This document shows, one piece after another, positions 1 through 57,297 of a stretch of DNA of 57,297 bases. Under the pieces are notes generated by a model that saw only the letters and a list, made by a program, of their open reading frames with translations, searched no databases and was not told the DNA's origin. The stretch lies in IMG/VR virus record IMGVR_UViG_3300006930_000006. One strand, 5' to 3'. Both the position numbers and the translations under genes were made by a program. Each line of letters starts with the position of its first letter. Positions within the stretch are counted from its first letter, which is position 1. This DNA comes from an uncultured virus (IMG/VR IMGVR_UViG_3300006930_000006). Its lineage: Duplodnaviria; Heunggongvirae; Uroviricota; Caudoviricetes.

Positions 1-1
1 T

Positions 2-58
2 ATTAGACGTCAGCAAGCTGGTCTAATCGTTCCAGAACAAAAGATTATCACTGAATAA
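2..58 (+). CDS. 3' end of an upstream ORF (partial; IRRQQAGLIVPEQKIITE*)
   Basis: Open frame from the window edge to TAA at 56-58; C-terminus resembles the small conserved gene often found just before gp43 in T4-like phages. Confidence 0.55.
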   Translation: MRRQQAGLIVPEQKIITE

Positions 59-68
59 AATTATAATC

Positions 69-94
69 GGTAGACTGTAGAAATGCAGTCTACC
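69..94 (+). promoter_or_regulatory. Stable hairpin upstream of the gp43 RBS; candidate autogenous translational operator
   Basis: GGTAGACTGTA-GAAA-TGCAGTCTACC, 11-bp stem with GAAA tetraloop, no U-tract, 5 nt before the GGGGA SD. Confidence 0.55.
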
Positions 95-111
95 ATAACG
101 GGGATACTATA

Positions 112-2658
112 ATGAACTTTTATATAAATTGCTTCGTAAAAGGTAATAATGTCTATTTAAGAGGTGTAGAAAATGGTAAAAGATTTTCAAGAATTATTAA
201 GAATTATAAACCATATCTATTTGTAAAATCAAACAAAACAACAAGCAATTTATACAAGACTTTATATGACGAACCAGTCCAAAGAATGGATTTCAATAAT
301 CTGTGGGATGCTAGAAACTATATAGAGCAATATAAAGGTACCAATGCAAAAATCTATGGCACAACCAACTTTGAAGAACAGTATATTAGTGAAGCTTATA
401 AAGGACATATTACTTTTGACAGACAACATCTAAAAGTCTTCAACATAGATATTGAAACAGATATCAACGGTGGTTTTCCGGAACCAGCCTTAGCAAATAA
501 TGCAATTACTGCTATAACAGTAAAAGATTCTAATAAAGGTAAGTTTTTCGTATTCGGTTGTAAAGACTATAATAACACCAATCCAAATGTTAAGTATGTT
601 AAATGCCAAAATGAAAAACACTTATTAGAGAACTTTCTAAAACTCTGGACTTATGATTATCCAGATATTATTACAGGTTGGAATATAAGATTCTTTGATA
701 TTCCATATATTATCAATAGGATAACAAAAGTACTTGGACCAGAACAAGCGAATAAATTGAGTGTCTGGGGGCAGATTACTAAGAAGACAATCTATGTTGC
801 TAGTGACCCGTATGATTTACAAGAAATAGTTGGTATATCTTCTATGGATTATTTAGATCTATATAAGAAATATACATCAGGAAATAAGGAATCATATTCA
901 TTAAACTCGATTGCAAATTATGAATTGGGGCAAGGTAAGATCGCATATACTGGATCATTGGATGATTTGTATGAAAGTGATTATCAGAAATTCATTGATT
1001 ATAATATACAAGATGTTAACCTCGTTGATTTAATTGATGAAAAAATGAAGTTGATAGATCTGCACTTAGATATGATGTATATTGCCAAAGCACCAAATAC
1101 GACAGTCTGCTATGGACCAGTTCGTTATTGGGAAATTTTACTCTACAATCATTTATTAGAAAAGAATATTGTAATCAATCCAAAAGATAAGAAAGAAGAT
1201 AAGTCTGAGCAGTATATTGGTGCTTATGTAAAAGAAACAACTCCTGGTTTATATAACTGGGTGGTTTCTTGTGATTTAGAATCTTTATATCCTTCTATTG
1301 TTATGCAATGGAACATTAGTCCAGAAACTTTGATAACTAGTGTGCCTGTAGAACTAGAAGCATTAACTTCTAAAGTAACTATTGATAAACTTGTCCACGA
1401 AGAGATTGACTTATCTTTACTTAAAAAGTATGATTATTCAATGACTGCCAATGGTGCTTTATATAGAAAAGATAAGTACGGTATTTTGCCAACTATCTTT
1501 AAAGAACTATTTGATGGCCGTAAGATTGCTAAAAAGGAAATGATTGAGTGCAAGAAGAAATTAGAAGTAGTAAAAGAACAACTATCACACGGTGAAACTA
1601 AAGAACTATTAAATGAAAAAGAAAGTCTAGTTAAGAAGATATCTGCTCTAAACAATAGACAGATGTGCTTGAAGATTTGTCTAAACTCTGCTTATGGTGC
1701 AATCGGTAATCAAGGCTTTGCTTATTATAATATCAAGAATGCTGTAGCTATTACAAGTAGTGGGCAAATGGTTATTAAAACCACTGAAAAAGAAACGAAT
1801 AAGATGCTAAATCAAAAGCTTAATACAAATCACGACTATGTGGTAGGTATTGATACTGACTCTGTTTATCTAGAATTAGAAAAATTCGTTGACCCCAAAT
1901 TAAGTATTGTCGAAAAAGTAAACTATTTAGATAAGTTTGCTGCTGATGAGTTAGAACCATTATTCCAAAGAACTTATCAACGGATGTTTGAATATACGAA
2001 TTCTTATACTCTTAGAATGAAAATGAAACGTGAAGCTATTGGGGAAAAAGCTATCTGGTTAGCAAAGAAGCATTATATTATCTCTGTATGGGATAATGAA
2101 GGTGTTAGATTTAATGAACCAAATATAAAAATGATGGGAATTGAAGCTGTTAAGTCATCCACACCAGCTATCTGTAGAACAAAAATTAAGGAAGCTATTA
2201 AATTAATCTTGACAACCGACAATGATACTGTTATACAGTTTATAGATAAGTTTAAAGAGGAGTTCTCAAAACAACCAGCTGATGTTGTCGCTTTTCCAAG
2301 AGGTGTATCTGAAATGGATAAGTTCGTTGATAACAGCAATCAAGGTTTTAAGAAAGGAACTCCAATACATAATAGAGGTGCTATATTACATAATCAGTTG
2401 CTTAAGAAACTTGGACTAAAGAAGATTAAACCAATAGGTAGCAAAGACAAGATTAAGTTTTTGTATCTGAAAGAACCTAACCATATAGGGCAAAATGTGA
2501 TATCCTTTATTGGAACTTTACCTAATGAGTTTGAGTTAGACCAGTATATTGATTATAACTTACAATTTGAGAAGACTTTTCTATCACCAATTAAAGGCAT
2601 ATTAGATGCTATGAATTGGCAGATTGAAAAATCAAACAGTTTAGATGCTTTCTTTTAG
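112..2658 (+). CDS. 43: Family B DNA polymerase (T4 gp43-like)
   Basis: Exo motifs DIET, GWNIRFFD, YNIQD; polymerase motifs DLESLYPS, KICLNSAYG, DTDS; C-terminal clamp-binding SLDAFF. Confidence 0.98.
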   Translation: MNFYINCFVKGNNVYLRGVENGKRFSRIIKNYKPYLFVKSNKTTSNLYKTLYDEPVQRMDFNNLWDARNYIEQYKGTNAKIYGTTNFEEQYISEAYKGHITFDRQHLKVFNIDIETDINGGFPEPALANNAITAITVKDSNKGKFFVFGCKDYNNTNPNVKYVKCQNEKHLLENFLKLWTYDYPDIITGWNIRFFDIPYIINRITKVLGPEQANKLSVWGQITKKTIYVASDPYDLQEIVGISSMDYLDLYKKYTSGNKESYSLNSIANYELGQGKIAYTGSLDDLYESDYQKFIDYNIQDVNLVDLIDEKMKLIDLHLDMMYIAKAPNTTVCYGPVRYWEILLYNHLLEKNIVINPKDKKEDKSEQYIGAYVKETTPGLYNWVVSCDLESLYPSIVMQWNISPETLITSVPVELEALTSKVTIDKLVHEEIDLSLLKKYDYSMTANGALYRKDKYGILPTIFKELFDGRKIAKKEMIECKKKLEVVKEQLSHGETKELLNEKESLVKKISALNNRQMCLKICLNSAYGAIGNQGFAYYNIKNAVAITSSGQMVIKTTEKETNKMLNQKLNTNHDYVVGIDTDSVYLELEKFVDPKLSIVEKVNYLDKFAADELEPLFQRTYQRMFEYTNSYTLRMKMKREAIGEKAIWLAKKHYIISVWDNEGVRFNEPNIKMMGIEAVKSSTPAICRTKIKEAIKLILTTDNDTVIQFIDKFKEEFSKQPADVVAFPRGVSEMDKFVDNSNQGFKKGTPIHNRGAILHNQLLKKLGLKKIKPIGSKDKIKFLYLKEPNHIGQNVISFIGTLPNEFELDQYIDYNLQFEKTFLSPIKGILDAMNWQIEKSNSLDAFF

Positions 2659-2667
2659 GAGTTTAAT

Positions 2668-3426
2668 ATGCTTTGTGTAGATTTCATATCAGATATTCAT
2701 AGTACTTTCTATGATATAAATGATAGAATGCTGGACCTAGGTAAGACCAATTCTCATATTTTGGTTATTGCCGGTGATATCGCACACGGTCCAGAAACTA
2801 CCATAACAACTTTAACTGATATTTGTAGAAATTATGACTATGAGCATATACTTTTCGTAGCTGGCAATCACGATTATTATAATGCAGAAAAGAGTACACC
2901 AGATTATATAGATGAAATATACAAATCTTTCTTTGATGAACATAAGACAATTAAGTTTCTAACCAGAAATAAGTCCTATGTTATTGACGGATATAGATTT
3001 ATTGGTTGTAATGGGTGGTATTCAGTAGATAACAATCCTTCTTGGTATACTAGATTTAATGATAGCAGATGTATCGGATTTAGTGATGGTGCAATGCCAG
3101 AAGATCTTATGGATAAAGATTATAACTATCTAGAACGTGAGATAAAGAAGTCCAATGAAAAATGTATTCTGGTAACTCACACTGCTCCATTTAAGGAACA
3201 AGCTTTATATAAAGGTGAATATACTGACGTTACCCAGTTTTATTATAATCCAAAACTTGGTGAATTAGCAAGCGAACTAAACTTAGTTGGTTGGATCTTT
3301 GGACATACTCACACACCAACATTGGAACTTAAGAACGGAATTCCATTTGTCAATAATCCGATGGGATACCCCCGTGAGAATATAAACACAGGATTACAAT
3401 CAGTTATAATAGATGGGAGAAAGTAG
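2668..3426 (+). CDS. Calcineurin-like metallophosphoesterase
   Basis: Motifs SDIH, AGDI, GNHD, THT, GHTH. Confidence 0.92.
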   Translation: MLCVDFISDIHSTFYDINDRMLDLGKTNSHILVIAGDIAHGPETTITTLTDICRNYDYEHILFVAGNHDYYNAEKSTPDYIDEIYKSFFDEHKTIKFLTRNKSYVIDGYRFIGCNGWYSVDNNPSWYTRFNDSRCIGFSDGAMPEDLMDKDYNYLEREIKKSNEKCILVTHTAPFKEQALYKGEYTDVTQFYYNPKLGELASELNLVGWIFGHTHTPTLELKNGIPFVNNPMGYPRENINTGLQSVIIDGRK

Positions 3427-3606
3427 TTGACTTATTTCAAATTCGTGTTATTACACATTGTTTTTTACTTAGGAATCTTTGCAGAAGTAATGATTCTAAG
3501 TTATGCTAATGCTAATAAAACAGCACTGGTTCTATTCGGGATTTGTGCTTTTGCTAGTGTGTTTGTTAATTTTATAACGGAAGGAAGAAAAAATGACTTA
3601 TTTTAA
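3427..3606 (+). CDS. Small hydrophobic membrane protein (59 aa, not in ORF track)
   Basis: TTG start after GGGAGA SD; MTYFKFVLLHIVFYLGIFAEVMIL...; two hydrophobic stretches; fills the gap between genes. Confidence 0.65.
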   Translation: MTYFKFVLLHIVFYLGIFAEVMILSYANANKTALVLFGICAFASVFVNFITEGRKNDLF

Positions 3607-3763
3607 CGAAATGGTATTTAATATAGTACTAATTTCAATAAACTTATTTTTAGTCTTTATAAGTGGAGATCTACCAGTATTCGCTCTTACTTTATGGTTT
3701 GTATCTTATTTTGGAGCAATTAGAGGTTTATACTTTACTTTAACACAAACTCGGAGAAACTAA
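3593..3763 (+). CDS. Small hydrophobic membrane protein (56 aa, not in ORF track)
   Basis: ATG after GGAAGGAAG; MTYFNEMVFNIVLISINLFLVFISG...; stop abuts the uvsX start. Confidence 0.7.
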   Translation: MTYFNEMVFNIVLISINLFLVFISGDLPVFALTLWFVSYFGAIRGLYFTLTQTRRN

Positions 3764-3764
3764 T

Positions 3765-4829
3765 ATGGTATCATTTTTGAAAAAACTAACTGAAGCTGCT
3801 AATAATGAATATGCAGCTATTGTAGAAGAAGGATTGGATGCTGATGTGGTATCTTATGTAGATACTGGCAGTTATGCACTCAATGCTTTATTATCAGGAT
3901 CTATCTATAAAGGTATTGCTGGCAATAAAGTAGTTGCTTTAGCAGGTGAAAGTTCTACTGGTAAAACTTTCGTAGCATTAGGAATTGCAAAAGCTTTTCA
4001 AGATGCTAACAAAGACGGACAAGTAATCTACTTTGATAGTGAAAGTGCTATTACTTCTGAGATGATTAAAGAACGTGGTATGGATCCAACTAGAATGGCT
4101 ATTCTACCAGCAGATACAGTAGAAAACTTTAGAACTCAGATGATGAAGATTCTAAAAGAACTTGAAGAGACCAAAGAGTCAGAACGTCAACCAGTTTTAT
4201 TTGTATTAGATTCCCTTGGTGAGTTATCAACATCAAAGGAAATGAACGATACTTTAGAAGGTAAAGAAACTCGTGATATGACTCGTGCGCAAGTAGTTAA
4301 ATCTTTATTCCGTGTTATTACATTAAAACTTGGCAGATTAAAATGCTCAATGATAGTAACTAACCACGTTTATGATGTCATTGGATCTATGTTTCCTCAA
4401 AAGAAAATGGGTGGTGGTTCTGGATTAGTTTATGCTGCTTCTCAGATTATCTCATTATCTAAACGTAAAGACAAAGATAAAGAAAATGAAGTAACTGGGG
4501 CAATTCTTACAGCTTCATTGCAGAAAAGCCGTCTAACTAAAGAGAATAGATCTGTATCAACCTTAGTATCTTATGACCACGGATTGGATAGATATTATGG
4601 TTTACTTGATATTGCAGAAAAGTATGGTATCTTTACCAAAGTATCTAATAAGTATGAAGTTGCCAAGGATGTAAAGGTATTTGAAAATGCTATATTAAAA
4701 AATCCAACAAAGTACTTTACAAAAGAAGTTTTAGACCGTATAGATGAAGCGTGCGCAAAAGAGTTTTGTTATGGTAAAAATGAAGTAGTACCAGCAGAAG
4801 AAGTTGATGAAACAGTAACGGAAGAGTAA
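3765..4829 (+). CDS. uvsX: RecA-like recombinase UvsX
   Basis: Walker A GESSTGKT, FDSE, LDSLG, DMTRA, MGGGSG; precedes gp41. Confidence 0.96.
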   Translation: MVSFLKKLTEAANNEYAAIVEEGLDADVVSYVDTGSYALNALLSGSIYKGIAGNKVVALAGESSTGKTFVALGIAKAFQDANKDGQVIYFDSESAITSEMIKERGMDPTRMAILPADTVENFRTQMMKILKELEETKESERQPVLFVLDSLGELSTSKEMNDTLEGKETRDMTRAQVVKSLFRVITLKLGRLKCSMIVTNHVYDVIGSMFPQKKMGGGSGLVYAASQIISLSKRKDKDKENEVTGAILTASLQKSRLTKENRSVSTLVSYDHGLDRYYGLLDIAEKYGIFTKVSNKYEVAKDVKVFENAILKNPTKYFTKEVLDRIDEACAKEFCYGKNEVVPAEEVDETVTEE

Positions 4830-4834
4830 TAAAA

Positions 4835-6208
4835 ATGGAAGAGACTATACTCGGTGGTCTTGTCTACAACGATTCTTATACTAGAGTTGTATTACCACAT
4901 CTAAAAACTGCTTATTTTGAAGATGCAGTCAATCAAGCATTATTTCAAATTATCGGGCAGTTTATAACTACTTTTAATAATAGGCCAAGTATTGATACTC
5001 TAAAAGTTGAGTGGGGTAAAGTAAAATCCTTAAAAGATAATCAGTATAAAGCTGGATTGAAACTATTATTAGAACTAAAGCCTATTGCAGAAGACAATCT
5101 GGAGTGGGCACTAAAAGAAACTGAAAAATGGTGTAGAACCAGAGCTATTGTTAATGCCATAACCAAAGGCATTACCATATTGGAAAATAAAGATAAAGAT
5201 AAGGATTCTATAGATAGTCTACCGGATCTATTATCAGATGCTCTTGGGGTTACTTTTGATAGTAATGTCGGACACGATTATATCAATGACTCAGATAAAC
5301 GATTTGAATACTATCATCGTGAGAACGAGAAACTACCTTTTGATATTGATTTATTGAATAAAATTACCAAAGGTGGTATTGAGAAAAAGACTCTGAATTG
5401 TGTACTTGCTGCTACTAACTCTGGTAAGACTATTCTATTATGCCATTGTGCTTCACACTGGTTAACCATAGGTAAAAATGTTTTATACTTAACTATGGAA
5501 ATGGCTGAAGAAAAGATTGCAGAAAGAATAGATGCTAACTTACTTGATATTAGTATGGATAACATTGAAGAGATACCAAAGGATGTTTTTGATAAGAAAA
5601 TCAATCGTTTAAAAGCAAAAGGTATCGGATGTCTAAAGATTAAAGAATACCCAACTGGACAACCAAGTGCTCTGACTTTCAGAAACACTGTTAACGAATT
5701 GAAAATGAAACAGAACTTTGTGCCAGATGTTATTATTGTTGATTATCTAAATATCTGCTCATCAAGTAGATGCTCAATGAAATCAGTTAGTGCTAACTTA
5801 TATATCTATGTAAAGAGTATTGCAGAAGAACTTCGTGCTATGGCTAAGGAATTAGGGGTGCCGATATTAACCGCAACACAATCGGATAGGTCCTCAATGA
5901 AAGGTGGTGAATTAGACATAGATAATGTTTCTGAATCAAAAGGTTTACCAGATACTTGTGATTTATTGATTGGTATGTACGGGGACGAGAAGTTAGATGA
6001 GTGTGGTCAAAGAATCTTTAAGCAATTAAAGAATAGGTATGGGGATAAGGCAAAGAATAGAAAGTTTGCAGTAGGACTTGACAAAACGAAAATGAGATTT
6101 TATGATTTAGAAAAAGTTGATAAAGACATACTAAAGCATCCAGAAGTTGAGGAATTCGGAAAAGAGTTTGAGACCAATCTAAAAGGACTTGACGAATGGA
6201 ACATATAA
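4835..6208 (+). CDS. 41: Replicative DnaB-like helicase (gp41)
   Basis: Walker A ATNSGKT, TMEMAEEKIAERIDAN, VDYLNI, TATQ, QLKNRY. Confidence 0.96.
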   Translation: MEETILGGLVYNDSYTRVVLPHLKTAYFEDAVNQALFQIIGQFITTFNNRPSIDTLKVEWGKVKSLKDNQYKAGLKLLLELKPIAEDNLEWALKETEKWCRTRAIVNAITKGITILENKDKDKDSIDSLPDLLSDALGVTFDSNVGHDYINDSDKRFEYYHRENEKLPFDIDLLNKITKGGIEKKTLNCVLAATNSGKTILLCHCASHWLTIGKNVLYLTMEMAEEKIAERIDANLLDISMDNIEEIPKDVFDKKINRLKAKGIGCLKIKEYPTGQPSALTFRNTVNELKMKQNFVPDVIIVDYLNICSSSRCSMKSVSANLYIYVKSIAEELRAMAKELGVPILTATQSDRSSMKGGELDIDNVSESKGLPDTCDLLIGMYGDEKLDECGQRIFKQLKNRYGDKAKNRKFAVGLDKTKMRFYDLEKVDKDILKHPEVEEFGKEFETNLKGLDEWNI

Positions 6209-6211
6209 ATA
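6204..6211 (+). promoter_or_regulatory. T4-type late promoter upstream of gene 32
   Basis: TATAAATA at the end of gp41, ~100 nt before the gp32 ATG. Confidence 0.7.
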
Positions 6212-6237
6212 ATTTAAGGTACTGATTAGTTGATTAT

Positions 6238-6309
6238 TCTAATGTTTGTCTAAGCATTAGATCTATGTACTGGTAGACAATAACAAAAAACAAAAAAGGA
6301 AAAAATAAA
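6238..6309 (+). promoter_or_regulatory. Gene 32 translational operator: H-type pseudoknot plus A-rich unstructured leader
   Basis: S1 TCTAATG(6238-44)/CATTAGA(6255-61); S2 TTGTCTA(6246-52)/TAGACAA(6274-80); then TAACAAAAAACAAAAAAGGAAAAAATAAA before ATG. Confidence 0.8.
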
Positions 6310-7203
6310 ATGGATTTTGAAGCATTAAAGAAAAAAGCAAATAGCTTACAAGAACTAACAAAAAAGATGGACGCCGATAAAGGTGGACACAAAGATGAAA
6401 GATTCTGGAAACTTTCACGTAATAAAGACGGCGTTGGTTATGCAACGATTAGATTCTTACCAGCTCCAGATGGTGAGGATATGCCTTGGGTAAAGTACTT
6501 CAGCCATTCTATCAAAGGTAATGGTTACTTTATTGAAAATTGTCCAACTACTATTGGATTAAAATGCCCAGTATGTGATAACAACAATAAATTATATAAA
6601 GGAAATCAAGCAGAAAAAGATATGACAAAGGGTAGATTCCGTAAAAAGAACTTTATCTCAAATATCTTCATTGTAGATGATCCAGAACAACCAGAAAATA
6701 ATGGTAAAGTATTTTTATTTGCTTATGGACCAGCAATCTACGCTATGATTGAAAACGCAATGAAACCAGAGTTCCCAACGGATACCCCAGTAAATCCATT
6801 TGATTTTTGGGCTGGTGCAAACTTTAAGATTAAAATCTGCAAGAAAACTGATACAGAATTCTTGACTTATGATAAATCTTCATTTGACGCACCTTCACCT
6901 CTATTAGGTGGTGATGACGAAAAACTAAAAGATGTTTGGGCAAAAGAGTATAAATTAAATCAATTCATTTCTCCAAGCGAATTTAAGACTTACGAACAAC
7001 TAAACAAAAGATTTGAAGATGTTATTGGTGCTTATGACTTAAGTAAACCAAAATCAGCTTTAAATGCTAAAATTGATGATGAAATTCCAGATTATGATGA
7101 AGTGGAAGCTAAAGCATCTGCTCCAGTATTAGCAAAAGAAGAGATTGAAAATATCTCTGATGCTGGTTCTGAGCCAGATGAATATGATAACTTGTTTAAT
7201 TAA
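6310..7203 (+). CDS. 32: Single-stranded DNA-binding protein (gp32)
   Basis: DERFWK, IRFLP, H...CPTTIGLKCPVC zinc site, NPFDFWAGANFK, acidic C-terminal tail. Confidence 0.97.
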   Translation: MDFEALKKKANSLQELTKKMDADKGGHKDERFWKLSRNKDGVGYATIRFLPAPDGEDMPWVKYFSHSIKGNGYFIENCPTTIGLKCPVCDNNNKLYKGNQAEKDMTKGRFRKKNFISNIFIVDDPEQPENNGKVFLFAYGPAIYAMIENAMKPEFPTDTPVNPFDFWAGANFKIKICKKTDTEFLTYDKSSFDAPSPLLGGDDEKLKDVWAKEYKLNQFISPSEFKTYEQLNKRFEDVIGAYDLSKPKSALNAKIDDEIPDYDEVEAKASAPVLAKEEIENISDAGSEPDEYDNLFN

Positions 7204-7216
7204 ATAATAGACAAGT

Positions 7217-7258
7217 AAAAAAGAGGGGTAGGCTTTCCGAGTAAGTCTACCCTTTTTT
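7217..7258. terminator. Bidirectional intrinsic terminator between convergent genes
   Basis: A6 ... GGGTAGGCTT-loop-AAGTCTACCC-T6 between the gp32 stop and the stop of the minus-strand gene. Confidence 0.85.
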
Positions 7259-7259
7259 A

Positions 7260-8996
7260 TTAGAATCCTTCGGTTACCCGGATATTAAATGGCTGCTCAT
7301 ATAATCTAGGATCTGATTGTGATATGTTATTGATTACACTCATATTAGAATTATATGTTTTTTCAATAGCTTTCATATCTTCTAATCTAGGTGGTTCTGA
7401 CATTGTCTTAACGGTTTTCATTTTATTATTGAAGCTTTTCTCCATCATAATATCAGCTGCATAATCACGATTTACCGTATCTGGAACTACTGAAGATACA
7501 TAAGCTCTTTCTTCTTTGATATTTTCTATTATCTTTTTATTAGTATCTTTTTCAAGTTGTCTTTGCCAATCTTTCTTGAATACATTGCCAACTCTACCAA
7601 AGAATCCTTTTTTACGTTCCCCAGTAGTAGCATCTATCTCGGCCAATGCCTCATCTTTTTCTTTATCGTTTAGATCTACATAAGACTTTTCTGCACGTTC
7701 GCTAATTTTTTCATTGTATAAAGTTGGGTTCTTTTCTTTTTGTTTAGATAGACTATATTCTTTATACTTCTTTACACCGAAATAACCTAATACAGCTACG
7801 GCTGCTGCTATGGCCGCTATAATACCCCATATAGGAGCGGTGACCCCTGCCAGAACGGCTCCTATTGAAGCAAATGCGGATCCTATTAAAGAACCTAAAC
7901 CACTGAATAACGAAACAGCTGCAAGACCAATCTTAGCAAATACACCTTTGAAAAGACCAAGCAAAGGTTTTGCAATATGCTCAGCAAATCTAGCACCAAG
8001 ATATTTAGATATAAATCCACCATCACCAGCTTTCTCTGCTTGAGCTTCTGAAAAGTTAATCAATCCATCTGCACCAGCAAGTCCAGCACCACCAGAAACT
8101 ATATTCTTAAATGATGTATCACTCATTTCTTTTTGTGCTTCAAGAGAATCTGATAGGTATTCGTTCTGCTCAATTTGCTCTTTTGTTAAGTCTATAGCTT
8201 GAAAACCAGATTCATTAACACCTTTTAGAAGATTAGTGTTATTGGTAAGAATAGATCTAATATCATATAAAACAGATCCAATTTCAATAAGATAATCACC
8301 TATCTTTTCGGTCTTAGTATCAATAATACCTTGCACGTTATCTAACTTAAGAAGAATATCCCCACTCATAGATGTAGCAAACGGTGCTTCTGCTTCCATA
8401 CCAGCACCACCTTCTTCTGGGTATGCTGCAAAAGATGGTGTCATCTTTTCAAACTTAGCAGTAGCATTATCCCACCAGGATTTGGCTTTTGATTTCTTAG
8501 GTGCTTCGGATTCTAATACAGATTCCTTTTCTTCTTCAAACTTAGCTCTGCGTTCTAATCTAGCTTCTTTTGAGAACTTGCGTTCGTATCCTTTGGTCAT
8601 CCAATCACTAATCATACCACCACCAAGGAAACCTGGTAATATGGATCTTATAGTTCCAGCAATACCGGACACAGCTTCTTCTCCAAGACCATATAGAATA
8701 CCGTCTTTAAGTTTCTTTTGCTCTTTCTCACGCTGCTTTTCTAGAATAAGTAATTGTTTATCAAGGTCATTATCATTAAGCTTTGATAACTTGACTAGGT
8801 CTAGATCTACTTTCTTTACAACATCAACATTATTCTTATATACTTTTGATACAAGAGCAACTATACCATTGACTAAACCAGTCTTTTGTTGTGTAAAGAA
8901 GTCATCACTGGCCTTTACAAAGTAATCATCTGGTATGCCTTGCTTTGGTACTATCTTGTCATTAGGAATGTCTATTTTCATTTTTATATTGTCCAT
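7260..8996 (-). CDS. Putative tail tape measure / baseplate hub protein (gp29-like)
   Basis: 578 aa, helical, with a long Gly/Ala-rich hydrophobic segment (LGSLIGSAFASIGAVLAGVTAPIWGIIAAIAAAVAVLG); own late promoter; no other tape-measure candidate in the tail module. Confidence 0.65.
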   Translation of the reverse strand: MDNIKMKIDIPNDKIVPKQGIPDDYFVKASDDFFTQQKTGLVNGIVALVSKVYKNNVDVVKKVDLDLVKLSKLNDNDLDKQLLILEKQREKEQKKLKDGILYGLGEEAVSGIAGTIRSILPGFLGGGMISDWMTKGYERKFSKEARLERRAKFEEEKESVLESEAPKKSKAKSWWDNATAKFEKMTPSFAAYPEEGGAGMEAEAPFATSMSGDILLKLDNVQGIIDTKTEKIGDYLIEIGSVLYDIRSILTNNTNLLKGVNESGFQAIDLTKEQIEQNEYLSDSLEAQKEMSDTSFKNIVSGGAGLAGADGLINFSEAQAEKAGDGGFISKYLGARFAEHIAKPLLGLFKGVFAKIGLAAVSLFSGLGSLIGSAFASIGAVLAGVTAPIWGIIAAIAAAVAVLGYFGVKKYKEYSLSKQKEKNPTLYNEKISERAEKSYVDLNDKEKDEALAEIDATTGERKKGFFGRVGNVFKKDWQRQLEKDTNKKIIENIKEERAYVSSVVPDTVNRDYAADIMMEKSFNNKMKTVKTMSEPPRLEDMKAIEKTYNSNMSVINNISQSDPRLYEQPFNIRVTEGF

Positions 8997-9003
8997 ATAA
9001 ATA
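8996..9003 (+). promoter_or_regulatory. Late promoter for the gp4-gp2-gp54-gp26 operon
   Basis: TATAAATA. Confidence 0.75.
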
Positions 9004-9021
9004 GTTGGTATGATACACTTT

Positions 9022-9029
9022 TATTTATA
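9022..9029 (-). promoter_or_regulatory. Late promoter for the tape-measure-like gene
   Basis: TATTTATA on + strand = TATAAATA on - strand, ~25 nt upstream of the minus-strand ATG. Confidence 0.75.
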
Positions 9030-9041
9030 AGGACAGTAGTT

Positions 9042-9488
9042 GTGGCAAGACACTATAGACAAGGTAAGTTTACTCCAAAGCATCCAGAAAAGTATGTTGG
9101 TAATGTAAAGAATATAGTATTCCGCAGTTCCTGGGAATTGCGTTGTGCTTTGTATTTTGACCAGCATCCAAGTATTCTACAATGGTCTTCTGAAGAGGTA
9201 ATAGTTGATTACATAAGTCCAGTTGATAATAGAGCACATAGATACTTTGTTGATTTTATTATTAAGTATAAGGATACTAAGGGAAATATACGAACAAGTC
9301 TAATTGAAGTAAAGCCATTTTGTCAAACTATACAGCCAGAACTAAAAAGTAAAAGGCAGATGAAAAGATATATAACTGAGCTAACTACTTGGGGTATAAA
9401 TAATAGTAAGTGGAAGTCTGCAAAGGAATTTGCCGACAAACACGGTTGGGAATTTAGAATACTAACAGAAAAAGAGATAGGTATTTAA
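9042..9488 (+). CDS. 4: Head completion nuclease (gp4, TnsA-like)
   Basis: GTG start after AAGGA SD (MARHYRQGKFTPKHPEKYVG); RSSWE, WSSEE, HRYFVDF, IEVKP, KW, LTE. Confidence 0.93.
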   Translation: MARHYRQGKFTPKHPEKYVGNVKNIVFRSSWELRCALYFDQHPSILQWSSEEVIVDYISPVDNRAHRYFVDFIIKYKDTKGNIRTSLIEVKPFCQTIQPELKSKRQMKRYITELTTWGINNSKWKSAKEFADKHGWEFRILTEKEIGI

Positions 9489-10099
9489 TGGCTCAAACAG
9501 AGACATTTTTAGGTAAATTAACCAAGCAAAGGGATGCTATTGGACTTCGTAAGATGTCCACGGATTCTATGGATTGGTTTAGAAAGAAAGTATCTTTACT
9601 CGGTAAGTCTGCTTTTCAACGAGTTATGTCAGATGCTCAAGCAACCAATAAGATGCTTGCTAGAAGTCCTGGTATAGGTTTTATGTACACTTTTGCTTAC
9701 TTTGCTAAGTGGGACGAGACATTACCTTATTGGGATAGATTCCCTTTGATTTTTATTATTGGTAGTTATGAAGATGGATTCCTTGGATTAAATCTACATT
9801 ACTTACCACCAAAGTTAAGAGCTATATTATTAGATGCTTTGATGGCATTTGCAAGTAATAAAAGTATGCCAACAAAAGTAAAGATTAATGCAACATACCA
9901 AACACTTAAAGGATTTTCTAAGTTTGACTTAGTGAAGCCTTGTGTAAAGAGATACTTGTTTAGTCAGTTAAGAAGTGGTATAGCTAAAATATCCTCGGAC
10001 GAATGGGAACCAGCTATATTTCTACCATACGAAAGCTTTGTTAGAAGTTCTAACTCTGGTGTATGGTCGGATAGTATCAGAGGTATAAGGAAGAAATAA
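9488..10099 (+). CDS. 2: DNA end protector protein (gp2)
   Basis: LPYWDRFPL, GLNLHYLPP, PCVKRYL motifs. Confidence 0.93.
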   Translation: MAQTETFLGKLTKQRDAIGLRKMSTDSMDWFRKKVSLLGKSAFQRVMSDAQATNKMLARSPGIGFMYTFAYFAKWDETLPYWDRFPLIFIIGSYEDGFLGLNLHYLPPKLRAILLDALMAFASNKSMPTKVKINATYQTLKGFSKFDLVKPCVKRYLFSQLRSGIAKISSDEWEPAIFLPYESFVRSSNSGVWSDSIRGIRKK

Positions 10100-10650
10100 T
10101 GAGTAATTCTGAAAGAATAACACAGTCATCTTTAAGATGGGTAAATAAAAACATAATGCAAGAGTTCCTTGGTGTAGCAGTCAATGGAGCCAGACAGAAT
10201 AGGTTTATTATAAACATTGTTGATACTAATACTAGATACCTAACCTTGGCTTGTCAAAGAGTAAAGTTACCAGGTATTACAACTGGAACCAATGACTTAA
10301 AGCACTTTGGTGAATTACATAAGAAAATAGCTGCAAATCGTACTTTTGGAGATGCTACGATGGAGTTTATTCTAAGTGAGTCCGGAAAGGAACGTGATTA
10401 TTTTGTTAATTGGATGGACGAAACCTTTGATAGAACTACTAACACAGCAAAGTTTTTAGAGGACTATGTAAAAGATATTGAGATCCTAACACTGGATCTA
10501 GAAGGGAAGACAACTGGTGGGGTAAAGTTAATCAATGCATATCCACTTAATATCGGTGATATAGATTACAATATGAGCCAAGATAATGCTATAGTGCTTT
10601 TACCAGTAACCTTTACATTTTATAACCTACAAGAAATTAAACATACTTAA
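10099..10650 (+). CDS. Baseplate-tail tube initiator (gp54-like, tail-tube fold)
   Basis: ARQNRF, LPG, FVNWMD, LINAYPLNIG, VTFTF; gp19-like pattern. Confidence 0.75.
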   Translation: MSNSERITQSSLRWVNKNIMQEFLGVAVNGARQNRFIINIVDTNTRYLTLACQRVKLPGITTGTNDLKHFGELHKKIAANRTFGDATMEFILSESGKERDYFVNWMDETFDRTTNTAKFLEDYVKDIEILTLDLEGKTTGGVKLINAYPLNIGDIDYNMSQDNAIVLLPVTFTFYNLQEIKHT

Positions 10651-10666
10651 CAACGGAGACTAGATA

Positions 10667-11362
10667 ATGACATTAAATAATATAATAACAACACCAACCT
10701 ATACTTTGAAATTACCAGTTAGTGGTAAAGATATCAAGTATAGACCATTTTTGGTAAAAGATGAAAAGATTCTATTACTTGCACAGAATGAGTCTGATAC
10801 AAAGAATAGAATTGAGTCTGTAAAGCAAGTATTACGTAATTGCATATTGACAGAAGTAGATCTTGATAACTTACCGATTACGGATATTGAGTTTATATTC
10901 TTACATACAAGAATGAAATCCAAAGGGGAAGTTATAAATCTTATTAATACTTGTAAAGATTGCAAAGAAAAGAAAGCAATCGCTTTTAACCTTAATGAGG
11001 TAAAAGTACAGAATAATAAGAAAATAGATAACAAAATAATGATTAGTGATACTGTTGGAATTGTTTTACAATACCCAACATTTACCACAGCTGAAAAGTT
11101 TGCAACACTAGACGAAGGTGATAATATCAAGTTCATTGCAAACTGTATAGAATGTGTTTTTTCTGGTGATAAGGTATATGATTCTAAGACAACAACTCCA
11201 GAGGAATATGTTGAGTTCTTAGATAAGTTAGAGATATCACAATTCAAGCAACTTATTGAATTCTTTGAGAATCTACCAAGATTGCTTGGTGTTATAGAAT
11301 ATGATTGTAAATGTGGAAAGCATATTAAGATAGAGTTGGAAGGTCTATCCAATTTTTTATGA
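10667..11362 (+). CDS. 26: Baseplate hub assembly protein (gp26)
   Basis: PTYTLKLPVSG, YRPFLVKDEKILL, DIEFIFL, KSKGE, FFENLP, C-terminal CKCG...LEGLSNF. Confidence 0.92.
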   Translation: MTLNNIITTPTYTLKLPVSGKDIKYRPFLVKDEKILLLAQNESDTKNRIESVKQVLRNCILTEVDLDNLPITDIEFIFLHTRMKSKGEVINLINTCKDCKEKKAIAFNLNEVKVQNNKKIDNKIMISDTVGIVLQYPTFTTAEKFATLDEGDNIKFIANCIECVFSGDKVYDSKTTTPEEYVEFLDKLEISQFKQLIEFFENLPRLLGVIEYDCKCGKHIKIELEGLSNFL

Positions 11363-11538
11363 TATTAGTTGGTGCTGAAAGTTTATCGGCTTACTACACC
11401 ACCAACTTTAACTTAGTAAAGCTACACAATTTTACGATAAGTGAGCTTGAAAATATGATACCATACGAGAGGGAAGTGTATATTTCATTATTAGAAGATT
11501 ATATAAAAAAGGAAGAGGAACGATTAAATGGAAAATGA
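11359..11538 (+). CDS. 51: Baseplate hub assembly catalyst (gp51-like, 59 aa, not in ORF track)
   Basis: YYTTNFNLVKLHNFTISELENMIPYEREVYISLL matches the gp51 pattern; ATGA overlap with gp26, in the -1 frame. Confidence 0.88.
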   Translation: MILVGAESLSAYYTTNFNLVKLHNFTISELENMIPYEREVYISLLEDYIKKEEERLNGK

Positions 11539-11779
11539 GGTAGTAGAAATGGGTAATGAAAAAGTTCCGAATAAAAGAACGCAAAGAAAAAGAATGGCTT
11601 GGTTCGCTCTTGTTAGTATGCCATTGACAGTTCTTTTGTTAGCAATATGTCCAGAGTCAAAGTTGGTTGCAATGGACGAGATTCTTACTTGGTATTTTAT
11701 CGGTATGACATCAATCGTTGGTGCGTATGTTGGATTCTCAAGTTTTGAAGACAAAATCAACAAGAAAGTAAATGAGTAA
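11528..11779 (+). CDS. Small two-TM membrane protein, possibly holin-like
   Basis: RKRMAWFAL followed by two hydrophobic helices and a charged C-terminus. Confidence 0.55.
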   Translation: MENEVVEMGNEKVPNKRTQRKRMAWFALVSMPLTVLLLAICPESKLVAMDEILTWYFIGMTSIVGAYVGFSSFEDKINKKVNE

Positions 11780-11784
11780 ATAAA

Positions 11785-12474
11785 ATGGCTACAGTACAAT
11801 ATCCAGCAAATCTTCGTAATGATAAAATTATTGGTAAAACATTGTTTATTGCCAAAGCACCAGCTGGTTCCTTAAATCGTGGTGGAAATATCGGTTATAA
11901 CTCTGTTTTATTACCATTACCAGAATCTATGGCAAATCCAGTAAGTCCAAGATATGCAGCTGATACAGGTAGAATAAACAAATTGATTGGTGGTGAAGAT
12001 ACCGGTATAATCGGTGGTGCTGCAGCAACTGCAACATCATTTACCACAGGTCTGACTGGAACAAAAGGTGCTGGATTAACTAAGTCTGCTGGTATTGTAG
12101 CCAATACATTTATGACACTATACTTTGAAGGTATGGATATGCGTGTCTTTGACTTTAAGTATAACCTAATACCACAATCAGTAGAAGACCAAGATGCTAT
12201 TATGGCAATCATTAAGTTCTTCCAGTTTCATAGCTCACCAGGTGGAGATAAAGAAACCGAGGGAACCTTAGATTATCCATCTGTATTTAATATAACCTTT
12301 CAAGGTAAGTCTGCTGCTTTTCTACCAAAGATACAACCAGAGGTAGTTTGCACTTCTTGCATACCAACCTTTGAGAATCTTGATACTGGATTTTATACAG
12401 GTATGCCAGCAAAAGTATCATTAGAACTTAAGTTCTCAGAACAAAAGATCGTAACCAAAGAAGATTTTAGATAG
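11785..12474 (+). CDS. 48: Baseplate tail tube cap (gp48)
   Basis: QYP, LPLP, FEGMDMRVFDFKYNLIPQS, IIKFF, YPSVF, LELKFSE. Confidence 0.85.
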   Translation: MATVQYPANLRNDKIIGKTLFIAKAPAGSLNRGGNIGYNSVLLPLPESMANPVSPRYAADTGRINKLIGGEDTGIIGGAAATATSFTTGLTGTKGAGLTKSAGIVANTFMTLYFEGMDMRVFDFKYNLIPQSVEDQDAIMAIIKFFQFHSSPGGDKETEGTLDYPSVFNITFQGKSAAFLPKIQPEVVCTSCIPTFENLDTGFYTGMPAKVSLELKFSEQKIVTKEDFR

Positions 12475-12484
12475 GAGTTATATA

Positions 12485-12994
12485 ATGGCTTATTTTGAGA
12501 AGTTTAATCTAATAACATATAATAATACAATCTGCACAAACTTACTGCAACGTGTGATTAGTAATAACCAGTTACCACAACAGTACTTTACTTATTATGT
12601 TGTGCAAGACGGTGAGAAACCAGAAACGGTTGCTTATAAACTCTATGGTAATGCAGAATATCACTGGGTTATTATCCTATTGAATAATATAATAAATCCA
12701 CAATTTGACTGGATTTTATCTTCAGTAGAACTAACAAGATATATAGACAAAAAGTATGGTTCTTATAATGGATCTTTAGTTCATCATTATGAAACAACAA
12801 GTGCTTCGGAACCACAGTTACCAGCAGGAACAGTAGTAAACTCAGATTTTATACCTGCTGATTGGATTGTTGCAGTAACTAATGAAGAGTATGAGTCTGC
12901 TATCAATGAAACTAAAAGACAAATCAAAGTAATCAATCCAACATACTTAAAACAATTTGAAAGAGATATAGAGAAACTCTTAAAGGTTAACTAA
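12485..12994 (+). CDS. 53: Baseplate wedge subunit (gp53, LysM-like)
   Basis: MAYFEKF, GEKPETVAYKLYG, HWVIILLNNI, HHYET, NETKRQIK. Confidence 0.93.
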   Translation: MAYFEKFNLITYNNTICTNLLQRVISNNQLPQQYFTYYVVQDGEKPETVAYKLYGNAEYHWVIILLNNIINPQFDWILSSVELTRYIDKKYGSYNGSLVHHYETTSASEPQLPAGTVVNSDFIPADWIVAVTNEEYESAINETKRQIKVINPTYLKQFERDIEKLLKVN

Positions 12995-12995
12995 T

Positions 12996-14402
12996 ATGTC
13001 CGGTGATGTAAAAACAAGAATTAACTCTAATGAAAGTACTGCATTACAGAAGAATCTTGCTGAGATTGACTATATCCAGTTGGTATCTAACTCTAATGAT
13101 ATATATGATATTAAAAGGATAATTACAGAAATTGAAGTCTACGAAGATCTAATTAGACCAGCAATATCAGCAACTATAAAGATAGCTGATGATAAATGCT
13201 TTCTTGATATGCTACCTATTACCGGATTTGAGACCATCAGAATTAAGTTTAAGTCTATGAATTATAAACCAAAAGATATATTTGATGGTTATGTAAAAGA
13301 GTTTATTATCGTTCGTTTAAGAAACATTATACAAGAAAAAGAAGATTTAAAGACCTATACCCTGGATCTAGTTACTAAGGATGCACTTGAAGATATGCGG
13401 TTGAAGATAACTAAGTCTTATCGTAATATGAAAGCATCTGATATTGTAAAGGAATTATTGACCAGCAAAGAACCTTATGGATTAGGTTTACCACTAACAG
13501 GTCGTAAAGAAGAATATGACAGAAAGAGTATTACAATAGAGCCAACCAAGTTTGATGATAGTGTTATTGGAACTTATAAAAGTCCTTTTGAAATGATTAC
13601 TTGGTTAGCTTCACGTTCCATTGGTGAATACATAAACACCAAAGGAAAACAAGTATCTGCTAATTACTTTTTCTTTGAGAATAAACGTGGATATAACTTC
13701 ACACCAATAGAAAAGTTATCTTATGCAGATCCAAAAGGCACTTTTCTTTATGGACTTCGTGATAATGTAGAAAAACACCGTGAGATAATGTATTCTAATA
13801 ATGGTGTCAAAAAGGATCTAATACACGAACTAGGCTTTCCAGAGAACTATAACATTGTGCAGAACTTTAGAAATGGTATGTATTCCAATCGTGTTTTATC
13901 ATATAATATCAACACCGGAGATATAAATGATATAAAATCTAACTATCAGGAATACTTTGCAGACTATGACAATATGTCTGGTGGTCAAAAGTTACTGCCA
14001 GAAAATATGATAGATCGTGTTATAAATCAAAACGATGCTTGTCTTAAAGCTATACCAACTTGCCCAGTTCTTTATGATGATATGCCGTCAGAGATTACTT
14101 TACCAGAGCAATATGTTATGAATAGGTTAGTTTATAGACAGATTCTAAATAATAACAGAATTCATTTGACAATCAACGCAAACTCGTTATATACAGTTGG
14201 GGACATAGTTAATATAGAAATATATGATACTAAAATGGTACAAGACGGTAACGGAGTTCAAAAACAAGTAGATCTGAATAAGTTCTATAGTGGGAAATAC
14301 TTGATTACAGCAGTTAGACATATTATAACAAGAACAAGTTACTTAATGCGAATTGAAGTAATAAGGGATAACGTAGAGAATCTAATGGGGATTAAATTAT
14401 AA
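12996..14402 (+). CDS. Baseplate hub protein (gp27-like)
   Basis: Position between gp53 and gp5; VYEDL, LPITGFE, YFFFE, SGKYLITAVRH. Confidence 0.75.
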   Translation: MSGDVKTRINSNESTALQKNLAEIDYIQLVSNSNDIYDIKRIITEIEVYEDLIRPAISATIKIADDKCFLDMLPITGFETIRIKFKSMNYKPKDIFDGYVKEFIIVRLRNIIQEKEDLKTYTLDLVTKDALEDMRLKITKSYRNMKASDIVKELLTSKEPYGLGLPLTGRKEEYDRKSITIEPTKFDDSVIGTYKSPFEMITWLASRSIGEYINTKGKQVSANYFFFENKRGYNFTPIEKLSYADPKGTFLYGLRDNVEKHREIMYSNNGVKKDLIHELGFPENYNIVQNFRNGMYSNRVLSYNINTGDINDIKSNYQEYFADYDNMSGGQKLLPENMIDRVINQNDACLKAIPTCPVLYDDMPSEITLPEQYVMNRLVYRQILNNNRIHLTINANSLYTVGDIVNIEIYDTKMVQDGNGVQKQVDLNKFYSGKYLITAVRHIITRTSYLMRIEVIRDNVENLMGIKL

Positions 14403-15919
14403 TGCAAGACAACAGATTTCTAGGTAGAAATGGATTCTATTGGTTCTTCGGTGTAGTAGAAGATCGCAACGATCCTTTACGTATGGGTAGAGTTCGTGTT
14501 AGAATTATTGGTTACCATACAGAAAACAAAAATGACTTACCCACGGAAGACTTGCCTTGGGCTTCCCCTATTCTACCAATTACAGCTGCTAGCATATCAG
14601 GTGTTGGATCTGCTCCAATCGGTCCAATAGAAGGAACTCGTGTTTTCGGATTCTTCATAGATGGTGAGTCAGCACAAATACCTATGATACTTGGATCCTT
14701 GCCTGGAGTGCGTGTCTCTGCAGTAGATCTATCAGAAGGCTTTTCGGATCCCTCTGGCACCTATCCGATTGTGCCAGAACCTGATTATACGGAAGGTAGT
14801 CCAGTACCAGATAACAGTCATTTCATTGGAACTTCAAACGATGAAGTAAATTATATTAATGAATTAGATAGCTTACAAGCAGATTTAATTGGAATAAGTG
14901 ATTTAGCTAAAACGGAACTACAGAATCTTAACGGTGCTAGTTATGTATCTTCTGGCATACAAGAATCTATCAATCTAATTGATGGAATGCTTAATAGTGG
15001 AACTCAGACTAATCTTGCTCAGTTAGTTACTACACTTAACAATGTTTCTGGAGTTAATAGTAATCTAACAGGTTTCAATGAGATTCTAACAACACAAGCA
15101 TTAGTTGGGGAAGCAATCAATAAGATAAATGGTTCGGGCAACTTTACAGACAATTTATATAGTGCCAAGTCTATTCTTGGTAGATTTACAGTATTCACAC
15201 CAACAGTAGATAAGATAAACAAGGTTGAAGCTGTAAAGACGGAGCTGATACAATTTAATCAAAGTTTTGTTGGTGTTTCTCAGTTTTCAACTATACCAAT
15301 GACACCGATTATTGACGCTGCGCTAAAAGCTATTAGTGTTGGTGGAACTTCGGTATCGGATCTTATTGCAATGTATAATACGGTAAATGCTAATGTAATG
15401 ACAGCATATAACCAAGTAACTACTATGAAGCAATCAATCCCTACACAGATAAGCAATTCTAATATCACTACATTACTTGGATTGGCAAACAATATGATTG
15501 GTAAAGTACAGATGCCAGTAGATGGTTCTATTATTACCAATTATGGATTGAGAAAGAATCCATTATCCCAACAAGTTATATCTTTTCATAAAGGTGTTGA
15601 TATAGAAGCACCAACTGGAACTATGATAAATGCAGTAGATACCGGTGTGGTTACTTTTGCTGGTAATTATGAAAGCTATGGTAACCTTGTAGTGATTAAA
15701 CATAAGAACGGAACGGCAGCAAGGTATGGTTTACTTGGTTCTATATTAGTATCAGTCAATGATATTGTTGGTAAGGGACAAGTTATAGGAACTGCTGGAA
15801 CGAATAATTTACATTTAGAACTAAGAGCAAATGAATTATTAGATGATAATGTACCAAGTATAGATCCAACACCGATACTAACTGGATCTTCTGTGGTAGA
15901 AACAATAGAATGGAATTAG
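14402..15919 (+). CDS. gp5 N-terminal half: OB-fold + helical linker + M23 (LytM)-like domain
   Basis: WFFGVVEDRNDPLRMGRVRVRIIGYH...LPWA...VFGFFIDG = gp5 OB fold; C-terminal HKGVD, YGNLVVIKH, VGKGQVIG, LHLELR, IDP = M23 fold. Confidence 0.88.
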   Translation: MQDNRFLGRNGFYWFFGVVEDRNDPLRMGRVRVRIIGYHTENKNDLPTEDLPWASPILPITAASISGVGSAPIGPIEGTRVFGFFIDGESAQIPMILGSLPGVRVSAVDLSEGFSDPSGTYPIVPEPDYTEGSPVPDNSHFIGTSNDEVNYINELDSLQADLIGISDLAKTELQNLNGASYVSSGIQESINLIDGMLNSGTQTNLAQLVTTLNNVSGVNSNLTGFNEILTTQALVGEAINKINGSGNFTDNLYSAKSILGRFTVFTPTVDKINKVEAVKTELIQFNQSFVGVSQFSTIPMTPIIDAALKAISVGGTSVSDLIAMYNTVNANVMTAYNQVTTMKQSIPTQISNSNITTLLGLANNMIGKVQMPVDGSIITNYGLRKNPLSQQVISFHKGVDIEAPTGTMINAVDTGVVTFAGNYESYGNLVVIKHKNGTAARYGLLGSILVSVNDIVGKGQVIGTAGTNNLHLELRANELLDDNVPSIDPTPILTGSSVVETIEWN

Positions 15920-15923
15920 AATA

Positions 15924-16739
15924 ATGAAAACCTTTTTAATAAATCCAGCAAATGATATCAATGAGTTAGCTACTGGTGATGATAGAACCAAGGTTGCTTT
16001 TCAAAATGAAGTTCGCATAACCACGGCAAAGACTGCCACAGATTCTACCATAGAGGAACCAGCAACTCAGTCTGCTCCAAAGTATCCATATAACCACGTT
16101 AATACAACGGAATCTGGTCACATTAAAGAATATGATGATACCCCCGGTAAAGAACGTATCTTTGAGATGCACAGATCTGGAACCTTTTATGAGATTAGTC
16201 CTGATGGATCCAAAGTAACTAAAGTTTTTGGTGATGGTTTTGAGATAATACTTGCAGATAATGCGGTAATCGTTGGTGGTAATCGTAATGTTATTGTCAA
16301 TGGTGATTGCAATCTTCTAGTCCAGGGTGATATTACAGAAAAAGTTGGTGGTAACTATACTCAGATCGTCAATGGTAATTATACCTTACGGGTAGAAGGT
16401 GACTATGTATCAAGAGCAACTAATCATCAGATAGAAGGTGTAAGTTATCAAACCATATTATCTGGAGCTATAAATCTGCAATCAGCACAAACAACTATTA
16501 GAAAATGCCATATAGTAGATTTTACTCTAACAGGTAATATCGTTGCTAATAGTTTAGGTTCTGGTGCAATATCTAATGGAACGGTTGACTGGGCAAATAA
16601 TGGTACAACACCAACAAGTAAAGATCCAGGTAAAGGACAAGATGTATCTGACTTAATAACACCGGCAGTGGATACCCAGTTGTCAAAAAAGAATACTGGC
16701 AATACACAAAGTAGAGTCTTTAAGAAAAGGTTTAGCTAA
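15924..16739 (+). CDS. gp5 C-terminal half (spike beta-helix)
   Basis: YPYNHV, TESGHIKEYDDTPGKERI, HRSGTFYEI, PDG, VxGxxxxx octapeptide repeats. Confidence 0.9.
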   Translation: MKTFLINPANDINELATGDDRTKVAFQNEVRITTAKTATDSTIEEPATQSAPKYPYNHVNTTESGHIKEYDDTPGKERIFEMHRSGTFYEISPDGSKVTKVFGDGFEIILADNAVIVGGNRNVIVNGDCNLLVQGDITEKVGGNYTQIVNGNYTLRVEGDYVSRATNHQIEGVSYQTILSGAINLQSAQTTIRKCHIVDFTLTGNIVANSLGSGAISNGTVDWANNGTTPTSKDPGKGQDVSDLITPAVDTQLSKKNTGNTQSRVFKKRFS

Positions 16740-17800
16740 TGACAGCACTTAGTCTTTATGAGATTAAAAAATATGGTATTGATAGAATTTGCATACTTGC
16801 GGATAAGATCTACCACGGACAATCATTAAAGACTATAGACCAAAAGTATATTAAAATAGATTCTTTACAATATGAAGATATCACAATAACAGTTGGTAAA
16901 AGTACTCATAGACAGTTTGAAAATAGACTAATTAAGTTCTTTGATAAAATACCAAACAAAGCAAGGGTTACCATAAACAATAGATATAATCTTGGATATC
17001 TACTAAAATCAGAAGACTTCGGTGGAGAACCAAAAGGTAATCAAGGTAATAAGTTTGAAGATGATGTTTATCGGAATCTAATAACAAGAACTGGTAAGTA
17101 TAAAGAACTGATTGATTTCATTAACAAATATAAAATAAACACTATAAGCAACTCTGCTGGTTATAAACCATTTAGACCATTGATAATCAAAAATAAAAGT
17201 ATCGTAAGTGGTCTAATAGATTCTGAATGCGATTTATCCGATGTTGGTAATGCAGTAGCTGATATTCAATTATATACTAAGTACAGACGGATAAACCTAT
17301 CTCTAAAATATGGTAATAGAATATCCTTAATTAACAATAGTATAATTGGATTGATACCAGTAAGTAGTTATAGAACTGGCAAGTTTTCTGATAATGCAAA
17401 GAAACTATTAGAGTTCTTTGGAATAGATACCAACAAGTTTAGATCTTCATTTACAAGATATAAAGGAACTTCAATAGGTTGTGATGAGATCGTTGATGTT
17501 AGTAATAGTGTAAATATATATAGAATCCGCAAGTTTATATCCTCTGTTATTGGAACTAATTATTATATGGTACATTTTTATAAAGGTTTATCAATAAAAA
17601 GAATAGATTCCACGGTAAATGCTGATTGGTCTAATATAAATAGAGTTAAGGTAATCTATCCAAAGAATAATTGTAAGAAGCAAGTGGAAGTTAGATTAGT
17701 TGGTGATAAGGTGGATTTTGTTATAAGTTTTAGGAATACCCGTGGTGGAATACTACCATCTCATTTATTATGTTATATAGTTTTTAAAGAGGGCAGGTAA
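16739..17800 (+). CDS. Basic hypothetical protein, possible PD-(D/E)XK-type endonuclease
   Basis: Lys/Arg-rich; GNKFE ... ADIQL ... NLSLK pattern resembles restriction-like nuclease cores. Confidence 0.45.
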   Translation: MTALSLYEIKKYGIDRICILADKIYHGQSLKTIDQKYIKIDSLQYEDITITVGKSTHRQFENRLIKFFDKIPNKARVTINNRYNLGYLLKSEDFGGEPKGNQGNKFEDDVYRNLITRTGKYKELIDFINKYKINTISNSAGYKPFRPLIIKNKSIVSGLIDSECDLSDVGNAVADIQLYTKYRRINLSLKYGNRISLINNSIIGLIPVSSYRTGKFSDNAKKLLEFFGIDTNKFRSSFTRYKGTSIGCDEIVDVSNSVNIYRIRKFISSVIGTNYYMVHFYKGLSIKRIDSTVNADWSNINRVKVIYPKNNCKKQVEVRLVGDKVDFVISFRNTRGGILPSHLLCYIVFKEGR

Positions 17801-18010
17801 ATGGAATTCAAATCAAGATTAGCAAAGATATTCAATGAAGTACAAGAACAAAAGAATATCCAAGAACTTAAAGCAAAAGTAAAACAAGCTCGTGAAGAAT
17901 ATGGTTATAGGGATCCAGACCACTGTCAAGAATTAGTAGATGCCGAGTGTGAATATAAAGAAGCAGTTGCGCAAGCTATTGAAAAAAGAATGGAAAAATT
18001 AGGTTTTTAA
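17801..18010 (+). CDS. Hypothetical protein
   Basis: 69-aa ORF with SD, tightly packed. Confidence 0.7.
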   Translation: MEFKSRLAKIFNEVQEQKNIQELKAKVKQAREEYGYRDPDHCQELVDAECEYKEAVAQAIEKRMEKLGF

Positions 18011-18011
18011 T

Positions 18012-18284
18012 ATGAAACAAAATATAATCAATAGTATAAATAACTTATTGAAGACACAGCATATTGACCAGTTAACTGTAATTGAAAGTTTGAGATTTCT
18101 TAATGATTGGTATACTAAATTCTCATTAGATCCAGTTATTATACCACAAGAAGATTCTGTTATATGTTTAGATTTCAATACATTTATACTGGTGTTTTAT
18201 GTAGATAAGATTGAGTTTATAAAAGAACCAGAACTATTAACCTTTGGAAGTGCAAGAGAATTATGGCAGTATCTAACAAAATAG
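18012..18284 (+). CDS. Hypothetical protein
   Basis: 90-aa ORF, tightly packed, overlaps the gp25 start. Confidence 0.65.
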   Translation: MKQNIINSINNLLKTQHIDQLTVIESLRFLNDWYTKFSLDPVIIPQEDSVICLDFNTFILVFYVDKIEFIKEPELLTFGSARELWQYLTK

Positions 18285-18685
18285 CGGATAATAATGGAAC
18301 GTATCAGTATAAAGATATTGATGTTAGCTTTCTAAAGCATCCGATAACTAATGACATAAGAACCAAGACTGACGTAGAAGCTATTAAGCAAAGTGTATCT
18401 AATCTTTTGCAAACAAGTTTTTACGAAAGAGCTTTCCATCCAGAGATTGGTTCGTTATTAAAAGCTACATTATTTGAGCCATTGGACGATATTACAAAAG
18501 CTTTGGTATTTGAAGAGATTAAGACCATTATAAAGAATTGGGAGCCACGTGTAATACTTCAAGATGTTGAGATAAACGAAGATCCAGATGGTAATGAGTT
18601 AAGAATAACAGTTTCCTTTCAGATTACTGGCCGCATAGAATTAGGAACGATAACACAAACAGTTTCTTTAATAAGAGTAAGATAA
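18263..18685 (+). CDS. 25: Baseplate wedge subunit (gp25)
   Basis: YKDID, HPITND, AIKQSVSNLLQT, ERAFHPEIGS, LFEP, WEPRV. Confidence 0.95.
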   Translation: MAVSNKIADNNGTYQYKDIDVSFLKHPITNDIRTKTDVEAIKQSVSNLLQTSFYERAFHPEIGSLLKATLFEPLDDITKALVFEEIKTIIKNWEPRVILQDVEINEDPDGNELRITVSFQITGRIELGTITQTVSLIRVR

Positions 18686-18686
18686 G

Positions 18687-20489
18687 ATGACAGATTTACG
18701 AGTAACCGAATTAGATTTTGATACAATCAAGACCAACTTAAAGACTTTTCTAAAGTCAAAGCCAGAGTTTACTGATTATAACTTTGAAGGTGCTGGTCTA
18801 TCAGTATTATTAGATGCCTTAGCATATAATACCCACTATAATGCAATAAATGCTAATATGATTGGAAGTGAGATGTTTCTTGATACTGCACAGAATCGTT
18901 CAAGTATCGTTTCAAGAGCAAAAGAATTAAATTACTTACCTACGAGTAAGACAGCGTCTGTAGCAACATTAAGGGTAACCTTTGTGCCAGTTGGTAGTCC
19001 AAATCCTGCTGTAATTAGTAAGAATACTCAATTTAATGCAATACTTAATAACAAGAATTATCTATTCATTACAACGGAAGCCTATAACGTAGTCCCAGTC
19101 AATGATGTTTATACTGCTGATATTGATGTATATCAAGGTGGATATGCAACTTATAATTATGTTGTAGATAGTCTAAATCCTAACCAAAGATTTATTATAC
19201 CAAACAAAGATGTTGATACAAGATTCCTTTCTGTAAAGGTAAAAGATACTTCGGTGTCGGTAACTGATAGAGAATACTTATATAGTTCAAATGTGGTAAA
19301 AGATGCTATTACATCTACTTCGGAAGTTTATTATCTACAAGAGACATTTGATGGTTATTTTGAAGTAAAGTTTGGGGATGACGTTCTAGGTAGAAATCCA
19401 ACTGATGGATCTATTATAACAATAGAGTATTTAATTACTGCTGGTGCAGATGCTAATGGTATTCAAAGCTTTACGAGATTATCTACTGTAGCAGGAACAA
19501 CCAATGTTTCTATAACAGTTTTAAGTGGATCTGCTGGTGGTGCTGATATAGAGGATATAGAAAGCATTAGAACTATGGCAACAAAGTTCTATCAATCACA
19601 AAACAGGGCATTAACTACCGATGATTATTCAGTGATTATTAAAAAGAATTATCCAATCATTAAAGATGCAGTAGTCTGGGGTGGAGAAGATAATCTACCA
19701 ACTCCTGTATATGGTAAAGTATTCGTATCATTAGAACCAAACTCTGGGTATTATCTAAATGAAGTAACCAAAGCACAGATCCTAGCAGATATTAGATCTT
19801 CTTATGCGGTGGTAACTGTAAAACCAGAATACGTTGCACCAGAATATCTTTATATCAATGTAAGTTCTAATGTAAATTATAACTCAAGTGAAACAATCAA
19901 GACAGTAAGTCAATTACAGACCTTGGTAAGTTCTGCAATTACAACTTTCTTTGCTGACTTTGTGGATATCTTTAATTCAAGTGTTATTTTATCAAAGTTA
20001 AGTTCTGCTATAGACGATGCAGATACTTCAATTACTGGTAATACAACTGGAATAAGTCTTGATTACAGACTATCACCAACTACCAATGTCGCAACAAGAT
20101 ATACCGTAGACTTTGCAAATCCGGTAAAACCTGGTTTATTAACAAGTACAACTTTTAGTGTCAGTGGTGTTTCTGGATATTATTTTAGAGATGTACCAAC
20201 TGGGGTTGCTCCATATAGCACTGGTGTTATTCAAATCGTAAGATCCATTGGTGGAACTATTGAAGTATTAGATTCTGCAGCTGGAACCATTGATTATACA
20301 ACTGGTTACGTAGTATTAACTAACTTTATTACAAGTGGATTTACGGGCAGTTATATAACAATAACGAGTACCTTACTTCCAAGTGTTACCGAAGTTAATC
20401 TAACCAGTATAAATAACGAAGTAATCACGAACGGACGCAATCAGATATTAAAGTTGAATAATATCGTAGCCAATGTAGTAGCAAAATAA
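18687..20489 (+). CDS. 6: Baseplate wedge subunit (gp6)
   Basis: LDFDTIKTNLK, FTDYNFEGAGLSVLLDALAYNTHY, FGDDVLG, QNRALTTDDY, WGGED, YGKVF. Confidence 0.96.
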   Translation: MTDLRVTELDFDTIKTNLKTFLKSKPEFTDYNFEGAGLSVLLDALAYNTHYNAINANMIGSEMFLDTAQNRSSIVSRAKELNYLPTSKTASVATLRVTFVPVGSPNPAVISKNTQFNAILNNKNYLFITTEAYNVVPVNDVYTADIDVYQGGYATYNYVVDSLNPNQRFIIPNKDVDTRFLSVKVKDTSVSVTDREYLYSSNVVKDAITSTSEVYYLQETFDGYFEVKFGDDVLGRNPTDGSIITIEYLITAGADANGIQSFTRLSTVAGTTNVSITVLSGSAGGADIEDIESIRTMATKFYQSQNRALTTDDYSVIIKKNYPIIKDAVVWGGEDNLPTPVYGKVFVSLEPNSGYYLNEVTKAQILADIRSSYAVVTVKPEYVAPEYLYINVSSNVNYNSSETIKTVSQLQTLVSSAITTFFADFVDIFNSSVILSKLSSAIDDADTSITGNTTGISLDYRLSPTTNVATRYTVDFANPVKPGLLTSTTFSVSGVSGYYFRDVPTGVAPYSTGVIQIVRSIGGTIEVLDSAAGTIDYTTGYVVLTNFITSGFTGSYITITSTLLPSVTEVNLTSINNEVITNGRNQILKLNNIVANVVAK

Positions 20490-20490
20490 A

Positions 20491-22284
20491 ATGGAAACTG
20501 AGTTCTACAATCTTAAGACGGTATTTGATAGGGTTATACCAGAATTTATAAAGGATGACTCAACCAGTCTTTTCACGACTTTTCTAGAATACTATTATGA
20601 ATATCTAGATACTGTTGGTAATGCCGGTGAAAGAACTTATAATTTATTACAATACCGTGATATAGATGAGACAGATCTTACAGAATTCTTAACCTATTTT
20701 AGAAAGACTTATATTGATATTCTACCAGTAAACTATCTGGCAGATTCTTCTTTACTTATTAAAAATATCAAATCCCTATATGGAAGCAAAGGCACTGAGA
20801 AGTCCTTTAAGTTTCTATTCCGTGTATTATATAATCAAGATGTCAACTTCTATTATCCAAAAGATGATTTATTAAGACCATCAGACGGTAAGTGGGTAGT
20901 TGAAACTTCATTAAAATGCACGAATAACACAGGTAACTTTGGTGACCTAGTAAATAGACAGATAACAGGTCTAACTTCTGGAGCTACTGGTATTGTTGAA
21001 TATGCAGTTAGCTATGAGTTAGAAGGTGTAAAAATTGCAGAATTCTTTCTAAGTTCTGTGAAGGGTACATTTCTACCAGGTAGACTAATCGCTGGAACCA
21101 GCGTTGATGGAACAGTTATACAAGAACGTTCGTTTGAAGTTATATCTGGTCTTACTGTGGTAAATGGTGGATCTGGTTATAAGAAAGGTGATAAGGTTTA
21201 TATAGTTACCAACGATTCCAATATGAGTATTCTTGGATTTGGTGTAGTAACTGCATTGCAATCTTCACCGATTAGTTCTATTGGGGTTCTTAATGGTGGT
21301 AGTAATTATAATGGCAACTACAAGATAGTAACCACATTAAACAATCTACCAATGAATTCTGTATATAATAACCAAGTTTTACTTAATCAGGTTGTATCTG
21401 GTCTAACTTCTACCGATATTGATTATCTAAACTTACCAATGAATTCTACTATAACCTCAACTATTATAAATGGAACTGGGGATATTGTATCTATCATAGA
21501 CAATCCTGGATCCACTGGTAACGGTGCAACTGCTGTGGTTGATGTTGTTGATAATGCTGGTGCTATTATAACAGTAAAACTAATATCAGCTGGTAAGTCC
21601 TATGAGACTCCAACAGCAACGGTAACTTCTGCAACTGGAACTGGTGCTATCTTATCCGTATCAGGTGGAACTTCTGCAATATCAAGTGTAGTTGTACAAA
21701 ATCCAGCACCTATTCTGACCGGTAATATAAATGATTATACAACGGATACAATAGGTTATGGTAATAATAATGCCACATTTTCCTTTACAACATCAGCATT
21801 AGTATCATATCCCGGTAAATGGTTAACCGATGATAGTAAATTAGATTCTACAAAGAAACTACAAGATAACGAATACTGGCAAGAATACTCTTATGTATTG
21901 AAATCTGAGTTAGATACTGCAACTTTCGCAGATGCAGTTAAGCCAACAGTGCATCCTGCTGGTATGAAGATGTTTGGTGAAGTAAATTACACTCGTGTTT
22001 TATATACGCCAATAACATTAGAATCTATTACTGGTAATACAGATCTTATATTCTTTACAAGTAATGTAAATCTATATCCAGTTGAGATAAACTACTTTAC
22101 AGAAATTGAAACGCAAATAGAAAGACCAACTTATCTTTATGAATTAACAATAGACGAAGTTATACAGATATATGGTCCTGATATTGCTACTATTGCAACA
22201 TTGACACCAGGAACAGCAGTTACTACTCCAACTATGGATAGTATGCAACCGAACATTAGAGGTAATTATATTTCTATTACATAG
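20491..22284 (+). CDS. Baseplate wedge initiator (gp7-like)
   Basis: IPEFI, FLEYYYEYL, LYGSKGTEKSFKFLFRVLY, LQDNEYWQEYSYVLKS, VHPAGMKMFG; lies between gp6 and gp8. Confidence 0.85.
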   Translation: METEFYNLKTVFDRVIPEFIKDDSTSLFTTFLEYYYEYLDTVGNAGERTYNLLQYRDIDETDLTEFLTYFRKTYIDILPVNYLADSSLLIKNIKSLYGSKGTEKSFKFLFRVLYNQDVNFYYPKDDLLRPSDGKWVVETSLKCTNNTGNFGDLVNRQITGLTSGATGIVEYAVSYELEGVKIAEFFLSSVKGTFLPGRLIAGTSVDGTVIQERSFEVISGLTVVNGGSGYKKGDKVYIVTNDSNMSILGFGVVTALQSSPISSIGVLNGGSNYNGNYKIVTTLNNLPMNSVYNNQVLLNQVVSGLTSTDIDYLNLPMNSTITSTIINGTGDIVSIIDNPGSTGNGATAVVDVVDNAGAIITVKLISAGKSYETPTATVTSATGTGAILSVSGGTSAISSVVVQNPAPILTGNINDYTTDTIGYGNNNATFSFTTSALVSYPGKWLTDDSKLDSTKKLQDNEYWQEYSYVLKSELDTATFADAVKPTVHPAGMKMFGEVNYTRVLYTPITLESITGNTDLIFFTSNVNLYPVEINYFTEIETQIERPTYLYELTIDEVIQIYGPDIATIATLTPGTAVTTPTMDSMQPNIRGNYISIT

Positions 22285-22292
22285 TATAAATA
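22285..22292 (+). promoter_or_regulatory. Late promoter upstream of gp8
   Basis: Intergenic TATAAATA. Confidence 0.8.
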
Positions 22293-22322
22293 TAAGAGAT
22301 ATTATAACAAAGAGGACTCAAG

Positions 22323-23177
22323 ATGAGTACAATTATTAAAGAAAATTATAAAGTAAAAACAGCATTTGACTTTGTTAGTTCGGTAACAAGAACAACACCT
22401 AGTCCAGATATCCTATATGCTGGTATTGGTAAAAATACTGCTTGGTCAAATGAAGCTTCACCTGATACTGCGGTAGATTCCGTAGCAACAGAAGTAGCAT
22501 TAAGACAAGCAACGTTGGGTATTAAGAAAGTTACTAGTGCTGATATTTGTTTGGTTATTCAAAGAATTAACTGGACAACTGGAACGACTTACGATGCTTA
22601 TACTGATAGCACAACAAGTTTATTCGGTAGCAACTTTTATGTATTGACCGATGATTACAATGTTTATAAATGCATTAGTAATAATGGATCTGCACCATCA
22701 ACTGTAAAACCAACTGGAACTTTAACTACAACGATTACCACTGCTGATGGTTATCAATGGAAGTTTATGTACGATTTAGGACCAGCTGTAGCAACCAATT
22801 TCTTGGTTACTGATTGGTTACCAGTTCCTACTGGAACACAAAAAACGGCACAACAACTAGCAGTAGAAGCTGCTGCAACTTATGCAAGTGGATCTCCAAT
22901 CGGTGGACACGGTAAGAATGCTGCTTTGGAACTTGGTGCTTCAACTGTGATGGTAAGATATACCTTTGTTGGAAATGAGATGCCAATAGATACATTTAGA
23001 CAAGTATTCTTGTGGTCAAATCCATTAGATAATTCTGCAGTTGCCTTGACAGGTGATACTTATGTGGCTGCTGATTATGATTTATTAAGTGGAACTATCT
23101 TATATTCTGAAAATAGAACATCTATTACTAGATCTACAAGCCAAACGGAAACAATCCACTTGGTAGTTGATTATTAG
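22323..23177 (+). CDS. 8: Baseplate wedge subunit (gp8)
   Basis: RINWTTGTTYD, FYVLTDDYNVYKCISN, DGYQWKFMY, GGHG, SGTILYSENR. Confidence 0.92.
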   Translation: MSTIIKENYKVKTAFDFVSSVTRTTPSPDILYAGIGKNTAWSNEASPDTAVDSVATEVALRQATLGIKKVTSADICLVIQRINWTTGTTYDAYTDSTTSLFGSNFYVLTDDYNVYKCISNNGSAPSTVKPTGTLTTTITTADGYQWKFMYDLGPAVATNFLVTDWLPVPTGTQKTAQQLAVEAAATYASGSPIGGHGKNAALELGASTVMVRYTFVGNEMPIDTFRQVFLWSNPLDNSAVALTGDTYVAADYDLLSGTILYSENRTSITRSTSQTETIHLVVDY

Positions 23178-23194
23178 AAATTAAAGGATAAACA

Positions 23195-26100
23195 ATGACT
23201 ATTAATCTTAATACAGATCCATACTTTGACGATTACTCTGAGACGAAAGATTTTATCAAAATACCTTTCAAACCAGGTGTAGCAGTTCAAGCACGGGAAC
23301 TAACACAAATACAAGATATTCTTCAGAAACAAATTGAAAGATTTGGTAATCATATATTCAAAGAAGGAAGTATGGTTATTCCTGGTGAGATTAGTGTAGA
23401 CCTTACTTATAAGTATTTGAAATTACAACCACAATATAGTGGTTCTGATATTGATACAGCAGACTTTTTGGATACACTTATTATTGGTAAGACCTCTGGT
23501 GCTTCTGCTCGTGTAGTTGCAGTGTCAGCTGCTGACTTAACAGATCCAAATACATTATTCATAAAATATGCTTCCGGTGATAGTGTTAAGACTGTAGCAG
23601 TTAATACAGTATCAGGATCCAATAAGATTACAAGTTCTGTTGATATTCTAAGCACATTTATTGTTGGTGCAACTATTACGGGAACTGGCATACCAGCTAA
23701 TACATCAATCACAGCAGTTAATACTAGTCTTAATGAAGTTACTATTTCAAACAATGCAACTGCTTCTGCTACTGGTATTACAGCAACATTGACAACGGCA
23801 TCTGTTTTTTCTAATAACGAAAATATCGTTGTAGTAGATGAAACACTCGGAATTGAAAGTGCAACAATAGCAACGACTTATGCTTCAGCTGCAACTGGAA
23901 CTGGTTCTGCCGTAACTATCAATGATGGTATATACTTTTCACAAGGTTACTTTTTAAGAGTTGCAAAACAGACTTTAATCCTTGAAAAATACAGTGCAAC
24001 ACCATCATATAAAGTTGGTTTATTCCTAGACGAAAGTTTAGTAACTGCTTCAGATGATAGTTCATTAAACGATCCAGCAAGTGGTTATTCAAACTTCAAT
24101 GCTCCTGGTGCTGATAGACTTAAAATTGAATTAACCTTAGCTAAGTATGCTTTAACAGCAACTCTTGGTGATGGATTTATTGAATTACTTCGTATTGATA
24201 CCGGTGTTATACAAGAACTAGTTGTTAGAACACAATACTCAGAATTAGAAAAGACCTTAGCTCGTAGAACTTATGATGAGTCTGGTGATTATACAGTAAG
24301 AGCATTCCCGATTGAAATTCGTGAGCATCTAAACGATACTACCAATCGTGGTATCTATACAGTTGCTCAAGGTGGAGATGCTACAAAGTTGGCTATTGGA
24401 TTGGAACCTGGTAAAGCTTATGTAAAAGGTTATGAGATTGAGAAGATATCTACAACCTACGTAGCAACCGATAAAGGACGTTCTACCAAGTCAGTATCCA
24501 ATTCAGTTATACCAGTAACTTATGGAACTTATTGTTTAGTCAATACAACCAAAGGAACTTTTAATATCAGTGCTTTTGATACAGTTCTTTTGAAAAATGC
24601 TGTGCATAATGGAACTGATACTTCAGCTGGTACCCAAGTTGGTACTGCAAAAGTAAAAGGTTGGCAATATGTAAGTGGAACTATTGGTTCTTCTGCAATC
24701 TACAAGTTATTCCTTTATGATATTGTAATGACTGGGTCTTATGTATTTGCTACCGATGTAAAATCCATTGTAAAAGCTGGCACTCCTAATATGCTAACCG
24801 ATACAGTTTTGACCGGTGGTGAAGCATTACTTTTTGATAATAGTATCAATACAAACTTGGTACAATTACCAAACTCAGTTATTAAAACTGTAAAACCATC
24901 TGGCTCAAGTGATACATCATATAAGATTATGAGATTTTATACAGGTGCCTTGACTGGTGGGGTTATTACTTTAACAGCAGGAACCAATGAGATCTTTTCT
25001 AGTTATTCAGCATTAAGATATCGTTTAACAAAATCTGATGGAACCGTAGTAGATTTAGCTGGATCTGGTAACTCTGTTGTACTAGGTGGTTCTCCAACTG
25101 GTAAACAAGTTACTATTACAGTATCTGGTGGTGGAACTGATACAGTTAGAATTCTTGCAACATTGACCAAATCTTCTGTAGCAGAAAAGACCAAAACATT
25201 TACCAATAGAGTTCAAACTGGATTGGCTTCCGGGTCATCTGTAGCATTAGATCGTGCCGATATATTCCAAATCAATTCTATTATGTCTGGTGCTATTGAT
25301 GTAACCGATAGATTTACCTTAGATAATGGTCAAAGAGATAATACATACGAACTTGGAGCATTATACTTAAAATCTGGCGCAACCAATCCTGGTGGAACTT
25401 TAGATGTTGATTATGATTACTTTGAGCACGGTGCTGGGGATTACTTCTCGGTAGATTCTTATGCTGGTGTAATTGATTATGCAGATATCCCAGTTTATAC
25501 TGGATCTAATGGTATTACATATAATCTAAGAGATTGTTTAGACTTTAGGCCAAGACAAAATAATACAGGATCTGGTTACTCAGTTTTATCAGAACTTATT
25601 GTAAGTGGTGAAGATGTTAGTGTAAGCTATGAATACTACTTACCAAGAATAGACAAAGTATACCTTGATTTATCAGGCAATTTTGGTGTTATACAAGGCA
25701 ATCCTTCAGATACACCATCAGCTCCTAGTGCTCCAGATACTGCAATGGGTTTATATGATGTTTTAATACCTCCATATACTTTTGCAACGACAGACGTAGC
25801 AGCTTCTATTATTGAAAATAAAAGATACACTATGCGAGATATTGGTAAGATTGAAAAACGTGTCCAGAATCTTGAATACTATGTGTCTTTATCATTATTA
25901 GAAAAAGAAACTGCTGAGTTGTTTATTGATGATGGTACCGGTGTTAACCGCTTTAAGAACGGATTCGTTGTAGATAACTTTACAACCACACAAGTAGCAG
26001 ATTATAATGACGCAGATTATAAAGCATCTATTGATATTGAAAAACAAACATTAAGACCAAACTTCTATACTGGTAATATCAAATTAGAATATAATGCTTC

Positions 26101-28390
26101 TAGTTCTGCAAACGTTCAGTTAACTGGTGATATTTTAACTTTACCATATACACCAATAGCTTATATCACACAAGACCAAGCTTCTGGTTATATCAATATC
26201 AATCCGTATGACGTATTATTCTACAAAGGTTCAATGACAATTAGTCCATCTTCAGATGATTGGAAAGATACTTCACGTGCTTCTGATGTTGTTATAACAG
26301 AAAACGTAACCAATCTTGGTGGACAAGCAGATTACGCTGCTGGTAAAAATGAGATCTTTAATATCAACGGACATCCAATCTGGGGTGAGTGGAAACAATT
26401 CTGGTTTGGTAGTTCTGATGTAAGTGGTAGCAGCCGTTCTAAACAGTTGATAACCAATTCTTTAAGTGCTGTGCAAGCATTAGGAACTGGAGCAACTTGG
26501 GAAAGAACTGGTTATGCTCAGATATCAGTATCTAACAGACAAGTAATCAATGATAAGATCCTAAGCTCAACCGCAATTCCTTATATGAGAAGCAATACTA
26601 TTAGCTTCACGGCAACTGGATTGAAACCAAGTACTCGTGTTTATGGATTCTTTGACGGTGTAGCAGTTGATGGATATATTACCCCAACGGGTCAAGCACT
26701 TAGTACACCAATGGTAACCGATACTTCGGGATCTATTAGTGGAACCTTTACAATACCAAACACCGATACGGTAAGATTTAGAACCGGAACGAAGATGTTT
26801 AGATTGTCAGATTCTTATATTGGTGATGTATCTGCTGAAGAAACTAATGCAGAAGCTGGTTATACGGCATCTGGTATATTAGAAACACGTCAAGCAGATG
26901 TAATATCAACAAGGGTAACTTTGAATGGTCAATACTTAGATCCATTAGCTCAATCATTTATGGTAACTACTGTCGGTGGTGCTTTTATCAGTAAAGTTGA
27001 TGTATTCTTTGCTTCTAAGGATAGTAAGAATATACCAGTTACTTTACAAATTAGAAATATGGTAAACGGAACACCTGGATCTACTATCGTGCCAATGTCA
27101 ACAGTAACTTTATTACCTGCTTCAGTTAATACAAGCACAGATGGAACGGTAGCAACAACATTTACTTTTGAAGGACCAGTCTACTTACAAGAAGGACAAG
27201 AATACGCAATCACGTTATTAAGTACTTCAAATGAGTACAATGTATGGATTGCTACTATGGGTGAAAGACAATACCAAACAGACCAGATAATTTCTAAACA
27301 ACCTTATCTTGGTGTCTTATTCAAAAGTTCAAATGCTTCTACCTGGACAGAAGACCAATTAAGTGACTTGAAGTTTACTTTATATCGTTGTCAATTTAAT
27401 ACTTCGGTAACTGGAACTGCGGTTCTTGAAAATGAAGCTGTACCAGTAGTAACCTTAGGGTCCAATCCATTACTAACAGCTAATGCTTCTAACATTGTAG
27501 AAGTAACTCATACCAACCACGGAATGCAAAATGGTGATAAAGTAACCTTAGCTGGTGCAACTGCAACTAATAACATACCAGCAACGGAACTTAATGCTTC
27601 ACATACAATAGCTAACGTATTACAAAATAGTTATACTATTACAGTAACTACGAATGCTAATGCTACTGGTGTTGGTGGTGGAACTGCAATAACAGCAACC
27701 GAAAATAAACCTTTGGATTCTATGTATATTGGATGCCAGAATCTAGTATTTAATGATACTAGTTTAACTTTCACTGGTAAACTAACAACCAATGGATATG
27801 TAAAAGATACCACAGCAAGAGCATTGATTGTAAATGATACTATTGATAACGATGATGAATACATTATCGCAAGTTCAATCAATGAAACAACAAGCTTAAG
27901 TGGTAATAAATCCTTTGAGATAACTGGTACATTTACTTCTGATTTAGATAATATCAGTCCAGTTATTGACTTACAAAGAACTTCTGTAGTAAGTATTGGT
28001 AATATCATCAATAATGATTACACCAATGAAGATACAGCAGTAGCAGGAAATGCCTTGGCTAGATACTTTACAAAACGAGTAAACCTAACCAGCCCAGCAA
28101 ATGCTCTACGTGTTTATTTTAGTGCATTAAGACCAAACGCTGCTGATATTAAAGTTTACTATAGAATCTTAAAAGATGATAACAGTGGTAAGTTCTCAGA
28201 TGTAGCTTGGACGGCAATGACTGCTGCAATAACAACTCCAAAGTCTGATACTACAATAAAAGATTATGAATACTATGCAGATAGTTTACCTGGTTTCTCA
28301 ATCTTTGCTATTAAGTTGGTAATGGTTACTTCAAATACAGCTGATGTACCATTGATTAAAGATTTCAGAGCAGTTGCTACGGGGTCTTAA
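23195..28390 (+). CDS. Large virion structural protein, VrlC/DUF4815-like
   Basis: NLNTDPYFDDY, FKPGVAVQARELTQIQ, APGADRLK, RTYDESGDY, RYTMRDIGKIEKRV, DPLAQSF. Confidence 0.88.
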   Translation: MTINLNTDPYFDDYSETKDFIKIPFKPGVAVQARELTQIQDILQKQIERFGNHIFKEGSMVIPGEISVDLTYKYLKLQPQYSGSDIDTADFLDTLIIGKTSGASARVVAVSAADLTDPNTLFIKYASGDSVKTVAVNTVSGSNKITSSVDILSTFIVGATITGTGIPANTSITAVNTSLNEVTISNNATASATGITATLTTASVFSNNENIVVVDETLGIESATIATTYASAATGTGSAVTINDGIYFSQGYFLRVAKQTLILEKYSATPSYKVGLFLDESLVTASDDSSLNDPASGYSNFNAPGADRLKIELTLAKYALTATLGDGFIELLRIDTGVIQELVVRTQYSELEKTLARRTYDESGDYTVRAFPIEIREHLNDTTNRGIYTVAQGGDATKLAIGLEPGKAYVKGYEIEKISTTYVATDKGRSTKSVSNSVIPVTYGTYCLVNTTKGTFNISAFDTVLLKNAVHNGTDTSAGTQVGTAKVKGWQYVSGTIGSSAIYKLFLYDIVMTGSYVFATDVKSIVKAGTPNMLTDTVLTGGEALLFDNSINTNLVQLPNSVIKTVKPSGSSDTSYKIMRFYTGALTGGVITLTAGTNEIFSSYSALRYRLTKSDGTVVDLAGSGNSVVLGGSPTGKQVTITVSGGGTDTVRILATLTKSSVAEKTKTFTNRVQTGLASGSSVALDRADIFQINSIMSGAIDVTDRFTLDNGQRDNTYELGALYLKSGATNPGGTLDVDYDYFEHGAGDYFSVDSYAGVIDYADIPVYTGSNGITYNLRDCLDFRPRQNNTGSGYSVLSELIVSGEDVSVSYEYYLPRIDKVYLDLSGNFGVIQGNPSDTPSAPSAPDTAMGLYDVLIPPYTFATTDVAASIIENKRYTMRDIGKIEKRVQNLEYYVSLSLLEKETAELFIDDGTGVNRFKNGFVVDNFTTTQVADYNDADYKASIDIEKQTLRPNFYTGNIKLEYNASSSANVQLTGDILTLPYTPIAYITQDQASGYININPYDVLFYKGSMTISPSSDDWKDTSRASDVVITENVTNLGGQADYAAGKNEIFNINGHPIWGEWKQFWFGSSDVSGSSRSKQLITNSLSAVQALGTGATWERTGYAQISVSNRQVINDKILSSTAIPYMRSNTISFTATGLKPSTRVYGFFDGVAVDGYITPTGQALSTPMVTDTSGSISGTFTIPNTDTVRFRTGTKMFRLSDSYIGDVSAEETNAEAGYTASGILETRQADVISTRVTLNGQYLDPLAQSFMVTTVGGAFISKVDVFFASKDSKNIPVTLQIRNMVNGTPGSTIVPMSTVTLLPASVNTSTDGTVATTFTFEGPVYLQEGQEYAITLLSTSNEYNVWIATMGERQYQTDQIISKQPYLGVLFKSSNASTWTEDQLSDLKFTLYRCQFNTSVTGTAVLENEAVPVVTLGSNPLLTANASNIVEVTHTNHGMQNGDKVTLAGATATNNIPATELNASHTIANVLQNSYTITVTTNANATGVGGGTAITATENKPLDSMYIGCQNLVFNDTSLTFTGKLTTNGYVKDTTARALIVNDTIDNDDEYIIASSINETTSLSGNKSFEITGTFTSDLDNISPVIDLQRTSVVSIGNIINNDYTNEDTAVAGNALARYFTKRVNLTSPANALRVYFSALRPNAADIKVYYRILKDDNSGKFSDVAWTAMTAAITTPKSDTTIKDYEYYADSLPGFSIFAIKLVMVTSNTADVPLIKDFRAVATGS

Positions 28391-28391
28391 A

Positions 28392-28595
28392 ATGAAGATT
28401 AAAATAGATAATGAATTAGTAAGAGATACTGACAGCTTCGCAGTTATAAATAGTAACAGAAGCAAGTTAGAGCAAGCAAAAGAGCAGAAGTATAGAAGAC
28501 TGCAAAATATGAATAGATTAGACCGCTTAGAAAATGAAATGACCGAAATCAAAGCTCTTTTGCAAGCTATCACAAAAAAGATGGATAAGAAATGA
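28392..28595 (+). CDS. Small conserved coiled-coil protein following VrlC-like gene
   Basis: ATG at 28392; LVRDTDSFAVIN ... LENEMTEIKALL. Confidence 0.75.
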   Translation: MKIKIDNELVRDTDSFAVINSNRSKLEQAKEQKYRRLQNMNRLDRLENEMTEIKALLQAITKKMDKK

Positions 28596-29356
28596 CAATA
28601 AACATAGCTTTACAAACTGATACTTTTGAGACTTGGAGACTTCGTCTTAATGATACTATTGCTTTTGCTAATGCAGTAGGATCCGCAAGTGCAGTAACCA
28701 TAACCGGTGGATCTATATCCAGTTGTGCAATAACAGGTGGTTCTATCAATGGAACTACTATTGGTGCAACATCAAGAAGCTCTGGTGCATTTACAACATT
28801 AAGTTTGAATACGGCATTAAGTATTGCTAATGGTGGAACTGGTGGTAATACAGCAGAAACAGCAAGATCTGGTTTAGGACTTGGAACTTTAGCAGAACAG
28901 AACTCAAATAATGTAAGTATAACCGGTGGATCTATAACAGGTATTAGTCCTATTACAATATCCAATGGTGGAACTGGTGCTGGTAATGCTTCAGATGCAA
29001 GAGTTAATCTTGGTCTTGGTAATATGGCAACTCAGAATGCTAATAACGTAGCAATAACTGGTGGTAGTATTGATGGTGTATCTATTGGAACTGGAGTAAC
29101 TGGTTTATTTAGAGATCCAATGACAGCTGCTTATGACATTGTTTATCGTGATGGAACCAATATTTCTAATAAATTAGCAAAAGGATCTGCTGGAACTTCT
29201 CTACGTGTTAATAATTCAAATGTACTTGGATATGGTGGTGCTATTCTTATTGAAGAGCAAAATGCATCTACCAACTATAAAATGTGGGTAGGTAGTTTGG
29301 CTCAGTATAATGCTATTGGAACGAAAGACAGTACAACACTTTACTTTGTAATATAG
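28592..29356 (+). CDS. Fibre-like structural protein with Gly-rich repeats
   Basis: N-terminal TDTFETWR anchor motif; repeats ITGGSI and GGTG...AR..LGLG..A.QN.NNV.ITGGSI. Confidence 0.75.
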   Translation: MTINIALQTDTFETWRLRLNDTIAFANAVGSASAVTITGGSISSCAITGGSINGTTIGATSRSSGAFTTLSLNTALSIANGGTGGNTAETARSGLGLGTLAEQNSNNVSITGGSITGISPITISNGGTGAGNASDARVNLGLGNMATQNANNVAITGGSIDGVSIGTGVTGLFRDPMTAAYDIVYRDGTNISNKLAKGSAGTSLRVNNSNVLGYGGAILIEEQNASTNYKMWVGSLAQYNAIGTKDSTTLYFVI

Positions 29357-29364
29357 GATTTGAT

Positions 29365-30120
29365 ATGCTAAAACAAGGTACTAATTCTGTAAGACTTTAC
29401 CAAGGAACTAATACGGTTAGAAGAGTTTATCAAGGAACGTCTTTGGTTTATTCTTCATTTCCAGCTATAGATGGATTAGTATCATACTTCAAATTGGATT
29501 CTAATGCTGATAATAGTGTAAATGCTTCTTATAATGGTACTGCATCTAATATATCTTGGATAGCCGGTAAAATTGGAACAGCTGCTAGTTTTAATGGTTC
29601 AAATAGTTTAATATCTTCAACTCAACCAAATGTAACTAATAATTTTGCTTATTCATTGTGGGTTTATCCGGGATCTAATATCACTATTGCCTCAGAAGCA
29701 AATCTTGGTACCTCTGGACAGACTGGCCAAAAATATGTTATTGGACCAGTAAATGGTGGTAATTCTTATGAAGGAATGGGTATATCTGTAGGTGGTAATG
29801 GTGTACAAATAGTATCTCACTGGACTGGTAATATACCAGTATTATTAAGTTATTCTGCTTCTATGCCAAATACTTGGTTCCACATTGTAGTTAACTGTAC
29901 AAATAGACAACCATCTTTATATATAAATAATGTACTGGTAAGAACAGGATTGACAGCGTATACTTCAGCAGTTAGTGGTAGTTTAACATATTTGGGTAAT
30001 ACATATCCTGCTTATGGTCCTTATCAAGGATACGCAGATGAAGTTGCTTGTTTTAACAGAGTTTTAACAACATCAGAAATATCTGAGTTATATAACGGTG
30101 GAAGTGGTATAACATATTAG
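29365..30120 (+). CDS. LamG/concanavalin-A-like lectin domain protein (receptor-binding candidate)
   Basis: GLVSYFKLD, GKIGTAASFNG, SLWV, WFHIV, LYINN, GYADEVACFNRVLTTSEISELYN. Confidence 0.82.
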   Translation: MLKQGTNSVRLYQGTNTVRRVYQGTSLVYSSFPAIDGLVSYFKLDSNADNSVNASYNGTASNISWIAGKIGTAASFNGSNSLISSTQPNVTNNFAYSLWVYPGSNITIASEANLGTSGQTGQKYVIGPVNGGNSYEGMGISVGGNGVQIVSHWTGNIPVLLSYSASMPNTWFHIVVNCTNRQPSLYINNVLVRTGLTAYTSAVSGSLTYLGNTYPAYGPYQGYADEVACFNRVLTTSEISELYNGGSGITY

Positions 30121-30130
30121 GAATTAAGAA

Positions 30131-31948
30131 ATGACAATAAGTATAGTAAATAATACAGATACAATAGACACCTGGAGACAGAGAACCAATCAAGTTATAA
30201 GCTTTGTGAATGGTCCTTCCCCTTTGATTGCTACAACGGTCAAATTACAAGATTATATTAATCCATCACATTATTTAACTTTAAGAGTAAATGAAGATCT
30301 TACTGGTGATAGAATACTAAACATTATTACCGGAGATACAGATAGAACTTTAACTCTTAATGGTAATGCTACAATCACTGGATCTAATACAGGTGACCAA
30401 ACAATTACTTTAACTGGTGCCGTAACTGGAACCGGAACTGGTACTTTTTCAACAACTTTAGCAGATTCTTTAGTTGGAACTCCTGGAACTTATGGTGATA
30501 CTATAACAATTCCAGCAGTAACTGTAAATCAAAAAGGATTGATTACTGGAATATCAAACCAAGCTTTTGATAGAACAAAGTTATCTTTACCTTCATACAA
30601 TGGTATTGAAAATTCTACTGGTATTACAATCACTTATGATAATAATTATAGTGGTGGTACAAATCCAAATCATAGAAAACTAACTCTAACGATTGCTGGT
30701 AATGTTTATGCTTATGTCAATGGTGTAAGATATACTTTAACCACACAAACAATAGCTGCTCATCCAGATGCAAGTGGTATGTATGTTTATTATTTTAATA
30801 GTTCTGGTGTTTTAACTATTTCAACAGTTAATACGATTCCTGATTTTGGATCTACTGCCTGGGTTGCAACTGTTTTATATAATGCAGATGCTACAGTAAA
30901 AGCTGGTTATCTATGGGATGAAAGGCATCCAGCATATTCCGGTATGTCAAATGCTACACACTATTACTTGCACAATACCCGTGGTTCTGTATTAGTATCC
31001 GGTGGTGCTATTAGTGGATATACACTTAATGCAGCTGGTGCAACAAACTTGGCTTATGCAGTTGCTGGTGGCACTTTAGCAGATGAAGATTTATATCATA
31101 CAATCAATCCTGTAGCTAAGAGTGGTCCATATACAATCGTTCGTAGAAGTGGAACTGACGCAAATGGTGAGTTTGTTTCCAATTATACTTCGGTGACTGG
31201 TATTCTTGATAACGGAACTGATATTTACTACAATCAAAATAATGCTGGAACGTGGCAAATGACTGCGGTAACAGCAAATAACCGTTGGGTAAACTATTGG
31301 GTTTGTATGGGTGCATTACTCAATCCTGCTACTGGTGGGGCTGGTAATCAAATCTTTATCGTAATGGGGCAAAATCTATTTACGACATTAGCTGACGCAA
31401 CTGGTTCTGACTTTAGCACACTCAGTATGGGCAACTTACCAGTAAAAGAATTTGTTGTAGTTGCTAAAATGACTTATCAACGTGTTTCTGGTAGCTCCCC
31501 AAGCAATGCTCAACTTGTTTCGGTTATGCCAATCAGACAAAGTGTATCTGCAATTATAAGTGGTGTTTCACCTTCAGACCACCAATCATTAAGCAACAGG
31601 AATGCACTTGCTTGCCATCCTGCTACTTCAATCACAGTAGATGCTAGTGGCTTTGACGGTAAACTAACAACTTCAGATGATACAGTTCAAAAGATTGCAC
31701 AAAAACTTGACGACTTGATTATTGCAACTTCTACGACAGGAACTTTCACAAGTGCTAATCTAACTGCAAATAAATTGACGATTACACATAATAAAGCATT
31801 GAGTGCTCCTTACGGATTGTTGATACAATTCTTTGACGCAAACGGTAAGCAGATTGTCCCTGATGTTGATACTGCTGCTACTAATAGTTGCATATATGAC
31901 TTTACTAATATCACGGTTACTGGAACTTGTAGTTATATCTACATATAA
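30131..31948 (+). CDS. Tail fibre-like protein
   Basis: TDTIDTWRQRTN N-terminus, GTYG...VTVNQKGLIT fibre knob motif, Thr/Gly-rich. Confidence 0.75.
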   Translation: MTISIVNNTDTIDTWRQRTNQVISFVNGPSPLIATTVKLQDYINPSHYLTLRVNEDLTGDRILNIITGDTDRTLTLNGNATITGSNTGDQTITLTGAVTGTGTGTFSTTLADSLVGTPGTYGDTITIPAVTVNQKGLITGISNQAFDRTKLSLPSYNGIENSTGITITYDNNYSGGTNPNHRKLTLTIAGNVYAYVNGVRYTLTTQTIAAHPDASGMYVYYFNSSGVLTISTVNTIPDFGSTAWVATVLYNADATVKAGYLWDERHPAYSGMSNATHYYLHNTRGSVLVSGGAISGYTLNAAGATNLAYAVAGGTLADEDLYHTINPVAKSGPYTIVRRSGTDANGEFVSNYTSVTGILDNGTDIYYNQNNAGTWQMTAVTANNRWVNYWVCMGALLNPATGGAGNQIFIVMGQNLFTTLADATGSDFSTLSMGNLPVKEFVVVAKMTYQRVSGSSPSNAQLVSVMPIRQSVSAIISGVSPSDHQSLSNRNALACHPATSITVDASGFDGKLTTSDDTVQKIAQKLDDLIIATSTTGTFTSANLTANKLTITHNKALSAPYGLLIQFFDANGKQIVPDVDTAATNSCIYDFTNITVTGTCSYIYI

Positions 31949-31957
31949 GGTAAGTAA

Positions 31958-32947
31958 ATGACAACCTTTAATAAATTAAGAACAACAAAGTTATATGGTG
32001 GTGAAGACCAACTTATCTATAGCACGACTTTAGGTTCTAATGTTGCTGATTTTACGATTAGTGGACTTGACGGAGACACTGATAGACATTATAGACTTGA
32101 AGTTGTTTCTGCTGGTGGTGCAGTTAGTTATATGATTGTCCAACCAAATGCGGACAACTCAGCAAGTTATTTTGGTAATCAATGGGGAGTTACTGGTAGT
32201 TCAACCATCTATAATTTATATCAAACTACAAACTTAGGTATTCCATTATGTTATGGTGCTGATGGTGATGTTGGTATTATGAGACTTTTTCCATATCAAA
32301 ATAATCAACGTTCTGCTATCTGTACTTCAATAGATAATGGTAATACTACCTTCAGAAAACACGGCTATATCTGGAATCCAAACAATACTAATATCACTTC
32401 CTTAAAGATAATTGCTCAAAGCACAACTGCTACACAATCAGCAACCCCAACAATGACAAGTAATACTGCTCCAAGTGGTGTTGTATCTGCAAGTGAAGAA
32501 CTTCGTGCTGCCTGGAAAGCATTTAATAAAACAAATGCGGATGCTAATGATTCTTGGGCTTCTAATGGATCTTTTCCTGCTTGGTTGAAATATGACTTCG
32601 GTAGTGGTAATGCAAAGGTTATTACATATCTTAAGATTCTAACTTGTAATTATGCATCTTATCCTTATGCACCTGGTGCTTGGGTATTTCAAGGAAGTAA
32701 TGACGATAGCAACTGGACTGACCTTGCTTCTGCTACTAACTCAACTAATACGGCAAATACTTACATCGTCAACCAAGCAATAACCAATAGTACAGCATAT
32801 AGATACTATAGATTTTATATCACGACTGCTTGTCTCAATCCTTATGTTTCTATTGGTGAAATGGAAATGACTGAGACCTATACAGTACCCGGCTATTTGA
32901 ATAGTGGGACACAAATCAGACTTTGGGCAAGAAGAGGTAATTCATAA
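31958..32947 (+). CDS. Receptor-binding-like protein with inserted discoidin (F5/8 type C)-like domain
   Basis: TISGLDGDTD module; PTMTSNTAPSG..WKAF..W..WLKYDFG..FQGSND..WTDL..YRYYR..IGE. Confidence 0.72.
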   Translation: MTTFNKLRTTKLYGGEDQLIYSTTLGSNVADFTISGLDGDTDRHYRLEVVSAGGAVSYMIVQPNADNSASYFGNQWGVTGSSTIYNLYQTTNLGIPLCYGADGDVGIMRLFPYQNNQRSAICTSIDNGNTTFRKHGYIWNPNNTNITSLKIIAQSTTATQSATPTMTSNTAPSGVVSASEELRAAWKAFNKTNADANDSWASNGSFPAWLKYDFGSGNAKVITYLKILTCNYASYPYAPGAWVFQGSNDDSNWTDLASATNSTNTANTYIVNQAITNSTAYRYYRFYITTACLNPYVSIGEMEMTETYTVPGYLNSGTQIRLWARRGNS

Positions 32948-32948
32948 A

Positions 32949-34025
32949 ATGACAACTTTTAATAGTATTACTTCAAGCTCTGTTGATAATGTAGAGCAAA
33001 TCGTTTATGAGAATACTTTAACCGGGGATGCTGCATCGGTAACCATTAGTGGTTTAGATGGTAATACGGACGAAGAATATCGTTTGATTATTTTTGGAGC
33101 ACCACATACTACGGACTCTGCTCACTGGGTATCTTTATATCTTAATAACGATTCTTCTATAAACAATTATACGATCACATATACTTTCTATACAAGTTCT
33201 GCTGGTGGTGCTATAATCGGAACTGGTTCATCTGCTGCGTATGCAACTTATATCAATGCTGGAAACCAACCTGGTTTCTCTGATATAAGAATCTTTGCAA
33301 AGTCCGGTAGAAAACGTTCTATTATTGGTAGAATGAATTATGGTCTTGCAGCTTCACAATTCCCTTGGACTTTCAACTTTACTAACCAATGGACTAACAC
33401 AGCAGATAATCTAACATCTATTGTACTATCTGGTAATATGGGTGCTGGAACTTATATCTGTCTAATGAAACGGACACAGAATACTACTGGTAAGTTATTT
33501 AACACAATGACAACTAAGTCTTTGAATGCTAATTGTTTTACCGCAGTTTATGATAGTGGTTTATTGAATACAACAAGTCCAGTTACTATTACAGGTCTAA
33601 ATGGAAACGTAGATAAGATCTATGATATAGAAATAAGACACCACGGAGATTCTGCTACATTAAATCTAAATGCTGATACCGGTGCTAATTATGCATATTC
33701 TTCACAATATGGTAAATGGTCAGGTGGTGTAAATAGTTTCACTGGTGAAGGATTTACTGGTGGTTCTGCTATGATTTTAACTTATGGTACTGCTGCAACA
33801 ACGGTAAATAGATGTTGTTATGGTTCTATCTATGCTGCTACTGGAAGAGTTCGTTGTGGTGCAATAGATTATTTTGAAGTTGATGGTAATGACGGAACTC
33901 CTGCTTATGCTGGAACGTTTGCCACTATGTGGACCAATACAGCAGATAATATAACATCAATTACATTTAATGGTGGATTCCAAACAAGTTCAACAATTAG
34001 ATTAAAAACTATAAAGAGAGTTTAA
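32949..34025 (+). CDS. Receptor-binding-like protein with two tandem copies of the TISGLDG...WTNTADNxTSI module
   Basis: ATG at 32949 after AGAGGT; MTTFN start shared with the preceding gene; internal duplication. Confidence 0.72.
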   Translation: MTTFNSITSSSVDNVEQIVYENTLTGDAASVTISGLDGNTDEEYRLIIFGAPHTTDSAHWVSLYLNNDSSINNYTITYTFYTSSAGGAIIGTGSSAAYATYINAGNQPGFSDIRIFAKSGRKRSIIGRMNYGLAASQFPWTFNFTNQWTNTADNLTSIVLSGNMGAGTYICLMKRTQNTTGKLFNTMTTKSLNANCFTAVYDSGLLNTTSPVTITGLNGNVDKIYDIEIRHHGDSATLNLNADTGANYAYSSQYGKWSGGVNSFTGEGFTGGSAMILTYGTAATTVNRCCYGSIYAATGRVRCGAIDYFEVDGNDGTPAYAGTFATMWTNTADNITSITFNGGFQTSSTIRLKTIKRV

Positions 34026-34029
34026 TATA

Positions 34030-34434
34030 ATGACACAATATACAAAAGCTAAGTTTGACGAGAAAATGGTAAATCAAGAGCCAGTAAAACTAGGTGATAC
34101 TATTAAGCATCCAGATGGTTCTGTTGAAGAAGTTATCTATGTGCAAGAAGGTAGTCATATTTGCGGGTTGACTTGGAAAACAAAGTCAAAAGAACTAAAA
34201 GACAAAGAAGCAAAGATACAAGCAGAAAGAGAAGCATTTGCTTTACGTCAAGAAGCATTAAACCAGATTGCAAGCCGTAAAAAAGAACTTGCAGATTCTG
34301 ATTTTCGTGTTATAAAGTGCTATGAGTATTCCTTAGTTAATAAAGAATTACCTTATAACGTTGAGGAACTAAATACTCAAAGAGATAAATTGCGTGCAGA
34401 AATCAATGCTTTAGAAAGTGGTTTAGCAAAATGA
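34030..34434 (+). CDS. Possible tail fibre assembly/chaperone protein
   Basis: Follows fibre genes; C-terminal LADSDFRVIKCYE...RDKLRAEINALE. Confidence 0.5.
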   Translation: MTQYTKAKFDEKMVNQEPVKLGDTIKHPDGSVEEVIYVQEGSHICGLTWKTKSKELKDKEAKIQAEREAFALRQEALNQIASRKKELADSDFRVIKCYEYSLVNKELPYNVEELNTQRDKLRAEINALESGLAK

Positions 34435-34652
34435 CAAAATTAGATAATGCTGGATTGGATGATATAGCTAGTTTAACATTAGCTTTCAATAGTTTAATAC
34501 AAGTGGATTCTGAATATGTTAAGAATCCATCAGAAGAACTATTGGAAAAGTCTATCAATCTTTCTTGTTATATACAAGATGGCTGCCAGAAGTATGATAT
34601 ATCATTACAACAATTATCCGATTTATCAGGTTATCAACCAAAAGTAAAGTAA
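34431..34652 (+). CDS. Hypothetical protein
   Basis: ATGA overlap; similar C-terminus to the next ORF. Confidence 0.7.
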   Translation: MTKLDNAGLDDIASLTLAFNSLIQVDSEYVKNPSEELLEKSINLSCYIQDGCQKYDISLQQLSDLSGYQPKVK

Positions 34653-34846
34653 TGAAAGATATAGAAAGCTTAAAATCTAAGTTCAATAAACTTATAGAAT
34701 TAAAGCAGAAAATGCAATTTACTCATAAACGGGTGGACACACTGGACTTTATAAACACTAGTTTTGAAGTCAAAGTTGGTCTAATGGAGAACAGAATGTC
34801 TATGGATGAGCTTGCGCTTCTCTGTGGATACAAAATAGAGGAATAA
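34652..34846 (+). CDS. Hypothetical protein
   Basis: TAATG overlap; SMDELALLCGY vs SLQQLSDLSGY in the previous ORF. Confidence 0.7.
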   Translation: MKDIESLKSKFNKLIELKQKMQFTHKRVDTLDFINTSFEVKVGLMENRMSMDELALLCGYKIEE

Positions 34847-34850
34847 GATC

Positions 34851-35144
34851 TTGTCAATAGAATCCATATTTGAGGTGCCAGCTGTAATAGCTGCTTTTGA
34901 AAGATTAAGAAGACTTGGTGGTAATACAGACAAAACAGGCAAAGAATTCATAAAATACGAAGATGAATTATACTGGTTTATGGTAACTGTCAATAATGAG
35001 TGCATAAAAGCTGGAATGCCAAAACACTTTGGAATAGCTATGCCAGAAGAATTAGATAAAAAGCATAGTGACGTTGCAGATGCTCTAAACAACAATAAGA
35101 AGAAAAGCTCACCAAAAGACTTTGGTCCTAAACCAAAATTATAA
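34851..35144 (+). CDS. Hypothetical protein
   Basis: TTG start downstream of GAGGA; fills gap up to a late promoter. Confidence 0.6.
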   Translation: MSIESIFEVPAVIAAFERLRRLGGNTDKTGKEFIKYEDELYWFMVTVNNECIKAGMPKHFGIAMPEELDKKHSDVADALNNNKKKSSPKDFGPKPKL

Positions 35145-35147
35145 ATA
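35140..35147 (+). promoter_or_regulatory. Late promoter for neck genes
   Basis: TATAAATA followed by the same TAACAAAGAGGACT leader as gp8. Confidence 0.8.
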
Positions 35148-35167
35148 GATAACAAAGAGGACTAAAA

Positions 35168-35527
35168 ATGACTGCAACATACAAAAATCTATATATCAAT
35201 CAAGGTGAGACCTATCGTCAATCTATTGATTTACCGGATGCTTTTCTTACATTAGACTTGTCCGAGTTTTCGGCAAGATGCTTTTTAAGAGAAACAACTG
35301 ATAATGAGACTTACTATACACTTGATACTGCTTTAATCAATGATAGTAACGGAATCGTGATAGAATTGCATCTAAGTTCCGAAGATAGTTCTGCCATACC
35401 AGCAAAGAGATACTTGTATGACGTTGAGATCTTTGCGGCAATCAATACAGAAAATGTAGTGTATAGAGTTTTTGAAGGTATTGCAACAGTCAAACCAGAA
35501 ATTACTCACTTAAATACGGTGGCTTAA
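35168..35527 (+). CDS. Conserved small virion structural protein preceding gp13
   Basis: NLYINQGET ... RYLYDVEI ... RVFEGIATVKPEIT. Confidence 0.75.
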   Translation: MTATYKNLYINQGETYRQSIDLPDAFLTLDLSEFSARCFLRETTDNETYYTLDTALINDSNGIVIELHLSSEDSSAIPAKRYLYDVEIFAAINTENVVYRVFEGIATVKPEITHLNTVA

Positions 35528-35528
35528 A

Positions 35529-36287
35529 ATGTTAAGTACAAGAACGGAATTAAAAGATTATTGTTTAAGAAAACTTGGTGCTCCTGCCATAGAGATAAAT
35601 GTTGCAGATACCCAAGTAGAAGATCGCATAGATGAAGCATTACAAGTCTTCAAAGAATATCACTTTGACGCAGTTCAAGAAAGCTGGGTTATTCACAGTG
35701 TTACCGATGCTGACGTAACTGCTGGATTCCTTGAGATACCAGATGCTTTGTTTGCTATTACAAGAGTTTTACCTTTGGATGTTGCATCTGCTTGGTTTGA
35801 CCGTTCATTATTTGATATTAGATACCAAATGCATATGACGGACTTATATCTTAATCAAGGTATGTATTCCAAGGCTGGTAATATGGCGTATATCTACCAG
35901 AACCAACAACATCTTGCTTTAATTGATTTTATGTTTAACAAAGCAAAGTCCTTTCATTTCAATAGGATAACTAACCGGTTGTATATTGAAGATGATTTAT
36001 CAAGAATTAAGACTGATTACGGTCAGATAGTACTCTATGGTTATTATCAGTTAGACCAGAACCAATGGCCTAAGGTGTGGGATAATATCTGGTTGAAAAA
36101 ATATACTACTTCATTGATTAAAAGACAATGGGGTAATAATATGAAAAAGTTTAATGGTGTACAACTCCCAGGTGGGGTTACTATGAATGGTAAAGAAGTC
36201 TATGATGAAGCTATTGCAGAAATCAAAGAGTTAGAAGAAGAAATTCGTAGCACCAATGAATTACCTTGTGATTTATTCGTAGGATAG
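35529..36287 (+). CDS. 13: Neck protein (gp13)
   Basis: LKDYCLRKLGAPAIEINV, QVEDRIDEAL, KRQWGNNMKKF, LPGGVTMNG. Confidence 0.95.
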   Translation: MLSTRTELKDYCLRKLGAPAIEINVADTQVEDRIDEALQVFKEYHFDAVQESWVIHSVTDADVTAGFLEIPDALFAITRVLPLDVASAWFDRSLFDIRYQMHMTDLYLNQGMYSKAGNMAYIYQNQQHLALIDFMFNKAKSFHFNRITNRLYIEDDLSRIKTDYGQIVLYGYYQLDQNQWPKVWDNIWLKKYTTSLIKRQWGNNMKKFNGVQLPGGVTMNGKEVYDEAIAEIKELEEEIRSTNELPCDLFVG

Positions 36288-36292
36288 AAACA

Positions 36293-37513
36293 ATGTATTT
36301 TTCACAGAATCCGATGCTATCTTATATTACAAAGGATATCTACAAACCTTCTGCTCCTGAAATTGTAATAGTTAGTGCTAATGGTAAAGATCTAAAATCA
36401 TCAGATAGTTTTATATGCTACGAACCAAAGACAACAATTTTGAATAAAGCATATAAAGATGCAACTATTAGATACAAAGAAGAAAGCAGCGTATTCAATA
36501 AAGATCCAGCTATGCAAAATAAATATACTAACTTCCTAGAGTATTATAACTCAAAGTATAAAGATGATGCTGCAGTTCTTTACTTTATGGTATTATATAC
36601 CCGTGTTGGATCTGAAGGACAAATGCGGGAACTACTAGCAAATCCAATTTTAGCAAAGTATGGTAAGATATCTACAATAAACCGTAGTCAAGCTTATATC
36701 AAGTTGTCTGCATTAAATGTAAAAGATGAGCAAATCCTTCGTATAACTGGTATTGAAAAACCAACCAATAAAGAAGAATCCATTGTAGACACCTATAATG
36801 GTGCAACTGTCTATTATAACATAGAAGATAAAGATAAACCAAAAGCATTAGATGTACTCAAGCAATTCTATTCTAAACTTCGTGCAGAAGGAGCAGATAG
36901 AGGCTTTATTGGCACAACAATTATATTTAATAAAAAAGCAGAACGTGGCGCGATTGCAACTTACGATCTAAATGACGGTTATATACTCATTGGTATGGAT
37001 AAGTTGGGATCCGGCAATTATTTTTTACAAACACTAGCCCACGAATATGCTCATAGATTGTATTATCATAATCTAAGTTCTAAAAGACAACTTATTATGG
37101 ATACCTTTTTAAAGTTCTATAGACAAGATACTACCAATGATAAACTAAAAGATATAATTACACCACTTATTGGTAAGACCCTGAAACATAACAAGTTTCC
37201 ATCTATTGAGATTACAGAATATCTTGGTAAAACAATCAAGTTTAAGATCCCAAATCCAAAAGCTAAGGATCCAAGTCAACCAACATATCTAGGTTATACA
37301 TCAAACGACCCAGGTAGATTTCTTAAAGATATACCAGCAGTACAAGACCAAGTTAGTAAGATGCAACAAAAGGATATCAGTCCTTTTCCATCACAATACT
37401 CAAAAACCAATTCTTCCGAATGGTTTGCTGAGATCTTTGGTTATTACTTCAATGGTGACCGTCTAAATGCTGAAGTTGAGGAATTCTTGAAATCCCTATT
37501 AAAAGGACTATAA
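36293..37513 (+). CDS. Zincin-like metallopeptidase domain protein
   Basis: TLAHEYAH (HExxH) and downstream SQYSKTNSSEWFAE third-ligand motif. Confidence 0.7.
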   Translation: MYFSQNPMLSYITKDIYKPSAPEIVIVSANGKDLKSSDSFICYEPKTTILNKAYKDATIRYKEESSVFNKDPAMQNKYTNFLEYYNSKYKDDAAVLYFMVLYTRVGSEGQMRELLANPILAKYGKISTINRSQAYIKLSALNVKDEQILRITGIEKPTNKEESIVDTYNGATVYYNIEDKDKPKALDVLKQFYSKLRAEGADRGFIGTTIIFNKKAERGAIATYDLNDGYILIGMDKLGSGNYFLQTLAHEYAHRLYYHNLSSKRQLIMDTFLKFYRQDTTNDKLKDIITPLIGKTLKHNKFPSIEITEYLGKTIKFKIPNPKAKDPSQPTYLGYTSNDPGRFLKDIPAVQDQVSKMQQKDISPFPSQYSKTNSSEWFAEIFGYYFNGDRLNAEVEEFLKSLLKGL

Positions 37514-37514
37514 T

Positions 37515-38153
37515 ATGTCAATCCTTTTCCTAATACTATCATCTATAGCTAATGCTATTCGTGGTGGTAATATCATAAACATAAAAGCCTGGTTGAAATC
37601 CCACGGAATATCTATTCCAGTAATTACTCACGGTAGACTAGTCGCAACTTATATAATGGGTATTATCTCTGGTGTTTTATTCAATGATTACAAAGTTGGT
37701 CTAATCACTGCTATTGGATATCTTATCTGGGCAGCTCCCGGTTGGGGTAAATACTTTGGATTTCACTTTGGATCTGCTGAATCAATTAATTCAAAAGAAA
37801 TTGGGTGGGTTGACACCATAATTAATTTTGCCTACACCACGAGCCAAGACAATGGGATTGTGACGCCATCTAATATGACAGATCCCGATAAAGATGGGTA
37901 TTGTCTTCTTGGAATGACACTTCGGGGATTATATTTGCTACCGATGACTGCTGGTCTAGCCTGGTATTTTAGTAATCCTTGGATTTTCTGTATAGGTTAT
38001 GGAATGATGTTGTTTGGATATATCTATTGGATATGGAATTCATTACTCTTGAAATTCTGCGTTGCACATAATATAGATTGCACGAAGAACGCAGAATTGA
38101 GTACAGGATTTTTTATTGGTTGTTTATTATTGATTATCAAATGTTTAGTTTAG
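37515..38153 (+). CDS. Multi-pass membrane protein of unknown function
   Basis: Five or more hydrophobic segments. Confidence 0.7.
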   Translation: MSILFLILSSIANAIRGGNIINIKAWLKSHGISIPVITHGRLVATYIMGIISGVLFNDYKVGLITAIGYLIWAAPGWGKYFGFHFGSAESINSKEIGWVDTIINFAYTTSQDNGIVTPSNMTDPDKDGYCLLGMTLRGLYLLPMTAGLAWYFSNPWIFCIGYGMMLFGYIYWIWNSLLLKFCVAHNIDCTKNAELSTGFFIGCLLLIIKCLV

Positions 38154-38445
38154 GTAGTAACTCTTCCGAGCATACCTTACAAGGTTTTCTACTATTTTTA
38201 TCACAGTAAAGAGTTATCTGAAGATTAGTTTCTTTTAGATAAACCTTATCGCCTTCTATAACTTCAACAAAACACTTAAATTCTGCTGGTTGGTATAAAA
38301 CTAGTTCTACTCTATTGATTTCATCATTAAAATGACTGCAGATAGAGTAGGTATCAGAGTTAGCAACACACTCTCCAATAGATCCATCGGAGTATTTTAC
38401 CGAAGATCCATTTGGAATTGGTTTACGGAATAGTTCTTGTTTCAT
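38137..38445 (-). CDS. Hypothetical Cys-containing protein
   Basis: Translationally coupled to the upstream minus-strand ORF; C-terminal C..CxxC. Confidence 0.6.
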   Translation of the reverse strand: MKQELFRKPIPNGSSVKYSDGSIGECVANSDTYSICSHFNDEINRVELVLYQPAEFKCFVEVIEGDKVYLKETNLQITLYCDKNSRKPCKVCSEELLPKLNI

Positions 38446-38446
38446 C

Positions 38447-38866
38447 TTAATTAATCCTTGGTGTTAGGCATTTACAGTTATTCCTTTTATAGCTTCCGAC
38501 TAATGTTGGACTATGTATTTCAGAGTATAGTTTATTATTATCCGAAACGTCAAAGTCACCTTTAACTACTACCGGAGAACCGTATAATGATTCTATTGAG
38601 GTATTATTGCAAGTAAAATCCCCATTAATTACCTTTGGTGCTCCTACTAGTGAGTCAAGATACACATTATCCGAGCAATTAAAATCACCATTGAGAATAA
38701 CATTTGATAAATCTGGTAGTTTGATAAGACCACAACAACGTAGATCTATATCCCCAAACAGTTCAAAGCGTCCATCTTCACGTATGGTATAATCTAAAAC
38801 ATTGGAGTTCTTAAGAAAATATATCTTCCTAAGGGATTCCAACAAGTCTAATTCAGTTTTAAGCAT
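38447..38866 (-). CDS. Leucine-rich-repeat-like protein (GDFxCxxNxLxSLxGxP repeats)
   Basis: Three ~22-aa repeats; ATG at 38866 has a GGAG SD (better than the TTG at 38887). Confidence 0.75.
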   Translation of the reverse strand: MLKTELDLLESLRKIYFLKNSNVLDYTIREDGRFELFGDIDLRCCGLIKLPDLSNVILNGDFNCSDNVYLDSLVGAPKVINGDFTCNNTSIESLYGSPVVVKGDFDVSDNNKLYSEIHSPTLVGSYKRNNCKCLTPRIN

Positions 38867-38891
38867 TTTTATTATCTCCAAAAGCAAACCG

Positions 38892-38899
38892 TATAAATA
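38892..38899 (+). promoter_or_regulatory. Late promoter for gp14-gp17
   Basis: TATAAATA. Confidence 0.8.
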
Positions 38900-38914
38900 A
38901 TAGTATAAAGTATA

Positions 38915-38922
38915 TATTTATA
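38915..38922 (-). promoter_or_regulatory. Late promoter for the minus-strand LRR operon
   Basis: TATTTATA on + strand. Confidence 0.65.
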
Positions 38923-38934
38923 TAGGAAAAGAAT

Positions 38935-39564
38935 ATGCCAGTTAATAACATTTTTCAAAGTGGTAAAGGAATCGGTGCTACACCAGAGCAAAATCTGGTG
39001 GATGACCTCGCTAGTGAATTAATAAAGATTACCGGTCACGATATTATTTATGCTCCACGAACTCTCGTAAAGGAAGATAAGATCTTCGGTGAAGATGTTT
39101 TGAGTGCATTTAATAAGTACTGGACAATAGAAGCTTATGTAGATTCTAAAGATGGTTATGGTACCAGTGATTTATTAACAAAGTTTGGTTTAGATATACC
39201 AGATGTTTTTGATTTGACGGTAGCAAGACGTAGGTTTGAAGAGATAACAGAGAACTATATACCAAGACCAGGTGATATAATCTACTTTCCAGTAGGTAAA
39301 GCACTTTTTGAAATCAAGTATGTTGAAGATGAAAGTCCGTTTTATAGTTTAAGTAAGCAAAGTCAATATAAGTTCAAGTGTGAGTTATTTACATACAGCC
39401 AAGAGACTCTTAATACTGGTAATCAAGATGTTGATAATATACAGAAAACATTTGAGAATCTAAACAATACTTTAAACGATGCCTTTGCAGAAAATACACC
39501 GATACAAGAAGAAGGTGATGTTATTCTTGATTTTGATGAGAATAATCCATTTGGAGAAGTATAA
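38935..39564 (+). CDS. 14: Neck protein (gp14)
   Basis: EQNLVDDL..E.IKITG, YAPR, IFGED, KFGL, PGDIIYFP, FEIKYVE, CELFTYS, NPFGE. Confidence 0.95.
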   Translation: MPVNNIFQSGKGIGATPEQNLVDDLASELIKITGHDIIYAPRTLVKEDKIFGEDVLSAFNKYWTIEAYVDSKDGYGTSDLLTKFGLDIPDVFDLTVARRRFEEITENYIPRPGDIIYFPVGKALFEIKYVEDESPFYSLSKQSQYKFKCELFTYSQETLNTGNQDVDNIQKTFENLNNTLNDAFAENTPIQEEGDVILDFDENNPFGEV

Positions 39565-40358
39565 TGTTTCAAACTTTTTATTTTGCTACAACTAGAAGAA
39601 TCGTATCTGCCTTTGGTACTGTATTCAATAATATATCTATTGTAAGAACGGATGCTAATGGTAATGAAGTTCAAACTATCAAGGTTCCATTATCTTATGG
39701 ACCAAAGCATAAATGGTTAAGAGCAATTCAAGAGCAAGCACAAAGAAGACAGATCGGTGGTAAGACCAACATTAGAATGCTTTTGCCTAGAATGTCTTTT
39801 GAAATGACTGGTATGGAATATGATGCTAGCCGTAAGTTAACTACTATGATTAGTAATACTGACAAGATACTTCAACCACAAGAACTTACAAGTATGTTGA
39901 AGCAACTTAATCCGATACCATATAAGTTTAACTTTGCCTTGAATATAATGAGTAAGAATCTAGATGATGGTTTACAGATTATAGAGCAGATTCTACCATA
40001 CTTTACACCAAATCTATCAGTAACCTTAAAAGATATACCGCAATTAGGTATTACTAGGGATCTTCAGATTATCTATAAATCTATTACTCACGAGGATTCT
40101 TATGATGGTGAATTGGCAACAACACGTATGATAACCTGGAAGTTGGAGTTTACTGTATTAGGTCATTTATATCCACCAATTACAGACGCAAAAATTATTA
40201 AGAAAGTTATAGCTAATATCTACAACGATCCAGCTATGCAAAATAAGATTGAAGAATTAGATACTTACGTAGAGCAATATAAAATAGACCAAGGAATCGT
40301 AGATCTTACGGATCCTGACTCTATTTTTGACGAAGCAATAACAGATATTATAGAATAG
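39564..40358 (+). CDS. 15: Tail sheath stabiliser / tail terminator (gp15)
   Basis: FGTVFNNI, KVPLSYGPK, LPRMSFE, DGLQIIEQILPYFTP. Confidence 0.95.
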   Translation: MFQTFYFATTRRIVSAFGTVFNNISIVRTDANGNEVQTIKVPLSYGPKHKWLRAIQEQAQRRQIGGKTNIRMLLPRMSFEMTGMEYDASRKLTTMISNTDKILQPQELTSMLKQLNPIPYKFNFALNIMSKNLDDGLQIIEQILPYFTPNLSVTLKDIPQLGITRDLQIIYKSITHEDSYDGELATTRMITWKLEFTVLGHLYPPITDAKIIKKVIANIYNDPAMQNKIEELDTYVEQYKIDQGIVDLTDPDSIFDEAITDIIE

Positions 40359-40372
40359 AAAACGGAGTTTAT

Positions 40373-40843
40373 ATGATACCAAACCAAAAGTTAGGACAAG
40401 TTTTAGATATTGCCGAAGATATCGGTAGAGAACTAAAACCTCTAATGAATATCACACCACGGGAAGAGAAAATCATTGATGTAGAACCAGAATCCACCCC
40501 TGGTAATATAGACGATGACTTTGATTATGCAAGAAAGCAACTAAAGAACGTGATAGATACCGGTAATCAAAATATGCAAGAACTTATGCAACTTGCAGCT
40601 ATGACACAAGAACCAAAGATCTATGAGCAGATTACTAAAATGATGAAAGAGATAGTAACTGCCAATGAAAAGTTGATACAACTTTATAAAACACGTAAGG
40701 ATGCTACCAGCAAGTTCCCTACTCCAGAAAATGGTTCTGTACAAAATATAACCAATCAGACTTTACTTGTTGGATCTACCAAGGAAGTGCTTGAAATGAT
40801 TGGTAATAAAAAGAAAGATACATCCGAAGATATAAAGGTCTAA
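40373..40843 (+). CDS. 16: Terminase small subunit (gp16)
   Basis: DDFDYARKQL, EPKIYE, TNQTLLVGSTKE; precedes gp17. Confidence 0.9.
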   Translation: MIPNQKLGQVLDIAEDIGRELKPLMNITPREEKIIDVEPESTPGNIDDDFDYARKQLKNVIDTGNQNMQELMQLAAMTQEPKIYEQITKMMKEIVTANEKLIQLYKTRKDATSKFPTPENGSVQNITNQTLLVGSTKEVLEMIGNKKKDTSEDIKV

Positions 40844-40859
40844 CGGTAGGAGACGGAGG

Positions 40860-42437
40860 ATGAAAGAATTCAAAGGTCCACAGTATTATCTTAACAATCC
40901 AAGACTTAAAGCTGAGAACGTTAAGGTTAACTTTACTCAAGAGCAAATAGACGAACTTATCAGGTGTAAAACTGATATTAAGTACTTTGCTAATAATTAT
41001 GTAAAGATTATTAACCTGGATAAGGGTCTAATGAATATCAATCTTTATCCATACCAAGAAAGACTTGTCCAGAGTTACTACGATAACAGATTTACGATAG
41101 TTCTATCCCCAAGACAAACTGGTAAGTCTACCAGTGGTCTGATTTATCTATTACACGCAGTTATATTCAATGATTATCACGAATGCGCAATCCTTGCCAA
41201 TAAACACGCAATCGCATTGGAACTGCTTGGACGTATTAAACTGATGTATGAAAATCTACCTTTCTGGATGCAGATCGGTATCGTGGAATGGAATAAGAGT
41301 TCTATTGAGCTGGAAAATGGTTCTAAGATTACTGCAAGTGCTACAAGTGCTTCCGCAGTGCGTGGGCGTTCAATCTCAAGTGTGCTCCTTGATGAGTTCT
41401 CTTTTATTTCCAATGACTTAGCTCAAGAGTTTATAAGTTCCGTATTCCCTACTATCTCATCTGGTAAGAATTCAAAGATTATTATATCATCTACACCAAA
41501 TGGACTTAATCATTTTTATCAGATGTGGACGGATGCCGAGCAAGGTAATTCTTTATTCTGTCCAATTAAGGTTAACTATTGGGACGTTCCTGGTAGAGAT
41601 GACGCCTGGAAAGAAAAGATGCTTAAAACGATGTCCTTAGATAAGTTTGAGCAAGAATACAATAATGCTTTTCTTGGATCTTGTGATACATTGATATCTG
41701 CAACTAAACTACGTAATTTGGTAAATGGTAAACCAGAGTATCAGAAAGATGGTCTTCGTGTATATGAATACCCTAAGACAGATGAAGAAAGCAAAAAAAG
41801 TAATGTTTATATGCTAACCGTGGATTGCTCAGAGGGTAAAGGACAGGACTATAATGCGTTTAGTGTGATAGATATTACAGAGTTCCCGATGCGTCAGGTT
41901 GCAACTTTTTATGATAATACAATGAGTTATTTACAGTTTCCAGATGTTATCTATGAAGTTGCCAGAAAGTTCAATAATGCTTATGTATTATTAGAGACCA
42001 ATTCGGTTGGACAAGAGGTTGGGCATATACTTTTACACGAGTGTGAATATGAAAATATAATCTTTACGGAAAAAGGTGTAATGGGTATTAGAACCAATAA
42101 GAACGTAAAGAAGATTGGTTGTATAAATCTAAAGGAACTAATAGAGCAAGATAAGTTAATTCTAACCGATGAAAATACCATAACAGAACTAAACAACTTT
42201 ATTAGATATGGTTATACCTATTGTGCAGATGATGGACACCACGACGACTTGGTAATGGGTCTAGTTCTATTCGCCTGGTTCTCTTCAAAAGATGATTTCA
42301 AGGATATGACGGATCTTAGTTTTAGAAACACTATCAATACTAACTTTGATGACTTTATGCCAGTAACTTATATTGATAATGGGGTAGAAGATAAAGATAC
42401 TAATAGATTGTATAATGATACTTCATTGATAATATAA
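40860..42437 (+). CDS. 17: Terminase large subunit (gp17)
   Basis: YLNNPRLK, PRQTGKST, LLDEF, SSTPNG, DCSEG..D, HDDLVM. Confidence 0.97.
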   Translation: MKEFKGPQYYLNNPRLKAENVKVNFTQEQIDELIRCKTDIKYFANNYVKIINLDKGLMNINLYPYQERLVQSYYDNRFTIVLSPRQTGKSTSGLIYLLHAVIFNDYHECAILANKHAIALELLGRIKLMYENLPFWMQIGIVEWNKSSIELENGSKITASATSASAVRGRSISSVLLDEFSFISNDLAQEFISSVFPTISSGKNSKIIISSTPNGLNHFYQMWTDAEQGNSLFCPIKVNYWDVPGRDDAWKEKMLKTMSLDKFEQEYNNAFLGSCDTLISATKLRNLVNGKPEYQKDGLRVYEYPKTDEESKKSNVYMLTVDCSEGKGQDYNAFSVIDITEFPMRQVATFYDNTMSYLQFPDVIYEVARKFNNAYVLLETNSVGQEVGHILLHECEYENIIFTEKGVMGIRTNKNVKKIGCINLKELIEQDKLILTDENTITELNNFIRYGYTYCADDGHHDDLVMGLVLFAWFSSKDDFKDMTDLSFRNTINTNFDDFMPVTYIDNGVEDKDTNRLYNDTSLII

Positions 42438-42440
42438 ATA
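42433..42440 (+). promoter_or_regulatory. Late promoter driving a short non-coding transcript
   Basis: TATAAATA overlapping the gp17 stop; predicted +1 (42446) is the first base of a hairpin. Confidence 0.7.
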
Positions 42441-42445
42441 GTATT

Positions 42446-42520
42446 ATAGCACTTTTCTCCTCCGGTGCTATATTCTACGGTGGCTAGGTCTTCCCCTCCG
42501 TTTACTTGGCCACCGACTTT
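42446..42520 (+). ncRNA. Candidate ~75-nt two-hairpin small RNA with anti-SD (CCUCCG) loops
   Basis: Hairpin 1 ATAGCAC/GTGCTAT with loop TTTTCTCCTCCG; hairpin 2 CGGTGGCTAGGT/ACTTGGCCACCG with loop CTTCCCCTCCGTTT; no ORF; GC-rich in an AT-rich context. Confidence 0.6.
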
Positions 42521-42552
42521 ATAAACTTGGGATATTGTGATTTTTTAGATAT

Positions 42553-42560
42553 TATAAATA
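42553..42560 (+). promoter_or_regulatory. Late promoter for tnpB, followed by a 5'-UTR hairpin (42567-42599)
   Basis: TATAAATA; GAGG..AGATTC-TGGAC-GAATCT..CCTC. Confidence 0.75.
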
Positions 42561-42628
42561 CTATACGAGGATAAAGATTCTGGACGAATCTATACCCTCT
42601 AAACAACACCAATAAAGGAACTATTGAT

Positions 42629-43783
42629 TTGTCTGACGGTATTTATATAAGAACTTCTAAACATAGTCTAATGTTATCTAACACTGGTAAAATAGAAATG
42701 CTAGATTGTATTTTTATTGACTATGAGAATCAACTAAGAATGTATATCCAAGATATATTAGAAGAAAAAATACCATTAAAATCATTATTATCTTCACCTT
42801 TACTACCAGGTTATACTATACATCATTCTGGTTGGAAGCAGATAATATACAAGCAAGCTTCTGAAATTGTTAGATCTAATATAAACTATACTAGGAATAG
42901 AACCTTTAAAAGATACAAGAAGGTATATAGTTACTTCTTAAAAAATGGTAGACAATATAAGTTTACCTCAAAACACTTTAAAGAATTAAATATAAACTAT
43001 AAGAAAAGAATTAAAATAAATCTAAAGAATATCAATATAAGCTTGGATTCTAGAGTTTTTAATATACAAAATAATTTTCTTCTTATTAAAACCCCATATT
43101 CTAAATCTATAAAATTTCCTGTACAATTATATAACTATATGAAAAAGTATAATAATTGTAAAAGAAAGAATACCGTACGACTATCAAATAAAAATGGTAA
43201 GTATTATGTCAACTATTTTTGGGAATGTAAAACACCAGATAAGAAGACTACTGGTAAAAAGATAGGAATTGATATAGGTTATAATAAGTTAATTAGTACT
43301 TCTGAAGGTGAATTCTATGGCAAAGAATTAAAAGATCTTTATAATAGAATTGCAAAGAAGCAAAGAGGTAGTAGAAGATATGAAAAACTACTTAAATATA
43401 AAACAGATGAAATTAATAGATTATGCAAGAAATTAGTAAGTGATACAGAATTACATACATTATATGTAGAAGATCTTAAATTAGTTAAGAATAATACTAA
43501 GTTATCTACAAATCTTATGAATAAAATGCAATACTGGTCTTATAGACAAGTATTAGAAAAATTAGGTTTCCTTAGTGAAATGGAAGGTTTCCAGGTTACT
43601 AAGGTTGCTCCAGCATATACAAGCCAAAGATGCTCGTGTTGTGGGGTTATAATGAAAACCAATAGAAAGGGGGAGTACTATAAGTGCTCTTCGTGTGGTG
43701 TGGAAATGGATGCTGATTATAATGCAGCTATTAATATATTACAAAAAGGTGATATGCAGCCTTTGCTTTCGGAAATAAATTAA
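42629..43783 (+). CDS. tnpB: TnpB (IS200/IS605-family RNA-guided nuclease), standalone
   Basis: RuvC-I GIDIG, RuvC-II VEDL, TSQRCSCCG...CSSCG zinc ribbon, RuvC-III DADYNAAINI; no tnpA nearby. Confidence 0.93.
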   Translation: MSDGIYIRTSKHSLMLSNTGKIEMLDCIFIDYENQLRMYIQDILEEKIPLKSLLSSPLLPGYTIHHSGWKQIIYKQASEIVRSNINYTRNRTFKRYKKVYSYFLKNGRQYKFTSKHFKELNINYKKRIKINLKNINISLDSRVFNIQNNFLLIKTPYSKSIKFPVQLYNYMKKYNNCKRKNTVRLSNKNGKYYVNYFWECKTPDKKTTGKKIGIDIGYNKLISTSEGEFYGKELKDLYNRIAKKQRGSRRYEKLLKYKTDEINRLCKKLVSDTELHTLYVEDLKLVKNNTKLSTNLMNKMQYWSYRQVLEKLGFLSEMEGFQVTKVAPAYTSQRCSCCGVIMKTNRKGEYYKCSSCGVEMDADYNAAINILQKGDMQPLLSEIN

Positions 43784-43801
43784 CGCCGATTTTTTAGTAA
43801 G

Positions 43802-43809
43802 CATAAATA
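43802..43809 (+). promoter_or_regulatory. Variant late promoter (CATAAATA) for gp18
   Basis: Same GATTTTTTAG-N4 upstream context as the tnpB promoter. Confidence 0.6.
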
Positions 43810-43902
43810 TAGACGAAGATATATAAAGTTTTTCTATATCATAAGAAATTGTGCCTCTGAAATGAGGTACTTTTGCAAAAGTAAAAAGGAGTCATAAAAT
43901 AA

Positions 43903-45528
43903 ATGGTTACACAATTATCTCCTGGTGTTTTAGTAACAGAAACAGACCAATCAGCTTACGTTCCAGCTGTCGCTACCTCTAATGGTGGTACAGTATTGGA
44001 AGCTGCTTGGGGACCTGTAGATGTTATCACAACGATTGATAGCGAGCAAAACCTCGTTTCTCAATTCGGTAAACCAGGAAGTTCAAATTATGAAGGTTGG
44101 TTTGCAGCAGCTAGTTTCTTAGCTTATGCTACTAATCTTAAATTAGTGCGCGTAGTAGGAACTGGTGCTTTGAATGCTACGGCATCTGCTTCAGCTGGCA
44201 CTACTGGTCAACTAATTAAAAATCAAGACGAATATGAAAATACTTCGTTTAGTACATCAACAGATCTTTGGATTGCAAAATATCCAGGTGCTCTAGGTAA
44301 TTCTATTCAAGTTGCTTGGTGCGATACTGCTGGATTTGATGTAGTAGATAGTTCTGGTGATTATACTTGGGCATATAGAGACCTATTTGATAGTGCTCCA
44401 GATGCTTCACAATTCCATATTGTAGTAGTTGATGTTTTGGGTAATATCACTGGTACTGCTGGAACCGTATTAGAAACTTTTGACGATGTTTCTTTAACAT
44501 CTACAGCAAAACGCTTTGATGGTTCTACAAATTATGTAGTTGAAAGATTAAAAACTAACTCAGCATATATCAATGTTGCTAAAGCTTCATTGTTAACTGG
44601 TGCTTCTTCTGGGGTAACTTTAGCAGGTGGTGCCAATGGTGCTACTGCAGCTAATGCAGACTTAGAAGCTGGTTGGGCATTATTCCAATCAGTTGAAGAT
44701 GTTGACGTAACTACCTTATTTGTTGGTGGTGCATCTTCTACAGTTGGTAAATGGGTAATTGATAATATCGCAGAAGTAAGAAAAGATTGCGTTGTTTTCG
44801 TATCACCTGCTAAGACAGACTGCGTAAACGTAAGTGTTATTAGTACAATTTTAACCAATGTAAAAGCGACAAGAACCGTATATGGTAATTCTAACTATGC
44901 ATTTATGGATAGTACTTGGAAATATCAATACGATCGTTATGCAGATACTTATCGTTGGGTTCCACTCAATGGTGATATTGCTGGTTTAATGGCAAAAACT
45001 TCTAACGATGTAGATGCTTGGTTTAGTCCAGCAGGTCTAAATCGTGGTCGTATTAAGAACGTTGTTAAGTTTGCATATACACAAGCACAGACTACAAGAG
45101 ATGAATTATACAAATCACAAATCAATCCTTGTGTTATCTTCCCTAATGAAGGTGCTATACTATATGGAGATAAAACATTACAAACAAAACCTAGTGCTTT
45201 TGACCGTATCAATGTAAGAATGTTATTTATTACATTAGAAAAATCAATCGCGATAGCTTCAAAATATGTGTTGTTTGAGTTCAATGACGAAATAACAAGA
45301 CGCTCATTTATAAATACGGTAGAACCTTTCTTAAGAGATGTTCAAGGTCGTAGAGGTGTTGTTGATTATCTCGTAATATGCGATGAAACCAATAATACTG
45401 GTGAAGTTATAGATCGTAATGAATTCGTTGCTAATTTGTTTATTAAGCCAACTCGTTCAATCAACTTTATTAAACTAAACTTCATTGCTACCCGTACTGG
45501 TGTATCTTTTGAAGAAATAGTAGCTTAA
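43903..45528 (+). CDS. 18: Tail sheath protein (gp18)
   Basis: SPGVLVTETD, WGP, FGKP, KYPGALGN, WFSPAGLNRG, GDKTL, SAFDRINVR, FEFND, IKPTRSINFI. Confidence 0.98.
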   Translation: MVTQLSPGVLVTETDQSAYVPAVATSNGGTVLEAAWGPVDVITTIDSEQNLVSQFGKPGSSNYEGWFAAASFLAYATNLKLVRVVGTGALNATASASAGTTGQLIKNQDEYENTSFSTSTDLWIAKYPGALGNSIQVAWCDTAGFDVVDSSGDYTWAYRDLFDSAPDASQFHIVVVDVLGNITGTAGTVLETFDDVSLTSTAKRFDGSTNYVVERLKTNSAYINVAKASLLTGASSGVTLAGGANGATAANADLEAGWALFQSVEDVDVTTLFVGGASSTVGKWVIDNIAEVRKDCVVFVSPAKTDCVNVSVISTILTNVKATRTVYGNSNYAFMDSTWKYQYDRYADTYRWVPLNGDIAGLMAKTSNDVDAWFSPAGLNRGRIKNVVKFAYTQAQTTRDELYKSQINPCVIFPNEGAILYGDKTLQTKPSAFDRINVRMLFITLEKSIAIASKYVLFEFNDEITRRSFINTVEPFLRDVQGRRGVVDYLVICDETNNTGEVIDRNEFVANLFIKPTRSINFIKLNFIATRTGVSFEEIVA

Positions 45529-45539
45529 GGAGATAAATT

Positions 45540-46076
45540 ATGGCTAGTAATACAAATATAAACGATTTTATTGCACAGTTTAAAGGTGGTGCAAGGTCAA
45601 ATCGTTTTCGTGTACAATTATCATTTCCTTCTTACGTGACCGTTCCAACAACGTCATCTATTTTCTATTGTAATAGTACAGACCTTCCAACTTTAACCAC
45701 TGGTATTACCACGGTTGAGTATATGGGTCGTAAGATTGCAATACCTGGTGATAGACCTTCTATTGAGTGGTCAGTTGGTGTTCGTTTGGATCGTGATTTT
45801 GAAGTTCGTAAAGCTTTTGAGCAATGGCAAAATGGCTTAATGTCCTTCACAGATAATGCTAGAATCCCTGGTGATGTAAAACAAGGGCACTGGCAAGATC
45901 TCACGGTACAGCAATTAGATGTAGATGGTTCTACGATTATTAGAACTTATACAATTCATAATGCTTGGCCAAGTGATATCGGCACTGTTAAGTTGAATTG
46001 GAATGATGTGGATAAAGTAGAGGAATTTGATGTAAAGTTCCAAGCTACTCATTTTACAACTAACGATATAAATTAA
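45540..46076 (+). CDS. 19: Tail tube protein (gp19)
   Basis: GGARSNRF, YMGRKI.IPGDR, FEQW, QQLD, AWPSDIG, VEEFDVKF. Confidence 0.95.
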   Translation: MASNTNINDFIAQFKGGARSNRFRVQLSFPSYVTVPTTSSIFYCNSTDLPTLTTGITTVEYMGRKIAIPGDRPSIEWSVGVRLDRDFEVRKAFEQWQNGLMSFTDNARIPGDVKQGHWQDLTVQQLDVDGSTIIRTYTIHNAWPSDIGTVKLNWNDVDKVEEFDVKFQATHFTTNDIN

Positions 46077-46085
46077 TAATAAATC

Positions 46086-46107
46086 GGGAGGGTCTTCGGA
46101 TCCTCCC
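46086..46107 (+). repeat. C(UUCG)G hairpin, copy 1 (terminator/stability element)
   Basis: GGGAGGGTC-TTCG-GATCCTCCC. Confidence 0.8.
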
Positions 46108-46127
46108 AACTATGCAAGAGTACTAAA

Positions 46128-47018
46128 ATGAAGAGATTTACACAATTTATAAAAGAAAATAAAAGTATAATCAAGGAAGCTGAGTTAGTACAAAGCACCA
46201 AAGATTATATAGAGAAGAATGCCGATTCTTGGGATAAGATTGCACACCAAGCAGAACCAGTTTTAGATAAGTCTGCTTCGGTTCTTGCTAAATATAATAC
46301 AATATCCGAAGTATTCGCGATGATGAGACACTTTGATGAAGTTATGGATTTTATGACTACCATTAAAGTAAAATATAAAACAATGACCAATGAGCAACTA
46401 AAAGAATCTGTTATGGAAGTAATGAAACATATTACTGATATCCAAAGATTCCTTGGTATGTTTCAAGATAGACCAGAATCTGCAGATGCTAAGAAAGCAG
46501 TTGCTAAGATTAAGTCTGATTGCTACATCGCAGTTGGTGGATTATTACAGTTATTAGGTAAGAATCTGAAAGAAGGTTTAGAAGAATTTGCACTTATTAG
46601 ACTTAACTTTACTGAAGATAAAGAAGCTGTAAAGAATTTTTTACGTAAATACTATTCAACGTCTGGTGTTGATAAAACTGCAGATGCTGGTTTTCTTAAA
46701 ATATATATGCAAAAACCAGTTGAAGCAACAGTCAATAAGTTTAAAGACCACTTTGCCATAAGATCTATTGAGTTTATCAGTGGTAATAAAGAAGTATTTA
46801 ATCAATTAAAGAAGTTATTGCCAAGCAATAAGTTTCTGGAATCTAAACTTAACGAAGGAACTGTAGCTGCTGTATTTTATCACAATGAAGATGGTAAAGA
46901 AACAGTAGTCAAAACCTTTCCTAATAAAGCAGATGCTCAAAAGTTTGTAGACCAGAAGAATAAAGAAATTGAAAAAACTGGTAATATAGACCAAGAATAC
47001 TATTACGTAGAGGCTTAG
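46128..47018 (+). CDS. Putative internal head protein with capsid-targeting sequence
   Basis: N-terminus MKRFTQFIKE resembles the T4 IP CTS MKTYQEFIAE; several (I/L)xE sites. Confidence 0.6.
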   Translation: MKRFTQFIKENKSIIKEAELVQSTKDYIEKNADSWDKIAHQAEPVLDKSASVLAKYNTISEVFAMMRHFDEVMDFMTTIKVKYKTMTNEQLKESVMEVMKHITDIQRFLGMFQDRPESADAKKAVAKIKSDCYIAVGGLLQLLGKNLKEGLEEFALIRLNFTEDKEAVKNFLRKYYSTSGVDKTADAGFLKIYMQKPVEATVNKFKDHFAIRSIEFISGNKEVFNQLKKLLPSNKFLESKLNEGTVAAVFYHNEDGKETVVKTFPNKADAQKFVDQKNKEIEKTGNIDQEYYYVEA

Positions 47019-47025
47019 AACTAAT

Positions 47026-47045
47026 GGAGGATCTTCGGATCCTCC
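47026..47045 (+). repeat. C(UUCG)G hairpin, copy 2
   Basis: GGAGGATC-TTCG-GATCCTCC, near-identical to 46086-46107. Confidence 0.8.
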
Positions 47046-47048
47046 TCT

Positions 47049-47056
47049 TATAAATA
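47049..47056 (+). promoter_or_regulatory. Late promoter for gp20
   Basis: TATAAATA. Confidence 0.8.
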
Positions 47057-47094
47057 ACATTATGATAATACAAATTCTTTAATGGAGAGAAATC

Positions 47095-48714
47095 GTGGCA
47101 AGTTGGCAAGGTTTTAAGTTATTCAATAAAAATGGTGAAAGATTTATAGATGATAAGAAGTACCCATCTGTAGTTGCTCCAACAACGGATGCTTCTTATG
47201 TTATTGATAATAGCAATATGGCTGCTGGCTTTATTGGTTATACACTAACTTTCAATCCTCAAAATGACTCAGAATCCCAGTTAATTAGAACTTATCGTGA
47301 GTTAACTTCGCATCCAGAAGTAGACAATGCTATAGATGATATTGTTTGCGAAGCTATTGTAAAAGACGAAGATGTTTACCCAATACATCTTATATTAGAT
47401 TACCTAGATAAAGAAAAGTATTCAGAAGAAGTAAAACAGAAGATCCACGAAGCTTTTGACCATATTCTAAAGCTTATGAAGTTCAACGTTGATGGATATG
47501 ATTACTTTAGACAGTTTTACGTAGATGGCCGTATTTACTTTCAGATTATCACGAATAAAGAAAACTTAAAAGATGGTATTGTTGAAGTCAGACCAATATC
47601 ACCATACGATATTCGTAAAGTTGCTACCTATCAGACAGAACGTCAGCAAGACGGTATGACTGTTTTTGAAACTATCAATGAGCATTTTGTTTATGCAACC
47701 AATGCTTTAGCTTCACAAGCGCAAGGTATTATGCTACCAATAGAAAGTGTAGCTTATGCAACTTCTGGTTTATATTCATACTTTGAAGTTAAGAACGTGC
47801 AGATTAGTACTCCTGGCACTTCAACAGAAATTAAAAAGTTTCCTATTAGTTATTTACATAAAGCGATTAAACCTATTAACCAAATGAGAATGATGGAAGA
47901 CTCACTGGTTATCTATCGTATTACAAGGGCACCAGAACGTCGTGTATTTTACATTGATGTTGAGAATCTACCAAAACTTAAAGCAGAGCAATATATTCAA
48001 AGCTTAATCCATAAGTATCGCAATAAGATGCTTTACGATGCTTCAACCGGGCAGACCAAAGAGCAACCACAAGTTATGAGTATGCAAGAGGATATCTGGT
48101 TAAGTCGCAGAAACGGTAAGAATTCTACGGAGGTTGCTCAGCTAACTGGTGGGCAGAATCTTGGAAATTTAGATGATGTGATCTACTTCCAAAAGAATAT
48201 GTATCGCGCATTAAACGTTCCATTGAGCAGAATCAATCCAGAAAATGGATTTAGTCTTGGTAAAGCATCTGAGATAACCCGTGACGAAATCAAGTTTGGT
48301 AAGATGATAGATCGTTTACAAAGTCGTTTTGCTAAGATCTTTCACGATTTACTAAGAACCCAACTATTGATTACTGGTGTTATAGATCCAGAAGACTGGG
48401 AAGATTTACAGAATACAATGGTAATTAAGTTCAATACCAATTCATATTTTGAAGAACTAAAGGATGCTGAAATTCTAACCAATCGTATTGCCTTATTAGA
48501 GCACGTTCAGCCATATATTGGTAAATACTTCACCGAGGAATATGTAAAGACACAGATTCTAAAATTGAATGCTAAGGACGATCTTTTAATACAAGATACC
48601 AATGACGCTGAGGAAGATCTTGCAAGTCCTACTGCGGCAGAAGATTTAGGTAATACAGAAGACCAAACGGATGAAATAGAAAAGATTATAGGAGAGATAA
48701 ATGGATCTAAGTAA
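47095..48714 (+). CDS. 20: Portal protein (gp20)
   Basis: LIRTYR..HPEVDNAIDDIV.EAI, YVDGR, SYLHKAIKPINQMRMMEDSLVIYRITRAPERRVFYIDV, EITRDE. Confidence 0.98.
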   Translation: MASWQGFKLFNKNGERFIDDKKYPSVVAPTTDASYVIDNSNMAAGFIGYTLTFNPQNDSESQLIRTYRELTSHPEVDNAIDDIVCEAIVKDEDVYPIHLILDYLDKEKYSEEVKQKIHEAFDHILKLMKFNVDGYDYFRQFYVDGRIYFQIITNKENLKDGIVEVRPISPYDIRKVATYQTERQQDGMTVFETINEHFVYATNALASQAQGIMLPIESVAYATSGLYSYFEVKNVQISTPGTSTEIKKFPISYLHKAIKPINQMRMMEDSLVIYRITRAPERRVFYIDVENLPKLKAEQYIQSLIHKYRNKMLYDASTGQTKEQPQVMSMQEDIWLSRRNGKNSTEVAQLTGGQNLGNLDDVIYFQKNMYRALNVPLSRINPENGFSLGKASEITRDEIKFGKMIDRLQSRFAKIFHDLLRTQLLITGVIDPEDWEDLQNTMVIKFNTNSYFEELKDAEILTNRIALLEHVQPYIGKYFTEEYVKTQILKLNAKDDLLIQDTNDAEEDLASPTAAEDLGNTEDQTDEIEKIIGEINGSK

Positions 48715-48889
48715 AATTGTTAGTTATTGTGCTAATGAGAATCTAGTATCGTTAGAAGATAACGTAAACAAAGTTATGGCACAGAAAAGTATAGATACTA
48801 TTAATTCTATACGTTCTCAAGCTGCAGAAAGTTTAATGAAAGACTTTGGCACGTTTGATATTCCTACAAAGAAACCATTTCAAAAATAG
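48701..48889 (+). CDS. Prohead core protein (gp67-like)
   Basis: Small helical ORF between gp20 and gp21. Confidence 0.65.
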   Translation: MDLSKIVSYCANENLVSLEDNVNKVMAQKSIDTINSIRSQAAESLMKDFGTFDIPTKKPFQK

Positions 48890-48897
48890 GTGAGATT

Positions 48898-49062
48898 ATG
48901 GATAATATAAATACTATTATGAAACAAGTATTTAAGGGACAAAATCCCGACAATAGTTTAGTTACTAAAGAATTAGCAAATAGAGCATTATCTGAGATTG
49001 ATAATATAAGAATGCAAGTATCGGATAATCTTCTAAAGGATATTACAAATGAAGCTTCTTAA
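48898..49062 (+). CDS. Second small prohead core-like protein (54 aa, not in ORF track)
   Basis: AGGTGAG SD; MDNINTIMKQVFKG...IDNIRMQVSDNLLKDI aligns with the preceding ORF; contains TATAAATA (48906-13). Confidence 0.7.
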   Translation: MDNINTIMKQVFKGQNPDNSLVTKELANRALSEIDNIRMQVSDNLLKDITNEAS

Positions 49063-49717
49063 AGAGTTTAAGCAAAACGTAAATACACTTAATAGAGAAG
49101 AGAACGGCGAGAAGAAGTTCTTTATTGAAGGTATTTTTATGCAATCAAACATAAAGAACCAAAATGGTCGTATCTATCCAAAAGAGATTATGGAAAATGA
49201 GGTAGCTCGTTTTTCTAAAGATATGATTGCAACACGTAGAGCATTAGGTGAATTAGAGCATAGTGACTCACCAAATATCCAATTAGACCGTGCTTCTCAT
49301 TTAATTGAAGCATTAGAGTTTAGTGGTGATGATATCGTAGGTCGTGCAAAGATATTAGATACTGCCAACGGTCAGTTAGTAAAGGCTCTTATTAAAGAAG
49401 GTATTCAATTAGGTGTGTCTTCAAGAGGTTTAGGTTCCATTAAAATGTTAAACAATGGTGCCGCAGAAGTGCAAGATGACTTTCATCTAGTTACTGTAGA
49501 TATCGTATCAGATCCATCAGCTCCAAGTGCTTTGGTTGAAGGATTGATGGAAGGTAGAGAGTGGGTATACGATGCTATAAAGGGTATCTACAAAGAAAAA
49601 GCTTGCCAGAAAATGGATGAAGCAAAAAAGCATATTAAAACAATATCCAGTAAGCAACTTGAAGAGGAAAGTGTAAAACTTTTCAGAAGCTTAATGGAAG
49701 GTTTCGCAAGAAACTAA
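49049..49717 (+). CDS. 21: Prohead protease (gp21)
   Basis: IEGIFMQ, NQNGRIYP, ALGELEH, GVSSRGLGS, DIVSDPSAP. Confidence 0.97.
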   Translation: MKLLKEFKQNVNTLNREENGEKKFFIEGIFMQSNIKNQNGRIYPKEIMENEVARFSKDMIATRRALGELEHSDSPNIQLDRASHLIEALEFSGDDIVGRAKILDTANGQLVKALIKEGIQLGVSSRGLGSIKMLNNGAAEVQDDFHLVTVDIVSDPSAPSALVEGLMEGREWVYDAIKGIYKEKACQKMDEAKKHIKTISSKQLEEESVKLFRSLMEGFARN

Positions 49718-49736
49718 AAGGTGATTTTCTTTATTA

Positions 49737-49744
49737 TATAAATA
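49737..49744 (+). promoter_or_regulatory. Late promoter for gp22-gp23
   Basis: TATAAATA preceded 14 nt upstream by GATTTT. Confidence 0.82.
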
Positions 49745-49776
49745 TATGTATTGGTTAATAAAATTGAGGAATTAAA

Positions 49777-50991
49777 ATGGCAAGAAAGTTATTCAAAGAA
49801 GAAGACGAAATCGTAAAGAAAGACGATGAAGTCCTTGCTTCTGAAGAAAACGAGGAAGATGAAAATCTCCTTGCTACTGAAGAAGACGAATCTGAAGAGC
49901 CAAAAGCTGATGAGCTTAAGGAAGAAGAAGATTCTGAAGTAAAAGAAGACGAACTTAAGACCGAAGAAAACGAAGAAGATTTAGATAAAGAATTATCTGA
50001 AGAAGACGACGTTGTTCTTGATTTCGGTGATGTAAAAGAATCTGAAGAAGATGTTTTAGCAGATCTTGACGACAAAGAAATCACTGAAGAAGACGAAATC
50101 AGTTCAAAAGATGACGAAGACACCATCAAAGAAGCTGATGAAGAAGAAAACAAAGACGAACTTAAGACCGAAGAAAACGAAGACGAATTAGATGCAGAAA
50201 TCAAATCTGAGGAAGATGAGTCAGAAGAAGACGGTATTAAAATCGTATTTGATGAAGAGGAAGAAAAAGACCTAGAAGCTGAAAAGCAAGAAGATGCTGA
50301 AATTAAAGAGCATTTTGATGCTTTATTCAAAGGTCAAAAACTTACCGAAGGTTTCAAGAAACAAGCATTAGCAATCTTTGAGAATGCAGTTCGTGACCAA
50401 GTTCGTAAACAAGTAAAGAATTTAGAACCACAAGTAAACGCAGTTCTTAAAGAAGCTGTAAAGAAACAAAAGTCAAAATTAACTGAAAATGTTGATAAGT
50501 ACTTAAGTTATACAGCTAAAGAATGGGCTAACAAGAATCGCATTGCTTTAGAGCAAGGTGTTCGTAATCAGCTCAGCGAGTCTTTGGTTCGTGGTTTGAA
50601 AACATTGCTTGAAAATCATTATATCACTGTACCAGCTAACAAAACGAATCTTTTAAGACAGTTGTCAGAAAGAAATGCAAACTTAGCAAAGAGATTAAAT
50701 GAAAATCACGCAAAGTTGGTTAAGTTATCAGAAGCACATATCAATGCTAAAAAGCTATTGGTTGTTAAGTCATTATCTGAAGGCTTAAGCGCAACTCAAG
50801 CTGAGAAATTAAAACAACTTTCAGAAAATGTATCTTACAAAGACGCAAAGCAATTTGCTGCTAAAGTAAAAGCATTGAAAGAAGGTTATATTAATAAGAA
50901 TTCAAAACCAACTATCGTAGAATCAAAAGCTGTTATTAAAGAGTCAGTAGATTCTGATGTTGAATTGGTTAAGAAAGCTTTTAGTAAATAG
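49777..50991 (+). CDS. 22: Prohead scaffold protein (gp22) with long acidic N-terminus
   Basis: LTEGFKKQALAIFENAV, VDKYLSY..KEW, GLKTLLENHYITVP, LSATQAEKL. Confidence 0.92.
   Translation: MARKLFKEEDEIVKKDDEVLASEENEEDENLLATEEDESEEPKADELKEEEDSEVKEDELKTEENEEDLDKELSEEDDVVLDFGDVKESEEDVLADLDDKEITEEDEISSKDDEDTIKEADEEENKDELKTEENEDELDAEIKSEEDESEEDGIKIVFDEEEEKDLEAEKQEDAEIKEHFDALFKGQKLTEGFKKQALAIFENAVRDQVRKQVKNLEPQVNAVLKEAVKKQKSKLTENVDKYLSYTAKEWANKNRIALEQGVRNQLSESLVRGLKTLLENHYITVPANKTNLLRQLSERNANLAKRLNENHAKLVKLSEAHINAKKLLVVKSLSEGLSATQAEKLKQLSENVSYKDAKQFAAKVKALKEGYINKNSKPTIVESKAVIKESVDSDVELVKKAFSK
49946..50183 (+). repeat. 31-nt exact direct repeat within gp22 (49946-49976 and 50153-50183)
   Basis: AAGACGAACTTAAGACCGAAGAAAACGAAGA twice (DELKTEENE). 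Confidence 0.85.
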
Positions 50992-51013
50992 TTAATAATA
51001 AAAAGGAGACAAT

Positions 51014-52357
51014 ATGTCTGAATTATCAAAAAAATGGGGAGCAGTAAAAGAATTGAATATGGCTGGTATTAAAGATAGCCATCGTCAAAATGTTGTTGCT
51101 CAGCTCATTGAAAACACAGTTAAAGGCCAAAAAAATGGTTCTTCTGTGATTACCGAAGCTACTGGTACTGCACAAGTTGATATCGTAGATCCAGTGTTGA
51201 TTAAATTAGTTCGTCGTGCAATGCCTAACTTGATTGCTTACGATGTTTGTTCTGTTCAACCAATGACAGGTCCAACTGGATTGATTTTCGCAATGCGCGC
51301 AATCTTATCAAGTTCACCTGCTAGCGGTCCATTAGGTACTCCTGGTGATGCTCGTCCTGGTTTCAATGCTGGTGGTTCTCAAACAACTACTTGGCAGACA
51401 AACGGTGTAGCACCAAACGAAGCTTTTATGTCAAACATTGACGCTTCATATTCTGGTACTGGTACACATAACCCTGGTTATCCTAACTATCAAGAAGGTA
51501 CTTCAATGTACACTGATGTTGCTGAAACATTAGGTCGTGGTACTTCTGGGGATAAAGAATGGGGCGAAATGGGCTTCACTATTGAGAAAACATCAGTATC
51601 TGCTGGTTCTCGTGGTTTGAAAGCTAACTACACCATTGAATTAATGCAAGATCTTAAATCAGTTCACGGTTTGGATGCAGAATCTGAATTGTCAACAATC
51701 TTAAGCACAGAAATTCTTGCTGAAATCAATCGTGAAGTTATTGAAACGATCCGTAGAATTGCTAAATTATCAGTTGCTACAGTTCAATACTCAAACGGTT
51801 CTGTTGTAAAAGATAGTGCTGGTGACCCTGTATTAAGTGCTGCTGGTTCTTTTGACCTTGACGTAAACAGTGATGGTCGTTGGTCAGCTGAAAAATACAA
51901 ATCATTGCTATTCTACATTGACCGTGTAGCTAACAGCATTGCTAAAGATACTCGTAGAGGTCGTGGTAACACTATCATCTGCTCATCTGATGTAGCAAGT
52001 GCTTTAAATCTCACAGGTAAATTGGTTTATGCTCCAGCTTTAGAAAGCAACTTAACAGTAGATGATACTGGTAACACTTTCGTTGGTATGCTCAATGGTT
52101 ACTACAAAGTATTCATTGACCCATATTTAACTTACAATGAAGTTATTGTTGGTTATAAAGGTTCAAACGTTTATGATGCTGGTTTATTCTATTGCCCTTA
52201 CGTTCCATTGGAAGCATTAAGAGCTGTAGACCCTAAAACATTACAGCCTGTAGTGGGTTATAAGACACGTTACGGAATCGTTGCTAACCCTTACTCTAAC
52301 TTGGTTACACACGGAAATCACTACTACAGAAAATTCCGTGTATTAAACTTAGCTTAG
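51014..52357 (+). CDS. 23: Major capsid protein (gp23)
   Basis: DPVLIKLVRRAMPNLIAYD, VQPMTGPTGLIFAMR, EMGFTIEK, ELMQDLKSVHGLDAESEL, DAGLFYCPYVPL, KTRYG. Confidence 0.99.
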   Translation: MSELSKKWGAVKELNMAGIKDSHRQNVVAQLIENTVKGQKNGSSVITEATGTAQVDIVDPVLIKLVRRAMPNLIAYDVCSVQPMTGPTGLIFAMRAILSSSPASGPLGTPGDARPGFNAGGSQTTTWQTNGVAPNEAFMSNIDASYSGTGTHNPGYPNYQEGTSMYTDVAETLGRGTSGDKEWGEMGFTIEKTSVSAGSRGLKANYTIELMQDLKSVHGLDAESELSTILSTEILAEINREVIETIRRIAKLSVATVQYSNGSVVKDSAGDPVLSAAGSFDLDVNSDGRWSAEKYKSLLFYIDRVANSIAKDTRRGRGNTIICSSDVASALNLTGKLVYAPALESNLTVDDTGNTFVGMLNGYYKVFIDPYLTYNEVIVGYKGSNVYDAGLFYCPYVPLEALRAVDPKTLQPVVGYKTRYGIVANPYSNLVTHGNHYYRKFRVLNLA

Positions 52358-52388
52358 TATCTTCTAAGTAAAAGTTTAATAAAACTCT

Positions 52389-52423
52389 GGGGATCCGGTA
52401 TGAAAATATCGGATCCTTTTTTT
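52389..52423 (+). terminator. Intrinsic terminator after gp23
   Basis: GGATCCGGTAT-GAAA-ATATCGGATCC followed by T7. Confidence 0.9.
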
Positions 52424-52462
52424 GTCTTGACTTTATGTCTTAAATGTGTTATATATAGTACT

Positions 52463-53950
52463 ATGGAAAACATAGATAACATAATAGCAGAATACAAGTC
52501 CGGCAAGACCATATCTCAACTCAATAAGATATATGGAATACCACGCAAGACTATCACAAAAATCCTTATTGACGGAAAGGTTCTAATGAGGCCAGAGGGA
52601 TTATTCACAGATTCTGATGGAATTGATAAGACCGAAATCAAGATATCAAAAGATGCCTTATATCAGATGCGTGTAGTAGATGCCAAATCATACTCACAGA
52701 TTGCAAAAGAAACGGGTCTCAGTGTATGGTTAGTGGAGGACAGGTGTAAGTACTACGGCTTCCCCGGACAAGTGTATAGACACGCATATAATTACAGAGA
52801 GGTGCCTTCTAAAGATGTATTATATGATTTGTATCACAATAAATTACAATCTCAATCAGATATAGCCAGAACTTATAAAACGACACCTTCTACAGTAAAG
52901 AAGTGGTTGGTAAAAAATGATATACAATTAAGAGCACATAAAGAAGTTATTGGTAAGGCTATGAAAAAATACGCTGATGACTTCAAAGAAGTTAATGGTT
53001 ATTATCCACAGGCAGACCCAGAATTAGTAAAGCGTTCATTACAGACACGTTTAGATAGATTTGGTACTACATTTATTCAACGAGATCCAAACAAAGAATA
53101 TACAGAAGACAAAGTTCGTAATTATCTTAATAGTATTGGTGGTAATTTTGTAAAAAGTGATTATTCTATACTTGGTAATAAAGAACTAGATATGGTTGAC
53201 CACGACAAAAAAATAGCTGTAGAATACTGTGGTTTATACTGGCATCACGAATTGACTAGATGTAATGATGTTTATCATTGGGAAAAGTATAAAAAGTGTC
53301 AAGAAAAAGGTTATAGACTAATTACCATCTTTGAAGACGAGTGGTTACTTAAACAAAATCAAGTAAAGAACTTTTTATTTTCTATTGTCGGTACTTCAGA
53401 AGTTGTATATGCTAGAAAGTGTGCAATAAAACAACTTGAAAAGTATCAAGCTAATAAGTTCTTTGAAGATAATCATATACAAGGTGAAGCAAATAGTATC
53501 CTTTATGCTTATGGTTTAGAATACAATGGACAACTAATTGGTGTTATATCTTTTGGTTTACATCATAGAAACAATGATAAGTCTATTATCGTATTGAATA
53601 GATTAGCATTTGTACACGGTATTACTGTTATTGGTGGTGCTTCTAGATTATTGCAAGCTTTCGTAAAAGAATATGGTTCTAAGTATAAAAAGATAATCAG
53701 CTGGTCAGATAATAGATGGTCTACGGGTAATGTTTATGAAAAACTTGGTTTTATTAAAGAAGTAGAATATAAGCGTGATTATTCATACTTTGTAGAAGGA
53801 ACTAAGCAATTAAGATTTCCTAAGCAATCAATGACTAGAAAAGCTCTAGGTTGTAAACCTGGTGAGACTGAGCATCAAAAAGCATTAGAACTTGGTTATT
53901 TACGTGTTTGGGATTGTGGTAAAATTAGATGGACTTATAACCTTGTATAA
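52463..53950 (+). CDS. Hef-like free-standing homing endonuclease (HTH repeats + Vsr-like nuclease + conserved C-terminal domain)
   Basis: ATG at 52463; tandem HTH-like segments; ELDMVD..KIAVEYCGLYWH, LITIFEDEW, GGASRLL, SDNRW..GNVYEKLGF, WDCG. Confidence 0.8.
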   Translation: MENIDNIIAEYKSGKTISQLNKIYGIPRKTITKILIDGKVLMRPEGLFTDSDGIDKTEIKISKDALYQMRVVDAKSYSQIAKETGLSVWLVEDRCKYYGFPGQVYRHAYNYREVPSKDVLYDLYHNKLQSQSDIARTYKTTPSTVKKWLVKNDIQLRAHKEVIGKAMKKYADDFKEVNGYYPQADPELVKRSLQTRLDRFGTTFIQRDPNKEYTEDKVRNYLNSIGGNFVKSDYSILGNKELDMVDHDKKIAVEYCGLYWHHELTRCNDVYHWEKYKKCQEKGYRLITIFEDEWLLKQNQVKNFLFSIVGTSEVVYARKCAIKQLEKYQANKFFEDNHIQGEANSILYAYGLEYNGQLIGVISFGLHHRNNDKSIIVLNRLAFVHGITVIGGASRLLQAFVKEYGSKYKKIISWSDNRWSTGNVYEKLGFIKEVEYKRDYSYFVEGTKQLRFPKQSMTRKALGCKPGETEHQKALELGYLRVWDCGKIRWTYNLV

Positions 53951-53953
53951 ATA
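53946..53953 (+). promoter_or_regulatory. Late promoter for the tRNA
   Basis: TATAAATA ending 6 nt before the tRNA 5' G. Confidence 0.75.
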
Positions 53954-53958
53954 CCCAC

Positions 53959-54048
53959 GGGCACTTGTGTGAGTGGTTGAAACAGATAGTCTTGAAAACT
54001 ATTAGACCAGCGATGGTCTCGCAAGTTCAAATCTTGCAGTGTCCGCCA
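53959..54048 (+). tRNA. tRNA-Ser (anticodon UGA), encoded CCA
   Basis: Acceptor GGGCACT/AGTGTCC, G discriminator + CCA; anticodon arm ATAGT-CTTGAAA-ACTAT; long variable arm AGACCA..TGGTCT; T-arm GCAAG-TTCAAAT-CTTGC. Confidence 0.95.
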
Positions 54049-54051
54049 ATT

Positions 54052-54192
54052 TTAATCTTCTAACGCAGCTGCATAGATCTTTACAAGATTATCCAAAATC
54101 ATCTTTTCTTCCTCACGATTAAATTGGAAGAATCCCATAGCTTCAATCAATCCATTAAATTCGTCTATTAGTCTTCTGTCTTTATTAGTCAT
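54052..54192 (-). CDS. Small hypothetical protein (46 aa, not in ORF track)
   Basis: MTNKDRRLIDEFNGLIEAMGFF...; AAGGA SD; overlaps the upstream stop. Confidence 0.65.
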   Translation of the reverse strand: MTNKDRRLIDEFNGLIEAMGFFQFNREEEKMILDNLVKIYAAALED

Positions 54193-54517
54193 TTTTAGTT
54201 CCTTTCAGTGTTATAAGCAAAACATTAGTATTCTTGTTATAATCAGGTAGAATAACTTTACTTTCTATATTCTTAATATCTTCTTCTGTTAGATTATCAA
54301 TAGTTTTTGTGAAGAAACAACCATCAGCGATAATCCCACTATAACCATATAAGCATAAAGGCACACCAAGTCTATCCGTTGGTATGGTGAAAGTCTTCAA
54401 GTAATCCTCAAAGCCTGCTATTATTGTATGCACTAAGATATCACTAGACACATAGACATTATTGTCTTTTTCAATTTTGTGTAGGTCTCTTTGGAATTCT
54501 TCTTCTAATAGCCACAT
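54185..54517 (-). CDS. Hypothetical protein
   Basis: Part of a tightly packed minus-strand operon. Confidence 0.7.
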   Translation of the reverse strand: MWLLEEEFQRDLHKIEKDNNVYVSSDILVHTIIAGFEDYLKTFTIPTDRLGVPLCLYGYSGIIADGCFFTKTIDNLTEEDIKNIESKVILPDYNKNTNVLLITLKGTKND

Positions 54518-54530
54518 ATTATTACTCTTT

Positions 54531-54674
54531 CTATATTAGTGGTATGATATGCCAAATTAAGTCATATAATCTAAAAAGCCCTAAGCATAAACACGTCAAT
54601 ATAAAGACCCCAATAGGAAGCCCAAATACAAAGTATAACACTTGAATAAACATTTTTACTTCATCGTTATACAT
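54531..54674 (-). CDS. Small membrane protein (47 aa, not in ORF track)
   Basis: MYNDEVKMFIQVLYFVFGLPIGVFILTCLCLGLFRLYDLIWHIIPLI. Confidence 0.6.
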   Translation of the reverse strand: MYNDEVKMFIQVLYFVFGLPIGVFILTCLCLGLFRLYDLIWHIIPLI

Positions 54675-54675
54675 A

Positions 54676-55110
54676 TTATTCATCTTCATCACCCATTACA
54701 TCTTCTGTTATACCAACTTCTACAATTTCCTTTAAAAGTCTTAAGAATTCACTGTGGTCTAAGTTTCTTAAACGACTTGCTGGTATAGCATAATCCTCAG
54801 AGTTATACTCGCCAACATCAATATCATAAGTATATAAATCTGCAACTGGATTATACCACTTTGATACACTAATTCTTGCCCAGGTTCTTTTACCCATTAT
54901 ATTTAATTTTTTGTTATAGAATAAGCAAATGCTGGTATTTTCTACACGAGTATAGAATCTACTATCTTCTTCATTACCAATAATAGTTCTAGCATCTCTA
55001 TCAAACTCATTAGCTATCTCATCAGCAAGTTTGCCTTCTTCTGCCTTCATTTTTGCTATTTTATCTTTATTACTTGCAACTAACTCAAAGTAATCTTTAA
55101 TTGTTCTCAT
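54676..55110 (-). CDS. Hypothetical protein, paralogue family member
   Basis: Similar N-terminal helix and C-terminal F..LL..IV..G to 55466 and 55888 ORFs. Confidence 0.75.
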   Translation of the reverse strand: MRTIKDYFELVASNKDKIAKMKAEEGKLADEIANEFDRDARTIIGNEEDSRFYTRVENTSICLFYNKKLNIMGKRTWARISVSKWYNPVADLYTYDIDVGEYNSEDYAIPASRLRNLDHSEFLRLLKEIVEVGITEDVMGDEDE

Positions 55111-55463
55111 AATGTTTTCTCCTTCATTAGACTGATTATGGCATCATTTAGGATTTTCTTTTGTAATGCTGTGTATTCACTTAATAGTTTTGGATACATA
55201 TCTTCCATAGCTTTTTCTGCTTCTGCTTTATCATAAGAAGCACCAAGATTCGTAAGTTCACTTTCTGTCATAGTTTTCAATGGTTTATTCAAGCAACCCA
55301 GAGGCTCAAGTGTATAGGTTATACTATCTGTTTTAATACTACATTCCACTATACGATATTCGGTTATAGTTCTATTAATAGTACTTGTGCTTATATAACA
55401 AGGACCTTGGTTATTTACATAATAAGTTGGAACGTAGATCGTTTTGTCAATATCAAATAACAT
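55107..55463 (-). CDS. Hypothetical protein
   Basis: Tightly packed ORF. Confidence 0.7.
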   Translation of the reverse strand: MLFDIDKTIYVPTYYVNNQGPCYISTSTINRTITEYRIVECSIKTDSITYTLEPLGCLNKPLKTMTESELTNLGASYDKAEAEKAMEDMYPKLLSEYTALQKKILNDAIISLMKEKTL

Positions 55464-55465
55464 TT

Positions 55466-55876
55466 TTATTCCTCAATTTCCCAGCCTTTATCAACTACAC
55501 TTGCTAATACTTCTTTAAATCTGTCATAATTCAAATCTTTAACATTAAAGACTAAGTCTTCGTTTGCATACTTACGATAAAAAGTTATACTATAATACTC
55601 AACTTCTTCATCATACGACTTACCTAATTCTTTTGCTATATATAGATAACCAGGTACAAATTCGTCTATAATCCAGATTTTAGTATCATATTTTACTTGA
55701 ATATAACTACAGTCTAGATACTTATTTTCTGGTGTAAGTTTTCCCAAAATATCTTTTAATTCGTCTACGAAAGCATCTGTAAGTTTTCGTTTAATAAGCA
55801 TCCTTTCTTCGTCTGCCTTCTCAAGATCTTGCACACGTTTTTTAGTCAACTCAATGTATTCTTTTAATGATGACAT
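55466..55876 (-). CDS. Hypothetical protein, paralogue family member
   Basis: MSSLKE...FKEVLASVVDKGWEIEE. Confidence 0.75.
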   Translation of the reverse strand: MSSLKEYIELTKKRVQDLEKADEERMLIKRKLTDAFVDELKDILGKLTPENKYLDCSYIQVKYDTKIWIIDEFVPGYLYIAKELGKSYDEEVEYYSITFYRKYANEDLVFNVKDLNYDRFKEVLASVVDKGWEIEE

Positions 55877-55887
55877 TTTATTTTCCT

Positions 55888-56280
55888 CTATTCTTCTGGT
55901 ATTGTCCAGCCATTATTAACAATGTGATTTAGAATCTTCTTAAACTCGTCAAAGTGTAGATTTTCAAGTTCAAGCCAAGTTTCACCATACAGATTTATTA
56001 GTGTTATATGATATACCACACGGTCATCATTATCAATATCTTTTTTAATAACTAATCGTCTATCCAAGTAATCTTGAAAAACTTTTACTTCTATCTGATA
56101 AGTAAGCATTACTTTAATACCATACCAATTACAAGCTTCTGCTCTCTCCGGTGGTTTCTCAATGATGCCTTCAATTTCTTTTAGAAAGTTAGCAATTTCT
56201 TGTTTCTTGATTGCTTCCTTAGAATTGTTAATTTCTTCCTCTTTTGTGGATAATTCTTTTAGCTCTTGTATACTAGACAT
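55888..56280 (-). CDS. Hypothetical protein, paralogue family member
   Basis: MSSIQE...FKKILNHIVNNGWTIPEE. Confidence 0.75.
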   Translation of the reverse strand: MSSIQELKELSTKEEEINNSKEAIKKQEIANFLKEIEGIIEKPPERAEACNWYGIKVMLTYQIEVKVFQDYLDRRLVIKKDIDNDDRVVYHITLINLYGETWLELENLHFDEFKKILNHIVNNGWTIPEE

Positions 56281-56908
56281 TATCTTTTCCTTTCAAGTAC
56301 TCTTCCAATAAAGCAAATGTTTTCGGATCCAATTCAGATCCAATGAAATCTCTACCAAGTGCCATAGTAGCCTCGCCAACTGTACCAATACCAGCAAATG
56401 GATCGTATACAGTTTCACCAGGATTTGTAAAAGTCTCAATAAATGGCTTCCATAAGTCTGCTACCTGATTGTCATTATAACCTTTAAACGACTTCCTTTC
56501 AAATGTAAAGCAATCTTTTCTATAATCTGAGATACTATTCTTTACCAATGGTTTACCTTTTGCATAAGTCATTATAAAAGCATAGTTAAGCCTAAATAAA
56601 TTAATTTTGAAGGATTTTATCCATATCTTCTGTGAAATAAGTTTATAACCGCATTCTTCCATTATATCCTTAAACCACACGTGTTTAAGGTAAACAGTGC
56701 CATCACCTAATCTATCCGTGTTTAGCATAGTTACTGTCCCGTTTATAGGTTTTAGTTCGCTAATAACACTTTTTAGAAATTCTTTATATTTTGTCTGGTC
56801 TTTCTTAGGTTCCATACCAATTTCTTCAAAATCAGGTGGACTAAAGAGTGCATAGTGATAATCTATTTTCTTTAGTGTATCTCTACAGTCTTCATTATAT
56901 AGCTTCAT
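56273..56908 (-). CDS. Beta-class amino (N4-C/N6-A) DNA methyltransferase-like protein with atypical SPPD motif
   Basis: YNEDC, FSPPDF (motif IV position), TVYDPFAGIGT (motif I), FIGSELD. Confidence 0.82.
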   Translation of the reverse strand: MKLYNEDCRDTLKKIDYHYALFSPPDFEEIGMEPKKDQTKYKEFLKSVISELKPINGTVTMLNTDRLGDGTVYLKHVWFKDIMEECGYKLISQKIWIKSFKINLFRLNYAFIMTYAKGKPLVKNSISDYRKDCFTFERKSFKGYNDNQVADLWKPFIETFTNPGETVYDPFAGIGTVGEATMALGRDFIGSELDPKTFALLEEYLKGKDNV

Positions 56909-57230
56909 TTTTACACCTTTTTTCTAATTCTTCTTTATTGGCTGCAATAGCTGCGGCATAAGCTTCTCGTCTAGTAAAGAAATAACCACTTTTTGCTAAT
57001 TCTTTCTTTGTATATGTCCTATAACTAATATGATATACACCTTTTCTGAGTACATAATAATCACCAAATACTCTATAAAACTGACCAGCACGGCAATGAG
57101 TTGCCTCGTCTGATACCTCGTAAATATAGCCTTTTTCTGGCTTTTCGTCTACGAAACGTTTCATCTCTTTGGTTTGTAGTTTAATAGCTTCTTCTATGTC
57201 AGTGGCATTATTTGATTTAATTTCACTCAT
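56895..57230 (-). CDS. Hypothetical protein
   Basis: GGAAGG SD; overlaps the MTase start. Confidence 0.7.
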   Translation of the reverse strand: MSEIKSNNATDIEEAIKLQTKEMKRFVDEKPEKGYIYEVSDEATHCRAGQFYRVFGDYYVLRKGVYHISYRTYTKKELAKSGYFFTRREAYAAAIAANKEELEKRCKNEAI

Positions 57231-57297
57231 TGTCTACCTTCCTAGTATTACTAGAGATAATCCAGCAGTAAATAATGTTCTGGAAATAATATCCAAG

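Follow-up and report, generated by a model that had tools for sequence, protein, structure and literature searches.

Twin plus-strand hairpins with anti-Shine-Dalgarno loops behind the terminase gene of a T4-like phage: a candidate late RNA module acting on terminase translation

Two stable hairpins located between the large terminase gene gp17 and gp18 of an uncultured Caudoviricetes phage each carry the sequence CCUCC, a copy of the ribosome's mRNA-docking sequence, in a large open loop. They lie in a stretch of 57,297 nucleotides (IMG/VR record IMGVR_UViG_3300006930_000006), referred to here as the window. The hairpin pair is a real structure, it is specific to the plus strand and it displays anti-Shine-Dalgarno loops. 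Our preferred, though tentative, reading is that the pair is an RNA module of the anti-Shine-Dalgarno type, expressed late and directed at the translation of terminase, whether in cis or in trans; since the loops copy the docking sequence, translation would probably be dampened by the masking of ribosome-binding sites. The existence of such an RNA, its ends and its effect on translation are what we infer from the features described below.

The hairpins form the 3' untranslated tail of gp17 (40860-42437, plus strand), whose product carries the Terminase_6N and Terminase_6C domains. Hairpin 1 (42445-42472, plus strand) has a stem of 8-9 bp and a 12-nucleotide loop at 42453-42464 (TTTTCTCCTCCG; RNA UUUUCUCCUCCG). 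Hairpin 2 (42478-42515, plus strand) has a 12-bp stem with 7 G-C and 2 G-U pairs (42485-42508 and 42487-42506) and a 14-nucleotide loop at 42490-42503 (CTTCCCCTCCGTTT; RNA CUUCCCCUCCGUUU), and is directly followed on its 3' side by ACTTT. Two GC-rich hairpins with a common loop motif and a trailing ACTTT had been described in the first-pass annotation of this DNA, and folding bears that description out. The 76-nucleotide plus strand containing both hairpins reached -28.7 kcal/mol (z -6.24, 0/200 shuffles as good), hairpin 1 by itself -8.7 kcal/mol (z -4.19, 0/200) and hairpin 2 by itself -18.3 kcal/mol (z -4.44, 1/200). In the predicted folds the CCUCC of both loops was unpaired with a probability of at least 0.98 in three sequence contexts, and none of the hairpins listed on either strand of the genome exceeds hairpin 2 in G-C pairs within the stem. 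Two frames with GTG starts run through the hairpins, one of 19 codons on the plus strand with no ribosome site and one of 2 codons on the minus strand; both were read by eye and judged non-coding.

Folded as the minus strand, the same block reached -21.1 kcal/mol (z -2.32, 3/200 shuffles as good), and hairpin 2 was reduced to 7 bp (z -1.72) because its two G-U pairs turn into C-A mismatches. This weak fold bears on an alternative raised in the first-pass annotation, a CsrA/RsmA sponge on the opposite strand. In our version of it the minus strand would be the functional one, and an RNA transcribed from a TATAAATA box would sponge CsrA-type proteins or ribosomes with its GGA/GGAGG loops. The box is indeed present at 42647-42640, and the loops read CGGAGGAGAAAA and AAACGGAGGGGAAG on that strand. 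However, the three minus-strand boxes in 57 kb are not above chance, the nearby minus-strand ORFs of at least 60 amino acids are all short and nested inside plus-strand genes, and no CsrB/Rsm-type Rfam match was obtained at E values up to 10; we consider such a sponge very improbable. A DNA-level element, in which a protein involved in packaging, recombination or repression would recognize two palindromes that repeat a 10-bp core, has equally little probability in our estimation. The TTCYCCTCCG direct repeats do lie 36 bp apart, each within an inverted repeat and beside the terminase genes, but the palindrome arms are unrelated, both imperfections in the long palindrome are G-T, that is, a G-U pair only in the plus-strand RNA, and no other copy of the twin-hairpin feature was found in the 94-kb genome.

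The motif TTCYCCTCCG occurs exactly at 42455-42464 in loop 1 and at 42491-42500 in loop 2, and the two loops agree at 9/10 of its positions. Agreement of this degree arose by chance in 597/20000 shuffles that kept the composition of each loop (3%) and in 14/20000 at genome composition (0.07%). Since the arms of the two hairpins are unrelated to each other, the presence of near-identical loops on them suggests that the loop sequence is under constraint, a point we count in favor of the regulatory reading. The window is about 3.7-fold depleted in the pentamer CCTCC/GGAGG, with 10 occurrences observed vs 36.7 +/- 5.4 expected. Two of the five plus-strand CCUCC are those of the loops, two are buried in the stems of UUCG hairpins and one is coding, which leaves loops 1 and 2 with the only exposed non-coding CCUCC in the window. 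The five plus-strand GGAGG comprise the gp17 site, two in hairpin stems and two in coding sequence, and gp17 alone among the 51 genes tested has a GGAGG ribosome site. Intergenic hairpins with a UUCG tetraloop and no U-run were also observed elsewhere in the window, at 46086-46107 and 47026-47045.

The loops find their best predicted partner in the start region of gp17, UAGGAGACGGAGG-AUG-AA at 40847-40864 (plus strand), the sole GGAGG ribosome site in the window, which is not itself structured (z 0.02). The first-pass annotation had given this region correctly as TAGGAGACGGAGG-ATG at 40847-40862, and likewise the gp16 ribosome site AAACGGAG (40360-40367, plus strand), an 8-nucleotide complement of loop 2 (CUCCGUUU), and an AACGGAG (10667) preceding a gene, named gp26 there, that carries Pfam T4_baseplate. 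It had also proposed that the two loops together cover the gp17 site; the complementarity exists, but the energetically best arrangement of the loops is the reverse of the one put forward. In this predicted arrangement, 11 of the 12 bases of loop 1 pair with CGGAGGAuGAAA of the gp17 start region (-15.7 kcal/mol), and the upstream part of the region goes to loop 2 (-14.9 kcal/mol). When the energies of both loops were summed over 51 gene starts, gp17 ranked first and gp16 third; with loop 2 alone the gp16 site was 2/51, better than 97% of the shuffles that kept the loop core. In a genome-wide two-site scan gp17 came first among 147 gene starts (-25.9 kcal/mol), 1.5 kcal/mol ahead of an unrelated sialyltransferase-like gene (-24.4 kcal/mol). 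The best site of loop 1 over the whole 94-kb plus strand was the gp17 start region; that of loop 2 was the sialyltransferase-like gene, not gp17.

The gp17 start region thus tops the predicted partners across the genome (1/51 and 1/147). Specific targeting of the terminase is not supported: when the flanks were shuffled around an unchanged CCUCC core, gp17 still ranked first in 221/300 trials for each loop, and the real loops, whose flanks add nothing significant, were equalled in binding by 14% of these shuffles for loop 1 and by 36% for loop 2. The complementarity between the loops and gp17 is largely generic Shine-Dalgarno/anti-Shine-Dalgarno pairing.

A T4-type late-promoter box, TATAAATA, is located at 42433-42440 (plus strand) and overlaps the gp17 stop codon (TAA, 42435-42437), in agreement with the first-pass annotation. 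In T4 late promoters the last A of the box lies at -6, and the predicted +1 at 42446 holds as well; it is, however, the second base of hairpin 1 instead of the first, a correction of 1 nucleotide, the hairpin starting at 42445. The window contains 18 of these boxes on the plus strand vs 3 on the minus strand, a modestly enriched total (21 vs 13.35 expected; 2/100 shuffles reach 21), and 9 of the 18 fall at most 100 nucleotides upstream of a start, where just 9% of positions qualify. The box ahead of the tRNA-Ser gene in the window shows the same layout, with its predicted +1 at the first base of the tRNA. A second box in the gap, at 42553-42560 (plus strand), leads into a tnpB gene, and hairpin 3 (42567-42599, plus strand; z -3.25, 0/200 shuffles as good) starts at its predicted +2. 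Only 2/18 late boxes have such a hairpin at the predicted +1/+2, both of them in the gp17-gp18 gap (hairpins 1 and 3).

The two late boxes in the gap have hairpins 1 and 3 exactly at their predicted +1/+2, a placement that would also fit a passive structure, serving as a decay barrier or stabilizer for the 3' end of the terminase mRNA and as a protective 5' stem-loop for a late transcript into tnpB and gp18, with loops that have no pairing role. The UUCG hairpins without U-run mentioned above show that the phage has other intergenic hairpins, and the target specificity of the loops does not rise above the core-kept control. Yet those stabilizer hairpins have 4-nucleotide UUCG loops, not loops of 12-14 nucleotides, the 9/10 loop motif is common to two unrelated stems, its pentamer is otherwise purged from the genome and the arrangement is restricted to 2/18 late boxes. 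We regard a passive role as a possibility of somewhat doubtful standing.

A discrete small RNA, as envisaged in the first-pass annotation, is not supported. Intrinsic terminators were defined by a GC-rich stem, a loop of 3-8 nucleotides and a U-rich tail directly after the stem; the stems of the two hairpins are adequate, but their loops measure 12 and 14 nucleotides, and the tail that follows, ACUUUAUA, contains 4 U in 8 positions. The terminator scan detected no terminator-like site after hairpin 2, where 33 nucleotides (42516-42548, plus strand) are unstructured at 0 kcal/mol and end in a U6 run at 42541-42546. No terminator was found between gp17 and the hairpins, which would consequently belong to the tail of the gp15-gp16-gp17 message.

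The gene that follows, at 42629-43783 (plus strand), encodes a solo IS607-type TnpB (Cas12f1-like_TNB, OrfB_IS605) and sits between gp17 and gp18, with the hairpins 113-184 nucleotides 5' of it. The gp17-gp18 gap measures 1465 nucleotides here and contains tnpB and three promoter-like boxes, whereas in relatives it is either short (53-111 nucleotides, with a TATAAATA-like late box that is exact in many) or longer (about 240-780 nucleotides, with a small ORF of 54-82 amino acids, one locus having none). The hairpins could therefore be the cargo or scar of an insertion, a promoter-flanked cassette that arrived with TnpB and either serves the mobile element, for instance by insulating tnpB from incoming transcription or translation, or serves nothing. 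Promoter/stem-loop cassettes (PeSLs) are reportedly shuffling units in T4-type phages. A 33-nucleotide direct repeat (42412-44 and 42532-64; 73% identity), with the box inside, flanks the hairpin block; it may be an extended promoter consensus, because it also resembles a third late box at 48906. A 10-amino-acid stretch encoded at 42561-42590 resembles the N-terminus of the IS607 TnpA (8/10 identical), but the match is weak, with E values of 0.008 without and 0.077 with composition correction, and a tnpA remnant resting on this one match was rejected.

Comparison with TnpB relatives argues against an insertion origin. Hairpins of this kind were found upstream of tnpB in 0/9 TnpB-relative loci, model R1 gave no match in these loci, and two IS607 relatives have left ends of 17-20% GC that contain no CCTCC. 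A serine-recombinase gene lies just upstream of tnpB in both TnpB relatives tested; IS607-type elements use this enzyme and, to our knowledge, do not use hairpin ends. These observations led us to reject the hairpins as an IS left end, and we judge an origin as insertion cargo to be unlikely. The guide-RNA scaffold of TnpB lies at the 3' end of tnpB. A scaffold role is not supported either, the hairpins being 5' of the gene and absent in the relatives' loci; the 3' flanks of the tnpB relatives, which correspond to the guide-RNA region, were not alignable by eye.

The module is apparently confined to a single lineage. BLAST of positions 41900-44400 against the phage collection gave no match, the sole further copy (L004/L008/L097) matches it at 100% identity, and the top non-self matches of the terminase and TnpB proteins share about 50% identity with them. 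Model R1, run over 91 sources comprising 533,824 bases of relatives' loci, matched only the window itself. A pattern scan for both loop words in viral sequences returned 9 stretches, one of them the identical contig, and none of the other 8 folds into a twin hairpin with open loops. In metagenomes the loop words were found in at least 118 stretches; for the 80 loci examined with model R1 among the matches listed, the best score was 14.6 bits (E 0.38), with no homolog, and none of 8 loci inspected among these matches folds into a twin hairpin. We processed 78/80 terminase-relative loci (L038 and L088 were left out as incomplete), 66 of them with a downstream ORF, and compared the gap in 39 hand-picked loci, nearly all of the short-gap ones and a sample of the long-gap ones. 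None of these 39 has the hairpins in the gp17-gp18 gap and one has any CCTCC there, while GGAGG is present in the gp17 start region of 1/33 terminase relatives. Terminase relatives at about 50% identity thus have neither the hairpins nor the strong gp17 site, and since strong Shine-Dalgarno and anti-Shine-Dalgarno loops co-occur in one lineage, the association amounts to n=1.

Under the regulatory reading, a lineage-specific module of two stable hairpins, read from the plus strand with CCUCC open in each large loop, would be expressed late by two routes: as the 3' tail of the gp15-gp16-gp17 message, and from the promoter overlapping the gp17 stop, with transcripts starting at the base of hairpin 1. 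Its loops would then pair with Shine-Dalgarno sequences, most strongly with the double ribosome site of gp17, AGGAGACGGAGG, which abuts the AUG, and loop 2 could also fit the gp16 site; with these sites masked, terminase translation would be held down. In cis the mechanism would be that of icaR, with the 3' tail folding back onto the start region, and in trans the RNA would act as cuckoo/RsaE-type small RNAs do. The small RNA throttling terminase that was proposed at first sight thus retains its structure, strand, anti-Shine-Dalgarno loops, well-placed late box and best partner, but its discrete RNA and its terminase specificity are not supported. A broader variant, which we hold to be quite unlikely, is a late small RNA whose two loops bind strong GGAGG-type ribosome sites generally, shutting down host messages and throttling terminase. 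Such a decoy would spare phage messages, because GGAGG has been purged from the phage genome (5 on the plus strand, only one at a gene start), and terminase, as the single gene with a strong Shine-Dalgarno site, would be the one phage product held back. If real, it would mean that a T4-like phage links the control of packaging to an RNA-only shutoff of host translation. According to a 2010 review, as far as the cited text goes, no small trans-acting regulatory RNA from T4 had been functionally characterized, and candidates might emerge from the genomes of phages related to T4 (PMC3014915). An anti-Shine-Dalgarno RNA made late and situated in the tail of the terminase gene would qualify as one, tying RNA-level control to the packaging enzyme.

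Among known systems, the intergenic stability hairpins of T4 and PeSLs are alike in being GC-rich hairpins between late genes beside promoter boxes, but they have tetraloops or are terminators, unlike the 12-14-nucleotide loops with a common anti-Shine-Dalgarno motif described here. RNAIII and RsaE/RoxS of Firmicutes share an unpaired C-rich loop motif complementary to the Shine-Dalgarno sequence and differ from the phage module in architecture, size and carrier; neither gave an Rfam match in 42420-42640 at E values up to 10. The pairing of C-rich-loop small RNAs with ribosome-binding sites is reported in the same source as the cuckoo RNAs (PMC4615179), which have the same design as our hairpin pair, although the pair is no member of the family. 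The Rfam model ar14 (RF02344, cuckoo) aligned both loops with 28.9 bits vs a cut-off of 58.8 (E 6e-4 for the 221 nucleotides searched) and was not reported in a 6-kb scan nor in the search of the phage's own genome. As that account describes them, cuckoo RNAs (ar14; RSs0680a-d/CcsR, NfeR1; Rhizobiales, Rhodobacterales) consist of 2-4 adjacent hairpins with variable stems and C/U-rich anti-Shine-Dalgarno loops, and some of these RNAs are transcribed together with the gene that precedes them (PMC4615179). The phage has two such hairpins (z -6.24). Each cuckoo loop carries CCUCCUCCC as given there (PMC4615179), with which the phage loops have only CUCCUCC and CCCCUCC in common. The third helix of the ar14 model, a 3' terminator hairpin with a U-run, has no hairpin counterpart here, though a U6 run is present, and the carrier is an alphaproteobacterial chromosome in one case and a 34% GC phage, with a single copy and no relatives, in the other. 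Within the scope of the cited texts, the 3'/5' UTR pairing of icaR is a precedent for an anti-Shine-Dalgarno motif downstream on the same message (PMC3868564), and in B. subtilis anti-Shine-Dalgarno-like sequences hundreds of nucleotides downstream pair with the ribosome site (PMC12697547). The phage would resemble both in having a downstream anti-Shine-Dalgarno sequence on a message with a strong Shine-Dalgarno site; it differs from them in that its motif is doubled, is exposed in the loops of dedicated hairpins, lies 1.6 kb away from the start and has its own predicted promoter. It would offer a natural test case for long-range folding of the kind reported in B. subtilis (PMC12697547), and a clean one, since both motifs are nearly absent from the genome around it.

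The metagenomic contig around the window belongs to a T4-like phage (94 kb, 34% GC, about 52% complete); over the same span, the window and the genome record differ at seven single bases (19346-20793 and 46319), none of them near the hairpins considered here. Gene gp15 (39564-40358) is followed by the small terminase gene gp16 (40373-40843), the large terminase gene gp17 (40860-42437), a 191-nt gap, tnpB (42629-43783; 384 aa, TTG start), a 119-nt gap and the sheath gene gp18 (43903-45528), with gp19 next. Two + strand hairpins were located in the gp17-tnpB gap: hairpin 1 (42445-42472), with a stem of 8-9 bp and the 12-nt loop UUUUCUCCUCCG, and hairpin 2 (42478-42515), with a stem of 12 bp and the 14-nt loop CUUCCCCUCCGUUU. 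Their stems are unrelated and their loops are identical at 9 of 10 positions; shuffling reproduces this agreement 597 times in 20000 when each loop's composition is preserved and 14 times in 20000 when genome composition is used. The 76 nt of the + strand fold at -28.7 kcal/mol (z -6.24; equalled by none of 200 shuffles) and the loop CCUCC is predicted unpaired, with a probability of at least 0.98, in 75-, 195- and 451-nt contexts, which bears out the twin hairpins with a common loop motif described in the first-pass annotation. The - strand of the region folds at -21.1 kcal/mol (z -2.32). A function on the - strand or at the DNA level has only a slight chance. Because two pairs of the hairpin 2 stem are G-U on the + strand and C-A if read from the - strand, the form under selection appears to be the + strand RNA. 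The predicted structure is that of a genuine + strand RNA module, an orphan, whose two anti-Shine-Dalgarno (anti-SD) loops are held open.

A T4-type late-promoter box, TATAAATA (42433-42440), lies across the stop codon of gp17, as previously noted; with the T4 box-to-+1 spacing, its predicted +1 falls at 42446, which is the second base of hairpin 1 and not the first, as had been claimed. The window holds 18 such boxes on the + strand and 3 on the - strand, a total of 21 against 13.35 expected (reached by 2 of 100 shuffles), and nine of the 18 have a start within the next 100 nt, a situation shared by only 9% of positions. The same box-over-stop layout is found at tRNA-Ser(UGA) (53959-54048): the box at 53946-53953 runs over the stop codon of the preceding 516-aa ORF and the predicted +1, 53959, is the first base of the tRNA. 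Given this parallel, the phage seems to position its late boxes right at the edge of structured RNA genes. A second box, at 42553, has its predicted +1 one base ahead of hairpin 3 (42567-42599, z -3.25), located in the same gap. None of the remaining 16 boxes showed a comparably stable hairpin beginning at +1 to +3, and the tRNA too pairs from its first base. The 516-aa ORF, with HTH and Mom-like/GNAT matches, has its ATG (52400) enclosed in a hairpin (52389-52418, GGGGATCCG...CGGATCCTT followed by a T-run) that is terminator-like yet placed over the start codon.

A terminator scan revealed no terminator-like site near the twin hairpins. The tail right after hairpin 2 has four U in eight bases, and the 33 nt 3' of this hairpin show no fold despite a U6 at the end. 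With no defined 3' end, processing or trimming as far as hairpin 2 would be required to yield a discrete small RNA. Untrimmed, the module would both end the terminase message and begin a transcript reading into tnpB.

Summed duplex energies between the loops and the start regions of 51 genes ranked gp17 first (-29.4, with -19.2 for the gene in second place), gp16 third and gp18 23rd. A scan of all 147 gene starts in the genome for two non-overlapping sites again placed gp17 first (-25.9), the runner-up being a sialyltransferase-like gene outside the window (-24.4). Both loops fit the gp17 ribosome site, as proposed earlier, but the energetic optimum reverses the assignment, with loop 2 on the upstream part and loop 1 on CGGAGGAuGAAA. 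When CCUCC was kept and the loop flanks were shuffled, gp17 still took first place with each loop in 221 of 300 trials, and 14% (loop 1) and 36% (loop 2) of the shuffled loops bound gp17 as well as the true ones; the 8-nt fit of loop 2 to the gp16 site was the only one that stood out in this control (3% of shuffles). Since core-kept shuffles mostly favor gp17 too, its rank as a target is weakened: gp17 keeps the first place among 51 and 147 genes but not a specificity beyond the CCUCC core. The pairing potential is genuine, most of it being generic SD/anti-SD complementarity, and what is left is a coincidence of position.

CCTCC, counted on both strands so that GGAGG is covered as well, is present 10 times in the 57 kb versus 36.7 +/- 5.4 expected, a depletion of about 3.7-fold. 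The two loops, the stems of two UUCG-tetraloop hairpins (46102, 47041) and one coding site account for every + strand CCUCC; + strand GGAGG occurs at the gp17 ribosome site, in those same stems and at two coding sites. From this inventory, every exposed non-coding CCUCC of the window lies at one end of gp17 and the window's sole GGAGG ribosome site at the other; most genes of the window have weak 4-5-nt ribosome sites or none. The UUCG hairpins (46086-46107 and 47026-47045) are intergenic, show C(UUCG)G tetraloops on GGAGG/CCUCC stems with no U-run after either, and contain four of the ten pentamers; the second adjoins a late box at 47049.

The only other copy of the module is 100% identical, and the next terminases are about 50% identical. 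Among 39 selected loci of terminase relatives, the gp17-gp18 gap either measures 53-111 nt and carries a late box resembling TATAAATA (identical to it in many loci), or measures about 240-780 nt and in almost every case contains a small 54-82-aa ORF; CCTCC was present in one of the 39. Their gp17 start regions contain GGAGG in 1 of 33 cases and GGAG or GAGG in 12 of 33. Because gaps and start regions differ in this way, the twin hairpins and the strong gp17 site are both peculiar to this lineage, and their joint presence, a single observation, is suggestive. A covariance model of the hairpins found no match in 533,824 bases of relatives' loci, and loop-pattern scans gave nothing beyond chance matches, in viral collections and, among the matches listed, in metagenome collections. 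The leader after the second late box (42553-42590) has ATTCTGGA in common with the gp18 leaders of three terminase relatives (loci L013, L023 and L065), where its spacing from TATAAATA is similar; the shared stretch may be a remnant of an ancestral gp18 leader, or chance.

The nearest TnpB proteins share about 49% identity, and in two genomic relatives a serine recombinase (Resolvase domain) gene lies directly upstream of tnpB, which identifies the element as IS607-type. In this phage tnpB is solo between gp17 and gp18, with one copy in the 94-kb contig; the relatives' ATG position reads TAT, the frame starts with a TTG located four codons upstream, and the residues invariant among 24 aligned TnpBs are conserved. 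TnpB guide RNAs come from the gene's 3' end, whereas the hairpins lie on its 5' side. That they arrived as cargo of the tnpB insertion is quite improbable, as hairpins of this type are absent upstream of nine TnpB relatives and two IS607 left ends (17-20% GC) lack CCTCC. This origin would be favored by the frame +1 stretch LYEDKDSGRI (42561-42590), identical at 8 of 10 residues to positions 22-31 of a Treponema MAG IS607 TnpA (E 0.008 to 0.077), which could be a tnpA remnant and gives a weak hint that the left part of the insertion reaches at least the second promoter. The stretch overlaps hairpin 3. The series GATTTTTTAG, an ATAAATA box and ACGA(G/A)GATA occurs just before (42539-42575) and just after (43789-43820) tnpB, a pair that may represent a promoter segment duplicated or recombined at the insertion.

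We tentatively propose that the module masks ribosome sites, in cis or in trans, with terminase as the likeliest target. Of the phage RNA throttling terminase envisaged in the first-pass annotation, the structure, strand, open loops and first rank of gp17 are supported, but loop specificity and a terminator-defined small RNA are not. That the twin hairpins are a stabilising structure only is somewhat unlikely.

Among known RNA families, Rfam ar14 ("cuckoo") aligned with both loops on the + strand at 42437-42547 (28.9 bits, E 6e-4 for 221 nt searched; cut-off 58.8 bits), a match not reported in wider scans. The cuckoo family, carried by Rhizobiales and Rhodobacterales, is defined by two to four adjacent hairpins whose loops show CCUCCUCCC, some members being co-transcribed with the upstream gene (PMC4615179). 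Our module lacks a counterpart of the terminator helix and its loop motif is incomplete; with the score below the cut-off and no wider match, it shares the cuckoo design but is no member of ar14. Analogues in cis are the pairing between the icaR 3' and 5' UTRs (PMC3868564) and long-range anti-SD folding (PMC12697547).

Follow-up and report, generated by a model that had tools for sequence, protein, structure and literature searches.

The role reported for TnpB nucleases is homing (Meers et al. 10.1101/2023.03.14.532601; PMC10690162), and for TnpB proteins of the IS607 family homing to a vacant site has been described. According to the published accounts of IS607 elements, the RNA scaffold ends at the right end of the element, the guide is the flanking DNA that comes next, and the TAM of TnpB equals the target of the transposase (PMC10690162, PMC11061315). 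Two of the proteins concerned, CboIStron TnpB (PMC10690162) and ISFba1 TnpB (PMC11061315, structure 8iaz), have the same fold and catalytic triad as the TnpB protein analysed here, whose relatives include tnpA-bearing elements and whose guide would likewise follow the right end. The RNA of ISFba1 is described as a 184-nt molecule wholly downstream of the gene (PMC11061315), whereas the scaffold predicted for our element lies mostly inside the open reading frame and extends 21 nt past the stop codon. The TAMs given for IS607 TnpB proteins are TGGG and AGGAG/GAGGG (PMC10690162, PMC11061315), whereas the candidate in our case is ATAT, and, unlike the tnpA-bearing IS607 elements, the element described here is without tnpA.

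Insertion sequences with tnpB only have been in print for T4-like phages since 2010 (PMC2853527), and the IS607 TnpB with its guide RNA was described in 2023-2024. The earlier report concerns ISCaje1-3 of the Campylobacter phages CP220 and CPt10, which are likewise insertion sequences that have tnpB but no transposase and reside in virulent phages of the T4-like kind. By that description ISCaje1-3 belong to IS200/IS605, have ATTTT as their target and are present several times or at several sites, and they are thereby set apart from our element, which is of the IS607 type, present in a single copy and located in a late promoter. With respect to placement, the closest described systems are the T-even homing endonucleases SegF, SegB, and Mob, whose genes are, according to a recent review (PMC13565253), likewise found between conserved genes and absent from relatives. 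Like these enzymes, the TnpB analysed here would be expected to cut the allele of a relative in a mixed infection, but it would do so by RNA recognition, and self would be told from non-self by the presence of the insert and not by substitutions.

Homing by TnpB was demonstrated for bacterial chromosomes and also, as an abstract and a review state, for plasmids, where TnpB spreads an insertion sequence without TnpA by copying after RNA-guided cleavage (PMC11870625, PMC13565253). That system is a multicopy plasmid (PMC11870625), whereas our case concerns co-infecting phages, for which homing by TnpB is in print as a possibility only, being called theoretically possible in a 2026 review (PMC13565253). 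What is new in the present work is the anatomy of an IS607 subfamily, characterized by a hairpin in the C-terminal codons (‘HRGxYxPS’), a very short non-coding tail, a mostly viral distribution and a general lack of tnpA, together with one specific locus in a phage for which guide and target are predicted. The locus offers a testable case in which the nuclease is defined, the scaffold and the 20-nt guide are predicted, and the target would be the promoter that serves an essential late gene. If the most far-reaching of the readings given below, that of an ‘intronless homing’ nuclease, is true, TnpB homing between co-infecting phages would have its first worked case here; an inactive element would merely add to the stranded insertion sequences.

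Genomic context of the tnpB gene

The window, by which we mean the whole stretch of 57,297 nt that was analysed, is part of a 94,378-bp IMG/VR virus record (IMGVR_UViG_3300006930_000006) that is estimated to be approximately 52% complete and thus to represent about half a genome. The host of the tnpB element is an uncultured T4-like phage. A sequence-only reading of this DNA had placed the gene between terminase and sheath genes, and the domain matches of both flanking genes agree with this placement, with the terminase large subunit on one side, the tail sheath on the other, and all genes on the + strand:

40373-40843, + strand: small-terminase-like gene, upstream of the terminase large subunit
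40860-42437, + strand: terminase large subunit (gp17-like, TerL homologue; PF03237, PF17289; Terminase_6N 7.3e-22, Terminase_6C 5.5e-15)
42629-43783, + strand: tnpB, 384 aa, RuvC triad and zinc ribbon intact
43903-45528, + strand: tail sheath (gp18-like; Phage_sheath_1C, Phage_sheath_1; phrog_23 1.5e-118)
45540-46076, + strand: tail tube gene
46128-47018, + strand: ORF without assigned function
47095-48714, + strand: T4-type portal gene

The GC content of tnpB is 26.8% compared to 35-37% for its neighbours, and the gene is present in one copy in the 94-kb record. Over 7,690 bp this DNA is matched at 100% identity by a second IMG/VR record, for which reason the latter offers no independent allele and is silent on decay. 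The same reading had noted the lack of a tnpA or serine recombinase gene, and in line with this neither the Resolvase domain (PF00239) nor the Y1 transposase domain (PF01797) was matched by Pfam across the 94,378-bp record; since the record is only approximately 52% complete, this leaves room for a tnpA elsewhere in the genome.

The TnpB protein

Translation of tnpB starts at a TTG codon, 9 nt after the Shine-Dalgarno sequence AAAGGA (42614-42619). The protein matches the Pfam domain Cas12f1-like_TNB (PF07282, E 1.1e-19) and PHROG ‘transposase’ families, among them phrog_506 (9.2e-38), and its match to OrfB_IS605 (PF01385) amounts to 27.7 bits, which is under the cut-off of 30.5. In an alignment of 26 sequences, consisting of the window TnpB and 25 homologues, the residues D215, E281, and D363 as well as the zinc-ribbon cysteines C335/C338/C353/C356 (CxxC..CxxC) are invariant, so that the intact RuvC acidic residues and zinc ribbon of the sequence-only reading were found again on comparison with homologues. 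An AlphaFold model built on the homologue alignment has a mean pLDDT of 86.6, and its best fold matches, which extend over the whole length, are AsCas12f (Foldseek E 4.8e-16), CnCas12f1, ISFba1 TnpB (8iaz, E 4.8e-13), and ISDra2 TnpB (8h1j and 8exa, E 3.0e-12).

The closest TnpB homologue is 49% identical to the window protein. In 85 alignment columns conservation among the other sequences reaches 90% or more, and the window TnpB differs at 11 of these, compared to 0-15 for the other family members when tested in the same manner. Near-invariant residues are altered in the C-terminal part (R373K, Y376M, and S379L), where R373 is invariant in the other 25 sequences, and in the region of residues 164-171 the homologue alignment reveals one deletion and four changes. 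Taking alignment and structure model together, the window protein appears to be a divergent but ordinary TnpB that is apparently intact. A TnpB-like regulator with a guide RNA, TldR, is described from temperate phages as nuclease-dead (PMC10705468); the window protein was ruled out as a TldR by its intact D215, E281, and D363.

IS607-type relatives of the window TnpB

Among the candidates scored, 300 proteins matched the window TnpB at E <= 1e-10. DNA loci were collected from viral contigs, where 94 of 156 pattern matches were confirmed and 80 kept, and from species-representative genomes, where 98 of 198 were confirmed and 80 kept; 46 loci with a near-full-length tnpB (40 viral and 6 cellular) were then examined. 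As upstream genes we counted same-strand ORFs of at least 60 aa that end at most 400 nt from the tnpB start or slightly overlap it, and 29 of the 32 qualifying ORFs were scanned with Pfam. An ORF with a Resolvase domain, i.e. a serine-recombinase tnpA, lies directly upstream of tnpB in 4 of the 46 loci (L100, L102, L167, and L180), and its 3' end either overlaps the tnpB start or is at most approximately 45 nt away, which corresponds to the arrangement of IS607. No Resolvase gene directly precedes tnpB in the remaining 42 loci. Judged by these relatives, the window tnpB is a tnpA-less derivative of an IS607-family element.

Copies on the same contig are alike only from a point between positions -3 and -144 relative to the ATG to a point 4-92 nt past the stop codon, and the mobile unit in the subfamily is therefore essentially tnpB with a very short tail. 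By a rough hand count, approximately 45 close subfamily members are found on viral contigs against 5-6 in cellular assemblies, and they are mostly without tnpA. The sequence-only reading had named recognisable insertion sequence ends with copies at unrelated loci as the mark of an ordinary mobile element. This is what we find for the family, whose tnpB-only units have several unrelated locations on other phage contigs, but not for the window copy, which is single. Around one 39%-identical homologue (L003) none of the 9 neighbouring ORFs match PHROGs.

Predicted guide-RNA scaffold and right end

The relatives share two features around the end of the gene. One is a hairpin within the codons for ‘..HRGxYxPS..’, which has the RNA consensus AGAGG..CCUCU when the 3' ends are aligned. 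Over 23 sequences the six pairs of this hairpin are formed in 97.7% of the cells, and four of the pairs covary, with changes on both sides in 17 cells, although MAFFT placed the 3' arm of the window copy out of register, so that some window pairs were counted as unpaired. None of 500 shuffles reached the pairing or the covariation score, pairing fell to 44-67% when the partner was shifted by 1-3 columns, and the same helix was recovered by RNAalifold. The other feature is the terminus ..TTAG-(T/C)AAC-(T/G)AT, beyond which the copies diverge completely: the sequence ..AACTAT is followed by differing flanks in L109, L113, L125, and L115 and likewise in L099, L100, and L104, and in the L130 group each of the six copies ends at ..GCTGACTGT, with divergent flanks thereafter. 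The corresponding features of the window are:

43668-43804, + strand: omega-RNA scaffold as predicted, for the most part within the 3'-terminal portion of tnpB (covariance model)
43745-43764, + strand: window copy of the covarying family hairpin, arms 43745-43750 / 43759-43764 (read from the sequence and folded)
43788-43804, + strand: right-end terminus GATTTTTTAG-TAAGCAT (family motif ..TTAG-TAAC-TAT); alternative end at 43810
43805-43824, + strand: predicted 20-nt guide at the start of the gp18 leader, placed by the family right end

In the window hairpin the G-C pair at alignment columns 107/126 is changed to A-U, a double change by which the pair is kept. The terminus agrees with the consensus at 9 of 11 positions at the spacing of the family, the two deviating positions being found in TAAG-CAT as compared to TAAC-TAT. 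When a covariance model was built from 22 relatives, leaving the window out, it matched 43668-43810 with 75.1 bits (E 3.6e-15), a score to which coding conservation contributes much. The model put the end of the scaffold 6 nt beyond 43804, at AAATAT (43810), and with this alternative end the predicted guide would start at 43811.

Since the window keeps both the hairpin and the terminus of the family, the guide is predicted at 43805-43824. A guide from the gp18 promoter or leader had been proposed from the sequence alone, and the conserved guide-RNA terminus of the family leads to the same place; the accompanying statement that no insertion sequence end could be recognised does not hold, as the right end becomes visible on comparison with relatives in the form of the terminus ending at 43804. 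At fewer than 4 mismatches the guide 20-mer matched only itself in the 94-kb record and the window, and in the viral collection only the 100%-identical second record was matched. A search with Rfam returned only a tRNA in the window and only tRNAs in the loci of 20 relatives, and RAGATH-18, having no match in either, was rejected as the RNA of the subfamily as far as its Rfam model can tell.

Late-type promoter boxes, direct repeat and candidate left borders

Three (T/C)ATAAATA boxes are present in the region, at 42433, 42553, and 43802. The TATAAATA motif, which we take to be the T4-type late promoter, is found 21 times in the window, 18 times of these on the + (gene) strand, as compared to 13.35 +/- 3.46 times in shuffles. 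The elements of the region are:

42433-42440, + strand: first TATAAATA box, which overlaps the stop codon of gp17; one candidate left border/TAM is the ATAT at 42432-42435
42445-42472 and 42478-42515, + strand: two GC-rich hairpins with C-rich loops (CUCCUCC and CCCCUCC), 52% GC
42539-42573, + strand: DR-L, left copy of a 35-nt imperfect direct repeat, containing the tnpB promoter box
42553-42560, + strand: TATAAATA, late-type promoter box of tnpB
42567-42599, + strand: 5'-UTR hairpin of tnpB (folding)
43788-43821, + strand: DR-R, right copy of the direct repeat
43802-43809, + strand: CATAAATA, imperfect late-type box for gp18, straddling the element end

The promoter box and the 5'-UTR hairpin that the sequence-only reading had assigned to tnpB are thus seen at 42553-42560 and 42567-42599. 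Its spacer of about 120 nt between tnpB and gp18 measures 119 nt and contains hairpins (43807-43839 and 43851-43870) and a palindrome (43871-43886).

The two copies of the direct repeat are identical at 29 of 35 positions with one gap, giving a score of 33 as compared to 17.4 +/- 2.7 for shuffles; this score was attained by 2 of 2000 shuffles and by 0 of 1940 random windows. Around 41 other family loci no similar repeat exceeded z = 4, the highest z being 3.0, and the chemistry of IS607 gives no prediction of such a repeat. The left half of DR-R coincides with the terminus of the family, so that the repeat is more than a phage promoter in duplicate.

With respect to the left border, there are three candidates, 42436, 42536, and 42553, each of which is preceded by ATAT (42432-35, 42532-35, and 42549-52), and if any of the three ATAT borders is joined to 43805, the gp18 leader is again preceded by a perfect TATAAATA. 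In the relatives the leftmost conserved letters, as determined by eye, are ATAT in two subgroups (6 sites) and ATTA in a third (2 sites). This makes ATAT suggestive as a TAM, yet the subgroups disagree, and a TAM derived from the conserved left borders is not counted among the results here.

The sequence between 42436 and 42630 has a fold z of -3.69. The RNA with the two GC-rich hairpins lies outside the unit bounded by the direct repeat, but with the longest of the border models it would be part of the insert. A 20-mer of the two-hairpin sequence was found in the viral collection only in the 100%-identical record, and the 94-kb record has no second copy, on which grounds the possibility that the module is a dispersed mini-element was discarded.

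The gp17-gp18 junction in relatives

TnpB was found at the gp17-gp18 junction in none of 159 loci of sheath relatives, all of which are distant (sheath identity of at most 51%). The gap between gp17 and gp18 was estimated to be less than 450 nt in 111 of the 118 loci where both genes could be placed, and the remaining 7 have gaps of 519-1338 nt with small unrelated ORFs. Direct measurement in the 16 closest sheath relatives gave a spacer of 54-85 nt in 15 of them, each with one NATAAATA box. A tnpB gene that is located between conserved genes and is absent there in relatives has the placement of a free-standing homing endonuclease. The short spacers of the closest relatives, distant as these are, also favour the longest of the possible inserts (42436-43804), which includes the two GC-rich hairpins.

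An empty allele of the window site was not found among viral and metagenome contigs, where the nearest sheath homologues are 50-51% identical. Two public sequencing runs contain the stretch, in both cases as source contigs only and with no joints or variants, and are uninformative on absence; two further runs hold only scraps that are less than 90% alike. For the relative L109 a search with the left flank of the element returned only the 4 filled contigs.

Proposed mechanism and alternative explanations

Collectively, the data describe a tnpA-less IS607-family element in the late promoter region of the sheath gene, and we consider it most likely, with a confidence somewhat above even, that this is an ordinary selfish homing element. 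The element would consist of tnpB and its guide-RNA end, in total approximately 1.25-1.37 kb, with a right end predicted at 43804 or possibly at 43810. We envisage that tnpB would be transcribed late from TATAAATA at 42553, that the 3' part of the transcript (approximately 43668-43804) would fold into the omega-RNA scaffold, and that the next 16-20 nt (43805-43824) would serve as the guide. The RNP could then cut an uninterrupted gp17-gp18 spacer where an A/T-rich TAM, possibly ATAT, precedes the guide sequence. Such a target would read ..TATAAATATAGACG.. and would be the late promoter of the sheath gene in a relative that lacks tnpB. The phage's own copy would escape cutting, since the element end (GCAT) takes the place of the TAM. 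When both phages infect one cell, the genome with tnpB would serve as the template for repair of the break, by which the element would be copied in and the neighbouring markers favoured. This requires no assumption of a benefit to the phage, and the cutting of tnpB-less co-infecting relatives would be a prediction of ordinary TnpB homing logic rather than a new function. We also hold it possible, although doubtful, that a lytic T4-like phage has here an RNA-guided ‘intronless homing’ nuclease with the late promoter of the essential sheath gene in tnpB-less relatives as its TAM and target, which would spread and exclude competitors in mixed infections without a transposase and for which the two-hairpin RNA may be a second guide or a regulator.

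The sequence-only reading had gone further and called the nuclease domesticated, in the sense that the phage, and not the element, profits from destroying co-infecting relatives. It is true that tnpB is preceded by a late-type box of the phage's own kind, that it is located between essential genes with the promoter of an essential gene as its predicted target, and that free-standing homing endonucleases are known to kill competitors, as stated in the review (PMC13565253). However, such a nuclease is indistinguishable here from selfish homing, and the absence of tnpB in 159 of the 159 relatives examined gives no sign of long-term retention in a lineage. The low GC relative to the neighbours, the retained guide-RNA hairpin and transposon-type right end, and the membership of an IS607-type family found at several unrelated sites leave the term ‘domesticated’ unsupported, and we regard this explanation as improbable. 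Unlikely, but less so, is the possibility that the element is a stranded relic which arrived once and is immobile, with an inactive or targetless RNP, and which is kept since its deletion would disturb sheath expression. The single copy and the lack of tnpA in the record are in favour of a relic, and so are the terminus that is off consensus, the changed residues R373K, Y376M, and S379L, the deletion together with the four changes found at residues 164-171, and the nearest homologue being only 49% identical. On the other hand, the ORF is full-length with all catalytic residues and zinc ligands and a confident model, the departures from conserved columns are within the range of the family, and the guide-RNA hairpin has been preserved by a compensatory change.

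The direct repeat could reflect a different mode of entry, and possibly of loss, namely homologous recombination of a cassette consisting of promoter and gene, independent of both TnpB and TnpA. Cassettes of promoters and stem-loops have reportedly been described for T4-type phages, the repeat is significant and specific to the window locus, and a late-type box is present in both of its copies; against this, the left half of DR-R is the right-end motif of the family and hence element sequence. We find entry by recombination rather unlikely, and it is compatible with selfish homing as the explanation for the later action of the nuclease.

It is, finally, very improbable in our judgement that the segment at approximately 42445-42564, with the two hairpins and DR-L, is a gene-less omega-like RNA transcribed from TATAAATA at 42433 and serving as a second guide for TnpB. 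The match to the family model is not significant (E 0.98, 7.7 bits), the 23-nt linkers are alike at only 7-8 of 23 positions by eye, which is the chance level, the hairpin has no other copy in the viral collection, and the C-rich loops would fit equally well with an anti-Shine-Dalgarno small RNA or a structure at the end of a transcript. Speaking for such an RNA are its own promoter box and its inclusion in the insert under the longest border model, and, in addition, 42469-42564 is the second-best match to the family model in 6 kb, with hairpin 2 aligned to the hairpin of the family and the end aligned to ..ACUAU. In each of the two modules, 23 nt separate the hairpin from GATTTTTTAG.

Accessory genes at the gp17-gp18 junction

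The junction between the terminase large subunit gene (gp17) and the tail sheath gene (gp18), where tnpB resides, was compared with the corresponding junction in loci carrying relatives of the sheath gene. In some cyanophage-like relatives (L320, L029, L040, L255, L293 and L298) small ORFs are inserted in the spacer, one type being a cysteine-rich ORF of approximately 75 aa that ends in YPDW and the other an ORF of approximately 78 aa with a CxxC motif. At the same junction L251 carries a 397-aa ORF with an SGGKDS motif on the opposite strand. With inserted ORFs in several relatives, the gp17-gp18 junction is thus a place where accessory genes occasionally land.

Surroundings and reading frames of TnpB homologues

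Among the loci of TnpB homologues on other contigs, L117 has a homologue with 36% identity inside a phage tRNA array (positions 1270-6784 of the locus), and 14 tRNA matches were found with Rfam within 7 kb around it. In L094, L099 and L104 the place of tnpA, the IS607 serine-recombinase gene, is taken by an ORF of approximately 186 aa, which ends at position 3004, overlaps the start of tnpB and, according to Pfam, combines a lytic-transglycosylase-like DPBB domain with a C-terminal RepB/ribbon-helix-helix-like tail. The ORFs at this position in L132 and L134 encode only 68-70 aa and gave no Pfam match; judged by eye, they resemble an IS607 TnpA reduced to its N-terminal helix-turn-helix.

In L109, L113, L115 and L125 the tnpB frame contains a TGA at the codon following "DAD" (approximately 4105-4120 in each locus), where relatives carry Y, T or L. 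The frame runs on beyond this codon with conserved residues, which suggests that the phages in question read TGA as a sense codon. All four loci are on phage contigs.

Hairpins and promoter-associated elements in the window

Four further features were recorded, three of them each adjoining a late-type promoter box TATAAATA:

42445-42515, two stable GC-rich hairpins just 3' of the terminase stop codon and TATAAATA box
46128-47018, 296-aa ORF flanked by the genes for the tail tube and the portal
47020-47056, perfect GC-rich hairpin, GGAGGATC ttcg GATCCTCC, directly 5' of the portal gene's TATAAATA box
53946-54045, tRNA gene scoring 53.3 bits in Rfam, with a TATAAATA box immediately ahead of it

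The stretch with the two hairpins behind gp17 has a GC content of 52%, compared with 33% for the genome, and exposes CUCCUCC and CCCCUCC in its loops, which are complementary to GGAGG-type ribosome-binding sites. Similar in kind is the terminator- or stabiliser-like hairpin in front of the portal gene. The 296-aa ORF had no significant match in Pfam or PHROG. Because of the adjoining box, the tRNA gene may be transcribed late.
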